This document shows, piece after piece, positions 1-64,000 of a stretch of DNA of 64,000 bases. Numbering within the stretch: the first letter of the stretch is position 1; each line of letters opens with the position of its first letter. The translations under genes were made by a program, and so were the position numbers. Location: the NCBI RefSeq assembly GCF_003018255.1, contig NZ_CP027440.1. One strand, written 5' to 3'. The stretch comes from Escherichia coli (lineage in GTDB: Bacteria > Pseudomonadota > Gammaproteobacteria > Enterobacterales > Enterobacteriaceae). Under the pieces are notes generated by a model. That model worked only from the letters and a program-made list of their open reading frames with translations, had not been told where the DNA came from and ran no database searches.

Positions 1-891
1 AGAATGCACTTTCGTTGCGTCAAACTGTGTAGTTGCGCAGAATTTTTTCACGCGCACAGAGCTGACAGCGTATTTTTTGCCCGTAATTTTGCTCAGGATA
101 TCAAAACAATATCCACCCAGCATTCCTAGTGGGTAAGGCAAGTGCATAGAAGGGATCTTTTTGTTCAGGCTTTGTTCAACTTCAGCAACCAACTGGTTCA
201 TGTTCAGGTCTGGCTTATCAACGTAGTTATAAACCTCATAACCTGCGGCAACATTCTTCAGTTTGTACTTGATAAACTCAACAATGTTTCCAACATAAGC
301 CATGGACTTATAGTTAGTCCCTGCTCCCACCATCATAAACTTGCCGCCAGCGATCTGTTTCAGCAAGTTATAGACGTTACCGCGGTTGCGTTCACCGAAG
401 ATAACGGTAGGACGGATGATAGTTAATGAACGTTCTGATGGTGCTTTGTTATACCATTCACGCAGCACTTCCTCCGCCTGCCACTTACTTTTGCCGTAGT
501 GGTTGAAAGGGTCGTGTGGATGGTTTTCGTCAGGGTTGTGTTTGTTCAAACCATAAACAGCAACGGAACTGGTAAAGATGATATTTTTAACGCCATTTTT
601 TTCCATGGCCGCCAGCACATTGCGGGTACCCTGAACATTGACATCATAATAGAGAGAAGTAGGGCTGACGTCATCGCGGTGTTCCGCTGCCAGTAGCACA
701 ACAGTGTCAAAACCGGCTAACGCCTGGTCGAGTGCCTGTTGATCACGAACATCGCCAATCTGTGTGATTTCTGGATAAAAGTGGCTCTGCTGTTTGTCCA
801 GGTTCTTGATATTAAAGTCAGCAATTGCCGTTTCAAGTAGTCGGGTTCCTACGAATCCGGAAGCTCCTATGAGCAAAACGTTATCGTTCAT
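1..891 (-). CDS. gne: NAD-dependent sugar epimerase (SDR family), probably UDP-GlcNAc/GalNAc 4-epimerase Gne; 3' end cut by window edge
   Basis: Minus-strand ORF starting at ATG 889-891 (MNDNVLLIGASGFVGTRL...) with Rossmann GxSGxxG motif; runs off the window start. Position next to wcaM matches recalled gne location in GalNAc-containing O-serotypes. Confidence 0.6.
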   Translation of the reverse strand, partial: MNDNVLLIGASGFVGTRLLETAIADFNIKNLDKQQSHFYPEITQIGDVRDQQALDQALAGFDTVVLLAAEHRDDVSPTSLYYDVNVQGTRNVLAAMEKNGVKNIIFTSSVAVYGLNKHNPDENHPHDPFNHYGKSKWQAEEVLREWYNKAPSERSLTIIRPTVIFGERNRGNVYNLLKQIAGGKFMMVGAGTNYKSMAYVGNIVEFIKYKLKNVAAGYEVYNYVDKPDLNMNQLVAEVEQSLNKKIPSMHLPYPLGMLGGYCFDILSKITGKKYAVSSVRVKKFCATTQFDATKVHS

Positions 892-1048
892 AAATCACTT
901 TAGTCTGGTTGTTACGTAAGAAACACAAGATAAAGATGAGTACCTTCCCTGAGTAGTCAATGCTGCCCAGCCCCAGCTTTAACAGTTAGTGTGAGGATTA
1001 TAATCTTTTAGAACATTATATCCAGTAAGTTTATGAATGGTCGCAAAT

Positions 1049-2443
1049 CTACTCCCTCCGTTCCGGCAATCTAAAGTTAATCTTTTCCACATTAACAATA
1101 TGGTGATTAATCCTGTCGATATCGACAGAGCTTTGTCCTTTTTCATTCACCGCATGAACATTTGCAAGAGACAGGAGTGTTTCTTTTTTCGCCATAAAGA
1201 CACCTCGTACGTCTTTGCGCATGTCGAAGTTCATGCTCAGTGCGGGTCCAACAGTGGATTCCTGCATCACATTGATATTTCGCATAAAAAGATGTTGCGG
1301 TTTATTGTGAAGCTCCAGCGACGCACGCTTCATCTCAATGTTAGTCAGCGCCACAAAGGAGACAGCATTCCCGGCAGAGATTTGGATGCCGCGCAATTTA
1401 TAAGCAAGGTAGGTGTTATCCAGTTGAATATTATTCACCCGGAAATTCTGCGGTATCGAGAGATATTTGCCTTTAATTACCCCATAACCGATTAACATCC
1501 CGGCGCTATTAATCATTTCAATATTATCAATCACGAAATTGTCACAACCGTAAATAGCGACTGTCGCGTTATCAATGCCTGCTTTCTTACTGAAATCCGG
1601 TGTGATATTGCGGGCCTTGATATTACGAATAACAAAATGTTTACCATTTTCAACATGGATCAGTTGCCGACAATCCGATCCCGTGATATTCGCCACGACA
1701 AAGTTTTTCACTGCCTGGTTTTCCGGATAATTATTATCGTAGGTACTTCCCGCAAGGCCTATGCCGATGCCCCAGTTGATTTTGCCGTTGGTACAGTTAA
1801 TGCGCTCAATGAGATGGTCGGATATCAAAATATCACTGTCGTTAATCGCCACGTTCCATTCAATAGCGTCGCCCTGTAAGTCGCTGAACTTACAGTTGGT
1901 GATGTTGGCACCGATTATCTGGTTATGAAATCCCTGGCGTAAGATGGCGTAATTAGCGTGGCTAACGTTCAGGTTATCGATGGTCAGGTTACGCATGACC
2001 CGTTTGTTTTTGCCGCCGATATAAATCTGCGTTACCGGGCCAAAGCCGCTCATCGCAAGCCCTTTGATGGTGCAGTCAGAGCCGCGCACATCCAGGGTGA
2101 TGTTATGCATACTGCCGCCCTCCTCCCCTGTCACCTGGCTGCCGTCCTGTAAGACAAATCGCCCTCTGCCATTGCCGCGCAAGCTTCCAAGGATGTGTAA
2201 CGTTTTGCCAGGAGGAATGAAGATGCCGGTGTTGATATTGTCACAAACGAATCCAGCAGGCACGACGATCGTTCGCCCTTCGCTGAAGGCTTGTTTAAAT
2301 GAGGCGATCCAGTCGTGTGGGTTGTAGTCGTTAATGTTAACGCTTTGTCGGGCGGGAAGTGCGCGAGCGAAAGGGGTATGGAGGAAGGCAAGCGCCGAGC
2401 TTGCCGTCAGGAAGGTGCGTCGGGAGAGTTTTTTAAATGGCAT
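1049..2443 (-). CDS. wcaM: colanic acid biosynthesis protein WcaM
   Basis: 464 aa ORF with Tat-like signal ([15 protein letters not shown]); last gene of cps cluster in expected position. Confidence 0.9.
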
Positions 2444-2453
2444 GCGTTCTCCT

Positions 2454-3674
2454 CTATAAAGCTTGCAGCAAGCTGGCGAGTTCTCGATTGATCACCTGCT
2501 GGTTAAAATCGTGTTCGACTTTTTCGCGAGCACGTTTGATAACCGGAGCCAGTTCGTCGGTGTCCAGTTGGCTAAACGCCGCCAGTCGTTGCGCCAGTGC
2601 GCGAGCATCGTTCTCAGGCACCAGCCAGCCGGATTTATCGGCCTCCACCAGTTCCGGTATTCCGCTATGCAGAGTAGAAACCACCGGAATGCCGACCGCC
2701 ATCGCTTCCATTAGTGCCACCGGAATACCTTCCATATCGCCGTCCGCACCTGTAACCGATGGCAACAGGAAGACATCCGCGTCGTCGAGCATCGCCTTCA
2801 CTTCATGGCTCGGTTTAAAGCCCGGCATCTCTATCACATCTTCCAGTTGATATTGTTCGATGAGGGTGCGCAGGCGTCGTTCCCACGGGCCAATGCCGAG
2901 GATGCGATAGCGAAATGCCACGCCCTGCTCTTTCAACTGACGGCAGGCTTCGATCGCCACATGCAGGCCTTTTTTCTCGGTTAAGCGTGCGACGGAAATG
3001 ATTTCCAGCGGTATTGCGGGCGCTTTCACCGGACGCGGGCTAAAGCGCGTCATGTCCACGCCCATGCGCGATACAGCGATTTTTTCCCTCGGGCAGCCCA
3101 TTTTTTGCAGCCTCCCGGCCCACAGATCGCTTATCGGTAGCATCAGGTCGCCACGGCGGAACAGTTGCTGATATTCGGGAGTGTAGTGGTTGAGCACTTC
3201 CCGACTGGAGATATCAATACCGTGGAAGATAGTGGCAATTTTGCCGCGAATGATACCCAGTTCGCGTAGTTTTGCTGCGGTTACCCCCGCCGGGCCAAAA
3301 TGAGCGATAAAGACATCGGCATAAAATGGTGTTGCGACCTGACCACAAATGGCAGACAAAATCAGGTTCCGCGACTCGGCACCATAGCGTTTGAGGTTGA
3401 GCGCCTGCCAGGTATTTTTACGATGAATGCCGCGTAAGGTCTGGCTGGCGCGGTGGCGCAGCTTCGCCACTTTGCCCGTAGGTTCGTCCTGTAACCAGCG
3501 GGTTCTGGCGGCAAGGTTGTATTTCGTCCATGCCGCGTGGGTGTTCTCTGTATCGCCTTTTTGCAGCGCGACAATCTCCACCTCAAAGCCCATATCAATA
3601 AACGCAGTGATTTGGTTGAGGACGAAGGTTTCCGACGACAACGGAAATTTCAGTAAAAAGAAGCCGACCTTCAT
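2454..3674 (-). CDS. wcaL: colanic acid glycosyltransferase WcaL
   Basis: 406 aa ORF, GT4-type glycosyltransferase; 4-bp overlap with wcaK stop. Confidence 0.9.
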
Positions 3675-4951
3675 TTCGCCTCCCCGATGCGCTCAAGCAC
3701 TGACTGCACCATCTGCATTCCTGTCTGACGCTCACGACTGACGGCTTCACTAAGTCGCGCATTCAGCGCCGGAAGCTGGCCTAAGGTATCCGCAACCATC
3801 GCTTGCAGGCTGCCGTCCAGTAAATGACGGATATCAATTGCCATCTCTGGTAGCCCCAGTTGTTGCATAATCCCGGCGGATTTATGTTCATAGTTGATGG
3901 CAATCGCCGGAGTGGCAAAGTTCATCGAGATAATGGCAGAGTGCAAGCGCGTACCGACGGTGAGTTCACAGGCCCCCAGAATTTTGCCCATTTCCAGATC
4001 ATTGAGTTCATCCATCACTACGTGGTAACGGGCAGGATCGCTGATGTGCTGGCGCAGGTTGAGCGCCACCATGCGGTCGTCTTTGTTATAGCTGTCGATG
4101 CCCGTACAGGTGGAAAGCGCAATCACCTGATAGCCTTCGTCGAGAATGCGATTGACCACCCCGGCAAAGGCTTTTTCATACGCTTGCTGAGTGGTGCCGA
4201 GACGTTTGTCGAACGGTGCCAGTTCGCGCAGGGTAATTGCCACCGTTTTCTGTTGTGCGGCAACGTCCAGCCAGTGTTGAACAGCATAGCTGGCGGTGAA
4301 GTCTTCAATGTGGTGATCGACCAGCCACGCGGTATCGACGCCATGTTCAACTTTTGCAGTGGTGATATTGCTGCGTTTCATCAAATCAAGGCTGACCGAT
4401 TCGCGCAGGATCAGCGCGTCGCAGTGACCAAAGACATAGTTCGCCAGTTGGTTAAATTGCTCATCCTGGAAGGGGCCGACGCTGTGACCAATCATAAACA
4501 GCGGCTTTTTCGCCATGAAAGTGCAAAGCGCATGTTCAAACTGCGGCACGCCATAGAGATCGACAAAAAACGATCCGCCGACCTGAATAATGGCGTCGTA
4601 ACCTGACAGCAGTCGCACGAAGTCAGTGAATCCCTGGGCGATGGCGATATTACGCAGCTTGCCAGTGTCGGTGACGCGTGAGAGCAATACCTGGTGCTGG
4701 TAGCGGCGACGGAGGACTTTTTTAACGCGCCCAACAACGCCCGCCGCGCTGTTGTGTTGTTTCATTTGCAGGAACAGCGGGTCGCCCATTACCGGGCGGT
4801 TGAGCAGCCAGGAAGAACTGACCGGATAGCGGCTCATCACGTCCACTTCGGCATGTGGATTGAGGATGTTGATGGCATCAAGTAAGCCACGCAGGATGGC
4901 GCTATCGCCACGATTGCCGCAAGTGTGGTTGCCCAGAATAAGTAATTTCAT
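3671..4951 (-). CDS. wcaK: colanic acid pyruvyl transferase WcaK
   Basis: 426 aa ORF (MKLLILGNHTCGNRGDSAIL...), polysaccharide pyruvyl transferase family. Confidence 0.9.
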   Translation of the reverse strand: MKLLILGNHTCGNRGDSAILRGLLDAINILNPHAEVDVMSRYPVSSSWLLNRPVMGDPLFLQMKQHNSAAGVVGRVKKVLRRRYQHQVLLSRVTDTGKLRNIAIAQGFTDFVRLLSGYDAIIQVGGSFFVDLYGVPQFEHALCTFMAKKPLFMIGHSVGPFQDEQFNQLANYVFGHCDALILRESVSLDLMKRSNITTAKVEHGVDTAWLVDHHIEDFTASYAVQHWLDVAAQQKTVAITLRELAPFDKRLGTTQQAYEKAFAGVVNRILDEGYQVIALSTCTGIDSYNKDDRMVALNLRQHISDPARYHVVMDELNDLEMGKILGACELTVGTRLHSAIISMNFATPAIAINYEHKSAGIMQQLGLPEMAIDIRHLLDGSLQAMVADTLGQLPALNARLSEAVSRERQTGMQMVQSVLERIGEAK

Positions 4952-4974
4952 TTTTTCCTCATAAATTTGATGCC

Positions 4975-5605
4975 AGGTGAGGCTGTGTTTGTTGTGTTCG
5001 TTGCCGTTTTTTGCCTGATGCGACGCTAACGCGTCTTATCAGACCTACAAGTCCCGAGCACAGAACCGTAGGCCGGATAAGGCGTTCACGCCGCATCCGG
5101 CATTCAGTGCCTGATGCGACGCTGACGCGTCTTATCAGGCCTACAAGATCCGAGCACAGAACCGTAGGACGGATAAGGCGTTCACGCCGCATCCGGCATT
5201 CAGTGCCTGATGCGACGCTGACGCGTCTTATCAGGCCTACAAGATCCGAGCACAGAACCGTAGGACGGATAAGGCGTTCACGCCGCATCCGGCATTCAGT
5301 GCCTGATGCGACGCTGACGCGTCTTATCAGGCCTACAAGACCCGAGCACAGAGCCGTAGGACGGATAAGGCGTTTTACGCCGCATCCGGCATTCAGTGCC
5401 TGATGCGACGCTGACGCGTCTTATCAGGCCTACAAGATCCGAGCACAGAACCGTAGGCCGGATAAGGCGTTCACGCCGCATCCGGCATTCAGTGCCTGAT
5501 GCGACGCTGGCGCGTCTTATCAGGCCTACAAGATCCAAGCCCAGCCCCCCAGGACGGATAAGGCGTTTTACGCCGCATCCGGCAACCGTTGCCGGAACCG
5601 AAAAC
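4975..5605. repeat. REP/BIME array, about six tandem ~98-bp units of paired inverted REP elements
   Basis: Motif gcctgatgcgacgctgacgcgtcttatcaggcctacaag...ggataaggcgttcacgccgcatccggc recurs at ~5004, 5110, 5208, 5300, 5398, 5494. Confidence 0.9.
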
Positions 5606-5611
5606 AACCAT

Positions 5612-7090
5612 TCACCCCGCCCGTAAAAGCATTTTCATTTTTTCGCTGCGACAAAACTGACGCTTCACTTCCACCACCAGCGGATGGCGTGACAGCACAA
5701 TCATCACCACAAACGCCAGCACGCCTGCGGCTATTTGCACCGCCAGCAGCATCCCCAGCGCCAGTTGCCCTTTCAGCACAATGCCCAGCGCATAACTGAC
5801 CCCCAGTGTCGGCAACGAGAGATAAAACGGCAGCCACAAACTCAGGATGTACTGGCGATAACTGGAACCAAGAACCGGTTTAATCATCACGAAGTAACTC
5901 AGAATGGTGTTGATAATCTGCACCAGCAGGAAACCGAGCGTGACGCCGATTGCGCCCGCCATCTGCCCACCAATAACAATCGCCGGAATAAACAGAAATG
6001 TTTTGAATACGTTGAATTTAAAGCTGATATCGACCCGCGCTTTCGCCATCAGCAGCGAACCAATCGGGTTACCCACCGAACGCAGCAGTCCCACCACACA
6101 CAGCAATTGCAGCACCGGAATAATGCTGTTCCACTTCTCACCAAAGACCAGCGGTACAAAGTTATTCGACACCACCATCAGCCCCAGCAGCGCCGGAAAG
6201 TTGATAATCCCCACCACCGACAGCAGCTTGTAGAAGTTGACGCGCAGCTTTTCGGTGTCGTCCTGAATTTTGGCAAATGCCGGAAACAACACGCGGGTGA
6301 TGATTGGGTTCAGCTTCATCGGCGGCACAACGGCCACGTTGTACGCCAGGTTGTATCCCCCTGCCACGCCCGCGCCGAGAATACGCGCCAGCACCAGCGT
6401 TGAAAGGTTAGTGTTGAGATAGTTGATGATGCTGTCCGCCGTCAGCCAGGCACCAAAGCGTAAGTTCGGTGCCACCGACGCCAGCGAGAAATGCAGACCG
6501 GGGCGATAAATTTTGCGACCAAAGTAGCCAAACAGCAGCGTTCTCACCGCACTATTGACCAGATAACCGAGGATCGCAGTCATCGCCAGCGGCCAGAAAT
6601 GGGCGCTAACCACCGTAAAAGTGAAGCCCGCCAGCACCGCGCTGGTTTCGATCATGCCGATTTTGTTGAACTCCAGCTCCTTCTGCATCAACGCGCGGAA
6701 CTGTTGCCCGTGGGGGATTACCACAAACGCCAGCGACAATGTTTTAATCAACGGTGCCAGGTCCGGGTTGTTCAGCACGTCACCAATGAGATCACTCAAC
6801 AAAAACACCGCCACACACACCACAAGCCCCAGCCCGACGTTTAGCCAGTACAGCGTGGTGAGTTCAAGGTGGCTGATTTCTTTTCGCTGAATAATCGAGT
6901 TAGCGATACCGAAGTCAGAAAGCGTATCTGCCAGCGCGATAATCACCAGCGACACGGTAAGCAGGCCGAACTGGTGGTTGTCGATAATCCGCGCCAGCAC
7001 GGTCATCTGCACCAGCCCAAGGCCGATGATGATCACCGTGGCAATCGCCGACCACTTCGCGCCGCTGATGGTTTTTTCACGTAAGCTCAT
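5612..7090 (-). CDS. wzxC: colanic acid repeat-unit flippase WzxC
   Basis: 492 aa polytopic membrane ORF (MSLREKTISGAKWSA...). Confidence 0.9.
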   Translation of the reverse strand: MSLREKTISGAKWSAIATVIIIGLGLVQMTVLARIIDNHQFGLLTVSLVIIALADTLSDFGIANSIIQRKEISHLELTTLYWLNVGLGLVVCVAVFLLSDLIGDVLNNPDLAPLIKTLSLAFVVIPHGQQFRALMQKELEFNKIGMIETSAVLAGFTFTVVSAHFWPLAMTAILGYLVNSAVRTLLFGYFGRKIYRPGLHFSLASVAPNLRFGAWLTADSIINYLNTNLSTLVLARILGAGVAGGYNLAYNVAVVPPMKLNPIITRVLFPAFAKIQDDTEKLRVNFYKLLSVVGIINFPALLGLMVVSNNFVPLVFGEKWNSIIPVLQLLCVVGLLRSVGNPIGSLLMAKARVDISFKFNVFKTFLFIPAIVIGGQMAGAIGVTLGFLLVQIINTILSYFVMIKPVLGSSYRQYILSLWLPFYLSLPTLGVSYALGIVLKGQLALGMLLAVQIAAGVLAFVVMIVLSRHPLVVEVKRQFCRSEKMKMLLRAG

Positions 7091-7091
7091 A

Positions 7092-8486
7092 TCAATATGC
7101 CGCTTTGTTAACGAAACCTTTGAATACCGTCAGGAAAACGATTTTGATATCGAACCAGACGCTCCATTCGCGGATGTACTCAAGGTCGAACTCGACGCGT
7201 TTTTCCATTTTCTCCAGTGTGTCGGTTTCGCCGCGCCAGCCGTTAATCTGCGCCCAGCCGGTAATGCCCGGTTTCACTTTATGGCGCAGCATGTAGCCTT
7301 CAATGAGCTGGCGATACTGTTCGTTATGCGCCACCGCGTGCGGACGTGGCCCGACAATCGACATCCCGCCAGTCAGCACATTGATAAACTGCGGCAATTC
7401 ATCCAGCGAGGTGCGGCGCAGAAAGTTCCCCACTTTGGTGACGCGCGGATCGTTCTGCGTCGCCTGGGTCACCACTTTGTCGTTCTCCATCACTTTCATG
7501 GAACGGAACTTCCACACTTTGATCGGCTTGCCGTCCATGCCGTAGCGAGTCTGGCGGAAAATAACCGGCCCCGGTGAGCTCAGTTTCACCGCCAGCGCAA
7601 TGCAGCACAGCACCGGGGAGATCAGCAGCAGGATAAGCGTCGCCAGCACAATATCTTCCGCACGTTTGAGCAGGCGGTTAACCCCGGAAAGCGGCGTGTC
7701 ATACAGCGGCACCACCGGAACGCCGTTCATCTCTTCGAGACGTGAATGGAGAATGTTGAAGGTAAAGACATCGGGGATCAGCAGCACCGAACAGGTGGTA
7801 TCCGCCAGTTGATGGACCAGTTTTTTCACTCGCGCGCCGTCGCACATTTGCATTGCGATATAGACGTTATGAATCTTGCCCGCTTTCGCATCCTCGACCA
7901 GCTGTTGCAGATTGCCCGCCCAGTCGTTAGAAACGCCGCCCGGTTTCGGGTCGTGGTAAACGCCCACCACTTCAAACCCTAACCACGGCTGATTACGGAA
8001 GCTCTCCATCAGCATTTGTCCGGCGGCTAAATCTCCCGCTACGGCGACCATGCGCTTGTTATAGCCATGATTACGCAGCCAGCCCGCCCCAATGCGAATA
8101 CACGAACGGCAAACCACCAGTCCGATGCTGGTCAGCCCATACCACGCCAGCCAGATTTTCAGTTGCGTGTCGAAATCATTGTTGAACGCCACCAGCCCGG
8201 CGCTGAAAATCACGCTTAACGTCCAGTTTTGTAGCAGCAGGGCAAATTCTGTCGCTGCCCGAACACCGCGCCATGAGCGATAAAAATCGGTGATGCCGCC
8301 CAGCATCTGGAACACCACCAGCGTAATCAGCGCCACCAACAGGTGCATGTAGAGGAATGACAGTCCGCTGACTTCGCAAACCAGCCATAGCCCGGCAAAC
8401 ATGATGGTGATATCTGAAAAGCGTTGCACCATAGAGATTAACGATGCATTGGTTTTCGCTCGCTCGCGCTTTTTTAGATTTGTCAT
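7092..8486 (-). CDS. wcaJ: undecaprenyl-phosphate glucose-1-phosphate transferase WcaJ
   Basis: 464 aa ORF with N-terminal membrane segments and C-terminal sugar-transferase domain. Confidence 0.9.
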   Translation of the reverse strand: MTNLKKRERAKTNASLISMVQRFSDITIMFAGLWLVCEVSGLSFLYMHLLVALITLVVFQMLGGITDFYRSWRGVRAATEFALLLQNWTLSVIFSAGLVAFNNDFDTQLKIWLAWYGLTSIGLVVCRSCIRIGAGWLRNHGYNKRMVAVAGDLAAGQMLMESFRNQPWLGFEVVGVYHDPKPGGVSNDWAGNLQQLVEDAKAGKIHNVYIAMQMCDGARVKKLVHQLADTTCSVLLIPDVFTFNILHSRLEEMNGVPVVPLYDTPLSGVNRLLKRAEDIVLATLILLLISPVLCCIALAVKLSSPGPVIFRQTRYGMDGKPIKVWKFRSMKVMENDKVVTQATQNDPRVTKVGNFLRRTSLDELPQFINVLTGGMSIVGPRPHAVAHNEQYRQLIEGYMLRHKVKPGITGWAQINGWRGETDTLEKMEKRVEFDLEYIREWSVWFDIKIVFLTVFKGFVNKAAY

Positions 8487-8540
8487 CGTTGTTCCTGTTA
8501 TTAGCCCCTTACCCGCAGTGGGGTAAGGGAAGATCCGACA

Positions 8541-9911
8541 TTACTCGTTCAGCAACGTCAGCAGAGTTCGCGTTCGCGCTTCCATCAGCGGCACGTCACC
8601 GCGCGATTCCACATTCAACCGCACCACCGGTTCGGTGTTGGAGGAGCGCAGATTAAAGCGCCAGTCGGCAAAGGTCATACTGATGCCATCGGTGCGATCC
8701 ACCGCCAGCGCCTCACGGCTAAAATGCTGTTCGACGCGGTTAATCGCCTCAACGGGTTGCGCCAGTTTGCTGTTGATCTCACCGCTTGCCGGAAACGCTG
8801 CCATCCGGTCGCGCACCAGTTCGCCCAGCGTTTTTCCTTTCAGGCACACCAGTTCGGCCACCAGCAGCCATGGGATCATGCCGCTGTCGCAGTAAGCAAA
8901 ATCACGGAAGTAATGGTGGGCGCTCATTTCGCCACCGTAGATGGCGTCTTCCTTGCGCATCCGTTCTTTAATAAAGGCGTGTCCGGTTTTCGACATTACC
9001 GGGGTGCCGCCTGCGGCAGTCACCACATCAACGGTGTTCCAGGAGAGACGCGGATCGTGGATGATCTTCGCGCCGGGATTATTTTCGAGGAACGCTTCTG
9101 CCAGCAGGCCGACAATGTAGTAGCCCTCGATAAACTGCCCTTTTTCGTCAAACAGAAAACAGCGGTCAAAATCGCCATCAAAGGCAATGCCCATATCCGC
9201 GCCGTGTTTGATGACCGCATTGCGGGTGTCGTCGCGGCATTCCGGCAGCAGCGGGTTAGGAATTCCGTTGGGGAAATTGCCGTCCGGCGTGTTGTGCACT
9301 TTGATCAATTCCACTGGTGCGCCGAGGGCTTTAAAGCGGGCTTCAATGGCGTCCACCACCGGACCCGCTGCGCCGTTCCCGGAGTTGATCACCAGCTTGA
9401 GCGGCGTGAGGTTTTTGACGTTGATATAACCGAACAGGTGATCAACGTAAGCGTCACGCAGATTGATTTGCTGATAGCGACCGCGTTTGGTTTCATCAAC
9501 GGGAGAGAAGTCGTTGGCTTCTGCCAGACGCTGGACATCGCGCAGTCCGGTATCACCGCTGATCGGGCGAGCCCCTTCGCGCACCAGCTTCATGCCGTTA
9601 TAATCCATCGGATTATGGCTGGCGGTAACTTCAATGCCGCCATCCACGCCGAGATGGAACGTGGCGAAATAGATCTCTTCGGTGCCGGACATACCAATAT
9701 CCAGCACATCGACGCCCGCATCCTGTAAACCTTTCGCCAGCGCCAGTTTTAAGGTTTCGCTGGTGAGGCGGGCATCACCACCTAACACAATGGTTTTCGG
9801 TTTGAGAAATTCGCCATAGGCGCGACCAATGCGCCAGGCGATATCTTCATTCAGTTCTTCGCCTAATTTTCCGCGAATATCATAGGCTTTAAAGCAGGTT
9901 AATTTTTTCAT
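8541..9911 (-). CDS. cpsG: phosphomannomutase CpsG (ManB)
   Basis: ORF 8541-9959; start placed at internal [14 protein letters not shown] giving 456 aa; phosphohexomutase motif TASHNP present. Confidence 0.88.
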
Positions 9912-9999
9912 ATCGTTACCCTTTTTCAGGCAATAGTTGGCCCTGACCGAAGCGGCCAATTTTGTTTTTGTCGTTATTTACATCGCGGTTTCGCATTCA

Positions 10000-10103
<104 letters not shown>

Positions 10104-11540
10104 TTACACCCGTCCGTAGCGATCCGCGAAGCGCACCACATCATCCTCTTCGAGATAAGAGCCGGAGCGCACTTCAATTAAATCGAGCGGAATTTTCCCC
10201 GGGTTTTCCAGGCAATGCGTCGCCCCCAGCGGAATATAAATGGACTCGTTTTCACCAAGGAGTTTGATATCACCGTCGATAGTGACTTTTGCCGTTCCCG
10301 CGACCACTACCCAGTGTTCCGCGCGGTGATGGTGCATCTGTACTGACAAGCCTTCGCCCGGTTTCACGGTGATGCGTTTCACCTGGTAGCGGTCGCCCGC
10401 GTCGATAGAGTCATATTTGCCCCACGGACGATACACTTCGCGATGCACCCGATGCTCATGGCGACCATCGGCTTTGATCTGCTCGACCACTTTTTTCACA
10501 TCCTGCACCGCGTTACGGTCGGCAATCAGCACCGCATCTTTGGTCTGCACCACCACCAGATCTTTCACCCCGACGGTGGTGACCAGGCCAGATTCGGCAT
10601 ACACATAGCTGTTTTCAGTTTTGTGATTAATCACATCGCCGTGGCAAACGTTGCCCTCGGCGGTGTGGGCGCTGATCTCCCATAAAGAGGACCAGGAACC
10701 GACATCGCTCCAGCCCGCATCCATCGGCACCACAACAGCATCTGCCGTACGTTCCATGACTGCGTAATCCACCGACTCTTCCGGGCAGGCGAGAAACGCT
10801 TCTTCATCCACACGAATAAAATCGAGATCCGGATCGATGGCGCTCATCGCTTTTTCACAGGCGTCGAGAATATCCGGGCGATATTTTTTCAGTTCTTCGA
10901 GATAGCGTCCGGCGCGGAACAGAAACATACCGCTGTTCCAGTAATATTCGCCGCTTGCCACATAGGCCTGCGCGGTTTCCAGATTCGGTTTTTCGACAAA
11001 CTGCGCCACTTCAAAGGCCACCGTATCCTGCTCACCCGCAGACACTTCACCGCGACGAATATAGCCATATCCGGTTTCAGGTAGATCCGGCACAATGCCG
11101 AAGGTCACCAGCTTGCCCGCTTCGGCATACGGCATGGCATTACGCACGGCGGTGCGAAAAGCGTCTTCATCGGCAATCACATGATCCGCCGCCAGCACCA
11201 GCATTAATGGGTCGCTCTCCGGGCTATGACGTTTTGCCGCCAGCGCCGCCAGCGCAATGGCAGGTGCAGTGTTACGCCCTGCCGGTTCGAGAATAATATT
11301 CTCGGTGAGTTTGTTCAGTTGACGCAGCTGTTCCGCGACAATAAAGCGGTGCTGCTCATTGCAAATCACCACCGGGCTTTCGCACTCCACGCCGTTCAGG
11401 CGGCAGATGGTGGTTTGCAGCATGGTGAGATCGCCTTTCAGGCATAAAAACTGCTTGGGGTAAAGTACGCGGGAAAGCGGCCATAAGCGGCTACCGGAGC
11501 CACCTGCCATCACAACTGGATAGAGTTTCGACTGCGCCAT
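10104..11540 (-). CDS. cpsB: mannose-1-phosphate guanylyltransferase CpsB (ManC)
   Basis: 478 aa ORF ([24 protein letters not shown]...), nucleotidyltransferase plus C-terminal cupin. Confidence 0.9.
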
Positions 11541-11542
11541 AA

Positions 11543-12766
11543 TTATCCCCGAATATCATTTATAAATTGACGTAACACGTTCTCTTTATCGAGCGTGCGT
11601 TCGGCATATTCACGTGCCACCGTGTTGTGTTTGGGCAGCAGGAGCGCCTGACGAATCCCCGCCACCAGCGCCTCGACCGATTCCGGTTCCACGCAAACCG
11701 CAATGCCCGGAAAGGTTTCGCAAAGCTGTCCCAGTTCGGTGTGGGCTTCTGCGGTAATCACCGCGTTACCGCCTACCGCCAGAATATTGGTCAGTTTCGA
11801 CGGCAATACGGCATCTGCCGCGCCGCGTTTTTGCACCACCAGATGGCAATCGCCCATCTTCAGCAGTGCGGGTAAAGCGTCATACGATTGCAGCGGAAAA
11901 AATTGCATGTTGCGCAGTCCACGCTGCTGCGCCATTTTTTCCAGCCGCGCTTTGCCGCCGCCCTGCCCGACAATGGCAAAAATCAGCGGTTCATCGCGCA
12001 GGCGATCGGCAGCTTCAATAACGTTTTCCAGCCCCTGCTTTTCACCAATATTGCCGGAGTAAAGAATGATTTTTTTGTTATCCGGCAGGCCAAGCTGGTT
12101 ACGAAGGGCATCAACATCGGCATTTGCAACATGCTGAAAACGGGCGATTTCCGACCAGTTGGGGAAGAAGATGACGTTTTCCGCCGCCACGCCTTTTTCG
12201 ATAGCTTTATTCATCATCGAACGCGAAATCGTGGAGACGTTATCGACGTTATGCAGTCCGCTACGTTCGAACGCCGTTGCCAGCTGTGCCACTTTGCCGC
12301 CTTTACCTTTTCCGGCAAGGCCCAGCCCCAGCATGGCGTCCACTTCGTAATCCTGAATATGGAGCACCGTGCGCGCCCCAGAGAGTTTCGCCAGCAGGCG
12401 CATTCCCGGCGTGCAAAACAGCGTTGGCACCACGCCAATAATGCGATCCGGCTGCCAGCGACGTTGCGCCATCAACGGGAAAAAACTGCTGACGGCAAAA
12501 CTGCCGAGATGCAACAGGCGTTTCAGGGTGCTCGGCTGTTTTGGCACGTACAGCGGGCAGCGCCACACCGTGGCGGCCCCCTCTTCTCGTTTGTACCGCC
12601 AGGCGGAATAGTTCTCGCCCACCTGCCATTGCGGGTAGTAAGGCGGTGCGGTAATAACCCGCACCTCATGACCTTGCGCCGCAAGCCATTCCACCATCTC
12701 GCCGGTGTATTTGCCGATGCCGGTTAACTCCGGCGAGTAGTTAATGCCGTAGACCAGTATTTTCAT
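11543..12766 (-). CDS. wcaI: colanic acid glycosyltransferase WcaI
   Basis: 407 aa ORF, GT4 family. Confidence 0.9.
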
Positions 12767-13242
12767 AATCCGGGTACTCCGGCACGCTTCTCAGCGAGAA
12801 AATAGGCGCGGCTGTTAGCGTGAACATTGTCACTGGCGAGCAGTGCGTCCGGCGTCAGCCAGCGGTAATCGTCATGCTGCTCATCCGGCAGTAACAGCTC
12901 TTCTTCCACTACTCTGAAGCGAAAACCGAGCACCACATAGTGAGTGGTGAAATCCGTGCCGGAGAAGTTATCGTCATAAAAGTGCTGCCAGACACCGTAA
13001 AACTGGCCTGCTGTTATCGGCAGACGCAGCCCCAGTTCCGCCATCGTCAGCCGCTCAAATGCGGCTTCCAGCGTTTCGTCTTTCTGCACGCGCCCTCCCG
13101 GCACAAACCAGTAACCCTGCGCCGGGCGGTTGGTTCTTTTGCCAAGCAGAAACTCGCCGCGACTGTTCTCGACAATAAAGTCGAGAGAGACAAGCGGTGT
13201 GGAGCGCACTACCGTGGCAAAGTCTTCCTGACGTAAAAACAT
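12763..13242 (-). CDS. gmm: GDP-mannose mannosyl hydrolase (Nudix) Gmm/WcaH
   Basis: 159 aa from MFLRQEDF...; Nudix-type fold; 4-bp overlap with wcaI. Confidence 0.88.
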
Positions 13243-13244
13243 CA

Positions 13245-14210
13245 TTACCCCCGAAAGCGGTCTTGATTCTCAAGGAACCACTGGTAAGTGCTGGCAAGCC
13301 CCGCTTCCAGTGAGATTTCGTGATACCAGCCAAGCTGATGCAGGCGCGTCACATCCAGCAGTTTGCGCGGTGTACCATCCGGTTTACTGGCATCAAAAAC
13401 CACCCGACCTTTGTAACCCACCACTTTGGCGATGGTTTGCGCCAGCTCGCGGATAGTGCAGTCAACGCCCGTGCCGACGTTAATGTGCGACAGCATCGGC
13501 TGGGTGTTTTCCAGCCAGACTTCGTGCGCCAGCTCCATGACATGAATGCTCGCCGCCGCCATATCATCGACGTGCAGGAATTCACGCATCGGTGTACCGC
13601 TGCCCCATACCACCACGTCCGGCGCATTCTGTGCCGTCGCCTCGTGGAAGCGACGCAGCAATGCAGGTATCACATGGGAGTTACTCGGGTGGAAGTTGTC
13701 ATGCGGCCCGTACAGGTTGGTCGGCATGACTGAGCGGTAATCGCGTCCGTACTGGCGATTGTAAGATTCGCACAGTTTGATCCCGGCGATTTTGGCAATA
13801 GCATAAGGCTCGTTAGTCGGCTCCAGCGTGCCCTGCAACAACTCGCTTTCTGCCATCGGCTGTTTTGCCAGTTTCGGGTAGATGCAGGACGATCCGAGAA
13901 ACAGCAGTTTGTTCACGTCGTTCTGATGCGCGGCGTGAATGATGTTGCTCTCAATCATCATGTTCTGGTAGATGAAATCCGCCGGATACGTGTTGTTGGC
14001 AACAATGCCGCCCACTTTCGCCGCCGCCAGATAGACCTGGTCAATGCTTTCGCTGGCAAAGAAATCATGCACCGCGCGGCTGTCCAGCAGGTTCAGCTCG
14101 TCGCGGGTGCGTAATACCAGCTCTACATCACCGCGCTGTTCGAGCTGCCGCCTGATGGCGGAACCGACCATCCCGCGATGGCCAGCAATAAAAATGCGTT
14201 GTTTACTCAT
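13245..14210 (-). CDS. fcl: GDP-L-fucose synthase Fcl (WcaG)
   Basis: 321 aa ORF ([19 protein letters not shown]...), SDR epimerase/reductase. Confidence 0.92.
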
Positions 14211-14212
14211 GC

Positions 14213-15334
14213 TTATGACTCCAGCGCGATCGCCACGTCGTAGCCGTGAGATTTCAGCAGAGAGTGTTTTTTCGCCGCTTCGAGGTCATTAGCCACCATT
14301 TCAGACACCATCTCTCTGAGGGTGATTTCCGGTTTCCAGCCCAGTTTTTCGTGCGCTTTGGTCGGGTCGCCGAGCAGCGTTTCAACTTCCGCCGGACGGA
14401 AGTAACGCGGGTCAACGGCGATAATCACATCGCCCGGTTTAACGCCCGGCGCGTCATGCCCGGTGACGGAAACCACAATGCCCTTCTCTTCAACACCCGT
14501 GCCTTCAAAGCGCAGTTTGATGCCCAACTGTGCTGCCGCCATTTCCACGAACTGACGTACGGAGTACTGAACGCCGGTCGCGATAACGAAATCTTCCGGT
14601 TGTTCCTGTTGCAGCATCATCCACTGCATTTTTACGTAGTCTTTGGCGTGGCCCCAGTCACGCAGGGAATCCATATTGCCGAGATACAGGCACGACTCCA
14701 GCCCCTGGGCGATGTTGGCGATTGCGCGGGTGATTTTGCGGGTAACGAAAGTCTCGCCACGGCGCGGGGATTCATGGTTGAAGAGAATACCGTTACAGGC
14801 GTACATGTCGTAGGATTCGCGGTAGTTAACGGTGATCCAGTAGGCGTACAGTTTGGCGACCGCATACGGAGAGCGTGGGTAGAACGGCGTGGTCTCTTTC
14901 TGCGGAATTTCCTGCACCAGACCGTACAGTTCAGAAGTAGAAGCCTGATAGAAACGGGTTTTCTTTTCCAGACCGAGGAAGCGGATCGCCTCCAGCAGGC
15001 GCAGCGTACCCATCGCATCGACGTCTGCGGTATATTCCGGTGACTCAAAAGAAACCGCAACGTGGCTCATTGCGCCCAGGTTGTACACTTCATCCGGCTG
15101 CACTTCACGCAAAATACGCGTCAGGTTGGAGGTATCACTCAGGTCGCCATAATGCAGATGGAATTTCGGGTTGCAGGTGTGCGGATCCTGATAAATGTGA
15201 TCCACGCGCTCGGTGTTGAATGACGATGCACGACGCTTAATACCATGCACCTCGTAACCTTTTTCCAGCAGAAACTCTGCCAGGTAAGAACCGTCTTGTC
15301 CGGTTACACCGGTGATGAGAGCGACTTTTGACAT
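14213..15334 (-). CDS. gmd: GDP-mannose 4,6-dehydratase Gmd
   Basis: 373 aa ORF ([23 protein letters not shown]...). Confidence 0.93.
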
Positions 15335-15360
15335 GTCTTATTCCTCTGTATTTTTTGAAT

Positions 15361-15909
15361 TTATTCAGTTTCAACGCGTTCGCGTATCACCACTGCGGGA
15401 TTCCCCCGGCAAACCACATTTGCCGGAAGCGATTTAAAAACACTGCTTCGTGCACCCACGACGGTGCCGTTGCCGATCGTGACGCCTGGGGCAACAAAGA
15501 CATCGGTTGCCAGCCAGCATTTCTCGCCAATCACAATAGGCGTGGCGTTAATGGTGAAATGTTGACTTGCATGGTCGTGGCTACCGGTGCATAAATAACT
15601 TTTTTGCGATATCACCGAATGTGCGCCAATGGTTATTTCACCGAGGGTATATAAATTGACGTCATCGCCGACCCACGCGTAATCACCTAAGGTTAATTTC
15701 CACGGATAGGTAATTTTTACTGACGGACGAATAACTACGTTTTTTCCTATTTTTGCGCCGAATAAACGTAATAAAAATGCCCGCCAGCGATACAATACTT
15801 GTGGCGACCAGGCAAATATTGTTGCCTGTACTGCCCACCACAATTGCACTTTAATAGCGTTGCCACCCCGGAACCCTTTCGGTACCGAGAAACCGCTTAA
15901 ATCTTGCAT
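15361..15909 (-). CDS. wcaF: colanic acid acetyltransferase WcaF
   Basis: 182 aa ORF with hexapeptide-repeat acyltransferase character. Confidence 0.88.
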   Translation of the reverse strand: MQDLSGFSVPKGFRGGNAIKVQLWWAVQATIFAWSPQVLYRWRAFLLRLFGAKIGKNVVIRPSVKITYPWKLTLGDYAWVGDDVNLYTLGEITIGAHSVISQKSYLCTGSHDHASQHFTINATPIVIGEKCWLATDVFVAPGVTIGNGTVVGARSSVFKSLPANVVCRGNPAVVIRERVETE

Positions 15910-15924
15910 CGTTTTCCCTTATAT

Positions 15925-16671
15925 TCAGCTTTTGTTATATAAGGCTTTCGTCTTTGAGGTAGTACGTTGGCGTAAATGCCAGGATAATTCTGCCCAGAAG
16001 CCAGGCACATGTAATATTTGCCGTTGGACTTTTTTGGCGTCAGCACACAATTCCATATTATTGGTGGTTGATACCCCACCCATAGAAAATTCAGACACCA
16101 GGCCATTGAGTTTTTTAAATGCATAACCGGCTTTATACATTTTGGCTACCAGCGCGTAGTCGGAAGAAACTTTATATTCCAGGTCATAACGCCATTTTTT
16201 CAAGCCGGACACCGGGAAAAATATCGCCTGATGACTGGCGGGCAGGCTGTGATAAATATACCAACCCGGTTTGGCGCTACGTTTAATTTTATGCCCGTCG
16301 CCAAAATCCAGCAGCGCATCGCCGGTGATCATCATGTTATCTTTTTGCACTTTTAACTTACGGACAAAATTTGCGGCATCCTGATGAAAAATATCGCCTG
16401 AGTTGAGAAACAACGCGAACTTGCCATGCGCCATCGCAATGCCTTTGTTCATGGCGTCGTAGATACCGTTATCTGGCTCGCTGACAAAGCGTAGGTTATA
16501 GATACCATTGAGATTTTCCAGATACTCACGGGTGCCGTCATTGGAACCGCCATCGACAACAATCCATTCGAAGCTGATATCGTCAGCCTGCGCCAGATGC
16601 GCCAACGAGGCATGTGTTTTGACTATCCCTGCGAGGTTACGAAACGCGACAGTGATTATGCTAAGCAACAT
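15925..16671 (-). CDS. wcaE: colanic acid glycosyltransferase WcaE
   Basis: 248 aa ORF, GT2 family (DGGSNDGT...). Confidence 0.88.
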
Positions 16672-16681
16672 GTTCTTATTC

Positions 16682-17899
16682 TTACCTCGTAATATTTAAC
16701 GCTTTTCGCAAAATAAACGGACAGACGATTAAAAATGCATATTCCGGGCTAAATATCGAACCGGTAAAAAACAGCGATACCGGAGTAAAAAGATATAATT
16801 GCACGCGAAAATTGCGGTTATCACCAAAAGCGTTGATCATCATTTTTATCACTTTCCCCATGTACCACAGCGATAAAAACACTGCGAACCAGGAAAAATA
16901 AATAATCAGCAGATACAAACCATTGTCTATGGTTTTTCCGACATCCGCACCGTTAAATATTCCGAATGATGCGACATATTCATAAAGTGAGCCAAATCTG
17001 ACTACACCGTCAATATGGGTCAAAGAATAACCGACCATCACCAGCGGACCGACAATACGATAATACGATGACGATCCTTCCGTACCTAAATCGCCCAGAC
17101 GGGTGGAAATATAAGGAAACGCGATTACCACACCAACCAGGAATACAGCCAGAGAAATCAATGCTAACGGTAACTTTTTCTTAATCGCCTCTTTATTCAG
17201 ATATTGAAATGCCCACTCCAGCAAATAAAACAGGATAAAGGTCATAACCCCTGAAAACGATCCGGATAATATTATCCCTGCAAGAATCATAGCATCGGTT
17301 TTAGGCGTTTTGATACCAAACTGTTTGATGCTGAGCCAAATTGAGATTAATGCCAGAGCGAAAAATGCCGGTTCGAAATAAAGTGCTGTCGTGCGCTTGC
17401 CGCCGAATTTAATGAAATTCAGCACATAGCTGTTGCTGTAAATCAGATATTTCGAAATCGACTCCATAATACTGCTACCGCCGGTGAGGATAATTTGCGC
17501 CATCTCCACCGCCGCCAGCACCACCACCAACCCGACCACCAGATAAAAGAAACGTAATATCTTGCGGTGGTTGTGTGGCGAAATTGTTTTAAAGCGAATA
17601 CTCCACACCATGCCAATAATGATCACAATATAGACAAACAGCATGGTTGAAGTGACATATTTACTGGCATCCAGCGACTGACCAAACAGGTAGTTAAACG
17701 CCGTGAGCCCCGCGCCAATCCCCAAGGCAATCATCAATTTTTTAACGCTGATTCGCTCTAAAAACAGCAGTAACAAGACAGGTAAAAAAGTGACGATGGT
17801 GATGGGGAAACTTTCGCCAAGCTGGGCGATTTTGACATTAACCAGCAGGTAGATCAGCGGCAGCAGCAGGTAGCTACAGATTCTGATAGAAGTTGACAT
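16682..17899 (-). CDS. wcaD: colanic acid polymerase WcaD
   Basis: Polytopic membrane ORF; track ORF is 429 aa, start placed at internal [12 protein letters not shown] giving 405 aa; overlaps wcaC 3' end. Confidence 0.8.
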
Positions 17900-19091
17900 A
17901 CTCCTCCAGCATCTGTTGTCCACTGTAGGCGGCGCGGCTGCGCTGGCTGAACTCAGCCAGCGTGGTACCAAATATCGCTTGTGCGATTTCCGGTTTGCTT
18001 AACTGCACCAGTTGCAGCACATCTTCTTCGCTGACGGTTTTACCACCGGATTTTTGCAGCACTTCACGCGCCGCATCGCTATGGGTGGCAATCACCGGCA
18101 CGCCAATCGATAACGCCTCACACAAAATCAGCGGGTAGTTATCGACGCGAGAACTGAACACCAGCGCATCCATCTGGTTGAGCGCGCTCATCAGTTTACG
18201 TTTGTCAGTTTCAAAGCCGTGATTAACAACGTTACCAGCGGTGAACGGCGAGAACTTACCGAAAGTATGCAGTTCGATTTTGTCGCCCAGCGCCATCATC
18301 TCGCGTACCAGTTGCTGGTTAGTTTTGCCGTCGTAACGCAGGTCATGCGCCACCACCGCGATTTTCGGCTTGCCCTGGGTTTCGCGCACCGGAGGCAAGT
18401 CCGCCAGAATCGCTTCGGTTGCCATATCAATACCGTTATTGATAATCCGGCAACGCCCTGGACCGTACAGACTATTGAAAGCGTCTGCCACATGCTGGCT
18501 GGGGGAAATAAACTGACAGCCCAGCGCCAGCATCTCGCTGAATAACTGCCGTTTGCCCGCCACCAGTTGGTGTGCGCGATCAATCTTCACCGGCGGATAA
18601 TTATTTAAGGTCGGGCATTTCTGGCAGCCCGTTTTCCAGCCTTCGCAACCGTCGGTAAAGGCGCAGCGTCCGGTAACGCTCCAGTGATCGTGTAACGTCC
18701 AGACCAGAGTGACATCCGGTTTATGGTTTTTCACTTTTTCGCAAAAGCGCACCACGCTCTTAAGATTCAACCAGTAGCTGTGCAGCACATGAAAATGCAG
18801 GACCACCGGACCCGGTGTGCGAGTAATGGTGCGATATAACTCATTGAAATTGCCGAACAGATCGCGATTAAGCAGACGAAACAACGCAATGTTCGCCATC
18901 GCGGTCATCCGCGGCGTATGTTTGATGACCTGCGGATAGTTTTGATGGCTGACGCTCTCTTTGCCGCCTTTGCCGTAGCCGTAGACAAAATGTGACGCCA
19001 GCCCCTGTTGCAGCGCGCGCTGGTGGAGATCTAACGCCACACCTGCCGCCCCGCCTTCCGCCAGTCGCACATTGAATTGCAGAATATTCAT
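17874..19091 (-). CDS. wcaC: colanic acid glycosyltransferase WcaC
   Basis: 405 aa ORF, GT4 family. Confidence 0.88.
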   Translation of the reverse strand: MNILQFNVRLAEGGAAGVALDLHQRALQQGLASHFVYGYGKGGKESVSHQNYPQVIKHTPRMTAMANIALFRLLNRDLFGNFNELYRTITRTPGPVVLHFHVLHSYWLNLKSVVRFCEKVKNHKPDVTLVWTLHDHWSVTGRCAFTDGCEGWKTGCQKCPTLNNYPPVKIDRAHQLVAGKRQLFSEMLALGCQFISPSQHVADAFNSLYGPGRCRIINNGIDMATEAILADLPPVRETQGKPKIAVVAHDLRYDGKTNQQLVREMMALGDKIELHTFGKFSPFTAGNVVNHGFETDKRKLMSALNQMDALVFSSRVDNYPLILCEALSIGVPVIATHSDAAREVLQKSGGKTVSEEDVLQLVQLSKPEIAQAIFGTTLAEFSQRSRAAYSGQQMLEEYVNFYQNL

Positions 19092-19576
19092 TTAATTACC
19101 TTCACTCGCGCTTTTTCTCCCACCACCAGCGCGTTGTCCGGGACAGAGTCGAGCACCACGCTGCCCGCGCCCACGGTGACGTTGTTACCAAGCGTGATAT
19201 CACCAAGAATAATGACGTTGGCACCGAGTTCGACGCCGTTGCCAATGTGTGGACATGCCATGTTATCGGCACCACGATTGCCGATAGTGACGCCGTGGCG
19301 AATGGTGAAATCATCCCCCGCTACCACGTTTTTATTGATCACTACGGCGTAACCGTGATGGATAGTGAAACGGCGGCCAATGGTCGCGGCGGCCTGGATT
19401 TCATAACCGAAAAAGCATTCGGTGATAATGCGATACAGCACCAGCAGCGGGGCCGCCCAAAGATTGTTGAGGACGTTCTTTTTGCGCCACACCGAACAAA
19501 AATGAGCGGCGCGATAGGCAAGAACCATGCAGCACGGGCGTAAACTCCAGCTGTTGGCGCGCAGATCTTCCAGCAT
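19088..19576 (-). CDS. wcaB: colanic acid acetyltransferase WcaB
   Basis: 162 aa ORF, serine-acetyltransferase-like hexapeptide repeats. Confidence 0.88.
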   Translation of the reverse strand: MLEDLRANSWSLRPCCMVLAYRAAHFCSVWRKKNVLNNLWAAPLLVLYRIITECFFGYEIQAAATIGRRFTIHHGYAVVINKNVVAGDDFTIRHGVTIGNRGADNMACPHIGNGVELGANVIILGDITLGNNVTVGAGSVVLDSVPDNALVVGEKARVKVIK

Positions 19577-19578
19577 CT

Positions 19579-20418
19579 TTAGCGCCCCCGAATACCATCA
19601 GCCAGACGTTTGCCGTTACGCACCGACAGCAGCGTCAACAAGGTGCGCCAGGTCATGCGTTTATTGCGGATCTGGTAGAGGGTAAACAGCTGATATTTTT
19701 TGCTGGCGCGGTCAAATTTGTCTTTGTGCTTACGGTAAAAGTGGAAGTATCCGGAGAATTTTTTCGGTGACGAGGTGATCTGCATTTCGCCGTGATTGAT
19801 ATGCAGGATCTGCGTCGCCTCTTCCACTTTCCACGGTTCGCCGTACTCCACCACCATCCGCAGGAAGATGTCGTAATCCTGTGCCGCTTTCAGTTCGGTA
19901 TCGAACAAGCACTCTTTGAAACGCCACGCCCAGGTAAAGACCTGATTGCCAATGATATTGCGTTTGTAGAACAGGCGGCGTGAATACGGCGATTTGGGAT
20001 ACAGCGGCAAGCTTGCCGGTTGGGAATAGACTTCGCCCTGGCAAACGTAGTCGTTAGCGTACAAAAAGGCGTGAGTGACCAGTTGCTGTTTATGGGCGAG
20101 GAAGACGCTCAGGCGGTTGGGTGTCCATTCATCATCATCATCGATCCCGGTGATGTATTCCCCTTGCGCCAGCATAATCGCCTGGTTACGTACCGCGCAC
20201 GCCCCGCTGTTAATGTCGTTGTGAATGTAAGTGATACGCGGATCGTTGAGGGCGGTGACGTACTGTTGTAGTTGTTCCCAGGAGGTGGAGCAATCATCCA
20301 CGATGATCATCTCCCAGTTACTGTAGTCCTGGCGCAGGACCGATTTTATCGCCCGAATCGCCAGTTGTTGACGGTTCCAGGTCGGCATATAGATTGAAAT
20401 CAGCGGATTGTCTTTCAT
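19579..20418 (-). CDS. wcaA: colanic acid glycosyltransferase WcaA
   Basis: 279 aa ORF, GT2 (IYMPTWNRQQLAIRAIKSVLRQ...DDCS). Confidence 0.88.
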   Translation of the reverse strand: MKDNPLISIYMPTWNRQQLAIRAIKSVLRQDYSNWEMIIVDDCSTSWEQLQQYVTALNDPRITYIHNDINSGACAVRNQAIMLAQGEYITGIDDDDEWTPNRLSVFLAHKQQLVTHAFLYANDYVCQGEVYSQPASLPLYPKSPYSRRLFYKRNIIGNQVFTWAWRFKECLFDTELKAAQDYDIFLRMVVEYGEPWKVEEATQILHINHGEMQITSSPKKFSGYFHFYRKHKDKFDRASKKYQLFTLYQIRNKRMTWRTLLTLLSVRNGKRLADGIRGR

Positions 20419-20480
20419 AGGTTGTTCTCCCGGAGTGTCGAGATGTTCTGCCGGTTTATAAGCTGGTTTACAGGTTCTGT

Positions 20481-20585
<105 letters not shown>

Positions 20586-20595
20586 GCGGATTTCG

Positions 20596-22758
20596 TTATT
20601 TCGCGTCCGACTTATATTCGTATTCGTAATAGCCATAATCCTGATACGCGCTGGCGCGACGGAAGATGGAGTTCAGAATCACCCCTTTCACCGGAATACC
20701 GTTTTGCTCAAAGCGGCTCAGACTGGTTTCCACTTCTTTCAATGTGTTGACCGCATAACGCGCCACCATCAACGTGGTTCCGACATGACGACCAACAATT
20801 GCCGCATCGGTCACTGCCAGAATCGGCGGCGTGTCAATTAACACCAGGTCGTAGTTTTTACTCGCCCACTTCACCAGTTCGGCAAAGCGTTCGCTCATTA
20901 ACAGTTCTGAAGGATTTGGCGGCACCTGACCGCGCGGGATCAGGTCAAATTTGGCAATAGAGGTCGGTTTAGCAGCGGTAGTAATATCGCCCTGACCAAT
21001 CAGAATTTCCGACAGGCCATTAACGTTATTAGTGCCCAACAGCTCGTGGGTGTAGCCTTTGCGCATATCGCAGTCGATCAACAACACCCGTTTATTGGTC
21101 TGACTGATCACCGCCGCCAGGTTAGCGCAGACAAAGGTTTTACCGATTGACGGGCTAACCCCGGTCATCATCAACACATTGTTCTGCGCCTGCATCATCG
21201 CGAAGTGCAGACTGGTACGCAGACTGCGGATGGCTTCAATCGCCAGATCGGTTGGATTCCCCACCGCCAGTAGCTGGCTCTGTTTATAGCGTTTAACCCC
21301 TTTGATGGTTTTGACGCTATCGCGCGCTTTCTGCCATTCCGACAGCGGGATGCTGGCATAGACGCTAATACCGTGTTCTTCCAGCACCTGTGGGCTTTCG
21401 ATGCCGCGATTGAACAACGAGCGCAGCAGCACACCCACGATAGAGAGCATCAGGCCGAGGATAATTGCACCGAGGATAATCAACCCTTTCTTCGGTTTCA
21501 GCACACCAGGCTGAGTGATTGCCGGGTCAACAATGCGCACATCGCCGACGGTGCTGGCTTCGGTGATTTTCAGCTCCTGCTCTTTATTCAGCAGTTGCAT
21601 ATAGACCTGCTGACCAGACTCGACATCGCGGGTCAGGCGCACAATCTCCTGCTGGGTTTTCGGCATCGCCGTTACGCGACCATTAAGTTTGGCTTTTTCG
21701 TCTTCCAGCGCCTGCCGTTTCTCCAGCAGCGTGCGGTACGCCGGGTGAACTTTGGTGTACAGCTTGGAGATTTCCGCCTCTTTAAAGGTCAGTTCGTTCA
21801 ACTGCGCGTCGATGTTCACCATCGAATCGAGCACCGCTTTCGCTTCCAGCGGCAGATCAACTGAATCTTTATCCTGACGGAAGGCATTCAGTTTGTTTTC
21901 GGCAACATCGAGGCGGCTACGTACTTCCGGTAACTGTTGCGCGAGGAAAGCGAGGCTTTTCGACGCTTCCGCGGATTTGCGCTCAATATTTTGTTCCTGA
22001 TAGTTACGGGCGATACTGTTAAGAATGTCGCGGATCTGTTCGCGGTCTTCACCGGTATAAGTCAGGCTCAGTACGCCTGCGTCTTTGCCGTTCTCCATTA
22101 CCGTCAGGCTGTTTTGCAGTTGGTTGATCATCCCCAGCGTGGAGTATTTGGTGACGGTAAACTCACTGCCCGGGCTGGCGTGAATGGCTTCCACCATCAG
22201 TGTGACGCCTTCTTTTTTCAGCATCTGGCCCGCTTGCCCACGGGCGCTAAAGCCGCCATCACTGCTCAGGGTGTAGTTTTTGTCATCAAGCACATTAAGC
22301 GTAAACACCTGATCCGCCATCTCTTTCGGGCGGTTAAAGGTGGTCACTTTCACCGTCTCGTTCTGGCGACCCATCAAACGATCCCAGCCCGCACCGAAAA
22401 TCGGGAACGTGTTTTTGCTCACCGCAATATCGAGGTCGAGATCGTCCACCGTTTTACCAAGCACCAGGCGAGAACGAATCAACTGGATCTCGGCGTCCGA
22501 TGCTGGCGGTTTGTTGGCTAATGCCGATCCGATATCCTGCACTAACGAATTGCCGCTGCTTTGTTCGATTTGTACCAGTGCGTCGGCGCTGTATATCGGC
22601 GTGGCGAAGAAGGTGTAAACCACGGCACAGAGGGCGAATACGGCGGTGATGCCAATTACCCACCAGCGCGCTTCAATGACGGTGCCGACCAGGCGACCAA
22701 TATCGATTTCATCACTGCCCGTTACCGGAGCGGCATGTTGTTTTACTTTTTCTGTCAT
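20596..22758 (-). CDS. wzc: tyrosine autokinase / capsule co-polymerase Wzc
   Basis: ORF 20596-22794; start placed at MTEKVKQHAAPV giving 720 aa; Walker A (GVSPSIGKT) and C-terminal Tyr-rich tail (YQDYGYYEYEYKSDAK). Confidence 0.9.
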   Translation of the reverse strand: MTEKVKQHAAPVTGSDEIDIGRLVGTVIEARWWVIGITAVFALCAVVYTFFATPIYSADALVQIEQSSGNSLVQDIGSALANKPPASDAEIQLIRSRLVLGKTVDDLDLDIAVSKNTFPIFGAGWDRLMGRQNETVKVTTFNRPKEMADQVFTLNVLDDKNYTLSSDGGFSARGQAGQMLKKEGVTLMVEAIHASPGSEFTVTKYSTLGMINQLQNSLTVMENGKDAGVLSLTYTGEDREQIRDILNSIARNYQEQNIERKSAEASKSLAFLAQQLPEVRSRLDVAENKLNAFRQDKDSVDLPLEAKAVLDSMVNIDAQLNELTFKEAEISKLYTKVHPAYRTLLEKRQALEDEKAKLNGRVTAMPKTQQEIVRLTRDVESGQQVYMQLLNKEQELKITEASTVGDVRIVDPAITQPGVLKPKKGLIILGAIILGLMLSIVGVLLRSLFNRGIESPQVLEEHGISVYASIPLSEWQKARDSVKTIKGVKRYKQSQLLAVGNPTDLAIEAIRSLRTSLHFAMMQAQNNVLMMTGVSPSIGKTFVCANLAAVISQTNKRVLLIDCDMRKGYTHELLGTNNVNGLSEILIGQGDITTAAKPTSIAKFDLIPRGQVPPNPSELLMSERFAELVKWASKNYDLVLIDTPPILAVTDAAIVGRHVGTTLMVARYAVNTLKEVETSLSRFEQNGIPVKGVILNSIFRRASAYQDYGYYEYEYKSDAK

Positions 22759-22760
22759 TC

Positions 22761-23204
22761 TTATACCTGCTCTGCGTTCAATGCCTGCGCCCACTGGCGG
22801 GCAGACCGTTCAAGTAATGTGTACACCGCTACAAACGTTTCCCGGCTTTTGCGATACGGATCGGGGATTTCACATTCGTTATCCCAGTGACCAAACAGCA
22901 TCACTTTGCCGCGCATCTCCGGTGCCATCTCGCATAAGCGTTCGATATGGCGCTTTTCCATGGTCAAAATCAGGTCGTAGTTGCGACACAGGCGACGGCT
23001 GATTTGCCGTGCACAGTGACCTTCCAGAGACAGTTGATGTTCTGCGGCGACGCTGATAGCAGTAGGGTCAGCGCCCTTACCGACCAGCGCGCCGAGTCCA
23101 GCGGACTCCACTTTCAGCTCCGGGTGATAACGTTGCAGTAAGCGTTCCGCCGTCGGGGAACGGCAAATATTGCCGACACAGACAACTAAGATGTTGTTAA
23201 ACAT
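22761..23204 (-). CDS. wzb: low-molecular-weight protein-tyrosine phosphatase Wzb
   Basis: 147 aa ORF with CX5R motif (VCVGNICRSP). Confidence 0.92.
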   Translation of the reverse strand: MFNNILVVCVGNICRSPTAERLLQRYHPELKVESAGLGALVGKGADPTAISVAAEHQLSLEGHCARQISRRLCRNYDLILTMEKRHIERLCEMAPEMRGKVMLFGHWDNECEIPDPYRKSRETFVAVYTLLERSARQWAQALNAEQV

Positions 23205-23209
23205 GACGA

Positions 23210-24349
23210 TTACCAGTTATGAATGTCGCTGGCTGTATCCGTCATGTAACGGACACCGCTAATAGTTGGCAGCAACTGATTGATCAGACGGTTCCAGCGG
23301 GAAACCGGGGCGGTGGTGACATACACCACGTCATAAGGTTGCAGGCGGAATTCTGTCGCCATCACCAGCAACGTGGCATCGGACATATCCAGCTGGTAGA
23401 TATTGGCAATCTTGCCGTTACGCCCGCCCTCGCCTTTCAGCGGACGAATGACAAAGATGCCGCTGGCGTTGGAGGTGGTCATGTCGATGCCTTCAGCATT
23501 GCCCAGGGCTTCAGTCAGGGTCATGCCGCTAAAGTCCATTTTCAGGGTGCTCTGTTTCTTCACTTCACCCATCACAAACACTTTCAGATCATCATTACGC
23601 GGCACGTAGAGAATATCGCCGGGGTAAAGCAGTCGGTTCTGATTGAGGTCGCCGTTTTGCATCAGCGCCTGCAAAGAAATGCGTTCTTCACGACCATTGT
23701 GTGTTAGCACTACGTTGCGCCAGTCAGCGGTGTCGGTCAGGCCACCTGCGGCGTTGATGGCATCAAGAATGGTCAGTGGCACGTTGGTGATCGCCTGTTG
23801 ACCGGATTTATTCACCTGGCCGGAGATATAGGCTTTTTGCGAGCGGAAGGCGGCGATATTAACGTCCACCTGCGGGTCAGCGATGTACGTCGCTAAGCGA
23901 CCGGTAATATCACTGCGGATTTCAGCGAGCGTTTTCCCCACGACGTGAACCTTGCCGATATACGGGTAGAACATAGTGCCGTCAGGCTGTACCCAGTTGC
24001 CGGTGTCGCTGGAGCTGCGGTACTGACCGGCTGGCGTGGTGAGTTCCGGGTGATCCCAGACGGTGACATTAAGAACGTCCCCCGGCCCGACGCGATACTG
24101 ATAATTCGCGATCTCACTTTCCAGCGTCATATTGGGGCGCGCTACATTCGGGCGTGGGCGTAATTGGTCAATCAGGCGCGGGGTCAACGGATAAACATTC
24201 ACCATTTTGTCGAGATCGAAATCAGCGTCCTGCTGTTTGATGACGTCTTTACCCATCGTCGACATATTGCTGCCCGGAAGTACTGTGCAACCGCTTATCA
24301 AGGTTACTGACACCAATAATGGCATCAATTTCATTTTGGATTTCATCAT
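23210..24349 (-). CDS. wza: outer-membrane polysaccharide export lipoprotein Wza
   Basis: 379 aa ORF, lipoprotein signal with lipobox (LISGC). Confidence 0.92.
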
Positions 24350-24527
24350 TGTTTATTTATCACTTTGGCAGAGTAATTATCCTGTGCACTATTAATAGCA
24401 ATGTCGCCATGCACATTTACCTTGCAGTTAATTGAATAAAAATTTAACTGGCATCAGTCCTAAAAAAATTGATTTCATCCGCAGGCTATTGACAGAATAA
24501 TTCAGACTGGTCTTTCAGGCATCCAGA

Positions 24528-24539
24528 CACGCTACCGCC
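24528..24539 (-). promoter_or_regulatory. ops element (GGCGGTAGCGTG) within the JUMPstart sequence of the cps leader; RfaH-dependent antitermination site
   Basis: Plus strand reads cacgctaccgcc, the reverse complement of the ops consensus, about 180 nt upstream of wza start in the long leader. Confidence 0.8.
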
Positions 24540-24787
24540 CCTGGCTTTTTAGCTACCAATACACTGATTTAGCTTAATTTTTAAAACCCTCTCAACATAC
24601 AGTCGTTGATGAGAAAGGGTTATTGCGGAAATTAACTTCCGAATATAAGGTGACATTATGGTAATTGAATATTGGCTCTCCAATAATGCAGGAGGAAGTG
24701 TTACAGCTAACGGAATAGCAGGCAAGGTAACAATTCGGCAATTGGCTATTTTTAAGAATTATATTAAGTGTCATTCAATATGGTTTT

Positions 24788-24801
24788 TAGGAGTTTCTTT
24801 A
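24788..24801 (-). promoter_or_regulatory. candidate RcsAB box upstream of the cps promoter
   Basis: Minus-strand sequence TAAAGAAACTCCTA resembles the RcsAB consensus TaAGaatatTCctA; placement relative to the transcription start not verified. Confidence 0.4.
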
Positions 24802-25007
24802 GGTTGACAATATTTAATATAGTGTCTCCACATGCGATATTTCTTAAATAATGTTTTATTATTACCACTTTTAATTCAGGGATAATGTGAGGTTATAAAC
24901 CTCAAATAATATGAGATAAATAGTGCTGCAACATTGCATTTTTGCCCCGATTTATCCATGATCGAATTGTGACATTTGTCATACAACGAATAGGTTTTGT
25001 ACTTACT

Positions 25008-26591
25008 ATGGAATGGATTGCCGATCCGTCTATCTGGGCCGGGTTAATCACGCTGATTGTGATCGAACTGGTCCTCGGCATTGATAACCTGGTCTTTATT
25101 GCCATCCTCGCCGAAAAACTACCGCCGAAGCAGCGCGACCGCGCACGGGTTACCGGGCTGTTGCTGGCGATGTTAATGCGCCTGTTACTGCTGGCGTCAA
25201 TCTCCTGGCTGGTCACCCTGACTCAACCGCTGTTCAGCTTCCGCTCGTTTACCTTTAGCGCCCGCGACTTAATCATGCTGTTTGGTGGTTTCTTCCTGTT
25301 GTTCAAAGCCACGATGGAGCTGAACGAACGGCTGGAAGGGAAAGACAGCAATAACCCCACCCAACGCAAAGGTGCGAAGTTCTGGGGGGTGGTGACACAA
25401 ATTGTGGTACTGGACGCCATCTTCTCACTCGACTCGGTGATTACCGCCGTCGGGATGGTCGACCATTTACTGGTCATGATGGCCGCCGTGGTTATCGCTA
25501 TCAGCCTGATGTTGATGGCCAGCAAGCCATTAACGCAATTTGTTAACAGTCACCCGACCATCGTTATTCTCTGCCTAAGTTTCCTGTTGATGATTGGCTT
25601 TAGCCTGGTGGCGGAAGGTTTCGGCTTCGTCATTCCGAAAGGCTACCTGTACGCTGCCATTGGTTTCTCGGTGATGATCGAGGCGCTCAATCAGTTGGCT
25701 ATCTTTAACCGGCGACGTTTTCTTTCCGCTAATCAGACGCTGCGCCAGCGGACTACCGAAGCGGTAATGCGCCTGCTTAGCGGGCAAAAAGAAGATGCGG
25801 AACTGGACGCCGAAACCGCGTCCATGCTGGTGGATCATGGTAACCAGCAGATCTTTAATCCGCAGGAACGGCGGATGATTGAGCGGGTACTTAATCTTAA
25901 CCAGCGTACCGTCAGCAGCATTATGACGTCGCGCCACGATATTGAGCATATCGATCTCAACGCGCCGGAAGAAGAAATCCGCCAGTTACTGGAGCGAAAT
26001 CAGCATACGCGGCTTGTCGTTACTGATGGCGATGACGCAGAAGATTTGCTCGGTGTTGTTCACGTTATCGACCTGTTACAACAGTCTCTGCGCGGCGAAC
26101 CGCTCAACCTGCGGGTGTTGATTCGCCAGCCGCTGGTGTTCCCGGAAACCTTGCCGTTGTTACCTGCCCTGGAGCAGTTCCGTAATGCCCGCACACACTT
26201 TGCTTTTGTGGTGGATGAGTTTGGCTCGGTGGAAGGGATTGTGACATTAAGTGACGTCACTGAAACCATTGCCGGTAACTTACCGAACGAAGTGGAAGAG
26301 ATCGACGCCCGCCATGATATTCAGAAGAATGCGGACGGTTCCTGGACGGCGAATGGTCATATGCCGCTGGAAGATCTGGTGCAATATGTGCCGCTACCGC
26401 TGGATGAGAAACGCGAATATCACACCATTGCCGGGCTGTTGATGGAATATTTGCAACGTATTCCAAAACCTGGCGAAGAAGTTCAGGTGGGGGATTATTT
26501 GCTTAAAACGTTGCAGGTGGAAAGCCATCGCGTGCAGAAGGTGCAGATTATTCCGCTGCATAAGGATGGCGAGATGGAGTACGAGGTGTGA
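25008..26591 (+). CDS. yegH: TerC-family membrane protein with CBS and CorC domains, YegH
   Basis: ORF 24942-26591; start placed at [13 protein letters not shown] giving 527 aa. Confidence 0.85.
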
Positions 26592-26598
26592 TAAAACA

Positions 26599-26628
26599 TC
26601 AAATGCGCAGGTTCAAACTGCGCATTTG
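26599..26628 (+). terminator. hairpin downstream of yegH (10-bp perfect stem aaatgcgcag/ctgcgcattt)
   Basis: Inverted repeat seen directly; the following T-tract is weak, so intrinsic-terminator function is uncertain. Confidence 0.45.
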
Positions 26629-26665
26629 ATTTATACAAAATTTAGTATAATCTAAGGATGGAGTA

Positions 26666-27004
26666 ATGAGAAAAAAGCTGGCTTTTCTTGATACCAGTCT
26701 TGACGATTTACGCGCATTTCCAGAATCGTCTCGACAGGAAATTGGCTATCAACTCGACAGGATCCAACAAGGGTTAAACCCATACGACTGGAAACCTTTT
26801 TCAACTATCGGCCCTGGTGTGCGAGAGATTCGTACTCGCGATGCTGATGGGATCTATCGCGTCATGTATGTCGCAAAATTTGAAGAAGCGGTTTACGTAT
26901 TGCATTGTTTTCAAAAGAAAACACAGACTACCAGTCAATCGAATATTGATTTAGCCAAACGACGCTATAAAGAACTTGTTCAGGAGCGGAAAAATGAAAA
27001 TTGA
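26666..27004 (+). CDS. putative type II toxin, RelE/ParE superfamily (phage Gp49/HigB-like)
   Basis: 112 aa ORF with SD (ggag) and an upstream perfect TATAAT at 26646-26651; small basic protein; overlaps the downstream HTH gene by 11 bp; family assignment from recalled sequence similarity only. Confidence 0.6.
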   Translation: MRKKLAFLDTSLDDLRAFPESSRQEIGYQLDRIQQGLNPYDWKPFSTIGPGVREIRTRDADGIYRVMYVAKFEEAVYVLHCFQKKTQTTSQSNIDLAKRRYKELVQERKNEN

Positions 27005-27284
27005 AACCTTTGATAGTGTGTGGGATGCGGTGAGTGACACCCCTGAACAAGCGGAAAATATGCGGATCCGTGCCGAACTTGTTACGATCATTAATAACTG
27101 GATTGAACAACAAGGGTTTAGCCAGGCTCAGGCAGCGTCTGCTTTAGGGGTCACTCAACCTCGCATATCTGAACTTGCCAGAGGTAAGATCCAGATCTTT
27201 AGTATCGATAAATTGATCACCATGATGGCTCATGCAGGATTGCATATTCAACGTATTGAAGTTCAATATCCACATGCTGCTTAG
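26994..27284 (+). CDS. putative antitoxin, HTH XRE-family DNA-binding protein (HigA-like)
   Basis: 96 aa from ATG 26994 (MKIETFDSVWDAV...), preceded by AGGAG; HTH-like segment FSQAQAASALGVTQPRISELARGK; alternative in-frame start at 26976. Confidence 0.6.
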   Translation: MKIETFDSVWDAVSDTPEQAENMRIRAELVTIINNWIEQQGFSQAQAASALGVTQPRISELARGKIQIFSIDKLITMMAHAGLHIQRIEVQYPHAA

Positions 27285-27295
27285 TACTATAAATA

Positions 27296-27325
27296 CAGAT
27301 GGCGACAAATTGACGCCGCCATCTG
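27296..27325. terminator. hairpin between convergent antitoxin gene and asmA (9-bp stem cagatggcg/cgccatctg)
   Basis: Inverted repeat seen directly; could terminate either convergent transcript. Confidence 0.4.
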
Positions 27326-27336
27326 CATAACTTGTC

Positions 27337-29190
27337 TTACATCTTCTCCAGCAACTTCTTCACATCTTTGCCATTGCGGGAATCTTTATTCCGCTCGGCC
27401 CAGTCATTCAGGCGACGTTTCGCTTCGTCCTGTAGATGTTTGCGCAGTAACTGATCCACTTGCAGGCTGTAATTAAGTTGCTGCCAGTTGCCATAAACCC
27501 GCAGCGGTACTGGCGTTTCTTTGAGGAAATCAATCAGTTTGCTTTCCCCGTTCCAACCGCCAATCACACGAATGTCAAACTGGGTGTCGCAGGTTTGATC
27601 TGCCAGATTCAACATGCCTTCCCCTGTCAGCGCCAGCACAGGCGATTGACCTTGCATGTCGTTTAACGTCACGACGCCATCCTTCAACGTCAAATCGGTG
27701 GTAAAGCGGTCAAGACGCGTTACGTTATCGAAGTTTTCAGCGGCCTTCACATCACCACCATTACGTTCTACCGCTTGCTGAATCATCTGCTGGAAGTTCA
27801 TCCCTTCCATGCGCGTGTCGGTCATTTCGACATGTGCCTGTCCTTGCCAGTTATGGCGGAATGCGTCGGCATCTATGTCAGCACCGGAGAAATCACCAGC
27901 CAGTGACATCTTTCCGGTCAACGAAATCGGATAGTTAAACGCCTTCAGAATGGTGCCAATCTCAACGTTTTCCAGCCGTGGCTGGAAGTTTATTCGCGGA
28001 TTTATTGATGTCGCGTCCAGCGTGCCCGGCAGTGAAACCTGTCCACCGTTAAGTTTGCCCTGCAGTTGAGTAATTTCCAGCAGACCCGACTTGTTGGTCA
28101 TTTGCGTGGCAACATCTGTAAAATTCATTCCGCGCCAGCGCACGTTACTGGCCTGCAACAAAATATCAGCCGTAAAGCCTTGCAGTCCCTGATAGGCCGG
28201 TTCATCAATACGCGAAGAAATGACCGGGCGCGGCAACGTGGATTGGCTCTGCCCCTGCTGCGCGGCACCGTTTTCACCGTTCGCTGTTTCTTTAAGCGGG
28301 ATGAGGTTGTCAAGATTCAGTTGCGGGAATTGCAGCCTCAGCTGCCATTCCGGTTTCTCTGTCAGCGTGACCTGTGCTTGCCCGCTCAGCGTACTGTCAT
28401 TGGCGGTCAAGCTGATTTGGTTAAATGAAAGGCGTTTATGTGACTCCTGCCACTGGGCCTGGAAACTCCCCTGCCCCTGAATACCTTGTTTTGGTAAATC
28501 TGCACCCTGCAACTGCCAGTTAACTTGTTCAATAGCCGCCGTTAAATCATGCGGATAATCAGAAGCATCTACCGTACCGTTAAGGGATATCGTGAGATCG
28601 CGCTGATCGCGATTAACCCGCCCGGAGAACTCAAATGAACCACGATGTTGGGGATCTTGTTCCATTTGCAGGCGAATATTGCGGATTGTCACCTGCTCGT
28701 CATCTTCATGCTGGAACACCAGCACGCTGTCCGCCACCTTAAGACTGGATATATCAAACGACCATCCGCGATCGTCTGACAGATCCGGCAAGGTATTGTC
28801 GCGCGGTGCAACCGGAGCGTCTTCACTGCGCACCGCTTCCGTCTGCGGCGTCAGTTGGATCACTGCCCCTTTTAGCATCACCTGCTTAACGCTCAGTTGA
28901 TGACTCAGCAGTGGTAAAAGCGCCACGTCCAGACGCATGTTGTCTGCGCGAACCAGTGGCTGGCTCGCGCCCTGGGCAGTGAGAGACATTCGCCCGGAGA
29001 GGATACTAAGCTGCGGCCAGACGTGCCAACGCAGTGGCCCGTCGAGCTGCAATTGATAACCGCTACGTGCAGCAACTTGCTTGACCATATAGTCGCGGAA
29101 ATCATTCGGATTCACCAGCAACACTAACGCAGATAACCCGGCCACCAGCACGACCAGGAGTATCATCAGCGTCGTCAGAAATCGTCTCAT
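27337..29190 (-). CDS. asmA: outer-membrane assembly protein AsmA
   Basis: 617 aa ORF with N-terminal membrane anchor (MRRFLTTLMILLVVLVAGLSALVLL). Confidence 0.9.
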   Translation of the reverse strand: MRRFLTTLMILLVVLVAGLSALVLLVNPNDFRDYMVKQVAARSGYQLQLDGPLRWHVWPQLSILSGRMSLTAQGASQPLVRADNMRLDVALLPLLSHQLSVKQVMLKGAVIQLTPQTEAVRSEDAPVAPRDNTLPDLSDDRGWSFDISSLKVADSVLVFQHEDDEQVTIRNIRLQMEQDPQHRGSFEFSGRVNRDQRDLTISLNGTVDASDYPHDLTAAIEQVNWQLQGADLPKQGIQGQGSFQAQWQESHKRLSFNQISLTANDSTLSGQAQVTLTEKPEWQLRLQFPQLNLDNLIPLKETANGENGAAQQGQSQSTLPRPVISSRIDEPAYQGLQGFTADILLQASNVRWRGMNFTDVATQMTNKSGLLEITQLQGKLNGGQVSLPGTLDATSINPRINFQPRLENVEIGTILKAFNYPISLTGKMSLAGDFSGADIDADAFRHNWQGQAHVEMTDTRMEGMNFQQMIQQAVERNGGDVKAAENFDNVTRLDRFTTDLTLKDGVVTLNDMQGQSPVLALTGEGMLNLADQTCDTQFDIRVIGGWNGESKLIDFLKETPVPLRVYGNWQQLNYSLQVDQLLRKHLQDEAKRRLNDWAERNKDSRNGKDVKKLLEKM

Positions 29191-29211
29191 GGTATCCTCA
29201 ATGGGCCTGAA

Positions 29212-29793
29212 TTAGTCTTTATCGATTCGACTGGCTACCGCGCCCTGCTGGTTGCGATATTTCGCATCTTCACGGCGGTTGTAAGGTCGCGCCGCCGGGC
29301 CGGAAAGCGGCTCAAAGCTCAGCGCACCAATTAACATGCCCGGACGCAGCGCCAGCGGCAGCTTACCGGAGTTGTAGAACTCCAGCACAATACAGCCAGA
29401 CCAGCCCGGATCGATACGGTGCGCGGTGACGTGCACCATAAGCCCCAGACGCGCCAGTGAGGAACGACCGTCCAGCCATCCCACCAGATCGGCTGGCAGC
29501 GTCACCGACTCCAGCGTCACCGCCAGCGCCAGCTCTCCTGGGTGAAGATAAAACGCCTCGCTTTCATCGAGTACGATCTCATCGCTCATCACGCGGTCAA
29601 GCGCGGCGCTCACTTCATCTTTGGGACCGCTCAGATCGATAAACGCAGCCGTGTGACCACGGAAGGTACGAAATTTATTGCCCAGGCGCACATCCACCGT
29701 CGCGCCGTTAATACGCTCCACTGGCGGACGTGGGTTGATCGACAAACGGCCTTCATCAAGCCAGGCTTCAATATCTCGGTCACACAGACGCAT
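29212..29793 (-). CDS. dcd: dCTP deaminase
   Basis: 193 aa ORF ([19 protein letters not shown]...). Confidence 0.93.
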
Positions 29794-29884
29794 GGCATTT
29801 TCTCCTTTCGCGCATCACTCCCTTAACGCCAATTACGTCAAGGGCATACCAGGTTATCACTGAACGGTACACAATTTATCAAGC

Positions 29885-30526
29885 TTATTCAAAGAACTGA
29901 CTTATTTTCGCTTTCAATATATCGATGGCGATGCGGTTTTTCCCGCCGCGCGGCACGATAATGTCCGCATATTGTTTAGAAGGCTCAATGAATTGCAGGA
30001 ACATCGGACGCACGGTTTTTTGATATTGCGCCATCACTGAATCCATTGAACGCCCACGCTCGTTAACGTCACGCTTGATGCGGCGCATCAGGCAGATATC
30101 CAGCGGGGTATCAACGAAAATGGAGAAGTTAAGTTCATCACGCAAACGCGCATCCGTCAGCAGCAAAATGCCTTCGAGAATGATGACTTTCTTCGGCTCA
30201 ACCGTCACCGTTTCTTTCATACGCGTATGTTCAACATAGCTGTAAACCGGCAGGTCAATGGCCGAGCCGCGTTTCAACGCTTGTAAATGCTCAAGCAACA
30301 GGCTGTGATCCATAGCGCTGGGATGGTCGTAGTTGGTCTTAACGCGTTCTTCCATCGACAGATGGCTTTGATCTTTGTAATAGCAGTCTTCGGGAATTAC
30401 GCCGATGTGTTCATCACCGACTTGCTCACGTAATTCACGATAAAGGGTACTGGCAATAAGACTCTTGCCGGAAGCCGATGCGCCAGCGATACCGATAATG
30501 ACGCACTGATGAGACTGATCAGTCAT
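29885..30526 (-). CDS. udk: uridine/cytidine kinase
   Basis: ORF 29885-30589; start placed at [22 protein letters not shown] giving 213 aa; P-loop present. Confidence 0.9.
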
Positions 30527-30843
30527 ATATTTAGCGACCTGATTAACCTGGATGTTAGGAAGGGGGCGACGAAGCGCCAAACGCGGCAATTATAGGGATT
30601 TCATCCGCCTGATACCAGTCGAATAGCGTTGCCGCGCGCTCAGAGTTAATTGTTGACGAAGAATTCCCGGTGGCAAATTACGTTGATCAGTTTTATACAA
30701 GGTAAAAATTGTTATACGCAGTTGCGCAAATTATCCGCCTTTACGTCACTTTATGAGCAATTCGCATATAAAATGTAAAACTTTTGTACTAGCATAAACA
30801 CAGAAACGAATACTGGCGACCTGGTCTTGCGGATAAAGCGGTA

Positions 30844-33800
30844 ATGAGCAAACAATCACAGCATGTATTAATTGCCCTGCCCCACCCGCTGCTTCACCTG
30901 GTCAGTTTAGGTTTAGTCTCGTTTATCTTTACCCTTTTCTCGCTTGAGCTTTCGCAGTTTGGCACCCAACTCGCCCCACTGTGGTTCCCGACGTCCATCA
31001 TGATGGTGGCGTTTTATCGCCATGCCGGGCGCATGTGGCCGGGGATTGCGCTGAGCTGCTCGCTGGGAAATATCGCCGCATCCATCCTGCTTTTTTCCAC
31101 CAGCTCGCTGAACATGACCTGGACGACCATCAATATTGTTGAAGCCGTGGTCGGGGCAGTGCTACTGCGTAAATTGCTGCCGTGGTATAACCCATTGCAA
31201 AATCTGGCTGACTGGCTGCGTCTGGCACTCGGCAGCGCCATTGTTCCACCTCTGTTAGGGGGTGTTCTGGTTATCCTGCTGACGCCCGGAGACGATCCTC
31301 TCAGGGCATTTTTGATATGGGTACTGTCAGAATCCATCGGCGCACTGGCACTGGTGCCGCTGGGATTGTTATTTAAACCACACTATCTGCTGCGCCATCG
31401 CAACCCACGGTTGCTTTTTGAGTCGCTGCTCACGTTAGCCATCACACTGACGTTAAGCTGGCTTTCGATGCTGTATCTGCCGTGGCCTTTTACTTTCATT
31501 ATTGTGCTGTTGATGTGGAGCGCCGTGCGCCTGCCACGAATGGAAGCCTTTTTGATCTTCCTTACCACGGTGATGATGGTGTCACTGATGATGGCCGCGG
31601 ATCCCTCCCTGCTTGCTACGCCGCGTACATACCTGATGAGCCATATGCCGTGGCTACCGTTTTTGCTGATCCTGCTGCCCGCCAACATCATGACCATGGT
31701 GATGTATGCCTTTCGTGCGGAACGCAAACACATTTCCGAAAGCGAAACCCGCTTTCGGAACGCGATGGAATATTCCGCCATCGGCATGGCATTAGTGGGC
31801 ACCGAGGGACAATGGCTGCAATCCAACAAAGCGCTCTGCCAGTTTCTCGGTTACAGTCAGGAAGAGCTGCGCGGACTCACCTTTCAGCAACTGACCTGGC
31901 CGGAGGATCTCAATAAAGATCTGCAACAGGTTGAAAAGCTGATCAGCGGTGAAATAAACACCTATTCAATGGAAAAACGCTACTACAACCGCAATGGCGA
32001 TGTTGTCTGGGCGTTGCTTGCCGTCTCACTGGTGCGCCACACCGATGGTACGCCGCTCTATTTTATCGCTCAGATTGAAGACATTAACGAGCTAAAACGC
32101 ACCGAACAGGTGAACCAGCAACTGATGGAGCGCATCACGCTGGCTAACGAAGCGGGCGGGATTGGCATCTGGGAGTGGGAGCTAAAGCCGAATATTTTTA
32201 GCTGGGATAAGCGGATGTTCGAGCTGTATGAAATTCCTCCGCATATCAAACCGAACTGGCAGGTGTGGTACGAGTGCGTACTGCCGGAAGATCGCCAGCA
32301 TGCCGAAAAAGTGATTCGTGATTCGTTGCAATCACGCTCGCCCTTTAAGCTGGAATTTCGCATTGCCGTGAAAGATGGCATCCGCCATATCCGCGCCCTC
32401 GCCAACCGGGTACTGAATAAAGAAGGCGAAGTCGAACGCCTGCTCGGCATTAATATGGATATGACCGAAGTGAAACAGCTTAACGAGGCATTGTTTCAGG
32501 AAAAAGAGCGCCTGCACATTACGCTGGATTCCATCGGCGAAGCCGTGGTCTGTATTGATATGGCAATGAAAATTACCTTTATGAATCCGGTGGCGGAGAA
32601 GATGAGCGGCTGGACGCAGGAAGAAGCGTTAGGTGTTCCGCTCCTGACGGTGTTGCATATTACTTTTGGCGACAACGGACCATTAATGGAGAACATTTAC
32701 AGTGCCGACACCTCACGTTCCGCGATTGAACAAGATGTGGTGTTGCACTGTCGGAGCGGCGGCAGCTACGACGTGCATTACAGTATTACGCCGTTAAGTA
32801 CTCTGGACGGCAGCAATATAGGCTCGGTTCTGGTGATTCAGGACGTCACCGAATCGCGTAAAATGCTGCGCCAGCTGAGCTACAGCGCCTCCCATGATGC
32901 ACTGACGCATCTCGCCAATCGCGCCAGTTTTGAGAAGCAACTACGCATCCTGCTGCAAACGGTAAACAGTACACATCAGCGACATGCACTGGTGTTTATC
33001 GATCTTGATCGCTTTAAAGCGGTGAATGACAGCGCCGGGCACGCCGCTGGCGACGCTTTACTGCGCGAACTGGCGTCATTGATGCTGAGTATGCTGCGCT
33101 CCAGCGACGTGCTGGCGCGACTCGGTGGCGATGAATTTGGTCTGCTGCTGCCAGATTGTAATGTCGAAAGTGCGCGTTTTATCGCTACACGCATTATCAG
33201 CGCCGTGAATGACTATCACTTTATCTGGGAAGGACGTGTACATCGGGTAGGTGCCAGTGCCGGGATTACCTTGATTGATGACAACAATCATCAGGCGGCT
33301 GAAGTGATGTCGCAGGCTGATATCGCCTGTTATGCCTCCAAAAATGGTGGACGGGGCCGGGTGACGGTTTACGAACCGCAGCAAGCTGCCGCACATAGCG
33401 AACGGGCGGTGATGTCGCTTGATGAACAGTGGCGGATGATTAAAGAGAATCAGTTGATGATGATCGCCCACGGTGTCGCTTCGCCGCGGATCCCGGAAGC
33501 GCGTAATTTGTGGCTGATTTCACTTAAGCTCTGGAGTTGCGAAGGCGAGATTATTGATGAACAAACATTTCGTCGTAGCTTCAGCGATCCGGCACTTAGC
33601 CATGCTCTTGACCGACGGGTATTCCACGATTTTTTCCAGCAGGCCGCAAAAGCGATTGCCAGTAAAGGCTTAAGCATCGCCCTCCCCCTTTCCGTTGCCG
33701 GTTTGAGTAGCGCCACGCTGGTGAATGAACTGCTTGAGCAGCTGGAAAATAGCCCTCTACCCCCACGGTTATTACATCTGATTATTCCGGCAGACGCGAT

Positions 33801-34161
33801 TTTAGATCACGCAGAAAGCGTGCAAAAACTGCGGCTGGCGGGATGTCGGATCGTATTCAGTCAGGTGGGCCGCGATCTGCAAATCTTCAACTCGCTGAAA
33901 GCGAATATGGCAGATTACCTGCTACTTGATGGTGAGTTATGCGCCAATGTGCAGGGAAATTTGATGGATGAGATGCTGATTACGATCATTCAGGGGCACG
34001 CTCAGCGGCTCGGGATGAAGACCATCGCCGGGCCAGTAGTTTTACCCCTGGTGATGGATACGCTTTCTGGCATCGGCGTCGATCTGATTTATGGCGATGT
34101 GATTGCCGATGCCCAACCGCTGGATTTGCTGGTGAATAGCAGTTATTTCGCGATTAACTGA
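30844..34161 (+). CDS. dgcE: membrane-anchored PAS-GGDEF-EAL protein (diguanylate cyclase DgcE/YegE)
   Basis: 1105 aa ORF; N-terminal multi-TM region, PAS repeats, GGDEF motif (RLGGDEFGLLL) and a degenerate EAL-like C-terminus. Confidence 0.88.
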   Translation: MSKQSQHVLIALPHPLLHLVSLGLVSFIFTLFSLELSQFGTQLAPLWFPTSIMMVAFYRHAGRMWPGIALSCSLGNIAASILLFSTSSLNMTWTTINIVEAVVGAVLLRKLLPWYNPLQNLADWLRLALGSAIVPPLLGGVLVILLTPGDDPLRAFLIWVLSESIGALALVPLGLLFKPHYLLRHRNPRLLFESLLTLAITLTLSWLSMLYLPWPFTFIIVLLMWSAVRLPRMEAFLIFLTTVMMVSLMMAADPSLLATPRTYLMSHMPWLPFLLILLPANIMTMVMYAFRAERKHISESETRFRNAMEYSAIGMALVGTEGQWLQSNKALCQFLGYSQEELRGLTFQQLTWPEDLNKDLQQVEKLISGEINTYSMEKRYYNRNGDVVWALLAVSLVRHTDGTPLYFIAQIEDINELKRTEQVNQQLMERITLANEAGGIGIWEWELKPNIFSWDKRMFELYEIPPHIKPNWQVWYECVLPEDRQHAEKVIRDSLQSRSPFKLEFRIAVKDGIRHIRALANRVLNKEGEVERLLGINMDMTEVKQLNEALFQEKERLHITLDSIGEAVVCIDMAMKITFMNPVAEKMSGWTQEEALGVPLLTVLHITFGDNGPLMENIYSADTSRSAIEQDVVLHCRSGGSYDVHYSITPLSTLDGSNIGSVLVIQDVTESRKMLRQLSYSASHDALTHLANRASFEKQLRILLQTVNSTHQRHALVFIDLDRFKAVNDSAGHAAGDALLRELASLMLSMLRSSDVLARLGGDEFGLLLPDCNVESARFIATRIISAVNDYHFIWEGRVHRVGASAGITLIDDNNHQAAEVMSQADIACYASKNGGRGRVTVYEPQQAAAHSERAVMSLDEQWRMIKENQLMMIAHGVASPRIPEARNLWLISLKLWSCEGEIIDEQTFRRSFSDPALSHALDRRVFHDFFQQAAKAIASKGLSIALPLSVAGLSSATLVNELLEQLENSPLPPRLLHLIIPADAILDHAESVQKLRLAGCRIVFSQVGRDLQIFNSLKANMADYLLLDGELCANVQGNLMDEMLITIIQGHAQRLGMKTIAGPVVLPLVMDTLSGIGVDLIYGDVIADAQPLDLLVNSSYFAIN

Positions 34162-34175
34162 GGCGTGCTTCTCCA

Positions 34176-34262
34176 TCGCCTGATACGACGCTAACGCGTC
34201 TTATCAGGCCTACAAATCGCTCATTCCCCAGGCCGGATAAGGCGCTCGCACCGCATCCGGCG
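34176..34262. repeat. REP element pair between dgcE and alkA
   Basis: gcctgatacgacgctaacgcgtcttatcaggcctac ... ggccggataaggcgctcgcaccgcatccggc. Confidence 0.8.
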
Positions 34263-34269
34263 ACCAACG

Positions 34270-35118
34270 TCATGCTTCGTCTGGTTGCCAGCCTTCCGTA
34301 TACCAGATATGCAACAGCGCATAAGAACGCAAGGGCTTCCAGCGTTCGGCATAACGGCGGATTTGTGCCGGTGTCATTCCCGGAAATCGCTGTTTAATCA
34401 GATAATCATCCGGCAGGAAAACATCTTTCGCCTGCCAGCCGCGCAAGGCGAAATAATTCGCCGTCCAGCGCCCGATACCCGGAAAAGTTTGCAGCGTTTT
34501 CATCGCCTGCTCCACATCGCCCGGTATTGTCATTGGTAAGGTGCCCTCCAGCGCCGCATTTGCCAGATGAATCAGCGCCTCTGCCCGTTTCAACGGCATA
34601 CCTAACGCTTTTAATGCCTGCGGATCTGCTGCTGCCAGCCGCTGAGGCGTGGGGAAGCAGACATAATCCGGAAAATCATCCAGCCTTTCGCCATAAAGCT
34701 GTGCCACTCTGGCGGTCAATTTTGCCGCCATCGCCACGCTCACCAGCTGGCCTAAAATCGCCCGCACGCCCTGCTCAAAAGCATCAACACAACCGGGTAA
34801 ACGCAATCCGGGCCGTGCCGCGCCTAACTTGCCCAACGCACCGTTAACAATCTGCGGGTTACATTGCAGATCAAACAGGCGGCTCATTTTCGCCAGACAC
34901 TCTGCGGCAACGGGTTCTAAACCTGCACTTAAATTTATGTGCAGAGTATGGCTGGCTATATCCGGAATAGCAGTCACCACGCCGCGACATTCGCCCACCG
35001 CCAGACTACGGGCATAATAATCGTCAGCGACCGTTTCCACACCGTTCACCGCACGGGCGGCGAGAAATCCCAACATCCACGACCAGTCATACGGCGGCTG
35101 CCAGTTCAGGGTATACAT
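34270..35118 (-). CDS. alkA: 3-methyladenine DNA glycosylase II
   Basis: 282 aa ORF (MYTLNWQPPYDWSWMLGFLAARAV...). Confidence 0.92.
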   Translation of the reverse strand: MYTLNWQPPYDWSWMLGFLAARAVNGVETVADDYYARSLAVGECRGVVTAIPDIASHTLHINLSAGLEPVAAECLAKMSRLFDLQCNPQIVNGALGKLGAARPGLRLPGCVDAFEQGVRAILGQLVSVAMAAKLTARVAQLYGERLDDFPDYVCFPTPQRLAAADPQALKALGMPLKRAEALIHLANAALEGTLPMTIPGDVEQAMKTLQTFPGIGRWTANYFALRGWQAKDVFLPDDYLIKQRFPGMTPAQIRRYAERWKPLRSYALLHIWYTEGWQPDEA

Positions 35119-35251
35119 CGCATCTCCTTGTTAATCCGCTTTCAGCATAAACGTTATTCAGACGCTACGCTTTGCTTTCATATTCCGGTTGTCGCGACGG
35201 CAACATTTCGCTAAAGTCACGCCCCTTCTTCACCGGCATGGGGATTATTTC

Positions 35252-36604
35252 GTGTTTATTGGTTTTGATTACGGTACAGCAAACTGTTCAGTGGCGGTCA
35301 TGCGCGACGGTAAGCCGCAATTACTGAAAATGGAAAACGACAGCACGCTGCTGCCTTCAATGCTTTGCGCGCCAACGCGTGAAGCGGTAAGCGAATGGCT
35401 GTACCGCCATCATGATGTTCCGGCAGACGACGATGAAACGCAGGCGCTGTTGCGTCGGGCGATTCGTTATAACCGCGAAGAAGATATCGATGTTACGGCG
35501 AAAAGCGTGCAGTTCGGTCTTTCCTCACTGGCACAGTACATTGATGATCCAGAAGAGGTGTGGTTTGTGAAATCACCAAAATCATTCCTCGGTGCCAGCG
35601 GCTTAAAACCGCAGCAGGTAGCGCTGTTTGAGGATCTGGTCTGCGCAATGATGTTGCACATTCGCCAGCAGGCGCAGGCGCAGCTGCCGGAGGCAATTAC
35701 TCAGGCGGTGATTGGTCGCCCGATCAACTTCCAGGGGCTGGGCGGCGATGAAGCAAACGCCCAGGCGCAAGGGATTCTGGAACGCGCGGCGAAGCGTGCC
35801 GGGTTTAAGGATGTGGTATTCCAGTACGAGCCGGTCGCGGCTGGGCTGGATTACGAAGCCACCTTGCAGGAAGAAAAACGGGTGCTGGTGGTGGATATCG
35901 GCGGTGGTACGACTGACTGTTCATTGCTGCTGATGGGGCCGCAGTGGCGTTCGCGTCTCGATCGTGAAGCCAGCCTGCTGGGTCACAGTGGTTGCCGTAT
36001 TGGCGGTAACGATCTGGATATCGCACTGGCGTTTAAAAACCTGATGCCGTTACTGGGCATGGGTGGCGAAACCGAAAAAGGCATCGCCCTGCCGATTCTG
36101 CCGTGGTGGAATGCGGTTGCCATCAACGACGTTCCTGCGCAAAGTGATTTCTACAGTAGTGCCAACGGTCGTCTGCTTAACGACCTGGTACGCGATGCCC
36201 GCGAACCGGAAAAAGTGGCCCTGTTACAGAAAGTCTGGCGTCAGCGTTTAAGCTATCGCCTGGTACGTAGCGCAGAAGAGAGCAAAATTGCGCTTTCAAG
36301 CGTAGCGGAAACCCGCGCCTCACTGCCGTTTATCAGCGATGAACTGGCTACGCTGATTAGCCAGCAAGGGCTGGAAAGCGCCCTCAGCCAGCCACTGGCG
36401 CGGATTCTGGAACAGGTGCAACTGGCGCTGGATAACGCCCAGGAAAAACCGGATGTTATCTATCTGACCGGCGGTAGCGCCCGTTCACCGCTGATTAAAA
36501 AAGCGCTGACAGAACAGTTGCCGGGCATTCCGATTGCAGGTGGCGATGACTTTGGCTCCGTCACCGCCGGGCTGGCACGCTGGGCGGAAGTGGTGTTTCG
36601 TTAA
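35252..36604 (+). CDS. yegD: Hsp70-family (actin-like ATPase) protein YegD
   Basis: ORF 35189-36604; start placed at MFIGFDYGTANCSVAV giving 450 aa; DnaK-like N-terminal motif. Confidence 0.85.
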   Translation: MFIGFDYGTANCSVAVMRDGKPQLLKMENDSTLLPSMLCAPTREAVSEWLYRHHDVPADDDETQALLRRAIRYNREEDIDVTAKSVQFGLSSLAQYIDDPEEVWFVKSPKSFLGASGLKPQQVALFEDLVCAMMLHIRQQAQAQLPEAITQAVIGRPINFQGLGGDEANAQAQGILERAAKRAGFKDVVFQYEPVAAGLDYEATLQEEKRVLVVDIGGGTTDCSLLLMGPQWRSRLDREASLLGHSGCRIGGNDLDIALAFKNLMPLLGMGGETEKGIALPILPWWNAVAINDVPAQSDFYSSANGRLLNDLVRDAREPEKVALLQKVWRQRLSYRLVRSAEESKIALSSVAETRASLPFISDELATLISQQGLESALSQPLARILEQVQLALDNAQEKPDVIYLTGGSARSPLIKKALTEQLPGIPIAGGDDFGSVTAGLARWAEVVFR

Positions 36605-36616
36605 TTGAAAACTGGC

Positions 36617-38566
36617 TCAGCAACGGCTTAAATCAGCCTGCGCCTGAGCCAGTTTTTCTGCCGCCTGACGTAGCGGTTCCATCAACGGCATGGTCCGTGC
36701 TGGAGCATGAAGGCGGAATCGCTGCAACTCTGTCGCACCGACATTCAGCGCCGATTCCAGCCGATGTCGTTTGGCGGCCATTTTTGCCATTACCGCTTGT
36801 CTGTCTGCAGGCGTTACCGCTTCGTTCGGCCTGAACACAAAACGGCGTTCACAGCTCGCTTTCCAGTCGATAACCGCCTGGGTCAGATGATCACCAAAAC
36901 CTTTCACTTGCTTAACGCTCCGTCGGGTAACATCCGCTGCTGTTTCAATACCAAAGGACCGTAACGCCGCTTTACGCGCAGGGCCAACGCCGGGAATAGA
37001 GGCAACATCAATAAAAAATCCCTCCAGAAACTTCTGCTTCTGCCGTTCCCTTGCGGTGTCCTGAAGTGCTGCCAGATCGCGCTTTTCTTCTTCCGGTAAC
37101 CCAAGAATTTCGTCCTTCATTTTTTCGAGCATCGTCCGTTTGGCGATAAAACCTTCCAGCCCGCCCAACTGCTGGATCTGGCTGACTAAATGGTCATAGT
37201 CCATTTTCGCGCGATTAAACGCCTCACGGCGTTGCTGGATTTCTGCTTTGTACGCTTTGCTTGTCAGGCTGCCAATAATCCAGATAGCCGCCAGCACAGG
37301 AACCAAAATAATATAACGTGGTTCTGTCTGAAGGCCGCAAAGCAGCAGCGATAACGCTGACAGTGCGATCTCAATCAGAATGATGTATTCACGCCTTAAC
37401 AGGCCTAAAGGAAGCGGCCTGCCAGTCGGTTGGAAATGATCGGGTAATGGTAATTGCAATGCTGGCGGTGCTACTGACGCCATCACCATCGCCCAGACTT
37501 TCGCCAGCACAAAATCACCGCTGGTGGTAATGACCTCTTCGCCGAGATCAATAAAATAGATAACGCCTTGATTATCCAGAGCACACCACGGGCAGTCAGC
37601 CAAATGACCGGGATAAACATGCATTGCCGAAACGGTACATTTCTTTAACTGTTGGCGTAGTAAATCAAGTGCCGCTACCCACGCTTTTGCCGTCGGACGC
37701 CCGGTTGCCACGCCACTTTCCGTGAATGCCTGCTGAAACATGGCTTCAACATCGCCCGGTAACATCGACAGCGGAATAGATCGTGGCGGCGGTTTTAAAC
37801 CACGTCGCTGATTATCTGACGCGTAGGCATAACGGAAATGGGCAATATCCGTCTCCAGTGCATTACCCGCATCAGAGACAAGCGGTACACCGGAATAAGG
37901 ATGCCGCCCACCAAACAAGACGTGAAAAATCAGCAACGCAAGGCCAAAATTATCGTGATTCGCGGTGCGTTCAAAGCCGACAAATGATGGCAAGGTTTGT
38001 TGCTCTGGCGGCGTAAAATGCGACACGCCGACTTCGCATAAATGCAGCGTGCCATTGGCGTTAATCTGAAAGGAGTCGCTATCAATCAACACCACTTTGC
38101 TGTCGCGACCTACCATAAAGCTGTTCTGGTTTACGTCACCCACGACGTGCCCGTGCTCGTGAATCGTAGCAAAAGATGAAGCAATATTGCGCGCAACATA
38201 GAGTAGAAAATCCCACGCACAATGAGGGTAACGTTGACGACGATGTGCCGGGCTATAGATCATATGAATCGGTTCTTTACCAGAAACTTTTGGCATCATA
38301 AAACCGATTACTTTTCCGCCTCGTCCACCGTGAAGCGTTGCCTGCGGCCAGGCGACATAATTCAACAACTGCGCGTCAGCTGTCGCAGCCATAAAGGCAA
38401 GTTTGTCCTGTTTTAAGGCGGGTGGCGGCGTGTGATAAATCTTGGCGACGCTATCGACAAACTCCTCGATATCATAAACCGCGCCTTCACCGCCTTTGCC
38501 CAGTTCACAGCCTGGCGTAACGCACTCACCAGTAGCAGTATATAAAGTGGGTTTCATGGTAACCAC
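36617..38566 (-). CDS. yegI: protein kinase-like protein YegI
   Basis: 649 aa ORF; kinase-like catalytic stretch (HGHVVGDVNQNSFMV, LIDSDSF), central TM segment, C-terminal helix-hairpin-helix-like region; overlaps yegK by 13 bp. Confidence 0.8.
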   Translation of the reverse strand: MVTMKPTLYTATGECVTPGCELGKGGEGAVYDIEEFVDSVAKIYHTPPPALKQDKLAFMAATADAQLLNYVAWPQATLHGGRGGKVIGFMMPKVSGKEPIHMIYSPAHRRQRYPHCAWDFLLYVARNIASSFATIHEHGHVVGDVNQNSFMVGRDSKVVLIDSDSFQINANGTLHLCEVGVSHFTPPEQQTLPSFVGFERTANHDNFGLALLIFHVLFGGRHPYSGVPLVSDAGNALETDIAHFRYAYASDNQRRGLKPPPRSIPLSMLPGDVEAMFQQAFTESGVATGRPTAKAWVAALDLLRQQLKKCTVSAMHVYPGHLADCPWCALDNQGVIYFIDLGEEVITTSGDFVLAKVWAMVMASVAPPALQLPLPDHFQPTGRPLPLGLLRREYIILIEIALSALSLLLCGLQTEPRYIILVPVLAAIWIIGSLTSKAYKAEIQQRREAFNRAKMDYDHLVSQIQQLGGLEGFIAKRTMLEKMKDEILGLPEEEKRDLAALQDTARERQKQKFLEGFFIDVASIPGVGPARKAALRSFGIETAADVTRRSVKQVKGFGDHLTQAVIDWKASCERRFVFRPNEAVTPADRQAVMAKMAAKRHRLESALNVGATELQRFRLHAPARTMPLMEPLRQAAEKLAQAQADLSRC

Positions 38567-39315
38567 AGCGCCAGTGCCAACGTTTTATCATCATCGGTAC
38601 GCTCGTTTACCGCCGGGCCGGACAAAAACTGCTTTAACAATTCAGGTAATAAATCGAGTTGTTCCTGCGTTGCTGACGCCAGCCCATTGAAAAACGGGGT
38701 AAAGAAAGGCACATGCGGAGAATTATCCAGCATATTTAACGCCAGCCGCTGGATACCATCCGTAAATGCTGCAACTTTGTGCGCACGCTCAGTGCTGGTG
38801 AAAGTTTCCAGTCTGGAAACGGCATCTTCATCGGTAATGAAGTGCGTCATATTGGTATATTCACCCACCATCGGCGTGAGCGGCAGTTGCAAACCGTGCC
38901 CCAAATCTACCACCACGCCGCCATCGCCAATCTGCATAATCAAGGTGCCATTAGCTGATGAAATCAATCCCAAAAACGTGCAGGCAAAATCGCGAACCGC
39001 TAATTCTTTGGCTTCCGCCTCGGCAAAAAGTCGCTGACGAATGGTCAGCACAATGTCCGTTGCGAGAACATCATTAAGCCCCAATTCCCCGCCCTGCACT
39101 TTTTGCGACATATAAGCCATCGCTTCATTGACGGCGAGCATCGCACCTTCGCCTCCCTGCGAGGCGCTACCTGCGCCATCAGCGACAAATACCGACAATA
39201 ATGGCTGCTGGTCATTTAACCAGGCAACCTGCATCTGGCAGGCATCCTGGCAAGGCAAGTCCGCGCTGATGTGCGACGTTCCAACGGTTGATGCATAGAC
39301 CAGACGCCAGCTCAC
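38554..39315 (-). CDS. yegK: PP2C-family Ser/Thr phosphatase YegK (PphC)
   Basis: 253 aa ORF with PP2C-like acidic metal-binding motifs (VADGAGS, FTDGI); 4-bp overlap with yegL. Confidence 0.8.
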
Positions 39316-39971
39316 ACTGACGTCCAGCCTTTTGGCGCTTCCAGCACAACTTCCGTTCCCGGCGTGGAGCGGGAAACCGAACGCAGCGAACTGGATAACC
39401 AGCTAAATAGTTCGCGGAATTGTAATCCTTGAAGAGGCAAAGGCTGACGAACGCTGATTTGGGCCAGCGTCTTCATATCCGCCCCCTGAACACCGATGGA
39501 AAAGAAGGCAAACTTCTTATCTTCTTCCCCCTGAAACACCTTGTTGGCAGCAGCCTGCCACTCATCGGTTGGTGCGCCATCGGTAATCAGGAAAATCCAC
39601 GGACGATAATAGGAAATACCATTGGCGCGATACTCACGTTTGCGCTCCTCAACCATATCCAGGGCTTTGGTAATGGCGGCCCCCATTGGTGTATCGCCCT
39701 GGGCAAACAGGATGGGCGGGAAAAAATTAGCGGCGCTGGTAAATGGTTGTTCCACATGCACCGGGCCGAACGTCACAATGCCGAGTTCCACTCTTTTTAA
39801 GGCCAGCGGATCGGCAAGCAGCTCATCGCGAAAGGTAACCAATCCGGCGTTAAGTTCATTAATAGGTCTACCGTTCATAGAACCAGAAACATCCAACAGC
39901 AAAATGCAGGGGCAACGTGGTTCCGGGTTACTGGCAAAATCGCTGGTGGCAAACGTGATTTGTTCGCTCAT
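39312..39971 (-). CDS. yegL: von Willebrand factor A domain protein YegL
   Basis: 219 aa ORF with MIDAS-like DxSxS motif (LLLDVSGSM). Confidence 0.8.
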
Positions 39972-40152
39972 AAGAAATCCTTTCTTAGAGAATTATTGAG
40001 GCCCGGTATCATACCGACTGCAACAATGAAATAAGAGCAAACGAAGAAACTTTCAGAATTAGGCCCGGCGGCGCAGAAAATTTTGCTATTCGCCTCGCAA
40101 GAACGGAGAGCCGTCGATTGACACTAAGGGCGGAGTGACATAATTTCAGGAG

Positions 40153-40298
40153 TGAGGGTTAGGGAGAGGTTTCCCCCTCCCCCTGGTGTTCTTAGTAAGC
40201 CTGGAAGCTAATCACTAAGAGTATCACCAGTATGATGACGTGCTTCATCATAACCCTTTCCTTATTAAAAGCCCTCTTCTCCGGGAGAGGGTTTCCCG
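40153..40298 (+). ncRNA. sib: Sib antitoxin sRNA, repeat unit 1 (antisense to ibs unit 1)
   Basis: -35 TTGACA (40118-40123), 17-bp spacer, -10 TAATTT (40141-40146); ends at hairpin ccctct...agaggg plus TTTCCCGTTT; ends approximate. Confidence 0.6.
40192..40251 (-). CDS. ibs: Ibs type I toxin peptide, unit 1 (MMKHVIILVILLVISFQAY)
   Basis: 19-codon hydrophobic ORF fully antisense to Sib unit 1; matches recalled Ibs family pattern MMK...LLVISFPAY. Confidence 0.7.
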   Translation of the reverse strand: MMKHVIILVILLVISFQAY

Positions 40299-40487
40299 TT
40301 TCAGCGTCCCGCTGAAATCGTCGGCTTACCTCCTTTCGCCCTGAATGCAGTCTATCGCTAACGCGTGAACAAAATAGTTTCCTCTGTGATTATTGCGTAA
40401 CGACTCGCAAAGAATATTTGCTGGCAGGATCGCAGACTACAAAGCCTGCGGATTGACAATCTTATCGTGAAGGCATAATTTCAGGAG

Positions 40488-40628
40488 TGAGGGTAGAGCG
40501 GGGTTTCCCCCGCCCTGGTAGTCTTAGTAAGCTGGCCAGCTAATAACTAAGAGCACCACGATGATGAGTAGCTTCATCATGACCCTTTCCTTATTTAAGG
40601 CCCCTTCCTCGGGAGGGGCTTTCCCGTT
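40488..40628 (+). ncRNA. sib: Sib antitoxin sRNA, repeat unit 2
   Basis: -35 TTGACA (40453-40458), 17-bp spacer, -10 TAATTT (40476-40481); terminator gccccttcctcgggaggggc plus T-tract. Confidence 0.6.
40524..40580 (-). CDS. ibs: Ibs type I toxin peptide, unit 2 (MMKLLIIVVLLVISWPAY)
   Basis: 18-codon hydrophobic ORF antisense to Sib unit 2. Confidence 0.7.
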   Translation of the reverse strand: MMKLLIIVVLLVISWPAY

Positions 40629-40815
40629 TCAGCGTCCCGCTGAAATCGGCGGCCTACCTCCTTTCGCCATGCAAGCAGTCTATCGCTAACTTGCAGATAA
40701 AATAGTTTCACATGTGATTATTGCGTAACGTCTCGCAAAGAATATTTGCTGGCAGGATCGCAGACTACAAAGCCTGCGGATTGACAATCTAATTGTGAAG
40801 GCATACTTTCAGGAG

Positions 40816-40956
40816 TGAGGGTAGAGCGGGGTTTCCCCCGCCCTGGTAGTCTTAGTAAGCCGGGAAGCTTATGACTAAGAGCACCACGATGATGATCCAC
40901 TTCATCATGACCCTTTCCTTATTTAAGGCCCCTTCCTCGGGAGGGGCTTTCCCGTT
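40816..40956 (+). ncRNA. sib: Sib antitoxin sRNA, repeat unit 3
   Basis: -35 TTGACA (40781-40786), weaker -10 TACTTT (40804-40809); same terminator hairpin as unit 2. Confidence 0.55.
40852..40908 (-). CDS. ibs: Ibs type I toxin peptide, unit 3 (MMKWIIIVVLLVISFPAY)
   Basis: 18-codon hydrophobic ORF antisense to Sib unit 3. Confidence 0.7.
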   Translation of the reverse strand: MMKWIIIVVLLVISFPAY

Positions 40957-41143
40957 TCAGCGTCCCGCTGAAATCATCGGCTTACCTCCTTTCGCCCTGA
41001 ATGCAGTCTATCGCTGACTTGCGGATAAAATAGTTTCACATGTGATTATTGCGTGACGTCTCGCAAAGAATATTTGCTGGCAGGATCGCAGACTGCAAAG
41101 CCTGCGGATTGACAATCGGACCGTGAAGGCATACTTTCAGGAG

Positions 41144-41287
41144 TGAGGGTAGAGCGGGGTTTCCCCCGCCCTGGTAGTCTTAGTAAGCTGGGTAGCTAAC
41201 GACTAAGAGCACCACGATGATGAGTATCTTCATCATGACCCTTTCCTTATTTAAGGCCCCTTCCTCGGGAGGGGCTTGCCCGTTTCA
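41144..41287 (+). ncRNA. sib: Sib antitoxin sRNA, repeat unit 4
   Basis: -35 TTGACA (41109-41114), -10 TACTTT (41132-41137); terminator hairpin followed by an interrupted T-tract (cttgcccgtttc). Confidence 0.5.
41180..41236 (-). CDS. ibs: Ibs type I toxin peptide, unit 4 (MMKILIIVVLLVVSYPAY)
   Basis: 18-codon hydrophobic ORF antisense to Sib unit 4. Confidence 0.7.
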   Translation of the reverse strand: MMKILIIVVLLVVSYPAY

Positions 41288-41443
41288 GCGTCCCGCTGAA
41301 ATCGTCGGCCTACCTCCTTTTGCCCTGAATGCAGTCTATCGCTAACGCGTAGATAAAATAGTTTCCTGTGTTATTACTGGATGGGTGCTCGCAAATGTGC
41401 CCGCCATTCAGACGATTCCCGATAGTGTTTCATAATTCCTCCA

Positions 41444-41461
41444 TTTTTCTCCCTGATTGGC
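41444..41461 (+). promoter_or_regulatory. BaeR box upstream of mdtA
   Basis: tttttctccctgattggc matches recalled BaeR consensus TTTTTCTCCATDATTGGC at 16 of 18 positions, about 55 bp upstream of the mdtA start. Confidence 0.65.
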
Positions 41462-41514
41462 TGGCTACACTAGTATCATTCCGCGAATCGTTTCAGGAAG
41501 AGAAACTCTTAACG

Positions 41515-42762
41515 ATGAAAAGCAGTTATAAATCCCGTTGGGTAATGGTAATCGTGGTGGTTATCGCCGCCATCGCCGCATTCTGGTTCTGGCAAGGCCG
41601 CAATGACTCCCGGAGTGCAGCGCCAGGGGCGACGAAACAAGCGCAGCAATCGCCAGCGGGTGGTCGCCGTGGTATGCGTTCCGGCCCATTAGCCCCGGTT
41701 CAGGCGGCGACCGCCGTAGAACAGGCAGTTCCGCGTTACCTCACCGGGCTTGGCACCATTACCGCCGCTAATACTGTTACGGTGCGCAGCCGCGTGGACG
41801 GTCAACTGATGGCGTTGCATTTCCAGGAAGGCCAGCAGGTCAAAGCAGGCGATTTACTGGCAGAAATTGACCCCAGCCAGTTCAAAGTTGCATTAGCACA
41901 AGCCCAGGGCCAACTGGCAAAAGATAAAGCCACGCTTGCCAACGCCCGCCGTGACCTGGCGCGTTATCAACAACTGGTAAAAACCAATCTCGTATCTCGT
42001 CAGGAGCTGGATGCCCAACAGGCGCTGGTCAGTGAAACCGAAGGCACCATTAAGGCTGATGAAGCAAGCGTCGCCAGCGCGCAGCTGCAACTCGACTGGA
42101 GCCGCATCACCGCACCAGTCGATGGTCGCGTTGGTCTCAAGCAGGTTGATGTTGGTAACCAAATCTCCAGTGGTGATACCACCGGGATTGTGGTGATCAC
42201 CCAGACGCATCCTATCGATTTGCTCTTTACCCTGCCGGAAAGCGATATCGCTACCGTAGTGCAGGCGCAAAAAGCCGGAAAACCGCTGGTTGTTGAAGCC
42301 TGGGATCGCACCAATTCAAAGAAATTAAGTGAAGGCACGCTGTTAAGTCTCGATAACCAAATCGATGCCACTACCGGTACGATTAAAGTGAAAGCACGCT
42401 TCAATAATCAGGATGATGCGCTGTTTCCCAATCAGTTTGTTAACGCGCGCATGTTAGTCGACACAGAGCAAAACGCTGTGGTGATCCCAACAGCCGCCCT
42501 GCAAATGGGCAATGAAGGCCATTTTGTCTGGGTGCTGAATAGCGAAAACAAGGTCAGCAAACATCTGGTGACGCCGGGCATTCAGGACAGTCAGAAAGTG
42601 GTGATCCGCGCAGGTATTTCTGCGGGCGACCGCGTAGTGACAGACGGCATTGATCGCCTGACCGAAGGGGCGAAAGTGGAAGTAGTGGAAGCCCAGAGCG
42701 CCACCACTCCGGAAGAGAAAGCCACCAGCCGCGAATACGCGAAAAAAGGAGCACGCTCCTGA
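41515..42762 (+). CDS. mdtA: RND efflux membrane fusion protein MdtA
   Basis: ORF 41368-42762; start placed at [16 protein letters not shown] giving 415 aa. Confidence 0.9.
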
Positions 42763-45700
42763 TGCAGGTGTTACCCCCGAGCAGCACAGGCGGCCCGTCG
42801 CGCCTGTTTATTATGCGTCCTGTCGCCACCACGCTGCTGATGGTGGCGATCTTACTCGCCGGGATTATCGGTTATCGAGCCCTGCCCGTTTCGGCGCTGC
42901 CGGAAGTGGACTATCCGACCATTCAGGTAGTCACGCTCTACCCAGGTGCGAGCCCGGATGTCATGACCTCTGCCGTTACCGCGCCGCTTGAACGCCAGTT
43001 TGGGCAGATGTCTGGCCTGAAACAGATGTCGTCGCAAAGTTCCGGCGGTGCGTCAGTTATCACTTTGCAGTTCCAGCTAACATTACCGCTCGATGTCGCC
43101 GAGCAGGAAGTGCAGGCCGCGATTAACGCTGCGACCAACTTGTTGCCGAGCGATCTGCCTAACCCGCCGGTTTACAGCAAAGTGAACCCGGCAGATCCGC
43201 CGATCATGACGCTCGCTGTCACCTCAACCGCCATGCCGATGACGCAAGTGGAAGATATGGTGGAAACCCGCGTCGCGCAGAAAATCTCGCAGATTTCCGG
43301 CGTCGGCCTGGTGACACTTTCCGGCGGTCAGCGTCCGGCTGTTCGCGTCAAACTTAACGCTCAGGCGATTGCCGCCCTCGGCCTGACCAGCGAAACCGTG
43401 CGCACCGCCATTACCGGCGCTAACGTCAACTCGGCAAAAGGTAGCCTCGACGGCCCTTCTCGTGCGGTTACGCTTTCCGCTAACGACCAGATGCAATCCG
43501 CCGAAGAGTATCGCCAGCTAATCATCGCCTACCAGAACGGCGCGCCGATTCGTCTGGGCGATGTCGCAACCGTAGAGCAAGGTGCAGAAAACAGCTGGCT
43601 TGGCGCATGGGCTAACAAAGAACAGGCCATTGTGATGAATGTTCAGCGCCAGCCCGGTGCTAACATTATCTCCACCGCCGACAGCATTCGGCAGATGCTG
43701 CCACAGCTCACCGAGAGTCTGCCGAAATCGGTGAAGGTGACGGTACTTTCTGACCGTACCACCAATATTCGCGCATCCGTGGATGATACTCAGTTTGAAT
43801 TGATGATGGCTATCGCGCTGGTAGTCATGATTATCTACCTGTTTTTGCGTAATATTCCGGCGACCATCATTCCCGGCGTCGCAGTGCCGCTGTCGTTAAT
43901 CGGCACCTTCGCGGTCATGGTGTTTCTCGATTTTTCAATCAATAACCTGACGCTGATGGCGTTAACTATCGCCACCGGATTTGTGGTCGATGACGCCATC
44001 GTGGTGATCGAAAACATTTCCCGCTATATCGAAAAAGGCGAAAAACCGCTGGCGGCGGCGCTCAAAGGCGCAGGTGAAATCGGTTTTACCATTATCTCGC
44101 TGACCTTCTCGCTGATTGCAGTGCTGATCCCGCTACTGTTTATGGGCGATATCGTCGGGCGACTGTTCCGCGAATTTGCTATTACTCTGGCAGTCGCGAT
44201 TTTGATCTCAGCCGTGGTGTCGCTGACCCTGACACCGATGATGTGTGCGCGGATGCTCAGCCAGGAGTCGCTGCGTAAACAGAACCGCTTCTCCCGTGCC
44301 TCGGAAAAAATGTTCGACAGGATAATCGCCGCCTATGGTCAGGGACTTGCGAAAGTGCTGAATCATCCGTGGCTGACCTTAAGCGTGGCGCTCAGCACGC
44401 TGCTGCTTAGCGTGCTGTTGTGGGTGTTCATTCCGAAAGGTTTCTTCCCGGTACAGGACAACGGCATTATTCAGGGCACTTTGCAGGCACCGCAATCCAG
44501 CTCCTTTACCAATATGGCCCAGCGGCAACGCCAGGTCGCGGATGTGATTTTGCAAGATCCGGCGGTGCAAAGTCTGACCTCATTTGTTGGCGTTGATGGC
44601 ACTAACCCGTCGCTGAACAGTGCGCGTTTGCAGATCAACCTCAAACCGTTGGATGAACGTGATGATCGGGTGCAAAAAGTCATCGCCCGCCTGCAAACGG
44701 CGGTGGATAAAGTGCCGGGCGTCGATCTCTTCCTGCAACCAACGCAGGACCTGACCATCGATACTCAGGTCAGCCGCACCCAGTACCAGTTTACCTTGCA
44801 GGCCACGTCACTGGATGCGCTCAGTACCTGGGTGCCACAGTTGATGGAAAAACTCCAGCAACTGCCACAGCTTTCTGATGTCTCCAGCGACTGGCAGGAC
44901 AAAGGGCTGGTGGCGTATGTCAATGTTGATCGCGACAGCGCCAGCCGTCTGGGGATCAGCATGGCGGACGTCGATAACGCCCTTTACAACGCGTTTGGTC
45001 AGCGACTGATTTCCACTATTTATACTCAGGCCAACCAGTATCGCGTGGTGCTGGAGCACAACACCGAAAATACTCCTGGGCTTGCGGCGCTGGATACTAT
45101 TCGCCTGACCAGCAGCGACGGCGGCGTGGTACCGCTAAGCTCAATTGCCAAAATTGAGCAGCGTTTTGCGCCGCTTTCCATCAACCATCTGGATCAGTTC
45201 CCGGTAACGACCATCTCCTTTAACGTGCCGGATAACTATTCGCTGGGCGATGCGGTGCAGGCGATTATGGACACCGAAAAGACGCTGAATCTGCCGGTGG
45301 ATATCACCACGCAGTTCCAGGGCAGCACCCTCGCCTTCCAGTCGGCGTTGGGCAGCACTGTCTGGCTGATTGTCGCGGCGGTGGTGGCGATGTATATCGT
45401 GCTCGGCATTCTGTACGAGAGCTTTATTCACCCGATCACCATTCTCTCGACGCTACCCACCGCAGGGGTCGGCGCACTGCTGGCGTTACTGATTGCCGGT
45501 AGCGAGCTGGATGTGATTGCGATTATCGGCATTATTTTGCTGATCGGTATCGTGAAGAAGAACGCCATCATGATGATCGACTTCGCGCTGGCTGCTGAGC
45601 GCGAGCAAGGCATGTCGCCGCGCGATGCAATCTACCAGGCTTGTCTGTTGCGTTTTCGTCCGATCCTGATGACCACCCTGGCGGCTCTGCTTGGCGCGCT

Positions 45701-45884
45701 GCCGCTGATGTTGAGTACCGGGGTCGGCGCGGAACTGCGTCGTCCGTTAGGTATCGGCATGGTCGGCGGTCTGATTGTCAGCCAGGTGCTGACGCTGTTC
45801 ACCACGCCGGTGATTTATCTGCTATTCGACCGCCTGGCATTGTGGACCAAAAGCCGCTTTGCTCGTCATGAAGAGGAGGCGTAA
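42762..45884 (+). CDS. mdtB: RND efflux transporter MdtB
   Basis: 1040 aa ORF; ATG overlaps the mdtA TGA by 1 bp. Confidence 0.92.
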
Positions 45885-48800
45885 GTGAAGTTTTTTGCCC
45901 TCTTCATTTACCGCCCGGTGGCGACGATTTTACTGTCGGTCGCCATTACCCTGTGCGGCATACTGGGTTTCCGTATGCTGCCAGTCGCCCCGCTGCCGCA
46001 GGTCGATTTTCCGGTGATTATGGTCAGCGCCTCGCTGCCCGGTGCGTCACCAGAAACAATGGCGTCTTCCGTTGCCACGCCGCTGGAACGTTCGCTTGGA
46101 CGCATTGCCGGGGTCAGTGAAATGACCTCCAGCAGTTCGCTCGGCAGCACGCGCATTATTTTGCAGTTTGATTTTGACCGCGATATCAACGGCGCAGCGC
46201 GCGATGTGCAAGCGGCGATCAACGCCGCGCAAAGTTTGCTGCCCAGCGGGATGCCAAGCCGTCCGACCTATCGCAAAGCGAACCCGTCGGATGCGCCAAT
46301 TATGATCCTCACGCTGACATCCGATACTTATTCGCAGGGTGAACTGTACGATTTCGCCTCGACGCAGCTGGCTCCGACGATTTCGCAAATCGACGGTGTC
46401 GGTGATGTCGATGTTGGCGGCAGCTCACTGCCCGCCGTACGCATCGGGCTGAATCCGCAGGCGCTGTTTAATCAGGGCGTGTCGCTGGACGATGTGCGCA
46501 GCGCCATCAGCAATGCCAACGTGCGTAAGCCGCAGGGGGCGCTGGAAGATGATACCCATCGCTGGCAGATCCAGACTAACGATGAACTGAAAACCGCCGC
46601 CGAATATCAGCCGTTGATTATTCATTACAACAACGGCGGCGCGCTTCGTCTGGGCGATGTGGCGACGGTGACCGACTCGGTGCAGGATGTGCGCAACGCC
46701 GGGATGACCAACGCCAAACCGGCTATTTTGCTGATGATCCGCAAGCTGCCGGAAGCCAATATTATCCAGACGGTTGACAGCATCCGGGCAAAATTACCGG
46801 AGTTGCAGGAGACCATTCCGGCGGCGATTGATCTGCAAATTGCCCAGGATCGCTCCCCCACCATTCGCGCCTCGCTGGAGGAAGTCGAGCAAACGCTGAT
46901 TATCTCGGTGGCGCTGGTGATTCTGGTGGTCTTTTTATTCCTGCGCTCGGGTCGCGCCACTATTATTCCCGCCGTTGCGGTGCCGGTTTCGCTGATTGGT
47001 ACGTTTGCGGCGATGTACCTGTGCGGATTCAGTCTCAATAACCTTTCGTTAATGGCGCTCACCATCGCTACTGGTTTCGTGGTGGATGACGCCATCGTGG
47101 TGCTGGAAAACATTGCCCGTCACCTGGAAGCGGGGATGAAACCGCTACAGGCCGCGCTGCAAGGCACTCGCGAAGTCGGTTTTACGGTGCTGTCGATGAG
47201 TCTGTCACTGGTGGCGGTGTTTCTGCCGCTGCTGTTGATGGGCGGATTGCCGGGTCGCCTGTTACGCGAGTTTGCCGTGACGCTTTCTGTCGCCATTGGT
47301 ATTTCGCTGCTGGTTTCTCTGACGCTAACGCCAATGATGTGCGGCTGGATGCTAAAAGCCAGTAAGCCGCGCGAGCAAAAGCGACTACGTGGTTTTGGTC
47401 GCATGTTGGTAGCCCTGCAACAAGGCTATGGTAAGTCGCTGAAATGGGTGCTTAATCATACCCGTCTGGTGGGCGTGGTGCTGCTTGGCACCATTGCTTT
47501 GAATATCTGGCTGTATATCTCGATCCCGAAAACCTTCTTCCCGGAGCAGGACACCGGCGTGTTGATGGGCGGGATACAGGCGGATCAGAGTATTTCGTTT
47601 CAGGCGATGCGCGGTAAGTTGCAGGATTTTATGAAAATTATCCGTGACGATCCGGCAGTGGATAATGTCACCGGATTTACCGGCGGTTCGCGGGTGAACA
47701 GCGGGATGATGTTTATCACGCTGAAGCCACGCGGCGAACGCAGCGAAACGGCGCAGCAAATTATCGACCGTCTGCGCGTGAAGCTGGCGAAAGAACCGGG
47801 GGCGAATCTGTTCCTGATGGCGGTACAGGATATTCGCGTTGGCGGACGTCAGTCGAACGCCAGCTATCAGTACACGTTGCTGTCCGACGACCTGGCGGCA
47901 CTGCGCGAATGGGAGCCGAAAATTCGCAAAAAACTGGCGACATTGCCGGAACTGGCGGACGTGAACTCCGACCAGCAGGATAACGGCGCGGAGATGAATC
48001 TGGTTTACGACCGCGACACCATGGCACGGCTGGGAATCGACGTGCAGGCCGCCAACAGCCTGTTAAATAACGCCTTCGGTCAGCGACAAATCTCGACCAT
48101 TTACCAGCCGATGAACCAGTATAAAGTGGTGATGGAAGTGGATCCGCGCTATACCCAGGACATCAGTGCGCTGGAAAAAATGTTCGTTATCAATAACGAA
48201 GGAAAAGCGATCCCGCTGTCGTATTTCGCTAAATGGCAACCGGCGAATGCTCCGCTGTCGGTGAATCATCAGGGATTATCGGCAGCCTCGACCATCTCGT
48301 TCAACCTGCCGACCGGGAAATCGCTCTCGGACGCCAGTGCGGCGATCGATCGCGCAATGACCCAGCTTGGTGTGCCTTCGACGGTGCGCGGTAGTTTTGC
48401 CGGCACGGCGCAGGTGTTCCAGGAGACGATGAACTCGCAGGTGATCCTGATTATCGCCGCCATCGCCACGGTGTATATCGTGCTGGGTATCCTTTACGAG
48501 AGTTACGTACATCCGCTGACGATTCTCTCCACCCTGCCCTCGGCGGGCGTTGGAGCGCTGCTGGCGCTGGAGCTGTTCAATGCCCCGTTCAGCCTAATCG
48601 CCCTGATAGGGATCATGCTATTAATCGGCATCGTGAAGAAAAACGCCATTATGATGGTCGATTTTGCGCTTGAAGCCCAACGGCACGGTAACCTCACGCC
48701 GCAGGAAGCTATTTTCCAGGCCTGTCTGCTGCGTTTTCGCCCGATTATGATGACTACCCTGGCGGCGCTGTTTGGCGCGCTGCCGCTGGTATTGTCGGGC

Positions 48801-48962
48801 GGTGACGGTTCGGAGCTGCGGCAACCCCTGGGGATCACCATTGTCGGCGGTCTGGTCATGAGCCAGCTTCTGACGCTGTATACCACGCCGGTGGTGTATC
48901 TCTTTTTCGACCGTCTGCGACTGCGTTTTTCGCGTAAACCTAAACAAGCGGTAACCGAGTAA
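45885..48962 (+). CDS. mdtC: RND efflux transporter MdtC
   Basis: 1025 aa ORF, paralogous to MdtB. Confidence 0.92.
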
Positions 48963-50378
48963 ATGACAGATCTTCCCGACAGCACCCGCTGGCAATTGTG
49001 GATTGTGGCTTTCGGCTTCTTTATGCAGTCGCTGGACACCACCATCGTTAACACCGCGCTTCCCTCAATGGCGCAAAGCCTCGGGGAAAGTCCGTTGCAT
49101 ATGCACATGGTCATTGTCTCTTATGTACTGACCGTGGCGGTGATGCTGCCCGCCAGCGGCTGGCTGGCGGACAAAGTCGGCGTGCGCAATATTTTCTTTA
49201 CCGCCATCGTGCTGTTTACTCTCGGTTCACTGTTTTGCGCGCTTTCCGGCACGCTGAACGAACTGTTGCTGGCACGCGCGTTACAGGGCGTTGGCGGCGC
49301 GATGATGGTGCCGGTCGGCAGGTTGACGGTGATGAAAATCGTACCGCGCGAGCAATATATGGCGGCGATGACCTTTGTCACGCTGCCCGGTCAGATCGGG
49401 CCGCTGCTTGGCCCGGCGCTCGGCGGTCTGCTGGTGGAGTACGCATCGTGGCACTGGATCTTTTTGATCAACATTCCGGTGGGGATTATTGGCGCGATCA
49501 CCACACTGATGTTAATGCCGAACTACACCATGCAGACGCGGCGCTTTGATCTCTCCGGCTTTTTATTGCTGGCGGTTGGCATGGCGGTATTAACCCTGGC
49601 GCTGGACGGCAGTAAAGGTACAGGTTTATCGCCGCTGGCGATTGCTGGCCTGGTCGCAGTTGGCGTGGTGGCACTGGTGCTTTATCTGCTGCACGCCAGA
49701 AATAACAACTGCGCCCTGTTCAGTCTGAAACTGTTCCGTACTCGTACCTTTTCGCTGGGTCTGGCGGGGAGTTTTGCCGGACGTATCGGTAGCGGCATGT
49801 TGCCCTTTATGACGCCGGTTTTCCTACAAATTGGCCTTGGCTTCTCACCGTTTCATGCCGGACTGATGATGATCCCGATGGTGCTCGGCAGCATGGGGAT
49901 GAAGCGAATTGTGGTACAGGTAGTGAATCGCTTTGGTTATCGTCGGGTACTGGTGGCGACCACGCTGGGTCTGTCGCTGGTCACCCTGTTGTTTATGACT
50001 ACTGCTCTGCTGGGCTGGTACTACGTTTTGCCGTTCGTCCTGTTTTTACAAGGGATGGTCAACTCGACCCGTTTCTCCTCCATGAACACCCTGACGCTGA
50101 AAGATCTCCCGGACAATCTGGCGAGCAGCGGCAACAGTCTGCTGTCGATGATTATGCAATTGTCGATGAGTATCGGCGTCACTATCGCCGGGCTGTTGCT
50201 GGGACTTTTTGGTTCACAGCATGTCAGCATCGACAGCGGCACCACACAAACCGTCTTTATGTACACCTGGCTTAGCATGGCGTTGATCATCGCCCTTCCG
50301 GTGTTTGTCTTTGCCAGAGTGCCGAGCGATACGCATCAAAATGTAGCTATTTCACGGCGAAAAAGGAGCGCGCAATGA
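48963..50378 (+). CDS. mdtD: MFS transporter MdtD
   Basis: 471 aa polytopic membrane ORF. Confidence 0.9.
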
Positions 50379-51778
50379 AGTTCTGGCGACCCGGTATTAC
50401 CGGCAAACTGTTTCTGGCGATTTTCGCCACCTGCATTGTCTTGCTGATCAGTATGCACTGGGCGGTGCGTATCAGTTTTGAGCGTGGCTTTATCGATTAC
50501 ATCAAGCATGGTAATGAACAACGGCTGCAAATGCTCGGCGATGCGCTTGGTGAGCAGTACGCCCAGCACGGGAACTGGCGCTTCCTGCGTAATAACGATC
50601 GCTTTGTATTTCAGATCCTACGTTCACTGGAGCATGATAACAACGAAGATAAGCCCGGCCCCGGTATGCCACCACACGGCTGGCGCACGCAATTTTGGGT
50701 GGTTGATCAAAATAATAAAGTGCTGGTTGGCCCGCGAGCACCGGTTCCACCCGACGGCACACGGCGGCCCATTATGGTCAATGGTGCGGAAGTTGGCGCG
50801 GTGATCGCCTCCCCTGTTGAACGACTGACCCGTAATACTGATATCAATTTTGACAGACAACAGCGGCAAACCAGTTGGCTGATTGTGGCTTTATCTACCT
50901 TATTAGCGGCGCTGGCGACATTCCCACTGGCGCGCGGTTTGCTGGCTCCGGTAAAACGACTGGTGGATGGCACGCACAAACTGGCAGCGGGTGATTTCAC
51001 TACTCGCGTAGCCCCCACCAGCGAAGATGAGTTGGGCAGACTGGCAGAGGATTTCAATCAACTCGCCAGCACACTGGAGAAAAACCAGCAGATGCGCCGC
51101 GATTTTATGGCCGATATTTCTCATGAACTGCGCACGCCTTTAGCAGTACTGCGCGGCGAACTGGAAGCCATTCAGGATGGTGTGCGTAAATTCACGCCGG
51201 AGACGCTGGCTTCTTTACAGGCGGAGGTCGGTACACTGACCAAACTGGTTGACGATCTTCATCAGTTGTCGATGTCTGATGAAGGCGCTCTCGCCTATCA
51301 AAAAGCACCGGTAGATTTGATCCCACTGCTGGAAGTGGCGGGCGGCGCATTTCGCGAACGATTTGCCAGCCGTGGCCTGAAACTGCAATTTTCCCTGCCA
51401 GACAGTATTACCGTATTTGGCGATCGCGATCGTTTAATGCAGTTGTTCAATAACTTACTGGAAAACAGCCTGCGCTACACTGACAGCGGCGGCAGCCTGA
51501 AAATCTCTGCCGAGCAGCACGACAAAACGGTGCGCCTGACCTTTGCCGACAGCGCGCCGGGCGTCAGTGACGATCAGCTACAAAAATTGTTTGAACGTTT
51601 TTATCGCACCGAAGGTTCCCGCAACCGTGCCAGCGGCGGTTCCGGGCTGGGACTCGCGATTTGCCTGAACATTGTTGAAGCACATAATGGCCGCATTATT
51701 GCTGCCCATTCGCCTTTTGGCGGGGTAAGCATTACAGTAGAGTTACCGCTGGAACGGGATTTACAGAGAGAAGTATGA
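50375..51778 (+). CDS. baeS: envelope-stress sensor histidine kinase BaeS
   Basis: 467 aa ORF with HAMP region, H-box ([10 protein letters not shown]) and HATPase domain; 4-bp overlap with mdtD. Confidence 0.92.
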
Positions 51779-52497
51779 CCGAGTTACCAATCGACGAAAA
51801 CACACCGCGTATTTTGATCGTGGAAGATGAACCGAAGCTGGGACAGTTGCTCATTGATTATCTGCGTGCCGCGAGCTATGCGCCGACGCTTATCAGCCAC
51901 GGCGATCAGGTACTGCCGTATGTGCGCCAGACACCACCGGATCTGATCCTGTTGGATCTGATGCTCCCTGGCACCGATGGCCTGACGCTGTGCCGGGAAA
52001 TTCGTCGTTTTTCTGACATTCCGATCGTGATGGTGACGGCAAAAATCGAAGAGATCGACCGCCTGCTGGGGCTGGAGATTGGCGCCGATGACTACATCTG
52101 CAAGCCGTACAGCCCACGGGAAGTGGTAGCGCGTGTCAAAACCATTTTGCGCCGTTGTAAACCGCAACGCGAACTTCAGCAACAGGATGCCGAAAGCCCG
52201 TTGATGATCGACGAAGGTCGTTTTCAGGCTTCATGGCGCGGTAAAATGCTTGACCTGACGCCTGCGGAATTTCGTCTGCTGAAAACGCTCTCTCATGAAC
52301 CAGGAAAAGTGTTCTCCCGCGAGCAATTGCTCAATCATCTTTATGACGACTACCGCGTAGTAACCGACCGCACCATCGATAGCCACATTAAAAACCTGCG
52401 CCGCAAGCTGGAATCTCTCGACGCCGAACAGTCATTTATCCGTGCCGTTTACGGTGTCGGTTACCGCTGGGAAGCCGACGCCTGCCGCATCGTTTAG
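51775..52497 (+). CDS. baeR: OmpR-family response regulator BaeR
   Basis: 240 aa ORF with receiver and winged-helix domains; 4-bp overlap with baeS. Confidence 0.92.
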
Positions 52498-52687
52498 TTT
52501 TAGCGACATGACTTTGTTAGCCGGAGATGGCGTTCAGATCAGATCCGGCAACATTATCCCACGTATGGTCAGCAAACTGACATTATCTCTCCGCCCTGGC
52601 AGGCACCAGAAAATCGCTCATACTTTAATCGGTAAACAGCACCTTTAGATGCTGTTTTCGATACGCAATTTCAATCAAGGAGTCATT

Positions 52688-53020
52688 ATGGCTGGTTGGT
52701 TTGAACTCAGTAAGAGCAGTGATAATCAATTCCGGTTTGTGCTAAAAGCGGGCAATGGTGAGACTATCCTCACCAGCGAGCTGTATACCTCAAAAGCCTC
52801 TGCGGAAAAGGGCATCGCGTCGGTGCGTAGCAACAGCCCGCAAGAAGAACGCTATGAGAAAAAAACGGCAAGCAATGGCAAATTCTATTTCAATCTGAAA
52901 GCCGCCAATCATCAAATTATCGGCTCCAGCCAGATGTATGCCACCGCGCAATCTCGTGAAACCGGAATTGCCTCCGTTAAAGCAAATGGCACAAGCCAGA
53001 CGGTGAAAGACAATACGTAA
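52688..53020 (+). CDS. yegP: DUF1508-family protein YegP (two tandem internal repeats)
   Basis: 110 aa from MAGWFELSKSSDNQFRF...; SD aaggag 8 nt upstream; track ORF extends further upstream to 52649. Confidence 0.85.
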   Translation: MAGWFELSKSSDNQFRFVLKAGNGETILTSELYTSKASAEKGIASVRSNSPQEERYEKKTASNGKFYFNLKAANHQIIGSSQMYATAQSRETGIASVKANGTSQTVKDNT

Positions 53021-53167
53021 TTACGATGCCGGGCGCGTGTTGTTGGCGTCCGGCGCTTTACCAGCTCCCCCCTACAGCGCTACAATGCCCGCCCTTAAAG
53101 TGGGGGCACTCCCCTGGCCGCTTCATCAGGTGAAGCGGATCTGACCTGTCATCAGAACGAGAGAATT

Positions 53168-54529
53168 ATGTTTAAACCGGAACTCCTTTCCCCGGCGGGA
53201 ACGCTGAAAAATATGCGTTACGCTTTCGCTTATGGCGCAGATGCTGTTTATGCGGGCCAGCCGCGTTACTCCCTGCGTGTGCGCAACAACGAATTCAACC
53301 ACGAAAATCTTCAGCTCGGCATCAATGAAGCCCACGCGCTGGGGAAAAAGTTTTATGTCGTGGTCAACATTGCACCGCACAACGCCAAGCTGAAAACCTT
53401 TATCCGTGACCTGAAACCGGTGGTGGAAATGGGGCCGGATGCGCTAATAATGTCCGATCCAGGGCTGATTATGCTGGTGCGTGAGCACTTCCCTGAAATG
53501 CCGATCCATCTCTCGGTACAGGCTAACGCCGTGAACTGGGCGACGGTGAAATTCTGGCAGCAAATGGGACTGACCCGCGTGATCCTCTCTCGCGAGCTGT
53601 CGCTGGAAGAGATTGAAGAGATCCGCAATCAGGTGCCAGATATGGAGGTAGAGATCTTCGTTCACGGCGCGCTGTGCATGGCCTACTCTGGTCGCTGCCT
53701 GCTCTCTGGCTACATCAACAAGCGCGATCCGAATCAGGGCACCTGCACTAACGCCTGCCGCTGGGAGTACAACGTCCAGGAAGGCAAAGAAGATGACGTT
53801 GGCAACATCGTACACAAGTACGAGCCAATTCCGGTGCAAAATGTTGAGCCGACGCTGGGTATCGGCGCACCAACTGACAAAGTGTTTATGATCGAAGAAG
53901 CCCAGCGTCCGGGCGAGTATATGACCGCGTTTGAAGATGAGCACGGCACTTACATCATGAACTCGAAAGATCTGCGCGCCATCGCCCATGTAGAACGCCT
54001 GACCAAAATGGGCGTGCATTCGCTGAAAATCGAAGGTCGTACCAAATCTTTCTACTATTGCGCACGCACCGCGCAGGTTTACCGTAAAGCTATCGATGAC
54101 GCCGCTGCGGGAAAACCATTCGATACCAGCCTGCTGGAAACTCTGGAAGGTCTGGCGCATCGTGGCTATACCGAAGGTTTCCTGCGTCGTCATACTCACG
54201 ACGATTATCAGAACTACGAATACGGTTATTCAGTTTCTGACCGCCAGCAGTTTGTTGGTGAGTTTACCGGTGAGCGCAAGGGCGACCTCGCGGCGGTAGC
54301 GGTGAAAAATAAATTCTCCGTTGGCGACAGTCTTGAGCTGATGACGCCGCAAGGGAACATTAACTTTACCCTTGAGCATATGGAAAACGCCAAAGGTGAA
54401 GCTATGCCGGTCGCACCAGGCGATGGTTATACTGTGTGGATCCCGGTGCCGCAGGATCTTGAGCTAAATTACGCGCTGCTGATGCGTAATTTCTCCGGGG
54501 AAACCACGCGTAACCCCCACGGTAAGTGA
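53168..54529 (+). CDS. yegQ: U32-family peptidase-like protein YegQ (tRNA hydroxylation protein TrhP)
   Basis: 453 aa ORF (MFKPELLSPAGTLKNMRYAFAYGADAVYAG...). Confidence 0.9.
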   Translation: MFKPELLSPAGTLKNMRYAFAYGADAVYAGQPRYSLRVRNNEFNHENLQLGINEAHALGKKFYVVVNIAPHNAKLKTFIRDLKPVVEMGPDALIMSDPGLIMLVREHFPEMPIHLSVQANAVNWATVKFWQQMGLTRVILSRELSLEEIEEIRNQVPDMEVEIFVHGALCMAYSGRCLLSGYINKRDPNQGTCTNACRWEYNVQEGKEDDVGNIVHKYEPIPVQNVEPTLGIGAPTDKVFMIEEAQRPGEYMTAFEDEHGTYIMNSKDLRAIAHVERLTKMGVHSLKIEGRTKSFYYCARTAQVYRKAIDDAAAGKPFDTSLLETLEGLAHRGYTEGFLRRHTHDDYQNYEYGYSVSDRQQFVGEFTGERKGDLAAVAVKNKFSVGDSLELMTPQGNINFTLEHMENAKGEAMPVAPGDGYTVWIPVPQDLELNYALLMRNFSGETTRNPHGK

Positions 54530-54561
54530 TTAATTTCGATTATTTTTCCCGGATGGAAAAT

Positions 54562-54583
54562 TCTTAGAAACCGATCACATACA
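54562..54583 (+). promoter_or_regulatory. candidate CRP site centred near -41.5 of the cyaR promoter
   Basis: Perfect TCACA half-site with the other half degenerate; -10 TATCAT at 54601-54606; CyaR is known to be CRP-activated. Confidence 0.45.
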
Positions 54584-54613
54584 GCTGCATTTATTAAGGT
54601 TATCATCCGTTTC

Positions 54614-54700
54614 GCTGAAAAACATAACCCATAAAATGCTAGCTGTACCAGGAACCACCTCCTTAGCCTGTGTAATCTCCCTTACACGGGCTTATTTTTT
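54614..54700 (+). ncRNA. cyaR: CyaR (RyeE) Hfq-dependent sRNA
   Basis: 87-nt sequence gctgaaaaacataacccataaaatgctagctgtaccaggaaccacctccttagcctgtgtaatctcccttacacgggcttatttttt matches recalled CyaR, including terminator hairpin and U-tail. Confidence 0.88.
54674..54700. other. bacteriophage P2 attB core (locI), unoccupied
   Basis: Reverse complement is AAAAAATAAGCCCGTGTAAGGGAGATT, the 27-bp P2 att core as I recall it; overlaps the CyaR terminator. Confidence 0.55.
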
Positions 54701-54870
54701 ATACATAAACCATAGAGACGGATTGATCCCAGGTCACCGTCTTCCATTGACCACATCGATAGAATCTCCCTTCATAGCACGATGCCTTTCACGTAACGGC
54801 ATCGTGCTCGCACAGGTTCCGGCTAAGCACAACCAGAACGCGGATGTTTGACGCTTACCAAAAAATATTC

Positions 54871-55188
54871 TCACTCTCCACATTTGAATGTCAGACGAGC
54901 GACGCCATGTAATCCTGCACCTTCTGTCTTCAGGTCAACTATCTGCATTTTTTTGCCCTGAGTAACACAGAAATGAACTGCATCATTTTTTACTATATTT
55001 TCTGCACCAGATATTCTACCCCTGGCTAAAGAAGCTTCGGCTTCGGTGTAGTATTGGTTATCGAGTTTACGCTGAATATTACTTTTATATGCAAGACCAA
55101 ATTTACCGATACTTGTCTCATCATTATGTACAGCACACCCAGACATAAGAAAAACACTAATTAATGATATAGCAGCTATCTTTTTCAT
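54871..55188 (-). CDS. yegR: small lipoprotein YegR
   Basis: 105 aa from MKKIAAISLISVFLMSGC (lipobox); track ORF extends upstream to 55248. Confidence 0.75.
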   Translation of the reverse strand: MKKIAAISLISVFLMSGCAVHNDETSIGKFGLAYKSNIQRKLDNQYYTEAEASLARGRISGAENIVKNDAVHFCVTQGKKMQIVDLKTEGAGLHGVARLTFKCGE

Positions 55189-55602
55189 CTCACCTTCCCC
55201 CATTAAATACCAACGACACGCTCTGGTGTTTAAATATAATAATGGCATGATTATTATAATTGAATAGGATTATAATAAATGTTCTGTACAACATTTCCTA
55301 CATAAGTAGGAATTACATACACGGATGCCCTTCCAGGTAACCCCATGGGGGGGTTAATATATTTTTAATAGTATATTGAAGATGCCACTGTTTAGTTGAA
55401 TATTAGGTATATGTTCTTTTTTGAAATTTACCGGTGGCTACCGTTAATATTCGCTGTTCCCATTGCAAGCTCCTGGTGGTAACCACTGAATCCTCCATAC
55501 TTGAACTGACTTTTTATCCTCCGACTTTCATCCTGTTCTGACTCCACCTTTTCTTTTCTGCTCTACACTATCTACAGTCCAATCATAAAGGCACATACGA
55601 TC

Positions 55603-56502
55603 ATGGCAGAATTTCCCGCCAGCTTACTGATTCTTAATGGCAAAAGTACTGACAATCTACCCTTGCGCGAAGCAATTATGCTGTTGCGTGAGGAAGGAAT
55701 GACGATCCATGTGCGGGTCACCTGGGAGAAAGGCGATGCCGCACGATATGTAGAGGAGGCACGGAAGTTGGGCGTCGCAACGGTGATTGCCGGTGGTGGC
55801 GATGGCACCATTAATGAAGTTTCTACGGCGTTGATTCAGTGTGAGGGGGATGACATACCCGCGCTGGGAATTTTACCATTAGGAACCGCCAATGATTTTG
55901 CCACCAGTGTAGGGATTCCTGAGGCACTGGATAAGGCGCTGAAACTGGCAATTGCCGGTAACGCCATTGCGATAGATATGGCGCAGGTCAATAAACAAAC
56001 CTGTTTTATTAATATGGCGACAGGCGGATTTGGGACGCGTATTACCACAGAAACGCCGGAAAAATTAAAAGCCGCGCTGGGTGGCGTCTCTTACATCATT
56101 CATGGCTTAATGCGCATGGATACTCTGCAACCGGACCGTTGTGAGATCCGCGGTGAAAACTTTCACTGGCAAGGTGACGCCCTGGTCATTGGTATTGGTA
56201 ACGGGCGTCAGGCCGGTGGCGGTCAGCAATTGTGCCCGAACGCGTTAATTAACGATGGCTTGCTGCAACTGCGCATTTTTACCGGCGATGAAATTCTTCC
56301 AGCTCTCGTATCAACCTTAAAATCTGACGAAGATAACCCGAATATTATCGAAGGCGCTTCGTCGTGGTTTGATATACAAGCCCCACACGAAATCACTTTT
56401 AATCTTGATGGCGAACCGTTGAGCGGACAAAACTTTCATATTGAAATACTTCCGGCGGCGTTGCGTTGTCGATTACCACCAGATTGTCCATTGTTGCGTT
56501 AA
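55603..56502 (+). CDS. yegS: lipid kinase YegS (DAGK-catalytic family)
   Basis: 299 aa ORF ([15 protein letters not shown]...GGDGT). Confidence 0.9.
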
Positions 56503-56540
56503 TCAAACTATTCTCTCTTGAACCAGGGAGAATCCGTAAT

Positions 56541-56570
56541 GCCGGATGCGGTGTAAACACCTTATCCGGC
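56541..56570. repeat. REP element between convergent yegS and gatR
   Basis: gccggatgcggtgtaaacaccttatccggc palindrome. Confidence 0.7.
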
Positions 56571-56583
56571 ATACAGAACAATA

Positions 56584-57363
56584 CTACACCGTAATTAATT
56601 TCACCCGTGTCTTCTGCAATGCCAGTTTATCCACCTCTGACACAGCATCGTCGGTAATAATAATGTCGATTTTTTCGATTGGCAGTACCTGATTAAAACC
56701 GCGACGATTAAATTTCGATGAATCGAGAACGGCAATCACTTTATTTGCGGCGGTGACCATCGCCCCGCTAATCGAATAACCTTCATTAAAGGTCGTAATA
56801 CCATTAACCGCATCAATACCATCAGCACCGACAAACATTAAATCGGCATTAATATCCTGCAATGAACGCTCGGCAATGGAACCATGCATCGAGCGTGTTT
56901 TATGGCGGACGGTCCCACCACAGACGACCAGAGTAATGTCTTTATTTTCGGAAAGGGCAAACGCCGCCGGGAGACTGTTGGTAATCACCGTGATATTTTT
57001 GGCGGTCATTAAACCTTCGGCGATAAGCATTGTGGTACTTCCGCTGTCGAGAATAACGGTCATCCCTTCGTGGATCATTTTGACTGCCGCCTGCGCTATT
57101 CTGTTTTTTGGCGCACTGGCGAGCTGAAATCGCTCTTTAAACCCAACTTCCTGGGTCTCGGTTTCGCTATTACCGGACATTATTTTCGCCGCACCGCCAT
57201 GAAAGCGCGTAACCACGCCTTTTTGTTCGAGAAAGCGCAAATCGGCACGGATTGTCGCTTCCGAGGCAGCAAATACTCCCGCCAGATCCTGAACAAGCAC
57301 GGTTCCCTGTTCATTCACTAATTGGATGATCTTATTCCTTCGCTCGAATGAATTCATCGTCAT
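56584..57363 (-). CDS. gatR: DeoR-family repressor of the galactitol operon, GatR (uninterrupted)
   Basis: 259 aa continuous ORF with N-terminal HTH and C-terminal DeoR sugar-binding domain; no insertion element inside. Confidence 0.85.
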   Translation of the reverse strand: MTMNSFERRNKIIQLVNEQGTVLVQDLAGVFAASEATIRADLRFLEQKGVVTRFHGGAAKIMSGNSETETQEVGFKERFQLASAPKNRIAQAAVKMIHEGMTVILDSGSTTMLIAEGLMTAKNITVITNSLPAAFALSENKDITLVVCGGTVRHKTRSMHGSIAERSLQDINADLMFVGADGIDAVNGITTFNEGYSISGAMVTAANKVIAVLDSSKFNRRGFNQVLPIEKIDIIITDDAVSEVDKLALQKTRVKLITV

Positions 57364-57462
57364 TTACCCATATTCAATTGTGGCTAGTGTAAACGAAGGG
57401 GGACCATTGGTGAATGATCTGTTTTGCACAATACCGGGCCAGCATCACGCTGGCCCGCGGTT

Positions 57463-58503
57463 TCAGGGAATGAGCAACACTTTGCCCGGCATAGCATTAC
57501 GAGCGATGTCACGCACCGCCTGGGCGAAGCTTTCAAAGCTTCCACGGTGAACGATTAATGGCTCCAGGCTTAACTTACGTTCTGTCAGCAACCGACTCGC
57601 CGTTTCCCACTCCTGCCCCGGCCAAGGGCTGGAGTAGTTCATCCAGCTGCCGATCACCGTCAGCTCTTTACGTAATATTTTGCCAAACGTTGTCGATGTT
57701 AAATGCAGATCCTGATGCAACGTGCCCACCAGCGCCAGCTGGGCATGAGGCCCGGCAATCTCTACCGCCAGTTCGACAGTTTGCGGGACGCCAGCCGTCT
57801 CGAGGATAAGCTGATTAAAGCGCAGCTCGCGTAAAACGCCCTGCATTTGCGGCGCGCTCATTTCAAGGCTGTTAAATGTTTGCATCGCACCGAAAGATTT
57901 TGCCAGTGCCAGTTTTTCTGAGCTAATGTCGATAGCCGTCACACTCTTTGCTCCCAGCGCGACAGCGCACTGAATAGCCAGCAGGCCAATGGTTCCGGCA
58001 CCAATAATAATAACGTTTTTATTCTCACAACCTTGCGCTAAATGAAAAGCATGCAGGCCAACGGTAATCGGCTCAATAAAAGCCCCATCCTCAATAGGCA
58101 TATCCGTGGGTAGAGCAAAGACATTTTTTCGCTTAACGACAATATATTCAGCAAGTCCACCATCACGCCGCGAGCCAATAAAATCATATTTTGCGCACTG
58201 GGAATAAAACCCTTTCAAACACTCTGGACAAGTAAAACAGGGTAATAACGGCACACAGGCAACCACATCGCCAGGGTGTAAATCATCAACACCGGATCCC
58301 ACCGCATCAATATAGCCGCTAAATTCATGACCTAACGTTATTGGATAATAATGTGCACCATTTTTAAATATCCTGGGTAAATCGGAACCACATAAGCCCG
58401 AGCTGGCAATTTTTACCCGCACCTCATCCTGATGTTTAATTTCAGGAATGACGCTTTCTGCTACGCGCACGATACCATCAGTATCATTCACCACTGATTT
58501 CAT
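57463..58503 (-). CDS. gatD: galactitol-1-phosphate 5-dehydrogenase
   Basis: 346 aa zinc-dependent MDR dehydrogenase ORF. Confidence 0.92.
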   Translation of the reverse strand: MKSVVNDTDGIVRVAESVIPEIKHQDEVRVKIASSGLCGSDLPRIFKNGAHYYPITLGHEFSGYIDAVGSGVDDLHPGDVVACVPLLPCFTCPECLKGFYSQCAKYDFIGSRRDGGLAEYIVVKRKNVFALPTDMPIEDGAFIEPITVGLHAFHLAQGCENKNVIIIGAGTIGLLAIQCAVALGAKSVTAIDISSEKLALAKSFGAMQTFNSLEMSAPQMQGVLRELRFNQLILETAGVPQTVELAVEIAGPHAQLALVGTLHQDLHLTSTTFGKILRKELTVIGSWMNYSSPWPGQEWETASRLLTERKLSLEPLIVHRGSFESFAQAVRDIARNAMPGKVLLIP

Positions 58504-58550
58504 AAAAACTCCTGATTGTTAAGGGGGATAACATCCCCCTCAGGTAAAAA

Positions 58551-59906
58551 TTATTCTGCGAGAACGGCTTTCTCTTGTTTAATAAAACCACGCGCTCTAC
58601 GCCAGGTCATGAAAATACCGGTAAGATAAATTGTGCCGATAATAATGAAGCCGGGAATATTTTGCGGGGAGAAAACCTGAATCAGTAACCAGGTAATGGG
58701 AGAACCGCCCTGATCCATTGAAGCCACCATACCCCCGGCTTTTAACGCCCCAGCATTAGCCGCCAGTTGGGTGTGCAAACCAATAGTTTGCGTCGCGATC
58801 CACAGGGTGATGCTCATAATGATGACACCCGAGATTAAGGTGCGGAACAGATTTCCACGATGCACCGCGACCGCCATCGCTACAAAGAAACCGATGGTGG
58901 CAAGGTCGCCAAACGGCAGTACCTGATTACCCGGAACACAAACAGCAATTAAAATGGTGAGCGGGATAAAAATCAGGCTTGCCGATACCACCGCCGTATG
59001 CCCCAGCAGCAACGCCGGATCAAGGCCAATCAGGAACTCCTGACCGCCGAACTTCGCCTGTAAACGACTACGGGCCTGCTTAGCGATGGGCGTTAAACCA
59101 TCCATGATGGGTTTAATCACCCGTGGCATCAGCAGCATAACTGCCGCCGTTTTTACCGCCAGCTGCAATACACCTTTGACATCGTAACCCGCGAGGATGC
59201 CGATAATCAGCCCCATCACAAAGCCCACGGTGACAGGTTCGCCAAATGGGCCAAATTTGCGCTGAATATCGTCGGCGCTAAATTTAATACGGTTAACGCC
59301 TGGGATTTTCTCGATGATAGCATCCACCAGCACCGCAATTGGCCCCAGATACGCCGACGTACCGTGCGGAATAGCAATGCCTTCCAGCTCAAAGAAATTT
59401 CGGGTATCGCGGGCAAACCAGTCGCCGAGCTTATAAACAAACGCCGCGTGAATTACCACACCCGCCATCCCTATCATCCATGAACCGGTTGCCAGATGCA
59501 GCAATGCGCCGGTGAAGGTCATATGCCAGATATTCCAGATATCAACATTTACCACCCGCGTCATACGGGTCAGTAGCATCGCCACGTTAACCAGAATCGC
59601 AATCGGAATCGCCACCAGCGCAATTTGCGACGCCCAGGTCATTGGTGAAGAGCCCGGCCAACCGACATCGACCACATGCAGATTCAGGTCAAAATTTTCC
59701 GCCATCGCTTTCGCCGCCGGGCCAATGGAATCCAGCATTAAGCCAATCACAAGGCCAATACCAACAAAGCCAATCCCGATATGCAGACCTGCTTTAAAGC
59801 AATCGCCTGCCTTCATGCCTAATATTTTAGAAAAAATAATGATGACAATCGGCAGCATCACCGTAGGGCCGAGGTCGAGAATATAACGCATGACTTCTGA
59901 AAACAT
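58551..59906 (-). CDS. gatC: PTS galactitol-specific EIIC
   Basis: 451 aa polytopic membrane ORF. Confidence 0.92.
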   Translation of the reverse strand: MFSEVMRYILDLGPTVMLPIVIIIFSKILGMKAGDCFKAGLHIGIGFVGIGLVIGLMLDSIGPAAKAMAENFDLNLHVVDVGWPGSSPMTWASQIALVAIPIAILVNVAMLLTRMTRVVNVDIWNIWHMTFTGALLHLATGSWMIGMAGVVIHAAFVYKLGDWFARDTRNFFELEGIAIPHGTSAYLGPIAVLVDAIIEKIPGVNRIKFSADDIQRKFGPFGEPVTVGFVMGLIIGILAGYDVKGVLQLAVKTAAVMLLMPRVIKPIMDGLTPIAKQARSRLQAKFGGQEFLIGLDPALLLGHTAVVSASLIFIPLTILIAVCVPGNQVLPFGDLATIGFFVAMAVAVHRGNLFRTLISGVIIMSITLWIATQTIGLHTQLAANAGALKAGGMVASMDQGGSPITWLLIQVFSPQNIPGFIIIGTIYLTGIFMTWRRARGFIKQEKAVLAE

Positions 59907-59909
59907 AGG

Positions 59910-60194
59910 TCACCCCTGTAAGATAGTCAGAATTTTATTTTGTAATGCTTCGATACCGACACCAGAAACAAAAGGCATGCCGTGAACTAACGGAATATCG
60001 CCAAAACTTCGATCCACCCTGGCAGTGGTGCATATCAAATGCACGCCATCCATATAGGTTTCTATTTCATTAACCCGACACTGGATTAATTCAACAGGAA
60101 TATTATGACTCTGACACAACTCTTTAATTTCTTCCGCCGCCATCGTAGAGGTCGCAACCGCGCCTCCGCAAGCGACAATAATCTTGCGTTTCAT
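59910..60194 (-). CDS. gatB: PTS galactitol-specific EIIB
   Basis: 94 aa ORF ([16 protein letters not shown]...). Confidence 0.92.
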
Positions 60195-60224
60195 AAATAG
60201 TCCTTTTTATTGTTACAGAGGGAT

Positions 60225-60677
60225 TTATTCGTCTGAATCTAAAACATACTTTGTGAAGTATTCCTTTAACTGGGTTTCAGGAAGAGTGATTAGTGTCTCG
60301 ACGATCTCGGGCTGTTGTAACTTGCCAAATAAACAGCGTAAAAGTTTCAATTGCTGCTGCGGATTTTCCACAATTAACGCAATAACCAACGATACCGCCA
60401 CGTCGTTATCATCATCCGCTTGCTGAAAATGAACTTTATTTGTTGGCCTTAACAGATAAATGGCTGACGACTTAGCATGAATCGCCTCACAATGCGGTAT
60501 TGCAATGGCGTGCTGCTCAAGCATTATCCCGGTAGGGAATTCTGCTTCTCTGGCAATTAATGCCTGTGGCCAGGTATCATGAACCACACCTTTCGCGAGC
60601 ATCTCATTACCGATATGGGTTAAAACTTCGCTACGATCGACAAAAGAAATTCCGCTACGAACAAACAGGTTAGTCAT
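60225..60677 (-). CDS. gatA: PTS galactitol-specific EIIA
   Basis: 150 aa ORF. Confidence 0.92.
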   Translation of the reverse strand: MTNLFVRSGISFVDRSEVLTHIGNEMLAKGVVHDTWPQALIAREAEFPTGIMLEQHAIAIPHCEAIHAKSSAIYLLRPTNKVHFQQADDDNDVAVSLVIALIVENPQQQLKLLRCLFGKLQQPEIVETLITLPETQLKEYFTKYVLDSDE

Positions 60678-60686
60678 ATACCGTCC

Positions 60687-62886
<2,200 letters not shown>

Positions 62887-62948
62887 TTAAATGTCGCGAT
62901 AACGATCACAAAAACGACAATATGAAAATCAATCCAGGAATGAAAGGC

Positions 62949-62978
62949 AAAAAAAACGGCCTCCCGGGGGAAGCCGTA
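62949..62978 (-). terminator. rho-independent terminator of fbaB
   Basis: Minus-strand hairpin acggcttcccccgggaggccgt followed by a run of T, about 85 nt downstream of the fbaB stop. Confidence 0.7.
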
Positions 62979-62999
62979 ACAAAGTACGCGTGGTTTTAT

Positions 63000-63035
63000 G
63001 CCGGATGTGGCGTTAACGCCTTTTCCGGCCTACGG
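63000..63035. repeat. REP element downstream of fbaB
   Basis: gccggatgtggcgttaacgccttttccggcctacgg palindromic REP-like motif. Confidence 0.65.
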
Positions 63036-63060
63036 GGTAGTGCTGTTCGTATGAAGCGCA

Positions 63061-64000
63061 TCAGGCGATAGTAATTTTGCTATCGAGATAAACGTCCTGC
63101 ACGGCGTTAATCAGTTTCACGCCGTCAGCCATCGATTTCTTGAACGCCTTACGTCCAAGAATCAGCCCCATTCCGCCTGCGCGTTTGTTGATAACCGCAG
63201 TACGCACTGCATCGCTGAGGTCAGTTTCACCGCCTGCAGCACCGCCGGAGTTTATCAACCCGGCCCGGCCCATATAGCAGTTAGCTAACTGATAACGCAC
63301 CAGGTCAATCGGGTTTTCACTGGTCAGTTTGCTGTAGACTCGATCGTCGGTATAACCGTAGTTAATCGCTTTATAACCGCCGTTATTTTCCGCCATTTTT
63401 TGTTTGACGATATCTGCACCTATGGTCGCCGCCAGATGGTTTGCCTGACCGGTCAGGTCGGCGAAAACATGGTAATCAACGCCATCTTTCTTAAAGGCGG
63501 AGTTACGCAAATAGGCCCACAGCACTGTCACCATGCCCAGCTCGTGCGCACGTTCAAAAGCCGCAGAAATTTCTTCAATCTGGCGACGTGACTCTTCCGA
63601 ACCAAAATAGATAGTCACACCAACCGCCACCGCGCCCATGTTGAAGGCCTGCTCCACGCTGGCATACAGCGTTTGATCGTAGGTATTCGGGTAACTTAGC
63701 GTCTCGTTGTGATTAAGTTTGACGAGGAATGGAATGCGATGCGCGTAACGCCGCGATACCGATGCCAGCACGCCGTAAGTTGACGCCACACAGTTACAGC
63801 CCGCTTCGATCGCCAGTTCAACAATGTTTTTCGGGTCAAAGTAGAGCGGGTTAGCGGCAAATGAAGCTCCGGCAGAGTGCTCAACGCCCTGGTCAACCGG
63901 CAGAATAGAAAGATATCCTGTGCCAGCCAGACGCCCAGTGTTGTACAACGTCTGCATATTACGTAACACCGCTGGCGGGCGATTATTGTCAATCATCACG
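63061..64000 (-). CDS. fbaB: class I fructose-bisphosphate aldolase FbaB; 5' end cut by window edge
   Basis: Minus-strand ORF ending ...YLDSKITIA, stop at 63061; reading frame continues past the window end. Confidence 0.88.

Follow-up and report, generated by a model that had tools for sequence, protein, structure and literature searches.

In Escherichia coli K-12 the last gene of the colanic acid cluster, wcaM, is directly adjoined by galF (b2043 and b2042 in MG1655), with no epimerase gene between the two. In the E. coli DNA analysed here, a stretch of 64,000 nucleotides that we refer to as the window, wcaM is followed by a reading frame of another kind, which runs off the left end. This raises the question of what the gene encodes and what its presence says about the source strain. 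A first-pass annotation had taken it for a Gne-like sugar epimerase of the SDR family and for the mark of a non-K-12 O-antigen background, and was correct in expecting galF rather than an epimerase at this place in K-12. In our analysis the gene is gnu. Both the gene and its arrangement beside wcaM are already known, and it is an ordinary strain marker.

Identity of the gene beside wcaM

The position of the gene is anchored by wcaM (1049-2443, minus strand), a 464-aa reading frame that is annotated as wcaM in the matching genomes and for which an identical protein has the Pfam WcaM match. Immediately downstream, on the same strand, lies gnu (1-891, minus strand; older names gne, Z3206-type), identified as the gene of an UndPP-GlcNAc 4-epimerase from its translation, its identity to ECs_2847, the PGAP product name and Pfam. 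The frame is stop-free over 297 codons from 891 to 1, with its ATG at 889-891 and a translation that begins MNDNVLLIGASGFVGTRL. It is cut by the window edge where it exits at the left end, so that codons 1-297 of 331 are visible and the last 34 are not.

In Pfam the frame matches the Epimerase family (PF01370, E=6.6e-31), with overlapping matches to 3Beta_HSD and other SDR families, and 296 of the 297 visible residues are identical to those of ECs_2847 from E. coli O157:H7 Sakai, which we take to be the orthologue of Z3206 of EDL933. This domain match and these shared residues show that the reading frame is not a chance one. The first-pass annotation thus had the coordinates, the peptide, the neighbour and the SDR epimerase family right. 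The glycine motif G9-x2-G12-x2-G15 (GxxGxxG), S108/S109 and Y132-GKS-K136 (YxxxK) are intact and align on the corresponding cofactor and catalytic motifs of K-12 GalE. An NTP_transferase domain, looked for as a test for GalF, is absent from the frame, to which Pfam assigns SDR/epimerase-type families only. In all matching genomes inspected the PGAP product name is N-acetyl-alpha-D-glucosaminyl-diphospho-ditrans,octacis-undecaprenol 4-epimerase. No NCBIfam model reaches its cut-off (the best, HpnA, reaches 94.7 bits of the 367.65 required), and the family assignment therefore rests on the near-identity to ECs_2847 and not on a curated HMM. A sequence search of the PDB found no close relative, the best match being 8rdg (E=2e-17), with NSDHL and GalE-type chains next; that the PDB copy searched holds no solved structure for the Gnu family is a small gap. 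The GC content of the visible part of gnu is 45.2%, that of the whole window 52.1%. It is very probable that the frame encodes Gnu, an NAD-dependent N-acetyl-alpha-D-glucosaminyl-diphospho-undecaprenol 4-epimerase of the extended SDR type, with the specificity that the literature gives for a 99.7%-identical protein.

The gene beyond the window edge

An exact-protein look-up of the WcaM of the window in public assemblies found a contig (GCA_043013985.1, record ABVVUT010000001.1, locus L010, hereafter L010) that is 100.000% identical to window 1-12443, without mismatch or gap. Leftward it has wcaM, a full-length gnu (331 aa, with stop), galF and an O-antigen cluster, in that order. The full-length product shares 330 of 331 residues with ECs_2847, the sole change being T152S, and the two genes differ at 10 of 996 nucleotides. 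The O157:H7 gene has the same position between wcaM and galF, the same orientation and the same flanking intergenic sequence; here the adjacent cluster is of the O185 family and not that of O157. Codon 152 (window 436-438) encodes Ser in the window and Thr in O157 Sakai, M25631H, 2014C-3338, JNE112863 and MB06172. The substitution is conservative and lies outside the motifs.

From the window alone, in which 297 codons and no stop are seen, the frame might be read as a truncated or decayed remnant. The truncation is that of the window edge, as in L010 the frame continues to the 331-aa product and its stop, and one conservative substitution separates this product from the characterised protein, which leaves a remnant with a negligible probability. 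For the matching lineage, a pseudogene is excluded by the intact full-length gnu of L010.

Gnu and Gne

The name under which the gene was first annotated in 2002 implies a different enzyme, a true Gne, that is, a soluble UDP-GlcNAc/UDP-GalNAc 4-epimerase supplying UDP-GalNAc. The Sakai record still labels ECs_2847 'gne, UDP-galactose 4-epimerase', the fold and motifs of the window protein are those of SDR epimerases, and a hydropathy scan predicts no transmembrane segment (highest 19-residue Kyte-Doolittle mean 1.45), all of which would suit such an enzyme. On the GalE equivalog model TIGR01179, however, the protein reaches 71.8 bits, where the cut-off is 262.3. As a positive control for this model, an epimerase from within an O185-family cluster, that of strain MB06172, reached 440.6 bits; its identity to K-12 GalE is 51% and that to the Gnu of the window only 23%. 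The best sub-threshold neighbours of Gnu also point away from Gne: HpnA, 3Beta_HSD and NSDHL-type enzymes have lipid or sterol substrates, and a lipid-linked substrate for Gnu would be in keeping with this, although the parallel is only suggestive.

The O157 enzyme has been reported to convert UndPP-GlcNAc, the product of WecA, to UndPP-GalNAc and to be inactive on UDP-GlcNAc (Rush et al. 2010, in the account given by Cunneen et al. 2013, PMC3682973). The clade to which it belongs, clade D, has been renamed Gnu by Cunneen et al. (2013, PMC3682973), who reserve Gne for clade A, the GalE-like one. The same role, and a position 'just upstream of galF', have been given for Gnu by Liu et al. (2019, PMC7685785). 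Given the model scores, the low identity to the control and the report that UDP-GlcNAc is not converted, a true Gne is very improbable here. The window protein lies outside the GalE/Gne clade as judged from its sequence, and the first-pass name, Gne (Z3206-type), picked out the right protein but is 'gne-like' only in the historical sense, since the name is now Gnu and the reported substrate is UndPP-GlcNAc and not UDP-GlcNAc. The gene is properly labelled gnu (UndPP-GlcNAc 4-epimerase) in place of gne or galE.

The two groups of enzymes share the extended-SDR fold, the GxxGxxG, Ser and YxxxK motifs, and epimerisation at C4 of a gluco-configured sugar. They differ in that the gene for Gnu lies outside the O-antigen cluster and that the reported substrate of Gnu is lipid-linked, not nucleotide-linked (PMC3682973). 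A more distant relative is the clade D Gnu of Yersinia pseudotuberculosis, which has the same proposed function and whose presence fully correlates with GalNAc as first sugar. It differs from the E. coli O157 protein at about 50% of residues and is encoded inside the O-antigen cluster, in contrast to the galF-linked site in E. coli (Cunneen et al., PMC3682973).

Comparison with K-12

In blastn and in an alignment of the junction, homology to MG1655 sets in again at about 1035, which is 14 bp beyond the wcaM stop codon, and the segment that holds the visible gnu (1-1034) is absent from K-12. Breakpoints mapped between Sakai and K-12 show a 1,364-bp segment, comprising gnu and its flanks, in place of 142 bp of K-12-specific spacer. 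The segment lies between wcaM and galF, and gnu, wcaM and galF all share one direction of transcription. On both sides of the galF-wcaM junction the flanks are collinear with those of MG1655 and 94-95% identical; the difference lies in the junction itself, 142 bp without an epimerase gene in MG1655 versus 1,364 bp in strains that carry gnu. At least 80% of window 1-1100 is present in 1,316 of 5,426 complete E. coli genomes (about 24%), and the arrangement is therefore common. A further 2,890 complete genomes match this region in part, presumably through the end of wcaM.

Over its whole length the window is collinear with MG1655 2113000-2185000 at 95.5-97.6% identity in blastn. This level of identity, together with an extra toxin-antitoxin pair and the absence of PR-X and IS3E, indicates that the source is not K-12; gatC is intact and gnu is present. 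The three further features that had been named in the first-pass annotation as signs of a non-K-12 strain, an intact gatR, the extra toxin-antitoxin pair and the lack of ogrK and yegZ, were all seen.

The individual differences are as follows. Between yegH and asmA the window has an additional 746-bp segment with a toxin-antitoxin pair that K-12 lacks and strain 2014C-3338 also has. The 112-aa toxin is of the Gp49/RelE type (26666-27004), and its frame overlaps that of the antitoxin, an HTH_37 protein of some 96 aa (26994-27284). The cryptic prophage remnant PR-X (ogrK, yegZ; about 580 bp in K-12) is missing at about 54726-54759, next to the cyaR sRNA (Rfam 100.7 bits; within 54612-54759), which is kept. 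Both gatR and gatC are pseudogenes in MG1655, the latter through a frameshift. In the window gatR is an intact 259-aa frame of the DeoR family without IS3E (56584-57363), and gatC is likewise intact (451 aa, within 56584-59906). Four tandem copies of the SIB RNA/ibs type I toxin-antitoxin system are found at 40118-41251, as against two in K-12 (sibA/ibsA and sibB/ibsB). At 38512-38563 yegJ is missing; between yegI and pphC, about 50 bp stand where K-12 has about 786 bp.

O-antigen background

The first-pass annotation had proposed looking for galF and an O-antigen cluster beyond the left edge, and in L010 both are found. The cluster (within L010 12444-21395) encodes a glycosyltransferase, a 201-aa unknown protein, Wzy, a glycosyltransferase, Wzx, a glycosyltransferase and a GalE-type epimerase, and it occupies the place at which K-12 has rfbBDAC (dTDP-rhamnose) and the O16 genes with rfbX, in agreement with the non-K-12 O-antigen background that had been claimed. 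Its identity is 98.4-98.8% to clusters in which PGAP calls wzx and wzy 'O185 family', and this contig allows the source lineage to be assigned to that family. The only statement on the O185 O-unit that we found is that it contains D-Ribf. The lineage of L010 holds both gnu and, at the end of the cluster, a clade-A (GalE/Gne-type) epimerase gene.

The galF-linked gnu has been linked to O-units with GalNAc as first sugar (PMC3682973, PMC7685785), and the first-pass suggestion that the arrangement fits GalNAc-containing O-serotypes agrees with this. In a survey of 115 serogroups, the O-antigen structure agreed in 104 with whether gnu was present, and in 10 cases a gnu or gne gene was present though not predicted (Cunneen et al. 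2013, PMC3682973). It might be proposed that a functional Gnu was merely carried along here by recombination at the galF-linked locus, next to a cluster for an O-unit that starts with GlcNAc. This we consider unlikely, given the generally good match between gene and need in that survey, the reading frame that is intact over 331 codons in L010, and the presence of gnu upstream of galF in all six complete genomes with an O185-family cluster (6 of 5,426). A GalNAc-first O-unit is suggested by gnu beside wcaM, which is a correct marker of a strain that is not K-12. The presence of the gene is a hint on the first sugar and not proof of a GalNAc-initiated O-antigen, and the finding is of little significance beyond annotation.

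Mosaic structure of the region

None of the 5,426 complete E. coli genomes matches the whole window, and the best identity to them varies along it: 99.5% for 1-1100, 98.1% for 1-25000, 100.0% for 25001-50000 and 98.8% for 50001-64000. The 100.0% identity of window 25001-50000 is to JNE112863 and JNE23-011, two Japanese isolates with O146-family clusters in which gnu is present. JNE112863, the strain compared at 10-25 kb, is mostly 99-100% identical there as well, and from about 10 kb to 50 kb the backbone is 99-100% identical to strains of the O146 and O183 families. The genes wcaM, wcaL and wcaK (1100-5000), in contrast, are at most 96.8% identical to any complete genome, while the adjacent gnu reaches 99.5% and is 99-100% identical across lineages. 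The divergence from wcaM to wcaK looks like the recombination flank that is expected beside a switched O-antigen locus. We tentatively suggest, as a possibility that we hold to be somewhat doubtful, that an O185-family O-antigen region was recently imported together with its colanic acid flank from an E. coli lineage that is absent from the complete genomes, and that gnu is a separately conserved module at the junction.

Proposed function

In the pathway that we propose, WecA would make GlcNAc-PP-undecaprenol on the cytoplasmic side of the inner membrane, and Gnu would invert C4 of the lipid-linked GlcNAc to give GalNAc-PP-undecaprenol, as described in the literature for the 99.7%-identical protein. 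By analogy with the hydride transfer of GalE-type enzymes, this would probably proceed by NAD-dependent transient oxidation at C4, through a 4-keto intermediate, followed by re-reduction from the opposite face. GalNAc-PP-undecaprenol may then serve as the acceptor for the glycosyltransferases that build the O-unit, and the O-antigen of this strain presumably makes actual use of Gnu. Since no transmembrane segment is predicted, any membrane association of Gnu would be peripheral.

Neighbouring sequences

The spacer between wcaM and gnu (892-1048) is 157 bp long with 36.9% GC. In a scan of 700-1300 no terminator-like site was found, including after wcaM, and no Rfam family reached its gathering score in window 1-1100. 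Upstream of gnu, on the minus strand, lies a sigma-70 promoter-like match (997-1024; TGGATA-16-TATAAT, 10 of 12 positions), which is a consensus match only; the scan of 700-1300 returned two promoter-like sites against 1.2 expected in shuffled sequences, a number that is not significant alone. Either read-through from the colanic acid operon or initiation at this weak promoter-like site (1024-997) may account for the transcription of gnu.

Further into the colanic acid genes, the gap between wcaK and wzxC (5012-5584) is filled by a tandem REP/BIME-like array of 5.9 copies of a 96-bp unit, longer than that of K-12, in which Rfam calls five copies of naRNA4. The long reading frames across this array (103-130 aa) appear to be artefacts of the repeats. 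An Rfam algC RNA motif is found upstream of cpsG (9916-9965, minus strand) and a JUMPstart element upstream of wza (24528-24566, minus strand), both as expected for the colanic acid operon.

What the first reader, a model, noticed from the sequence alone, without database searches (positions are those of the whole stretch)
4955..5610. About 630-bp REP/BIME array inside the cps operon between wcaK and wzxC
Roughly six near-identical ~98-bp units, each a pair of inverted REP palindromes, lie in the middle of a long polycistronic unit on the transcribed strand. Such arrays can form stable RNA structures that modulate transcript stability or polarity and promote recombination. The six-frame track produces several spurious 100-130 aa ORFs from the periodicity.
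Basis: seen in the sequence. Interest (0 to 1): 0.3.

Follow-up and report, generated by a model that had tools for sequence, protein, structure and literature searches.

The report
Variable REP (BIME-2) array in colanic-acid operon
The stretch is a well-known kind of bacterial repeat: twelve small palindromes (a BIME-2 array, called REP144 in E. coli K-12) between two colanic-acid genes, and it differs from other strains only in having an unusually high copy number, so it is ordinary.

Summary
A tandem array lies at 5012-5584, with a 96-97 bp period and 6 units. Each unit holds one Z2 and one inverted Y REP palindrome, giving 12 hairpins. It fills the 660-bp gap between wzxC and wcaK, both on the minus strand, inside the ops/JUMPstart-led cps operon. 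It meets the sequence definition of a BIME-2.

The site is a copy-number polymorphism. In 59 evenly sampled complete E. coli genomes the gap held 0 to 6 units. K-12 has 2 units, and this window's 6-unit allele was the rarest class (1 of 59). About 8% of genomes have an empty 71-bp site, and about 7% carry an unrelated palindrome instead. REPs, indels and a recombination junction at this junction were published in 2011.

The transcript is predicted to fold very strongly (z = -16), but I found no covariation, promoter or intrinsic terminator. The three ORFs in the array have no family support.

[quoted passage not shown] Here the array is inverted relative to transcription, is G-rich on the mRNA, and lies in an RfaH-bound operon. 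I therefore expect a mild, copy-number-dependent RNA-decay barrier and little termination.

One unexpected result: this junction has acquired palindromic repeats in 28 of 77 Enterobacteriaceae species, against 1 of 77 for the neighbouring wcaL-wcaM junction.

The parts
4952..5611 (.). Whole wzxC-wcaK intergenic region, 660 bp
   Evidence: ORF ends. K-12 has 275 bp at the same place.
5012..5584 (.). BIME-2 tandem array: 6 units of 96-97 bp, 12 REP palindromes
   Evidence: TRF period 96, 5.9 copies, 94% matches; unit listing.
5013..5048 (+). Z2 REP, unit 1. The others are at 5109-5144, 5205-5240, 5301-5336, 5398-5433 and 5494-5529.
   Evidence: Pattern matches and hairpin folds of -15 to -21 kcal/mol.
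5068..5101 (-). Y REP, unit 1. The others are at 5164-5197, 5260-5293, 5356-5390, 5453-5486 and 5549-5583.
   Evidence: Pattern matches and hairpin folds of -14.8 to -21.3 kcal/mol in mRNA sense.
5071..5141 (+). First of five Rfam naRNA4 (RF02564) matches above the gathering score. Each spans inverted Y, the TTCAG linker and Z2. The others are at 5167-5237, 5263-5333, 5359-5430 and 5456-5526.
   Evidence: 69-82 bits against a gathering score of 59.5 on the + strand. The minus (mRNA-sense) strand scores 48-55 bits, below gathering.
4999..5006 (+). Left copy of the 8-bp direct repeat CGTTGCCG that brackets the array
   Evidence: Read from sequence. The empty 71-bp allele has a single ATTGCCG.
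5587..5594 (+). Right copy of the 8-bp direct repeat CGTTGCCG
4952..5011 (-). 60-nt leader of wcaK with its ribosome-binding site (GAGGAAAAAATG on the mRNA), downstream of the array
   Evidence: Sequence. Conserved in all occupied alleles.
3671..4951 (-). wcaK (colanic acid pyruvyl transferase), the gene downstream of the array
   Evidence: TIGR04006, 935 bits; RefSeq annotation.
5612..7090 (-). wzxC (colanic acid flippase), the gene upstream of the array. Its stop codon TGA is at 5614-5612, 28 nt before the first Y REP.
   Evidence: NF007773, 832 bits; sequence.
24528..24566 (-). JUMPstart element with ops (GGCGGTAGCGTG) in the operon leader upstream of wza, about 19 kb upstream of the array
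   Evidence: Rfam RF01707, 57.3 bits; exact ops match.
5011..5403 (+). Spurious periodic ORF of 130 aa. The others are at 4959-5288 (-) and 5296-5607 (-).
   Evidence: ORF list. No Pfam family reaches its cutoff. RefSeq annotates no gene here in any strain inspected.

Best explanation
This is a BIME-2: a tandem array of alternating, mutually inverted Y and Z2 REP palindromes. It occupies the only sizeable gap in the distal part of the cps (wza-wcaM) operon. It is the same element as K-12 REP144, expanded from 2 to 6 units.

Shown: its identity, its position, and its behaviour as a variable-number repeat. It changes in steps of one 96-bp unit, and internal units are shuffled while the end units are conserved. 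This points to unequal recombination or slippage between units.

Inferred: when Rcs induces the operon, RfaH-modified RNA polymerase reads through the array. The mRNA then carries 12 stable hairpins between wzxC and wcaK. These act locally and quantitatively as a barrier to 3'-to-5' exonucleases. They protect the upstream wza-wzxC segment and slightly lower wcaK-wcaL-wcaM relative to upstream genes, and the effect grows with copy number.

The array is dispensable and probably close to neutral. Natural strains with 0 units, or with a different palindrome at the site, keep the operon intact.

My confidence that it is a BIME-2 copy-number polymorphism is about 0.97. My confidence in the mild RNA-barrier mechanism is about 0.45.
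For: Identity:
- TRF reports the array.
- Z2 sits on + and Y on -, alternating.
- Five Rfam naRNA4 hits exceed the gathering score. That model is built on the Y-Z2 pair of REP325.
- The array aligns side by side with REP325.
- There is no IHF consensus site.
- It fits the BIME-2 definition given in PMC3333891.

Polymorphism:
- A flank-only BLAST found the locus in 4653 of 5426 genomes.
- In 59 evenly sampled genomes the gap was 70-72 bp (5), 145 (2), 161 (4), 178-179 (9), 274-276 (18), 359-373 (5), 466-468 (8), 563-565 (7) and 660 (1).
- Sequenced alleles confirm 0, 1, 2, 3, 4, 5 and 6 units.
- Unit order differs between two 6-unit alleles and the window.

RNA structure:
- MFE is -356.8 kcal/mol, z = -16.4.
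- Each hairpin folds at -15 to -21 kcal/mol.
- 96% of stem cells are paired across 30 distinct units from 10 alleles.

Read-through:
- There is no intrinsic terminator and no promoter in the gap.
- ops/JUMPstart sits in the operon leader.
- An RfaH ChIP signal at wza-wcaM was reported in CFT073 (PMC9765446).
- The mRNA sense has C/G = 0.88, against 1.29 for REP325.
- The only mapped in-vitro Rho-binding site next to K-12 REP144 is on the antisense strand (supplement of 10.64898/2026.03.23.713779).

Mechanism by analogy:
- REP325 has 12 hairpins between the tandem genes yjdM and yjdN. It stabilises the upstream mRNA and attenuates the downstream gene.
- Genome-wide, REP-separated tandem pairs are biased towards upstream expression.
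Against: - No expression data exist for this allele.
- There are no compensatory substitutions in the stems (0 pairs).
- Stems are not significantly less polymorphic than loops and linkers: 10 of 48 against 16 of 48 columns, p = 0.25. Nothing in the sequence therefore shows selection on the RNA structure beyond the REP consensus itself.
- In uninduced K-12 (2 units) the downstream gene has more reads than the upstream one: baseMean is 91 for wcaK and 36 for wzxC.
- The cited preprint reports that REP stabilisation depends strongly on context and that terminal REPs do not lengthen mRNA half-lives in general.
- Empty alleles in about 8% of sampled genomes show that any effect is non-essential.
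Confidence: 0.6

Rival explanations
1. Purely neutral or selfish repeat. The array has no measurable effect on cps expression or on DNA topology. It persists and changes length only through recombination or slippage, and possibly through TnpA-REP activity.
For: Copy number ranges from 0 to 6 with no fixed value. Some lineages have an empty site or a replaced one. Most other genera have a 15-40 bp junction. There is no covariation. BIME-2 copy-number variation between strains is a known general property (PMC3333891).
Against: Twelve hairpins of -15 to -21 kcal/mol in an mRNA are unlikely to be invisible to exonucleases. The comparable REP325 changes neighbouring gene expression 3- to 10-fold. 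The junction acquires structured repeats far more often than the control junction.
Confidence: 0.25
2. Strong internal attenuator. Like REP325, the 12-hairpin array causes substantial, partly Rho-dependent termination, so wcaK, wcaL and wcaM are expressed several-fold lower than upstream genes.
For: REP325 has the same architecture and size and lowers the downstream gene 8- to 10-fold. Its Rho dependence appears only with the full 12-hairpin array.
Against: The orientation relative to transcription is opposite to REP325. The transcript is G-rich, with C/G = 0.88 against 1.29. ops/JUMPstart and a published RfaH ChIP signal on wza-wcaM imply that NusG is excluded and Rho is resisted. As an inference from the pathway, starving the operon of the late transferases WcaK and WcaL would be expected to trap undecaprenyl-linked intermediates.
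Confidence: 0.12
3. DNA-level role. The array is a strong, transcription-independent gyrase binding and cleavage site that manages supercoiling in and around a 23-kb operon.
For: BIME-2 elements are over-represented among mapped gyrase cleavage sites, with Y units preferred (PMC6379681). This array has six Y units.
Against: Only a subset of BIME-2 elements are cleaved. The wcaK-wzxC element is not named in that paper's held supplements. Alleles with 0 units are common. Nothing here can test binding.
Confidence: 0.12
4. Source of nucleoid-associated RNAs (naRNA4-like) that bind HU and organise the chromosome.
For: Five Rfam naRNA4 matches exceed the gathering score.
Against: The matches above threshold are on the strand antisense to the operon, and no promoter-like site is present. 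The 2026 preprint reports that REP325 and naRNA4 do not measurably compact the nucleoid.
Confidence: 0.03
5. The periodic ORFs (103-130 aa) encode real repeat proteins.
For: Three ORFs of at least 100 aa overlap the array.
Against: No Pfam family reaches its cutoff. The ORFs follow from a period of 32 codons. RefSeq annotates no CDS here in any of the alleles inspected. The ORFs shrink or disappear with copy number.
Confidence: 0.01

Closest known systems
REP144 of E. coli K-12 (the wzxC-wcaK BIME) and the REPs Iguchi et al. 2011 reported at this junction (PMC3158064)
   Same: Same locus, flanks, orientation and unit type. It is the orthologous element. REP indels and a sequence-similarity junction at wcaK-wzxC are already published.
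   Different: K-12 has 2 units (4 palindromes, a 275-bp gap). This window has 6 units (12 palindromes, 660 bp), the rarest class in the sample at 1 of 59. That equals the largest REP cluster annotated in K-12 (1-12 palindromic units).
REP325 / naRNA4 (yjdM-yjdN BIME-2, Rfam RF02564)
   Same: Twelve alternating Z2 and Y hairpins between two tandem, co-transcribed genes. Y and Z2 sequences are near-identical. Rfam hits exceed the gathering score.
   Different: The period is 100 bp against 96 bp, with different linkers. The orientation relative to transcription is opposite. The transcript C/G ratio is 1.29 against 0.88. REP325 is not in an ops/RfaH operon. Function was measured for REP325 and not here.
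BIME-2 family (Gilson, Bachellier, Hofnung; as summarised in PMC3333891)
   Same: Y plus Z2 units in inverse orientation, tandem copies, short linkers, extragenic location, and strain-variable copy number.
   Different: None found. I could not check the linker motifs against the published S, s, l and r motifs because the figures are not held.
Intercistronic REPs that stabilise upstream mRNA (malE-malF, hisJ-hisQ; Newbury 1987 and Stern 1988, as cited)
   Same: REP hairpins lie between cistrons of one operon and are co-transcribed.
   Different: Those are one or two palindromes. This array has twelve, and no stability data exist for it.

Membership tests
BIME-2 | Built of Y-type and Z2-type REP palindromic units | tested here: met
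   Six Z2 and six Y units were located. They are near-identical to the Z2 and Y units of REP325. Five naRNA4 (Y-Z2 pair) hits score 69-82 bits against a gathering score of 59.5.
BIME-2 | REP and inverted REP alternate in opposite orientation | tested here: met
   All Z2 tails match on the + strand and all Y tails on the - strand, strictly alternating.
BIME-2 | Occurs as multiple tandem copies | tested here: met
   5.9 copies, period 96, 94% matches.
BIME-2 | Short S linker between the pair, plus s, l or r flanking motifs | tested here: inconclusive
   A 5-nt linker (TTCAG) and a 19-nt linker (AAGATCCGAGCACAGAACC) are present. I did not compare them with the published motif sequences.
BIME-2 | No long L linker or IHF site (this distinguishes it from BIME-1) | tested here: met
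   No WATCAANNNNTTR match on either strand of 4952-5611.
BIME-2 | Extragenic location | tested here: met
   It lies wholly between the wzxC stop and the wcaK start.
BIME-2 | Copy number at a locus varies between strains | tested here: met
   0-6 units across sampled E. coli genomes.
BIME-2 | Bound or cleaved by DNA gyrase | not testable with these tools
   Known only from the literature for some BIME-2 elements. This locus is not mentioned in the held supplements.
naRNA4 (Rfam RF02564) | Covariance-model score at or above the gathering threshold | tested here: met
   Five + strand hits at 69.2-81.7 bits. The - strand (cps mRNA sense) scores 48-55 bits, below 59.5.
naRNA4 (Rfam RF02564) | Produced as an RNA from the matching strand and binds HU | not testable with these tools
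   The matching strand is antisense to the operon and has no promoter-like site. The nucleoid role is disputed.
REP325-type dual terminator/stabiliser | Long Z2/Y hairpin array between tandem co-transcribed genes | tested here: met
   Twelve hairpins between wzxC and wcaK on one strand, downstream of one ops leader.
REP325-type dual terminator/stabiliser | Same orientation and C-over-G transcript composition as REP325 | tested here: not met
   The yjdMN mRNA carries Z2 in the canonical orientation, whereas the cps mRNA carries Y in the canonical orientation. C/G is 0.88 here against 1.29.
REP325-type dual terminator/stabiliser | Deletion raises downstream expression and lowers upstream expression | not testable with these tools
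   This needs RNA-seq or Northern blots on isogenic alleles.
REP-at-stop-codon translational down-regulation (Liang, Rudd and Deutscher 2015; criterion recalled from memory) | REP hairpin starts within about 15 nt of the upstream gene's stop codon | tested here: not met
   28 nt separate the wzxC TGA (5614-5612) from the first Y REP (5583). An alternative small hairpin, CCGGCA/UGCCGG, starts 17 nt after the stop. I could not retrieve the source paper.

The most novel reading that the evidence does not exclude
The wzxC-wcaK junction may be a selected 'slot' for a structured RNA module in the colanic-acid operon. At least four unrelated palindromic repeat families occupy it in different Enterobacteriaceae: REP/BIME, a GAGAGGG/GGGTGAGGG-type palindrome, an ERIC-like element (named from memory), and others. 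It is occupied in 28 of 77 species, against 1 of 77 for the neighbouring wcaL-wcaM junction. In E. coli the BIME-2 copy number (0-6) would then act as a heritable, rapidly mutable dial. It would set the ratio of the late genes wcaK, wcaL and wcaM to the upstream export and assembly genes, and so affect colanic-acid completion or pyruvylation.
Probability: 0.15. Interest if true: 0.5.

Novelty: already known. Interest (0 to 1): 0.18.

Why it matters
The finding adds little to what is known. It is an expanded allele of an annotated REP cluster, of a family described since the 1990s. REP indels and a recombination junction at this junction were noted in 2011, and the wider copy-number survey here extends that.

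Its practical value is threefold:
- The ORFs in it should not be annotated as genes.
- Its length varies between strains and can break short-read assemblies or confuse alignments of the cps/O-antigen region.
- The natural 0-6 unit series is a ready-made allelic set. It could test whether REP copy number tunes expression inside a long RfaH-dependent operon.

The cross-genus enrichment of palindromic repeats at this one junction is the only element that might repay further work.

Tried and rejected
- **Inverted-repeat finder.** The repeat finder with a 9-nt seed returned no pairs. REP stems have at most 8 perfect pairs before the conserved mismatch, so the seed was too long. Direct folding and pattern searches found the palindromes instead.
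- **Covariation in the stems.** Across 30 distinct units I found 0 compensatory pairs, and the shuffles were identical to the observed values. The test is uninformative.
- **Stem versus non-stem polymorphism.** Diversity is three-fold lower in stems, but the column counts are not significantly different, p = 0.25.
- **Promoter and terminator scan of 4400-6200.** Nothing lies in the gap, so I rejected an internal promoter or an intrinsic terminator.
- **IHF site search.** None found, which rejects BIME-1.
- **Pfam on the three ORFs.** Nothing reaches its cutoff, which rejects coding.
- **Literature searches.** I looked for the REP/stop-codon/tmRNA paper and did not find it in the held library. 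I looked for gyrase cleavage at wcaK-wzxC in the supplements of PMC6379681 and found no mention.
- **Recombination boundary.** I tested whether the array marks a boundary against the closest genome outside the cps region (JNE23-011). There is no step in SNP density at the array. The step lies at the cpsB-cpsG REP pair.
- **Source genome.** No complete E. coli genome in the collection is closer than 98.1% over the cps operon. The mdt region is 99.9% identical to two strains, so the window is E. coli with a distinct cps haplotype.

Full report
**What is there.** Tandem Repeats Finder reports a single array at 5012-5584, with period 96, 5.9 copies and 94% matches. Cutting the sequence at each TGCCTGATGCG gives six units of 96, 96, 96, 97, 96 and about 92 bp. 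A 60-bp segment precedes them and 27 bp follow. Each unit reads, on the + strand: a Z2 REP (GCCTGATGCGACGCTGACGCGTCTTATCAGGCCTAC), a 19-nt linker, an inverted Y REP (GTAGGACGGATAAGGCGTTCACGCCGCATCCGGC) and TTCAG. The six Z2 tails all match on the + strand and the six Y tails on the - strand. The pattern matches 21 times in the window against 0.33 expected by chance. The whole gap, 4952-5611 (660 bp), lies between two minus-strand genes. NCBIfam identifies them as WcaK (TIGR04006, 935 bits) and the WzxC flippase (NF007773, 832 bits), with WcaL and WcaJ beyond them. RefSeq annotations under the BLAST hits agree.

**The ORFs.** Three ORFs of 103-130 aa overlap the array. A 96-bp period is exactly 32 codons, so any frame that is open in one unit tends to stay open through the next. 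None reaches a Pfam threshold. No RefSeq annotation of any allele I inspected has a gene here.

**What family it belongs to.** BIME-2 elements, as summarised in PMC3333891, consist of y and z2 REPs in inverse orientation with short linkers. They occur as tandem copies whose number varies between loci and between strains. All the sequence-level criteria I could test are met. There is also no IHF consensus site, which would have indicated BIME-1. Rfam gives five matches to naRNA4 (RF02564) above the gathering score. That model represents the Y-Z2 pair of REP325, the 12-palindrome BIME-2 between yjdM and yjdN. A side-by-side listing shows near-identical Y and Z2 units but different linkers and a 100-bp period. 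In K-12 the element at this locus is called REP144.

**Variation across strains.** I ran a BLAST with only the 400-bp flanks. It found the locus in 4653 of 5426 complete E. coli genomes. An even sample of 59 genomes gave these gap lengths:
- 70-72 bp: 5 genomes
- 145 bp: 2
- 161 bp: 4
- 178-179 bp: 9
- 274-276 bp: 18
- 359-373 bp: 5
- 466-468 bp: 8
- 563-565 bp: 7
- 660 bp: 1

Reading representative alleles shows what these classes are. The classes of 178-660 bp are alleles of 1-6 units. The 71-bp class is an empty site. The 145-bp class is an internal microhomology deletion that leaves only a Y unit. The 161-bp class is an unrelated sequence carrying a CCCTCACCC...GGGAGAGGG-type palindrome and a different wcaK ribosome-binding region. 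K-12 has two units. The window's allele is the largest and rarest class in the sample. Its 12 palindromes equal the maximum annotated for any REP cluster in K-12. Two other 6-unit alleles, from SCU-387 and CUVET18-789, have different internal unit orders but similar terminal units. Units 2 and 3 of the window are identical. This is the signature of unequal recombination or slippage between units. Iguchi et al. 2011 (PMC3158064) had already described REPs, REP-containing indels and a change in sequence similarity at wcaK-wzxC.

**Insertion site.** The array is bracketed by a perfect 8-bp direct repeat, CGTTGCCG, at 4999-5006 and 5587-5594. The empty allele has one copy (ATTGCCG) and forms a small hairpin, GTTGTTTT...AAAACAAC, just after the wzxC stop. 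This could be a target duplication, the footprint of a precise microhomology deletion, or chance. The empty allele's roughly 10% divergence over the 70-bp gap favours an old empty lineage. I leave this unexplained.

**Operon context.** A JUMPstart element with an exact ops sequence lies at 24528-24566 (-), upstream of wza. All ORFs from there to wcaM are on the minus strand. The array therefore sits about 19 kb into a roughly 23-kb transcription unit. An RfaH ChIP signal on wza-wcaM has been reported in E. coli CFT073 (PMC9765446). The operon is described as using JUMPstart-RfaH antitermination (PMC9976346). No sigma-70-like promoter and no intrinsic terminator are found in or next to the array.

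**Predicted behaviour as RNA.** The mRNA-sense strand of 4940-5625 folds at -356.8 kcal/mol, against -255.7 +/- 6.2 for dinucleotide shuffles, z = -16.4. Single REP hairpins fold at -14.8 to -21.3 kcal/mol in mRNA sense. The global minimum prefers longer Y:Z2 inter-unit helices. Across 30 distinct units from ten alleles, 96% of stem cells are paired, but no stem pair shows a compensatory change. Stems are not significantly less polymorphic than loops and linkers. The structure is thus a property of the REP consensus. Nothing here shows independent selection on it.

**How it most likely works.** The nearest tested analogue is REP325. A 2026 preprint (10.64898/2026.03.23.713779) gives the following results. 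Deleting REP325 lowered the upstream yjdM about 3-fold and raised the downstream yjdN about 10-fold. The array is expressed as a ladder of hairpin-ended species. Attenuation is partly sensitive to bicyclomycin, but only for the full 12-hairpin array. No nucleoid compaction was detected.

Three features argue that termination should be weaker here:
- The array is inverted relative to transcription compared with REP325.
- The transcript is G-rich, with C/G = 0.88 against 1.29 for REP325. The only mapped in-vitro Rho/NusG site abutting K-12 REP144 is on the antisense strand.
- RfaH-modified polymerase excludes NusG and resists Rho. This last point is established knowledge of RfaH and was not tested here.

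I therefore commit to a mild, local, copy-number-dependent effect. The hairpin stack acts as a 3'-exonuclease barrier that favours the wza-wzxC segment over wcaKLM, with largely complete read-through. The element as a whole is dispensable and near neutral. The identity of the element and its polymorphism are shown. Read-through, barrier function and copy-number dependence are inferred. The weak counter-evidence is that uninduced K-12 has more wcaK than wzxC reads (baseMean 91 against 36).

**Rivals.** I consider five alternatives:
- a purely neutral repeat (0.25);
- a strong Rho-dependent attenuator (0.12);
- a gyrase site, because BIME-2 elements and especially Y units are enriched among mapped cleavage sites (PMC6379681), although this locus is not mentioned in the held supplements (0.12);
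- a source of HU-binding naRNA, where the matching strand is antisense, has no promoter, and the role is disputed (0.03);
- real proteins from the ORFs (0.01).

The gyrase and RNA roles are not mutually exclusive.

**Beyond E. coli.** A scan of species-representative genomes with WcaK returned 80 loci. I could measure the wzxC-wcaK gap in 77 of them. It is 14-45 bp in 48 species, overlaps by 4 bp in one, and is 58-271 bp in 28. One of the 28 (L049, Trabulsiella) looks like a mis-placed stop rather than a real expansion.

The expanded gaps fold strongly and carry different elements:
- REP-type palindromes in 7 (Escherichia, Citrobacter and a remnant in Salmonella arizonae);
- GAGAGGG/GGGTGAGGG-type palindromes in 12 (Pluralibacter, Pseudenterobacter, Lelliottia, Kosakonia, Phytobacter, Buttiauxella and others);
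- other sequences in 9, including one that I recognise from memory as ERIC-like.

The neighbouring non-overlapping junction, wcaL-wcaM, reaches 55 bp or more in only 1 of 77 species. These species are not phylogenetically independent. Even so, several unrelated repeat families at one junction imply repeated acquisition. Possible causes are insertion preference, a boundary between recombination modules, or selection for a hairpin after wzxC. I cannot yet tell which. This is the basis of the 'novel case', to which I give 0.15.

**Recombination.** The window's mdt region is 99.9% identical to E. coli JNE23-011, but its cps operon has no relative closer than 98.1%. Aligning the two genomes shows 2-5% divergence from window position 1 to about 10,000. 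Divergence is almost nil from 10,250 to 49,000. The break falls in the cpsG-cpsB REP pair, which also differs by an indel. There is no step at the wcaK-wzxC array in this pair. This agrees with the published idea that REP sites flanking the O-antigen region coincide with recombination junctions. It does not implicate this particular array.

**Verdict.** This is a real, correctly identified and already known kind of element at an already described site. It is notable only for its high copy number. Interest is 0.18.

Noticed in passing
window 9960-10103 (REP pair at 10022-10064), compared with L094: Against E. coli JNE23-011, sequence divergence drops from 2-5% to almost zero exactly at the cpsG-cpsB intergenic REP pair. 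That gap also differs in length (144 against 280 bp). It looks like a recombination breakpoint at a REP site.
   Followed up: partly
window 4999-5006 and 5587-5594; L003: A perfect 8-bp direct repeat, CGTTGCCG, brackets the array, and the empty 71-bp allele has one copy. REP mobilisation is not expected to make target duplications, so its origin is unexplained.
   Followed up: partly
L013-L092 (wzxC-wcaK and wcaL-wcaM junctions): The wzxC-wcaK junction is expanded to 58-271 bp by unrelated palindromic repeat families in 28 of 77 Enterobacteriaceae species. Only 1 of 77 is expanded at the neighbouring wcaL-wcaM junction.
   Followed up: partly
L005 399-559 (E. coli strain N3; same length class in B-RalR and others): About 7% of sampled E. 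coli carry a completely different 161-bp junction. It has a CCCTCACCC...GGGAGAGGG-type palindrome and a wcaK ribosome-binding region like that of other genera, so it is probably an imported allele.
   Followed up: no
window 40118-41251: Four tandem SIB RNA matches (137-150 bits) lie between yegL and mdtA, each opposite an Ibs toxin gene in the related genome JNE23-011. From memory, K-12 has two at this site.
   Followed up: no
window 9916-9965 (-): An Rfam algC RNA motif (RF02929, 77 bits) overlaps the start of cpsG (phosphomannomutase).
   Followed up: no
window 20500-20564, 34198-34243, 56559-56574, 63018-63033: Further REP palindromes: a pair in the wzc-wcaA gap inside the cps operon, a pair after dgcE, and two single units.
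   Followed up: no
window 54612-54697 (+): CyaR sRNA (RF00112, 100.7 bits).
   Followed up: no
window 26592-27336; L094 27658-28276: The related genome annotates a RelE/ParE toxin and an HTH antitoxin pair between yegH and asmA. The window aligns through this stretch without a break, so it probably carries the pair too.
   Followed up: no

What the first reader, a model, noticed from the sequence alone, without database searches (positions are those of the whole stretch)
15361..17971. Compositional mosaicism inside the capsule cluster (AT-rich wcaD/wcaE/wcaF versus GC-rich gmd/fcl)
By eye the wcaD-wcaE-wcaF segment is much more AT-rich than the adjacent gmd-fcl-gmm-wcaI segment. This suggests different evolutionary origins of the polymerase and transferase genes versus the GDP-fucose pathway genes within one operon.
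Basis: seen in the sequence. Interest (0 to 1): 0.2.

Follow-up and report, generated by a model that had tools for sequence, protein, structure and literature searches.

The report
AT-rich wcaD-wcaE-wcaF block, colanic acid operon
The colanic-acid capsule operon of E. coli does contain a roughly 2.3 kb AT-rich block (wcaD, wcaE, wcaF), but it is an old, already documented feature shared by every related genus examined, not a sign of recent gene transfer.

Summary
The window holds the E. coli colanic-acid (wca) operon on the minus strand. wcaF, wcaE and wcaD have GC 0.48/0.46/0.43 and GC3 0.46-0.52. The other wca genes have GC 0.52-0.56 and GC3 0.60-0.71, except wcaM (0.47/0.56). The best-fit low-GC segment is 15591-17814 (GC 0.435 vs 0.543), far beyond block-shuffle expectation.

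About 40% of the deficit is amino-acid composition and about 60% is codon choice. The contrast is wcaDEF (and, more weakly, wcaM) against all other wca genes, not just against the GDP-fucose genes.

The same dip occurs in 65 of 65 complete loci from 23 other named genera. Its upstream edge sits at the wcaC/wcaD junction. The block has co-diverged with its flanks. Its synonymous sites are at compositional equilibrium (W->S 317 vs S->W 313), so it is not converging on the flanks. Any separate origin therefore predates the family's radiation, and composition alone cannot show it.

Published tables already list these GC values, and wcaD is used in the literature as an H-NS-silenced AT-rich gene. 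Interest is low.

One side observation: two internal wcaD segments show significant synonymous-site conservation.

The parts
15361..15909 (-). wcaF, colanic acid acetyltransferase (182 aa); GC 0.479, GC3 0.464. Its 3' ~230 nt (15361-15590) already have flank-like GC.
   Evidence: TIGR04008 equivalog, 400 bits
15925..16671 (-). wcaE, colanic acid GT2 glycosyltransferase (248 aa); GC 0.459, GC3 0.514
   Evidence: TIGR04009 equivalog
16682..17899 (-). wcaD, Wzy-type colanic acid polymerase (405 aa); GC 0.426, GC1 0.43, GC3 0.51; lowest Fop in the operon (0.45)
   Evidence: TIGR04010 equivalog, 872 bits, profile positions 1-404
15591..17814 (.). Maximum-likelihood low-GC segment (GC 0.435 vs 0.543 outside)
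   Evidence: log-likelihood ratio 43.8; null maximum 15.8
17874..17899 (-). 26-nt wcaC/wcaD overlap. It marks the upstream edge of the low-GC block and is the strongest synonymous constraint in the operon (z 7.1).
   Evidence: edge at median -3 bp from the wcaD start in 68 loci
17248..17327 (-). Fragment carrying the published H-NS-repressed intragenic wcaD promoter (Warman et al. 2020); both primers match exactly
17309..17359 (-). wcaD codons ~180-196. Synonymous sites are nearly invariant in 24 genus-level representatives (z 5.43). The block lies just upstream of, and overlaps the 5' end of, the published promoter fragment.
16895..16984 (-). wcaD codons ~305-334. Second synonymous-constraint block (z 5.89). 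Contains conserved rare codons (GGA, TCA, ATA) and a promoter-like TAGACA-16-GATTAT at 16929..16902.
13245..15334 (-). gmd and fcl (GDP-fucose pathway), the GC-rich downstream flank (GC 0.54-0.56, GC3 0.64-0.69)
17874..20418 (-). wcaC, wcaB, wcaA, the GC-rich upstream flank (GC 0.52-0.55, GC3 0.63-0.68)
1049..2443 (-). wcaM, a second and milder low-GC gene of the same operon (GC 0.473, GC3 0.559, Fop 0.51)

Best explanation
The block is wcaF-wcaE-wcaD: the acetyltransferase, a GT2 glycosyltransferase and the Wzy-type polymerase of the colanic-acid operon. Its low GC is an ancestral and stably maintained property of these three genes throughout the Enterobacteriaceae. It is not a trace of recent transfer into E. 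coli.

Two components add up. The first is protein composition, mainly in WcaD, a polytopic membrane protein with 36.5% of its residues in the amino acids with AT-rich codons (F, Y, M, I, N, K). The second is a lower equilibrium GC at synonymous sites, with more T/A-ending and non-optimal codons.

Since the genera diverged, AT-to-GC synonymous changes have been fixed about 30% less often per site in these genes than in their neighbours. GC-to-AT changes are fixed at the same rate in both. The offset therefore persists instead of decaying.

Shown here: the dip, its conservation, its co-divergence with the flanks, and its stationarity.

Inferred: the force is weaker selection (or weaker biased gene conversion) for GC-ending codons in genes with low codon adaptation. 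Also inferred: the cluster was put together in the usual modular way before the family radiated.

From the literature: in E. coli this AT-rich stretch lies in an H-NS-bound, RfaH/ops-dependent operon and carries an H-NS-repressed intragenic promoter.
For: Dip and significance:
-.

Split of the GC deficit (0.096 in total):
- 0.039 comes from amino-acid composition and 0.057 from codon choice.
- Fop is 0.45-0.51 in wcaDEF against 0.55-0.73 in the other wca genes apart from wcaM (0.51).

Conservation across genera:
- 65 of 65 complete loci from 23 other named genera show GC3(wcaDEF) below GC3(flanks), mean -0.152, range -0.098 to -0.225.
- wcaDEF GC3 tracks flank GC3 with r = 0.85.
- In 68 of 68 loci the best segment is low-GC. 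Its start is at median -3 bp from the wcaD start.

Co-divergence with the flanks:
- Amino-acid distance matrices: wcaDEF vs wcaABC r = 0.878, wcaDEF vs gmd-wcaI r = 0.875, flank vs flank r = 0.913.
- Fourfold sites: 0.73 and 0.78, against 0.72 for flank vs flank.

Stationarity, from 16 sister pairs with outgroups:
- With close outgroups, wcaDEF shows W->S 317 vs S->W 313 (p = 0.9). Implied equilibrium GC is 0.48, against 0.478 now.
- Per-site W->S rate is 0.065 against 0.094 in the flanks (p = 4e-9). S->W is 0.070 against 0.067 (not significant).
- The lower W->S rate holds in both fourfold and twofold codon classes.

Literature:
- The same per-gene GC values are tabulated in PMC5359238.
- wcaD appears as an H-NS-repressed AT-rich gene in PMC7229825.
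- wza-wcaM is described as H-NS-bound and RfaH-targeted in PMC9765446.
Against: - Polarisation used parsimony on triplets, which is biased in GC-skewed sequence. This mostly affects the flanks, not the roughly 50% GC wcaDEF sites.
- Fourfold sites between genera are about 70% decayed, not fully saturated. Some ancestral memory could remain.
- The force that lowers W->S fixation is not identified. Weaker codon selection alone would also predict a higher S->W rate, and that is not seen.
- All the genes sit in one operon, so a difference in expression level cannot be assumed.
- H-NS occupancy of exactly this segment was not seen in any data I could read.
Confidence: 0.65

Rival explanations
1. 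Ancient chimeric assembly that is still ameliorating slowly. wcaDEF came from a low-GC donor when the cluster was built, and the dip is an unfinished relic decaying towards the host composition.
For: - Low GC in wzy and glycosyltransferase genes is the general pattern in polysaccharide loci and is conventionally read as transfer (PMC3715488).
- A WcaD-family gene lies in an obvious low-GC island in Hydrogenophaga, and a low-GC colanic-like locus exists in Klebsiella.
- Fourfold sites are not fully saturated between genera: excess identity is about 0.28-0.32.
Against: - There is no net W->S gain in wcaDEF: 317 vs 313 with close outgroups, and 587 vs 706 with all outgroups.
- The per-site W->S rate is lower than in the flanks, not equal to it. 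At the flank rate about 461 W->S changes would be expected, and 317 were seen.
- The dip size is similar in all 65 loci despite about 0.8-0.9 substitutions per fourfold site between genera.
Confidence: 0.17
2. The AT-rich block is kept by selection as a regulatory device. Possible roles are an H-NS nucleation or elongation barrier that makes the operon depend on RcsAB and RfaH, conserved internal promoters feeding wcaE-wcaF-gmd-fcl, or slow-translation patches that limit polymerase dosage.
For: - The dip is stationary and family-wide.
- Two internal wcaD blocks have significant synonymous constraint (z 5.4 and 5.9; family-wise 5% threshold 4.40; null maximum 4.82). Each sits next to promoter-like hexamers, and one adjoins a promoter shown active in vitro and H-NS-repressed.
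- An hns deletion raises wcaD, wcaE and wcaF several-hundred-fold at 25 C (PMC7582179).
- The wza-wcaM operon is H-NS-bound and an RfaH target.
Against: - The hns effect may be indirect, through rcsA (my own knowledge), and the whole operon responds, not just wcaDEF.
- The H-NS high-affinity motif is not enriched in the block.
- Promoter-like sites are not enriched in 11000-22000: 9 found against 11.0 expected.
- Mean synonymous conservation of wcaDEF equals that of other wca genes (0.53-0.56 against 0.53-0.63), so constraint is local, not block-wide.
Confidence: 0.15
3. Recent horizontal insertion or replacement of wcaDEF within the Escherichia lineage.
For: Only the atypical composition and the label 'horizontally acquired' applied to wcaD in H-NS studies.
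Against: - The segment is present at 95-99% identity in 4788 of 5426 complete E. coli genomes.
- Orthologues with 82-94% amino-acid identity and the same dip are found in 23 other genera.
- Distances are congruent with those of the flanks.
- The genes abut or overlap with gaps of 10, 15 and 26 nt and a 26-nt overlap. That leaves no room for mobile-element scars.
Confidence: 0.01
4. A pure by-product of protein composition (membrane protein, AT-rich codons), with no synonymous component.
For: WcaD GC1 is 0.43 against about 0.60 in the flanks, and 36.5% of its residues are F, Y, M, I, N or K. In the low-GC Klebsiella homologous locus GC3 is flat, yet the WcaD-like gene still has nearly the lowest GC.
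Against: - The codon-choice part is 0.057 of the 0.096 deficit.
- For WcaF the amino-acid part is negative, at -0.015.
- The dip persists at fourfold sites.
- The flippase WzxC, also a polytopic membrane protein, has GC3 0.71.
Confidence: 0.02

Closest known systems
Colanic acid (wca/cps, M-antigen) gene cluster of E. coli K-12 and Salmonella (Stevenson et al. 1996 and 2000). The title of the 2000 paper was seen in a reference list. The content of both papers is recalled from memory and was not readable here.
   Same: Same 20 genes in the same order, from wza to wcaM, with JUMPstart upstream and a position between gne/galF and yegH-asmA. The same per-gene GC values (wcaD 42.4, wcaE 45.9, wcaF 47.5 against 51-56%) are tabulated for other E. 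coli strains in PMC5359238.
   Different: Nothing material. This is a strain variant, 95-99% identical to most E. coli.
Compositional mosaics of O-antigen and group 1 capsule (K) loci
   Same: Repeat-unit-specific genes (wzy, glycosyltransferases, acetyltransferases) are lower in GC than the nucleotide-sugar pathway genes in the same locus. Reeves et al. say this pattern 'needs explanation' (PMC3715488).
   Different: - The dip is shallow (43-48% against 28-37% in O-antigen loci).
- The flippase wzxC is not low-GC.
- The genes are not polymorphic between strains but conserved across a whole family.
- Synonymous sites are at equilibrium.
H-NS-silenced AT-rich 'xenogeneic' genes with spurious intragenic promoters (Singh 2014, Lamberte 2017, Warman 2020)
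   Same: wcaD is one of the six test genes in Warman 2020. The promoter fragment maps to 17327..17248.
   Different: wcaD is not a recent acquisition. The sequence just upstream of that promoter is under synonymous constraint across genera, which fits poorly with a purely happenstance origin.
Klebsiella pneumoniae K locus with a colanic-like gene set (L082)
   Same: Same order, wcaC-wcaD-wcaE-wcaF-gmd-fcl-gmm-wcaI-wcaJ, plus wza-wzb-wzc and a WcaM-like gene. Amino-acid identity is 40-88%.
   Different: The whole locus has GC 0.36 with flat GC3 (0.20-0.29). It has a different wzx and extra transferases, and it lies in the Klebsiella cps position with wzi and gnd.

Membership tests
Colanic acid biosynthesis operon (wza-wcaM) | Full complement and order of the 20 genes, wza, wzb, wzc, wcaA-F, gmd, fcl, gmm, wcaI, manC/cpsB, manB/cpsG, wcaJ, wzxC, wcaK-M | tested here: met
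   ORF map matches the RefSeq annotation of a 99.4% identical genome gene for gene.
Colanic acid biosynthesis operon (wza-wcaM) | WcaD, WcaE, WcaF, WcaM, Gmd and Fcl score above the curated equivalog cut-offs | tested here: met
   TIGR04010 872 bits (cut-off 590), TIGR04009 508 (369), TIGR04008 400 (326), WcaM 1017 (808), gmd 586 (415), Fcl 551 (500).
Colanic acid biosynthesis operon (wza-wcaM) | JUMPstart/ops leader upstream of wza | tested here: met
   Rfam RF01707 at 24528-24566 on the minus strand, 57.3 bits against a gathering score of 35.
Recently acquired genomic island | Atypical base composition relative to the host | tested here: inconclusive
   wcaD GC 0.426 is below all 19 other large genes of the window (minimum 0.472). 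However, GC3 of wcaDEF (0.46-0.51) lies inside the range of those genes (0.449-0.693).
Recently acquired genomic island | Patchy distribution among close relatives | tested here: not met
   Found in 4788 of 5426 complete E. coli genomes and in 80 loci from 23 other named genera.
Recently acquired genomic island | Phylogeny incongruent with the flanking genes | tested here: not met
   Distance-matrix correlations of wcaDEF with each flank (0.875 and 0.878) are close to flank vs flank (0.913). No full tree-topology test was run.
Recently acquired genomic island | Mobility genes, tRNA or direct repeats at the borders | tested here: not met
   Borders are a 26-nt gene overlap (wcaC/wcaD) and a 26-nt gap (wcaF-gmd). 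There are no extra ORFs.
Recently acquired genomic island | Ongoing amelioration (net AT-to-GC substitution) | tested here: not met
   W->S 317 vs S->W 313. Equilibrium GC 0.48 equals the current value.
H-NS-bound AT-rich region | AT content well above the surroundings over more than 1 kb | tested here: met
H-NS-bound AT-rich region | H-NS occupancy in vivo over this segment | not testable with these tools
   Literature only. wcaD is listed among H-NS-repressed intragenic promoters, and the wza-wcaM operon is described as 'bound proximally by H-NS'.
H-NS-bound AT-rich region | Enrichment of the high-affinity motif TCGATAAATT | tested here: not met
   Only 3 two-mismatch matches fall in or at the edge of 15361-17899, out of 84 in the whole window.

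The most novel reading that the evidence does not exclude
The AT-rich wcaDEF block is not a fossil but a selectively maintained control element of the colanic-acid operon. On this reading its low GC, and the two synonymously constrained sites inside wcaD, serve one or more of three roles across the Enterobacteriaceae: conserved internal promoters, H-NS/RfaH checkpoints, or programmed slow translation of the polymerase. The 'spurious' H-NS-repressed wcaD promoter would then be a conserved functional site.
Probability: 0.15. Interest if true: 0.4.

Novelty: already known. Interest (0 to 1): 0.15.

Why it matters
For genome annotation it hardly matters. This is the standard colanic-acid operon with its usual composition.

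The modest general point is methodological. A sharp GC step inside an operon is routinely read as evidence of foreign origin. Here the step is more than 20 genera old, co-inherited with its flanks, and compositionally stationary. It reflects a gene-specific equilibrium, not unfinished amelioration.

This bears on the open remark that wzy-type genes are typically the lowest-GC genes of polysaccharide loci (PMC3715488). It also bears on the habit of calling H-NS-bound AT-rich genes such as wcaD 'horizontally acquired'.

Tried and rejected
- **Primary papers.** I tried to read Stevenson et al. 1996 (PubMed id and PMC178271), Stevenson et al. 2000 (DOI), Rahn et al. 1999 (PMC93651) and Lamberte et al. 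2017 (PMC7610989). None is held. What I say about their content is from memory only.
- **Literature searches.** Searches on GC content or amelioration of the colanic cluster gave nothing beyond the papers cited.
- **Promoter and terminator consensus scan, 11000-22000.** No excess over shuffles: 9 promoter-like sites against 11.0 expected, and 15 terminator-like sites against 13.3.
- **H-NS high-affinity motif.** Not concentrated in the block.
- **Rfam scan of 1-30000.** No RNA family in wcaDEF.
- **RNA folding of the two synonymously constrained wcaD blocks.** z = 0.14 and 0.12, so there is no unusual structure. The wcaC/wcaD junction gave z = -1.48.
- **Overlapping ORFs as a cause of the synonymous constraint.** Only chance ORFs of 20-38 aa are present.
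- **Pure amino-acid-composition explanation.** Rejected.
- **Recent-transfer explanation.** Rejected.
- **Distant WcaD homologues.** Among 1.84 billion representatives there are 226 hits at E <= 0.001. Apart from Klebsiella and one Hydrogenophaga, the 10 clusters I looked up are unnamed metagenome proteins. No donor lineage could be named.
Full report
**What the window holds**

Bases 1049-24349 carry the E. coli colanic-acid operon on the minus strand. The gene order is wza, wzb, wzc, wcaA, wcaB, wcaC, wcaD, wcaE, wcaF, gmd, fcl, gmm, wcaI, manC (cpsB), manB (cpsG), wcaJ, wzxC, wcaK, wcaL, wcaM.

- The ORF map matches the RefSeq annotation of a 99.4% identical E. coli chromosome gene for gene.
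- WcaD, WcaE, WcaF, WcaM, Gmd and Fcl all score above NCBIfam equivalog cut-offs.
- A JUMPstart element lies upstream of wza.
- The finding's coordinates are wcaF (15361-15909), wcaE (15925-16671) and wcaD. Its end, 17971, is a TTG-extended ORF. The annotated wcaD start is the ATG at 17899, which overlaps wcaC by 26 nt.

**Check of the observation**

The GC profile drops to 0.41-0.47 between about 15250 and 17750, against 0.53-0.58 on both sides.

| Genes | GC | GC3 |
|---|---|---|
| wcaF / wcaE / wcaD | 0.479 / 0.459 / 0.426 | 0.464 / 0.514 / 0.510 |
| 16 other wca genes | 0.52-0.56 | 0.60-0.71 |
| wcaM | 0.473 | 0.559 |

- A two-change-point fit puts the low segment at 15591-17814 (GC 0.435 vs 0.543). 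The log-likelihood ratio is 43.8, against a maximum of 15.8 in 200 block shuffles.
- The dip survives at fourfold-degenerate sites: 0.59-0.67 against 0.69-0.81 in every other wca gene except wzb (0.66) and wcaM (0.64).
- It also shows in a codon-adaptation proxy. Fop is 0.45-0.51 in wcaDEF and 0.51 in wcaM, against 0.55-0.73 in the remaining wca genes. The optimal-codon list is from my own knowledge.
- T-ending twofold codons and rare codons are more frequent in wcaDEF.

For scale, 19 other large genes in the window average GC 0.533 and GC3 0.594, with a GC3 range of 0.449-0.693. wcaD is the lowest in total GC, but the GC3 of the three genes is only at the low end of normal. This is far from the 28-37% GC of O-antigen genes.

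**What makes up the deficit**

I recoded each protein with the codon usage of the other 16 wca genes. The pooled deficit of 0.096 splits into 0.039 from amino-acid composition and 0.057 from codon choice.

- WcaD is rich in the amino acids with AT-rich codons (36.5% F, Y, M, I, N, K) and has GC1 of 0.43.
- For WcaF the amino-acid term is slightly negative, so its deficit is entirely synonymous.
- Being a membrane protein is not sufficient to explain the dip. The flippase WzxC has GC3 of 0.71.

**Age and history**

WcaD is unusually conserved for a Wzy polymerase, at 82-94% identity across genera. A scan of one genome per species returned 80 loci. In the 65 loci that contain wcaA through wcaI, which come from 23 named genera besides Escherichia:

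- GC3 of wcaDEF is lower than that of the seven flanking genes in every case. The mean difference is -0.152, with a range of -0.098 to -0.225.
- In 60 of 65 loci every one of the three genes is below every flank gene.
- wcaDEF GC3 follows flank GC3 across species (r = 0.85, slope 0.65).
- In 68 of 68 loci the best-fit segment between wcaA and wcaI is low-GC. It starts at a median of -3 bp from the wcaD start.

Pairwise distances of wcaDEF correlate with those of wcaABC and of gmd-fcl-gmm-wcaI about as well as the two flanks correlate with each other:

| Comparison | Amino-acid r | Fourfold-site r |
|---|---|---|
| wcaDEF vs wcaABC | 0.878 | 0.73 |
| wcaDEF vs gmd-wcaI | 0.875 | 0.78 |
| Flank vs flank | 0.913 | 0.72 |

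The block has therefore travelled with its neighbours since the common ancestor of these genera.

A Klebsiella pneumoniae K locus keeps the same order, wcaC-D-E-F-gmd-fcl-gmm-wcaI-wcaJ, at 40-88% protein identity. It is uniformly low in GC (0.36, with GC3 flat at 0.20-0.29). This suggests that the linkage is older still.

**Relic or maintained?**

Fourfold sites between genera are heavily but not completely turned over. Identity is 0.48 in wcaDEF against 0.28 expected by chance, and 0.55 against 0.34 in the flanks. Conservation of the dip alone therefore does not decide the question.

I polarised synonymous changes in 16 sister pairs, each with its nearest outgroup. With close outgroups:

| Region | W->S | S->W | Equilibrium GC | Current GC | W->S rate per site | S->W rate per site |
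|---|---|---|---|---|---|---|
| wcaDEF | 317 | 313 | 0.48 | 0.478 | 0.065 | 0.070 |
| Flanks | 738 | 1024 | 0.58 | 0.66 | 0.094 | 0.067 |

- The per-site W->S rate is lower in wcaDEF (p = 4e-9). The S->W rates do not differ.
- The lower W->S rate holds in both fourfold and twofold classes and in each of the three genes.
- If wcaDEF were relaxing under the same process as its flanks, about 461 W->S changes would be expected, not 317.
- The block is therefore not ameliorating. It sits at its own lower equilibrium.
- Caveat: parsimony polarisation is biased in GC-skewed data. This affects the flank estimate much more than the roughly 50% GC wcaDEF sites.

**What is already known**

- The same per-gene GC values (wcaD 42.4, wcaE 45.9, wcaF 47.5 against 51-56%) are tabulated for other E. 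coli strains (PMC5359238).
- To my recollection, Stevenson et al. 1996 and 2000 discussed the composition of this cluster. I could not read either paper. The title of the 2000 paper appears in a reference list.
- wcaD is one of the H-NS-repressed AT-rich genes used to study intragenic promoters (PMC7229825). The published fragment maps exactly to 17327..17248 on the minus strand.
- The wza-wcaM operon is described as H-NS-bound and an RfaH/ops target (PMC9765446).
- An hns deletion raises wcaD, E, F and their neighbours several-hundred-fold at 25 C (PMC7582179). That effect may be indirect.
- Reeves and colleagues note that wzx and wzy genes often have the lowest GC in polysaccharide loci and that this 'needs explanation' (PMC3715488).

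**Side observation**

I scanned 14 wca genes in 24 genus-level representatives for synonymous-site conservation. The null came from permutation within amino-acid classes (family-wise 5% threshold z = 4.40; null maximum 4.82). Signals above the threshold:

- The wcaC/wcaD overlap: z = 7.1.
- wcaD codons about 180-196 (window about 17359..17309): z = 5.43.
- wcaD codons about 305-334 (about 16984..16895): z = 5.89.
- The fcl start (z = 4.64) and wcaI codons 385-390 (z = 4.76), both weaker.

The first internal block abuts the published promoter fragment. The second includes conserved rare codons and a promoter-like TAGACA-16-GATTAT. Neither block shows unusual RNA folding or a plausible overlapping ORF. 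Their function is untested.

**Verdict**

It describes a known, family-wide property of the colanic-acid operon.

The evidence shows co-inheritance and a stationary, gene-specific composition. Any chimeric assembly would have happened before the Enterobacteriaceae radiated.

What lowers the W->S fixation rate in these three genes remains inferred. The candidates are weaker codon selection or biased gene conversion, or positive selection for AT-richness tied to H-NS, RfaH or translation control.

Interest is low. The only mildly new points are the stationarity result and the two synonymously constrained sites inside wcaD.

Noticed in passing
window 17309-17359 and 16895-16984 (minus strand, inside wcaD): Two internal wcaD segments have near-invariant synonymous sites across 24 genus-level representatives (z 5.43 and 5.89; family-wise 5% threshold 4.40). 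The first adjoins the published H-NS-repressed intragenic promoter fragment. The second holds conserved rare codons and a TAGACA-16-GATTAT promoter-like site. There is no unusual RNA fold and no overlapping ORF.
   Followed up: partly
window 1049-2443 (wcaM): wcaM is a second, milder low-GC gene of the operon (GC 0.473, GC3 0.559, Fop 0.51, 34.9% F/Y/M/I/N/K residues). The fetched loci do not reach it, so its conservation was not checked.
   Followed up: partly
window 5071-5526 (between wcaK and wzxC): Five tandem copies of the Rfam naRNA4 (CssrE, REP-type) element at a spacing of about 96 bp, on the plus strand (69-82 bits).
   Followed up: no
window 9916-9965 (minus strand, upstream of manB/cpsG): Rfam 'algC RNA' motif (77 bits, gathering score 33.8) in the manC-manB intergenic region.
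   Followed up: no
window 24250-25000: The wza leader and promoter region is the most AT-rich stretch of the first 30 kb of the window (GC 0.35-0.39). It contains the JUMPstart element at 24528-24566.
   Followed up: no
window 26666-27284: A RelE/ParE-family toxin gene and an HTH antitoxin-like gene lie between yegH and asmA, in a local GC dip (0.42-0.46). Both are annotated in the near-identical genome. They look like a small inserted module.
   Followed up: no
L082 (Klebsiella pneumoniae GCA_922826265.1, cps locus): A K locus with GC 0.36 carries a colanic-like gene set in colanic order: WcaC-, D-, E-, F-like, gmd, fcl, gmm, WcaI-, J-, M-like, at 40-88% amino-acid identity. GC3 is flat at 0.20-0.29, so there is no wcaDEF dip at synonymous sites.
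   Followed up: partly
L084 3530-18783 (Hydrogenophaga sp. NFH-34): A WcaD-family gene sits in a five-gene low-GC island (GC 0.38-0.41: a cytidylyltransferase-family (CTP_transf_like) gene, wzx, CDP-alcohol phosphatidyltransferase, WcaD-like, GT2) inside a polysaccharide cluster whose other genes are mostly at GC 0.64-0.70. This is a clear compositional mosaic in a different class of bacteria.
   Followed up: no
L023 (record titled Chryseobacterium sp. 18061): This record carries an Enterobacteriaceae-type wca cluster (WcaD 91% identical). At synonymous sites it is very close to Citrobacter sp. 18056 (L019), with a fourfold distance of 0.16. The organism label is probably wrong, or the assembly is contaminated.
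   Followed up: no
(E. coli genome search with window 15000-18500): 615 of 5426 complete E. coli genomes have no match to wcaF-wcaC, and 75 records match at only 60-80% identity. These are possibly strains in which the colanic locus is lost or replaced, for example by a group 1 capsule locus.
   Followed up: no

Follow-up and report, generated by a model that had tools for sequence, protein, structure and literature searches.

The two small overlapping genes between yegH and asmA in this Escherichia coli genome were interpreted, with a probability of roughly 0.8, as a horizontally acquired type II toxin–antitoxin (TA) operon joining a Gp49/Tad toxin (COG4679, PF05973) to an HTH_37/Ata antitoxin (COG5606, PF13744). 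The first product is most likely a ribosome-dependent mRNase neutralized by the second, which would also repress the operon, as judged from sequence, structure models and analogy with characterized modules. This reading is built on the modelled fold and on the active-site conservation, synteny and operator conservation observed for the pair. The pair is a member of a well-known and highly mobile type II TA family and is already annotated by PGAP, with the RefSeq names 'type II toxin-antitoxin system RelE/ParE family toxin' for the first protein (WP_001563602.1) and 'helix-turn-helix domain-containing protein' for the second (WP_000687872.1).

The analysis was carried out on a window of 64 000 nucleotides, the whole stretch of contig NZ_CP027440.1 under study. 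An earlier note on this DNA had placed two same-strand ORFs of 112 and 96 aa here, with an 11-nt overlap at 26994–27004, and had credited the pair with its own perfect TATAAT and Shine–Dalgarno (SD) sequences. The coordinates proved exact, and the hexamer and both SD sequences were found. The features of the region were as follows.

26598–26630, plus strand: terminator-like stem–loop right 3′ of the yegH stop, with a 13-bp stem and a 7-nt loop
26631–26650, no strand assigned: 10+10-nt palindrome TTATACAAAA/TTTAGTATAA, candidate operator for the HTH antitoxin, overlapping the −10 box
26646–26651, plus strand: perfect −10 hexamer TATAAT, without a good −35 and without a TGn extension
26654–26663, plus strand: toxin SD region, with AAGGA at 26654–26658, 7 nt 5′ of the ATG, and GGAG at 26660–26663
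26666–27004, plus strand: toxin gene, 112 aa from an ATG, Gp49/Tad-type of the RelE superfamily, predicted ribosome-dependent mRNA endonuclease
26725–26762, plus strand: two 15-nt direct repeats, ATCGTCTCGACAGGA / ATCAACTCGACAGGA, at 26725–26739 and 26748–26762, with 23-nt spacing, inside the toxin gene
26982–26986, plus strand: antitoxin SD AGGAG, within the 3′ end of the toxin gene and 7 nt 5′ of the antitoxin ATG
26994–27284, plus strand: antitoxin gene, 96 aa from an ATG, HTH_37/XRE-type DNA-binding protein, PF13744
27296–27325, minus strand: stem–loop lying between the stop codons of the antitoxin gene and asmA, with a U-rich tail 3′ on the minus strand only

With its SD inside the toxin gene, the antitoxin may plausibly be translationally coupled to the toxin. 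The pair had also been described as bracketed by hairpins, and both hairpins are real, although the downstream one more plausibly belongs to asmA. On folding, the hairpin at 26598–26630 had a dG of −20.6 kcal/mol (z −8.6), and it is missing from K-12 and REP-type alleles. The hairpin at 27296–27325 had a dG of −15.5 kcal/mol on the plus strand compared with −24.7 kcal/mol (z −6.4) on the minus strand. This greater minus-strand stability, together with the U-rich tail there, suggests that it is probably the asmA terminator rather than the pair's own, and transcripts of the pair may end at it as well. The asmA gene is convergent with the pair and lies no more than 52 nt from the antitoxin stop. 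The neighbours of the pair are wza-wzb-wzc, yegH, asmA, dcd and udk, which places it in the core genome. GC content is 43 % over the pair and 51–53 % in the flanks. An Rfam search of the TA region gave no match, the top candidate being STnc40 at 20.6 bits (E 0.99).

Assignment of the first product to the Gp49 branch of the RelE/ParE superfamily, as the earlier note had proposed, was borne out by profile search, with a match to Pfam Gp49 (PF05973) at an i-E of 3e-30 that covered the full model (positions 1–90 of 90). The pair also matched PHROG 2523 and 2339, the toxin matching PHROG 2523 at 2e-36. Among the NCBIfam models, all matches of both proteins were sub-threshold, so that no equivalog name applies; for the toxin, TIGR02683 (upstrm_HI1419 RelE/ParE toxin) gave 24 bits where its cutoff is 62.85. 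Within the RelE/ParE superfamily, gp49 is classed as one of the families of ribosome-dependent mRNases (PMC11980606).

The toxin was modelled with AlphaFold2 from an alignment of 70 diverse homologues, at a pLDDT of 96.5 and a pTM of 0.88. The predicted structure combines a RelE-type fold (beta-alpha-alpha-beta4) and a long C-terminal helix, comprising strands at residues 4–7, 42–44, 52–59, 62–69 and 75–84 and helices at 11–16, 20–34 and 91–111. A long C-terminal helix is typical of Gp49-like toxins (PMC9098466). Foldseek placed Streptococcus pneumoniae HigB (6AF3/6AF4) and Mycobacterium tuberculosis HigB1 (7AWK and 7NBU, the latter being HigB1 on the ribosome with mRNA) at the top, followed by Thermus thermophilus RelE, M. 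tuberculosis RelE1/2 and Vibrio cholerae HigB2, the top entries including 2KHE and 5JAA. The best PDB matches of the toxin were all RelE-superfamily ribosome-dependent mRNases. By sequence, similarity to the solved toxins is weak, with an E of 0.019 in a single-sequence PDB search and 1.9e-5 with a profile.

In the profile alignment, E54, R56, R65, F82, K84 and Q87 of the toxin align with E66, R68, R77, F93, K95 and Q98 of HigB1. The K95A substitution abolishes toxicity of HigB1 (Mansour et al. 2022, PMC9098466), and alignment of K84 with this alanine-sensitive residue was counted in favour of a family-type active site. Across 205 homologues, conservation is 95 % or higher at E54, R56, R65, H80, F82, K84 and K85, all of which are present in the toxin. 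A further residue required for HigB1 toxicity, K99 (PMC9098466), corresponds to T88 here. As an inactivating lesion T88 was rejected, because the column is variable family-wide, with K in 78, T in 43 and A in 35 of the 205 homologues, and R as well. The Gp49-type paralogues HigB2 and HigB3 of M. tuberculosis are non-toxic (PMC9098466), so membership of the family is no guarantee of activity.

The second product had been taken for an XRE-type HTH protein, and Pfam agreed, with matches to HTH_37 (PF13744, 5e-22) and to HTH_3. It resembles the NE1354 regulator 2A6C both in sequence (3.4e-14) and in fold (TM 0.84, rmsd 1.2 Å). The N-terminus carries an F-x-S-V-W-D-A motif that is conserved in the family.

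To place the pair among its relatives, 80 related loci with toxins 57–70 % identical were collected from a scan of species-representative genomes; they come from Proteobacteria, Acidobacteria and Mycobacterium. It was found that an HTH_37 homologue lies directly downstream on the same strand in all 80, starting between −4 and +135 nt from the end of the toxin match. A toxin–linker–antitoxin chain modelled on a paired alignment of the same loci, used as a computational proxy for the complex, reached a pTM of 0.85, with both domains above a pLDDT of 95 and the linker alone disordered; in this model antitoxin residues 3–6 form a beta-strand. Relative to plasmid-borne relatives, the pair has a dN of 0.12–0.29 with dS saturated, and dN/dS is 0.04–0.07 where computable. 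These values lie far below 1 and were counted as evidence of selection. The non-redundant protein-cluster database contained 7672 homologues, and 3729 were counted among the representatives of 50 %-identity clusters. The possibility of chance ORFs in a mis-annotated intergenic region, for which small size is the sole argument, is refuted by the two Pfam matches (3e-30 and 5e-22), the thousands of homologues, the synteny in 80 of 80 loci and the low dN/dS, and is given practically no weight.

The promoter region differs from that of most relatives. These have a TTGCC or TTGAC −35 box a few nucleotides left of the palindrome, whereas here the yegH hairpin occupies that place and its right arm (of 26598–26630) covers the −35 position. 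Consistent with this, a sigma-70 consensus scan called no plus-strand promoter, for want of an acceptable −35. The palindrome itself follows a consensus among the relatives, (T)ATACAAAAnTTTTGTAT(A), mostly located 21–37 nt 5′ of the start codon. Under the strict pattern ATAC-N8-10-GTAT, 52 of the 79 related loci examined have it 5′ of the toxin gene, compared with about 0.0005 expected per region from the remainder of the same loci. This excess points to the palindrome as a candidate conserved operator for the HTH antitoxin. In a GP49-type module of Acinetobacter baumannii, experiments have established that the antitoxin represses its own operon and that the toxin acts as co-repressor (PMC5906591), and an operator lying over the −10 box would be consistent with the same arrangement here. 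The operator sequence was not found in the searchable literature.

To determine how the pair is distributed in the species, 5426 complete E. coli genomes were compared. The promoter and toxin 5′ half were present in 792 and the antitoxin gene in 908. The pair is thus accessory, in about 15–17 % of complete E. coli, always in single copy and always at yegH–asmA, which agrees with its earlier description as a strain-variable module in the core genome. Carriers include O157:H7, O55:H7, S88 and 042. In K-12, as the earlier note had stated, yegH and asmA are adjacent, separated by a 273-bp spacer that holds a REP and an unannotated element only. Both proteins match TA families, and the pair is found neither in K-12 nor in all E. 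coli. A literature search on the yegH–asmA TA pair and its RefSeq proteins found no publication.

The toxin ORF is intact in about 730 genomes from several lineages, at 95–100 % nucleotide identity, and the toxin is truncated or frameshifted beside an intact antitoxin in about 177 of the 908 carriers, or about one in five. In about 116 of these genomes the toxin is 5′-truncated at about codon 57 and joined to an unrelated element, and in 61 a 23-bp deletion between the 15-nt direct repeats causes a frameshift; the antitoxin was intact in every toxin-inactivated allele inspected. Independence of the two lesions was considered and not established, both kinds of allele sharing antitoxin WP_000687871.1.

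At least five alternative alleles exist at yegH–asmA. The shortest has one REP in 67 bp, a 'long' allele carries an extra single-copy element of about 385 bp, and the K-12 allele is the long allele minus an internal stretch between ACCCAAT and ACCCGAT repeats. The TA allele diverges from all others from the end of yegH, at its stop codon, as far as the stop codon of asmA (TAA compared with TAG). No target-site duplication was found at its flanks. A 9-nt repeat, GATGGAGTA, shared by the yegH end and the toxin ribosome-binding site was considered as such a duplication and set aside as chance-level, about 1.3 such repeats being expected in 841 bp and four seen. Divergence bounded by the two stop codons and the lack of a target-site duplication argue for replacement rather than simple insertion. 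The location given in the earlier note therefore stands, while 'inserted' is, on this allele comparison, shorthand for what reads as exchange of the entire spacer at a site that is polymorphic.

The nearest relatives outside E. coli are 79–81 % identical and lie on Salmonella contigs beside IncFII repA or beside TraW/TraX and exclusion genes. Homology to them spans only about 26626–27290, that is, the operator and the two genes. Homologues were also found in 640 plasmid records, in phage N15 (gp49) and in prophages of Mycobacterium abscessus (57 %). In the species-representative scan the pair turned up on no further chromosome of Escherichia or Salmonella, and Pantoea ranked first at 70 %. Carriage of the same module on E. 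coli plasmids was considered and rejected: three 'plasmid' matches above 98 % were chromosomal segments with yegH, asmA, dcd and udk, and no plasmid-borne E. coli copy above 90 % identity was found among the plasmid records. Tn3 transposons are known to carry Gp49–HTH_37 pairs in toxin-first order as passengers (PMC7157771). Taking the low GC content and the plasmid neighbourhood of the relatives as signs of foreign origin, the pair was most likely acquired horizontally, from a plasmid-borne module.

The proposed mechanism is as follows. The TATAAT promoter would drive both genes, whose 11-nt overlap would couple their translation. The antitoxin would bind the toxin directly and so neutralize it, and the conserved segment at the antitoxin N-terminus is predicted to add a beta-strand beside the toxin; an XRE-type HTH dimer of the antitoxin would bind the palindrome over the −10 box and repress the operon. 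On loss of the labile antitoxin, the toxin would be freed; as a RelE-fold endonuclease, it is predicted to enter the ribosomal A site and cut mRNA with the E54/R56/R65/F82/K84/Q87 pocket. The chromosomal module itself would be a selfish accessory element in slow decay, now fixed at yegH–asmA in a minority of lineages.

The decay series at this locus also bears on a different account, in which the copy on the chromosome, above all an orphan antitoxin, is kept to neutralize the homologous toxins of incoming plasmids, prophages and transposons, allowing the host to shed such elements without post-segregational killing. The approximately 177 carriers with an intact antitoxin beside a dead toxin are compatible with it, but neutral decay of any TA module predicts toxin-first loss equally well, since loss of the antitoxin first would be lethal. 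The 79–81 % identical homologues on Salmonella conjugative or IncFII plasmid contigs would provide elements to act against, and the high conservation of the operator and the antitoxin N-terminus in the family would favour cross-reaction. On the other side, E. coli plasmid copies above 90 % identity were lacking, the three 'plasmid' matches being chromosomal, and cross-neutralization would have to work at about 65–80 % identity. We consider this account unlikely. In its more specific form, the pair or the orphan antitoxin (about 20 % of carriers) would be selected as an immunity locus that cross-neutralizes, and by way of the ATACAAAAnTTTTGTAT operator shared across phyla also cross-represses, homologous Gp49–HTH_37 modules brought in by IncF-type plasmids, Tn3 transposons or prophages, and this form is decidedly unlikely.

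An attenuated or domesticated module, with a toxin that is barely toxic (as with M. tuberculosis HigB2 and HigB3) and a pair that is either neutral or serves as a small transcription factor with a co-factor, was likewise judged doubtful. Loss of the family −35 box, T88 at the position of HigB1 K99, the frequent toxin inactivation among carriers and the existence of non-toxic Gp49 paralogues (PMC9098466) are all in keeping with attenuation. The near-invariant active-site residues are nevertheless all retained, and plasmid-borne relatives, which are presumably functional, often have T, A or S at position 88. The intact toxin ORF at 95–100 % in about 730 genomes (O157:H7, S88 and 042 among them) and the intact antitoxin in all inspected toxin-inactivated alleles also argue against attenuation.

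Phage defence by abortive infection, in which phage shut-off of host transcription would deplete the labile antitoxin and free the RNase to abort the infection, is very unlikely. A number of type II TA modules, from the RelE superfamily and from others, have been reported as defence toxins (PMC11980606), and the module is accessory and strain-variable. The search of PADLOC-DB v2 gave no credible defence match, and none to curated defence models that was significant: the antitoxin matched the candidate PDC-M64C weakly (6e-5), and the best match of the toxin was NsnC over a partial region (E 0.0016). The locus, with wza-wzb-wzc, yegH, asmA, dcd and udk around it, is no defence island. Phages and prophages themselves carry relatives, for which addiction or superinfection exclusion fits at least equally well.

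Read as a type II TA operon, the pair is one more accessory module in the E. coli pangenome, where a TA survey has reported 11 Gp49 clusters (PMC10790755), and it carries little weight beyond bookkeeping. Modest by-products are a sharp, cross-phylum operator consensus for the Gp49–HTH_37 family, which the literature search did not recover, a clean set of natural cases at one locus in which decay begins with the toxin, and a map of the alternative yegH–asmA alleles. If the toxin is active, the locus would be a handy chromosomal model, in pathogenic lineages (O157:H7, S88 and 042), of an RNase of the Gp49 type. Were the immunity account true, it would shape which mobile elements lineages such as O157:H7 retain or shed.

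Tad–Ata modules, for which Dziewit 2007 is said to be the source, reportedly include those of Paracoccus aminophilus pAMI2 and SXT. The combination of a COG4679 (DUF891/gp49) toxin with a COG5606 HTH antitoxin has been defined as the Tad–Ata system (Makarova et al. 2009, PMC2701414). The yegH–asmA pair is like these modules and the Tn3 Gp49–HTH_37 pairs in joining PF05973 to PF13744, in its toxin-first and compact two-gene layout and in its association with mobile elements. It differs from them in being chromosomal at a fixed core-genome site, without adjacent transposase, resolvase or plasmid genes, and in lacking the family-typical −35 box.

The gp49–gp48 pair of phage N15, which founded the Pfam Gp49 family, is also toxin-first with overlapping or abutting genes, and its toxin shares 33 % identity with the toxin here across 95 residues (E 5e-17). 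Its gp48 gave no alignment with the antitoxin at E ≤100, indicating a different HTH lineage as partner, and full homology with gp49–gp48 was rejected because the antitoxins are unrelated.

The best structural matches, M. tuberculosis HigB1 (Rv1955, of a TAC system; 7AWK, 7NBU) and S. pneumoniae HigBA (6AF3/6AF4), at a TM of 0.63–0.68, share the RelE fold with its long C-terminal helix and an equivalent E/R/R/F/K/Q pocket. They differ in an identity of only about 21–23 % and, for HigB1, in the replacement of K99 by T88. A tripartite TAC arrangement (HigB1–HigA1–SecB-like chaperone) was rejected, as there is no chaperone gene and the convergent asmA lies within 52 nt of the antitoxin stop.

The HigBA systems of Proteus vulgaris Rts1, K-12 (ygjN-ygjM) and V. 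cholerae (HigBA2) have the same toxin-first operon with a RelE-superfamily toxin, and the canonical HigBA antitoxin is an XRE-HTH protein that represses a promoter-overlapping operator, the same general design as proposed for the pair. The toxins of canonical HigBA, however, belong to other Pfam families (PF05015, PF09907 and PF06296), unlike the PF05973 toxin here. In the Pfam search of the toxin none of these HigB families was matched, and the antitoxin scored 16.3 bits against a cutoff of 47.7 with the NCBIfam HigA model TIGR02607. The 'HigBA-like' description of the earlier note thus holds for gene order, and canonical HigBA was rejected. The A. baumannii pAB120 HigBA2 system (PMC5906591) is plasmid-borne and from a different subclade; it likewise has a GP49-domain toxin first and an HTH antitoxin second, and serves as the model for the regulation proposed for the yegH–asmA pair.

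The boundary between the alleles of the yegH-asmA interval was found to lie exactly at the yegH and asmA stop codons. The asmA stop codon itself was TAA in TA-bearing alleles (window 27337-27339) and TAG in REP-type alleles (L001:1266-1268, in the K-12 locus). Repeats were present both at the left junction and within the toxin gene, and the features of the TA-bearing allele and of the element that replaces the TA pair elsewhere were as follows.

Window 26573-26581 (yegH end) and 26657-26665 (toxin RBS): exact 9-nt repeat GATGGAGTA
Window 26725-26762: pair of 15-nt direct repeats within the toxin gene, at a spacing of 23 nt
L095:793-1243 (strain KN93): ~385-bp element, at the site homologous to window 26592-27336
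L003:993-1383: second instance of the ~385-bp element
L095:894-1037: TwoAYGGAY-like match, an outer stem enclosing two neighbouring hairpins with loops AUGGAU and AGGGAU

The 9-nt repeat is embedded in a 16-nt stretch with 81 % similarity; its count was at chance level, yet it is positioned at the left junction. Between the 15-nt repeats, a 23-bp frameshifting deletion was observed in 61 of the 5426 complete E. coli genomes, as in locus L088.

In many E. coli, the place of the TA pair is taken by the single-copy, unannotated ~385-bp element, which lies beside a REP. Comparison of this element with the Rfam TwoAYGGAY RNA (RF01731) gave a match that scored 31.5 bits (E 0.004), below the gathering threshold of 43. 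The 273-bp K-12 spacer (L001:993-1265) corresponds to this 'long' allele minus ~178 bp internally, a deletion bounded by ACCCAAT and ACCCGAT repeats through which both AYGGAY hairpins were lost. The ~190-bp block left in the K-12 spacer is likewise single-copy and unannotated, and was found in 4335 of the 5426 genomes.

A hybrid allele was also observed in strains PKF8 and Z30 (L003:1380-1390 and L002), in which the unannotated element is fused straight to toxin codon ~57. The junction reads …GGTGCCGCCG|CTCGCGATGC…, and the allele retains the antitoxin together with a 3' end of the TA type. This allele may be the product of illegitimate recombination between allele types, or may be a relic of an older arrangement of element plus TA pair. 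One REP-type allele carried IS621 (IS110-like) inserted in the spacer (NZ_CP024243.1, O128:H27 strain 90-9281; match H83).

Two records labelled as plasmids, the 438-kb pNJS001-2 (NZ_CP114132.1; L087) and a 43-kb record (NZ_CP083887.1; L085), carried the chromosomal wza-wzb-wzc-yegH-TA-asmA-dcd-udk segment despite that label. These may be misassemblies or chromosomal DNA that was captured.

On plasmid-like contigs of Salmonella diarizonae, a second, divergent Gp49 and HTH pair (L089:5913-6504 and L090:5014-5605) was located on the opposite strand, ~1.3-1.6 kb from the pair homologous to that of the window and adjoining TraX/TraW-like genes. Two modules of the same family are thus present on one conjugative element. 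The toxin was also 57 % identical to the products of 'RelE-like toxin' genes of Mycobacterium abscessus prophages (H111-H122, e.g. MW314858.1:48691-49005), an unusually high identity between Enterobacteria and Actinobacteria that fits a module widely disseminated by horizontal transfer.

Follow-up and report, generated by a model that had tools for sequence, protein, structure and literature searches.

Where do the transcripts of two convergent genes end when their stop codons face each other across only 12 bp? The Escherichia coli genes yegD and yegI, which meet in this way within the 64,000-nucleotide stretch analysed here (contig NZ_CP027440.1, hereafter the window), raise this question. 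A reading of the same DNA made from its letters alone (the sequence-only reading) had seen no terminator between the two genes and had argued that their transcripts must overlap at the 3' ends unless termination occurs inside the opposing gene, with antisense interaction or transcriptional interference implied between an Hsp70-like gene and a kinase module. We propose a different answer, which we hold to be probable: that a single terminator-like hairpin, bidirectional and Rho-independent, spans the 12-bp gap and serves both yegD and yegI.

Geometry of the junction

The yegD coding sequence occupies 35252..36604 on the + strand and encodes a 450-aa Hsp70-family protein (Pfam HSP70, E=1e-24), ending in a TAA stop at 36602-36604. 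The coding sequence of the Ser/Thr kinase YegI runs towards it on the - strand from 38557 to 36617 (36617..38557); its TGA stop is the complement of 36617-36619, which reads TCA on the + strand, and is preceded by the C-terminal peptide ...EKLAQAQADLSRC, coded by 36620-36658. Beyond yegI lie the genes for the phosphatase PphC and then the vWA protein YegL. The sequence, the list of open reading frames and the RefSeq annotation all bear out the stop coordinates and the 12-bp spacing claimed earlier, and the RefSeq annotation of a strain that is 100% identical over 35100-38700 gives the same boundaries for both genes. The identities assigned from the letters alone, an Hsp70-like yegD and a kinase module of YegI, PphC and YegL, are likewise correct.

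The gap itself, TTGAAAACTGGC (36605..36616), was computed directly, as were the repeat, its fold, its conservation and its taxonomic distribution. The same gap is present in K-12 MG1655 (2149027-2149038), and it measures 11 bp in other E. coli lineages, where this length is found in one common allele. Among the four convergent pairs of large open reading frames in the window it is the shortest, at 12 bp versus 81, 108 and 745 bp.

A hairpin across the gap and the end of yegI

A repeat search found a perfect inverted repeat of 13 nt at 36608-36620 and 36644-36656, with arms that are 100% complementary and a spacer of 23 nt. The left arm, AAAACTGGCTCAG (36608..36620), covers the last nine nucleotides of the gap, the yegI stop codon and one nucleotide of a Cys codon, while the right arm, CTGAGCCAGTTTT (36644..36656), lies within yegI over the codons for E-K-L-A-Q. 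In other words, gap and yegI stop codon make up the left arm, and yegI contributes its last 13 codons as loop and right arm. The G+C-rich cores of the two arms (36612-36620 and 36644-36652) form a 9-bp stem, CUGGCUCAG/CUGAGCCAG, which is extended by A:U pairs, and the folds place a strain-variable apical mini-helix inside the spacer (36625..36638), in which GGCT at 36625-36628 pairs with AGCC at 36635-36638 around a 6-nt loop. Changes to CTGGC at 36612-36616, the non-coding part of the left core, could break the stem and leave both proteins unaltered.

The core is flanked by A4 on one side and T5 on the other (AAAA-stem...stem-TTTTT), between genes that converge on it. Read from the letters, this layout is the anatomy of a bidirectional intrinsic terminator. 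A U-rich tract directly follows the stem on both strands: on the yegD strand the stem abuts TTTTTCT (36653..36659, +; UUUUUCU in the RNA), and on the yegI strand it abuts UUUUCAAUUAA (36601..36611, -; the complement of 36611-36601), a weaker and shorter tract of four U followed by CAAUUAA. The earlier statement that no terminator lies between the genes is therefore true only in a trivial sense, since 12 bp is too short for one, and it misses a 13-nt inverted repeat with A and T tracts that spans the gap and the 3' end of yegI. Our result corrects the impression of a junction with no terminator.

The fold is stable on both strands. An 86-nt RNA folds at -30.7 kcal/mol on the + strand (z = -2.8 relative to shuffles) and at -34.5 kcal/mol on the - strand (z = -4.6, with 0/200 shuffles equally stable), and the core stem-loop by itself reaches -20.7 kcal/mol (+) and -25.1 kcal/mol (-). 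With 200 dinucleotide shuffles of the 64-kb window as the chance expectation, perfect inverted repeats of at least 13 nt with a loop of at most 40 nt occur three times in the window versus 0.065 expected, and the combined signature of an A tract, an 8-bp stem and a T tract is found at two loci in the window versus 0.03 expected. The yegD/yegI repeat is far beyond chance in the window.

A consensus terminator scan that allowed loops of 3-8 nt returned no match at the junction. Because this loop limit excludes a spacer of 23 nt between the arms, the scan misses the hairpin, and we rejected its silence as a true negative. The hairpin is nonetheless atypical for a strong intrinsic terminator, with its 23 nt between arms, an interior loop, and a weak and variable apical helix. 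The matches to Rfam families at the junction were noise only (STnc450 at 17 bits versus a gathering score of 37, plus a microRNA model) and were discarded.

Conservation and history of the junction

Comparison with eight other E. coli genomes found the core, TGGCTCAG/CTGAGCCA, and both flanking tracts preserved in seven of them. Strain CT29 has CTGGGCCA as its right arm and so forms a G-U pair on the yegD strand; the core hairpin also persists, with small changes in the flanking tracts, in clade E1V33 and strain E69, and MOD1-EC7003 has a weaker hairpin. Three alleles of the junction account for at least 1111, at least 2066 and at least 816 of 5426 genomes. Across 12 Escherichia sequences 87.7% of cells are paired, a level that column shuffles also reach (250/500), and there are two double changes only; with sequences this alike, and coding sequence making up half of the structure, the test gives no support from covariation. 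In the same 12 sequences only 79% of cells are paired in the apical mini-helix. The loop substitutions that distinguish strains are synonymous (GCT/GCA, CGT/CGC), which indicates that the tail of yegI is coding and that the nine non-coding bases are the side that has been matched to the coding arm.

The yegL-pphC-yegI module directly follows yegD only in Escherichia, and Citrobacter, Salmonella and other genera possess yegD and lack yegI. Judged by these comparisons, the tight junction is the boundary of an Escherichia-specific module, and the tight spacing looks like a by-product of that history. At 0.515-0.523 the G+C content of the module is near the average for the window (0.521), and a recent foreign origin is not apparent from composition. 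We considered whether the hairpin is an ancestral yegD terminator and rejected this, because what follows yegD in the other genera is unrelated (sib/ibs, REP-like elements, or hairpins of their own). In E. albertii most of yegI-pphC-yegL is deleted; the hairpin and T tract are still present after yegD, but the A tract, source of the U tract on the yegI strand, is lost. This single case, as far as sequence can tell, fits a role for the + strand hairpin that outlasted yegI. The module boundary is useful context for work on the YegI/PphC signalling pair.

Proposed termination and a probable effect of translation

From the hairpin we infer termination, the positions of the 3' ends, masking by ribosomes and a back-up by Rho. 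RNA from the yegD strand would form the 9-bp stem and then UUUUUCU; with the usual distance of 7-9 nt from stem base to release, the 3' end of yegD would fall at about 36657-36661, which is 53-57 nt past the stop codon and inside yegI. RNA from the yegI strand would form the complementary hairpin followed by UUUUCAAUUAA and would end near 36603-36608, either in the yegD stop codon or at the gap edge. In K-12 coordinates the two predicted ends are about 2149079-2149083 (yegD) and 2149025-2149030 (yegI). The mature RNAs would then overlap by some 50-60 nt, which is the hairpin itself, while read-through RNA from either gene would be untranslated antisense and probably a substrate for Rho. No entries for yegD or yegI 3' ends are present in the supplements of Adams 2021 Term-seq, TRS or SMRT-Cappable-seq.

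These predictions refine what had been deduced from geometry. The deduction that the two transcripts overlap at their 3' ends holds, and it agrees with the coverage-based ExcludonFinder analysis of 58 MG1655 RNA-seq samples, which includes yegD-yegI in its 165 convergent pairs with transcription units that overlap in 50% of the samples or more (PMC12288877). Termination inside the opposing gene is what we predict for yegD, whose hairpin and T tract lie in the last 13 codons of yegI, but the yegI end is predicted at the gap or the yegD stop. The alternative of 3' ends within the gap is thus half matched on paper, by a predicted yegI end at the gap edge or the yegD stop. The shared-hairpin arrangement is ordinary, and the pair is already catalogued for overlapping transcripts; what is gained is a set of concrete 3'-end predictions for two poorly studied E. 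coli genes.

This proposal is complicated by where the stop codons lie. Only 3-7 nt separate the yegD stop from the stem downstream of it, and on its own strand the yegI stop is part of the 3' arm. In a reporter carrying the tR2 terminator, a stop codon 5 bp upstream reduced efficiency from ~90% to <10%, and tR2 was also repressed when placed late in the coding region (PMC4824070). Because both stops are within 7 nt of the hairpin or inside it, and given the reporter work, leakiness is plausible at this junction: a ribosome close behind the polymerase would mask the hairpin, and termination would probably be leaky and dependent on translation. By analogy with tR2, the terminator may be largely disabled when yegD or yegI is well translated. 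It is conceivable, if extremely unlikely in our estimation, that the hairpin acts as a translation-gated two-way valve, where a ribosome translating yegI or yegD close behind the polymerase blocks folding and transcription runs antisense through the partner. If this were true, yegI read-through would go on in the sense direction into alkA, and the Ser/Thr kinase module would be expressed to the exclusion of the Hsp70-like protein, and vice versa. The locus is a clean example of a terminator-like hairpin that is partly coding and encloses a stop codon, and it could serve for the study of ribosome position and termination at a native locus.

Alternative explanations

Competing explanations of the junction differ in how much they ask of the hairpin. 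One, which we consider unlikely, is that it forms without useful termination: both polymerases enter the opposing gene, the untranslated antisense RNA is ended by Rho or decays, and the hairpin is at most a 3' stabiliser after processing. The location of both stops in the zone of ribosome repression (PMC4824070), the large interior loop and the weak U tract on the yegI strand are what this explanation expects, although weak expression of the genes (PMC13232886) suggests that transcription-translation coupling may be loose, and ribosome masking with it. In the + strand RNA antisense to yegI the C/G ratio is 1.2-1.9 from ~130 to 520 nt past the hairpin, which is a crude signature of Rho loading, but nearly every gene should show an excess of C over G in its antisense RNA. 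An in vitro sigma-S run-off array gave a signal for Z3239, annotated 'antisense of yegI' (PMC3141248), and the pair is called an excludon by coverage (PMC12288877); a coverage-based call of overlap, however, is nearly automatic at a 12-bp gap. Against a hairpin with no useful part in termination, a G+C stem set between an A tract and a T tract is a highly non-random combination, and it is conserved. A slim chance attaches to the idea that overlap has been selected as a functional excludon, with mutual repression of the kinase operon and the Hsp70-like gene through polymerase collision or RNase III cleavage of the duplex. The pair belongs to the core MG1655 excludome (PMC12288877), a spacing of 11-12 bp is maintained throughout E. 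coli, and translation-dependent leakiness would offer a route to couple yegD and yegI. However, conservation within a single species is no evidence of selection on overlap, the presence of yegD without yegI in Citrobacter and Salmonella argues that yegD does not depend on the arrangement, and p19 dsRNA capture in the excludome study failed to validate convergent pairs (PMC12288877). Standard growth is reported to give weak or no expression of either gene (PMC13232886), which would make collisions rare, and the literature searched yielded no expression data showing reciprocal regulation of the two. For yegD, recovery from stationary phase, yegJ overexpression and RyhB have been reported as leads to expression. 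We found nothing in support of the earlier suggestion that antisense interaction or transcriptional interference follows from the arrangement. With efficient termination, the overlap would be only the 50-60 nt of a hairpin that folds on itself.

Two further explanations turn on the hairpin itself. The chance is very slim, in our view, that it only pauses polymerase and that release needs head-on and trailing collisions, as proposed for overlapping bidirectional termination sites mapped by SEnd-seq. The model of the Liu laboratory does put an RNA hairpin at the overlap of convergent pairs (bioRxiv 10.1101/2022.10.23.513370), and the yegD/yegI anatomy, with its shared hairpin between convergent genes, is of that kind. 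Yet the sites of the model 'do not resemble intrinsic terminators' and it applies best to highly expressed pairs (bioRxiv 10.1101/2022.10.23.513370), whereas yegD/yegI has clear U tracts on both strands and is weakly expressed. Finally, the complementarity could be incidental, a leftover of insertion of the module beside yegD with no role in forming RNA 3' ends. The lack of support from covariation, the constraint on half of the repeat as coding sequence, and the coincidence of the gap with the boundary of a lineage-specific module would all be compatible with this. It is nevertheless highly improbable: at a given site, the chance that nine non-coding bases plus a stop codon would perfectly match a coding 13-mer at a distance of 23 nt is ~1e-6, the A and T tracts on the flanks add an independent coincidence, and the hairpin persists in E. 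albertii after deletion of yegI.

Relation to known elements

A shared bidirectional terminator-like hairpin, the explanation we prefer, places the junction alongside the bidirectional intrinsic terminators of E. coli convergent genes. Like these, it has a palindromic G+C-rich stem, A/T tracts and U after the hairpin on both strands, and it sits at the point where convergent genes meet, where the overlap of the terminated RNAs is as long as the hairpin (at yegD/yegI this is predicted). Unlike these, it does not sit in an intergenic spacer but overlaps the yegI stop and last 13 codons, its loop is large at 23 nt between arms, and its yegI-strand U tract is short. It also resembles the convergent excludons among which it is listed, in most of which a terminator located in the transcription unit of the neighbour accounts for the overlap (PMC12288877); TransTermHP terminators overlap the neighbour in 146 of the 165 pairs, a figure for the set as a whole that is not specific to yegD-yegI (PMC12288877). 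In a strict excludon expression is mutually exclusive, whereas for yegD-yegI only overlap is reported.

The nearness of the stop codons recalls ribosome-repressed terminators (PMC4824070) and the classical attenuators, in that folding behind a ribosome requires a distance of 10-15 nt and both stops are nearer to the hairpin than this. The tR2 study (PMC4824070), however, used a strongly expressed plasmid reporter, in contrast to the weakly expressed chromosomal genes here, and unlike classical attenuators the junction has no leader peptide or attenuation logic.

As a stable palindrome between convergent genes, the element is also reminiscent of REP/BIME palindromes, but it has no REP-like sequence, overlaps a coding sequence and carries A and T tracts. 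A search with a 221-nt query in sensitive mode located it at a median of one place per genome. Because it is single-copy it is not a REP-type repeat, and with no Rfam match above noise we rejected a REP element at this junction. The neighbouring dgcE-alkA gap in the window carries elements of the REP/BIME type.

A hairpin at the yegD/yegI junction

The genes yegD (Hsp70-family protein, + strand) and yegI (Ser/Thr kinase, - strand) end facing each other, with the yegD stop TAA at 36602-36604 on the + strand and the yegI stop TGA (TCA on the + strand) at 36617-36619 on the - strand, leaving a 12-bp gap, TTGAAAACTGGC, at 36605-36616. These coordinates and gene identities, taken from the sequence-only reading, agree with the sequence, the ORF list and the RefSeq annotation of an identical strain, which places the same boundaries. 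Within this stretch of E. coli chromosome, the region 35100-38700 shares 100% identity with several sequenced strains and 95-99% with most of the 5,423 matching genomes. K-12 MG1655 also has a 12-bp gap (2149027-2149038), and several lineages have one of 11 bp. Among the window's four convergent large-ORF pairs this gap is the shortest (12 vs 81, 108 and 745 bp).

It had been claimed that no terminator lies between the two genes. Twelve base pairs are indeed too short to hold one, but the statement is misleading, as a terminator-like hairpin straddles the junction. A repeat search returned a perfect 13-nt inverted repeat with arms 23 nt apart. The left arm, AAAACTGGCTCAG (36608-36620), covers 9 gap nucleotides, the whole yegI stop codon and a single base of the final Cys codon; the right arm, CTGAGCCAGTTTT (36644-36656), lies within yegI, and spacer and right arm encode the last 13 YegI residues, ...EKLAQAQADLSRC. 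The core of the stem, CTGGCTCAG/CTGAGCCAG, is G+C-rich and is flanked on the + strand by AAAA 5' and TTTTTCT 3'. The A tract 5' of the stem on the + strand thus becomes UUUUCAAUUAA directly after the same stem on the - strand. Judged from this layout, the hairpin is of the bidirectional intrinsic terminator type, and such terminators are standard at convergent gene pairs in E. coli.

The 86-nt junction RNA folds at -30.7 kcal/mol (z = -2.8) on the + strand and at -34.5 kcal/mol (z = -4.6; 0 of 200 shuffles as stable) on the - strand, and the core stem-loop by itself reaches -20.7 and -25.1 kcal/mol, respectively. The inverted repeat is not a chance feature. The window has three perfect inverted repeats whose arms are 13 nt or longer and whose loop is no longer than 40 nt, where 200 dinucleotide shuffles give an expectation of 0.065, and an A tract, an 8-bp stem and a T tract combine at two loci vs 0.03 expected. 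A consensus terminator scan gave no hit at the junction because it takes loops of 3-8 nt only. The element is single-copy per genome and matched no Rfam family.

Conservation and alleles

The hairpin core and both tracts are kept in K-12, CFT073 and O157:H7, as well as in three of the four further E. coli sampled. Strain CT29 differs by one right-arm change (CTGGGCCA), where the yegD-strand RNA can form a G-U pair and the yegI-strand RNA is mismatched. In clade E1V33 and strain E69 the core is intact and the flanking tracts are slightly altered; Escherichia sp. MOD1-EC7003 has a weaker form. The window allele, whose C at 36612 makes the 13-bp match perfect, is present in at least 1,111 of 5,426 genomes. 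The K-12 allele (at least 2,066 of the 5,426) has A for this C, so that an A·G mismatch separates the core from the A:U extension, and an allele with the 11-bp gap occurs in at least 816. Spacer differences between window and K-12 are synonymous (GCT/GCA, CGT/CGC). The yegI tail is thus coding sequence, and it is the non-coding bases that match it. In a 12-sequence pair count, 87.7% of cells were paired and covariation was no greater than in shuffles, the sequences being too alike for the test.

Predicted termination and transcript overlap

Intrinsic termination usually releases the RNA 7-9 nt past the stem. On this basis we predict that the yegD RNA would end at about 36657-36661, within yegI and 53-57 nt beyond the yegD stop, and the yegI RNA at about 36603-36608, either at the edge of the gap or on the yegD stop codon. 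The overlap between the mature RNAs would then amount to some 50-60 nt and be little more than the hairpin, into which each RNA folds by itself. Transcript overlap had been correctly deduced from the narrow gap, and is already published: both yegD-yegI and the neighbouring dgcE-alkA are among the 165 convergent excludons that ExcludonFinder detects in 50% or more of 58 MG1655 transcriptomes; for 146 of these the predicted terminator overlaps the transcription unit of the neighbour, and p19 dsRNA validation failed for convergent pairs (PMC12288877). Overlapping bidirectional termination sites are known genome-wide, as summarised in bioRxiv 10.1101/2022.10.23.513370. The putative yegD/yegI terminator would be an ordinary member of a well-known class.

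Antisense regulation or interference between the two genes, as the sequence-only reading proposed, is not favoured because the overlap is short and self-folding and the locus is reported to show little or no expression under standard growth conditions (PMC13232886). Low expression is probably also why the 3'-end mapping supplements searched hold no yegD or yegI entries.

Termination may be incomplete. The yegD stop precedes the stem by just 3-7 nt, and the 3' arm itself contains the yegI stop. When a stop codon was placed 5 bp upstream of the tR2 terminator in a reporter study, efficiency fell from ~90% to <10%, an effect relieved on uncoupling translation; terminators near the ends of coding regions were repressed as well (PMC4824070). 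Given this placement, termination at yegD/yegI is likely to be leaky whenever a ribosome is close behind the polymerase, and any read-through RNA would be antisense and untranslated. In the main rival explanation the hairpin has little effect and Rho ends such read-through. For several hundred nt the + strand RNA antisense to yegI has more C than G, a weak hint that Rho could serve as back-up. In E. albertii NBRC 107761, in which most of yegI is deleted, the hairpin and T tract still follow yegD and the A tract, source of the yegI-strand U tract, has been replaced; this single case fits a role for the hairpin in ending yegD transcripts that outlived yegI. We regard the Rho explanation as unlikely, and a shared, probably leaky, partly coding bidirectional intrinsic terminator as the best and a reasonably probable one. 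A 2011 in vitro run-off microarray reported a sigma-S-preferred signal at O157 ORF Z3239, "antisense of yegI" (PMC3141248), which might reflect, at about 36660-37000 on the + strand, yegD read-through or an 85-aa ORF at 36707-36964.

Lineage history of yegL-pphC-yegI

yegI adjoins yegD in Escherichia only; in Citrobacter, Salmonella and many other genera the sequence immediately 3' of yegD is unrelated, consisting outside Escherichia of sib/ibs, REP-like elements or separate hairpin-plus-T terminators. The 12-bp gap is thus the edge of a yegL-pphC-yegI module that is specific to this lineage. The module's G+C content is unremarkable. The E. albertii deletion (approximately window positions 36687-39902) removes most of yegI, all of pphC (phosphatase) and most of yegL (vWA protein), fusing the yegL 5' end to the last ~70 nt of yegI (L006, the E. 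albertii locus, 4354-4494).

In the window strain yegL-pphC-yegI looks like one operon: yegI overlaps the end of pphC both when read in its longest frame (GTG at 38566) and, by 4 nt, when read from its annotated start at 38557. This strain lacks yegJ (38554-38566; comparison locus L002, 11186-11647); in K-12 that gene separates yegI from pphC and is read from the other strand (PMC13232886). "E. coli" MEI4BO-21 (L090, NZ_CM149565.1), which probably falls outside E. coli proper, has a yegD of only ~77% DNA identity; an ibs gene and mdtA come immediately after it, and yegL-pphC-yegI is missing.

Other palindromes and RNA elements

Other strong palindromes in the window are either REP-like or located at gene ends. 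One of them, at 20502-20562, is REP-like: a perfect inverted repeat of 15 nt whose arms are 31 nt apart. A second, at 26598-26630, comes directly after the ORF 24942-26591; its 16-nt inverted repeat is flanked by A and T and resembles a bidirectional terminator too. The 108-bp gap of the convergent dgcE-alkA pair (34162-34269) is filled by two REP-like palindromes folding to -45 and -57 kcal/mol. The window alkA is an intact 282-aa ORF; in strain SCU-171, otherwise identical at the locus, an extra C in the alkA C run (window 34543) causes a frameshift, annotated as a pseudogene. Rfam matches include five tandem naRNA4 repeats (5071-5526), CyaR sRNA (54612-54697), and, on the - strand, a JUMPstart element (24528-24566) and an algC RNA motif (9916-9965). 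At 40118-41251, where K-12 has just sibA/ibsA and sibB/ibsB, the window strain carries four SIB_RNA/ibs toxin-antitoxin modules in tandem (Rfam, 137-150 bits each).
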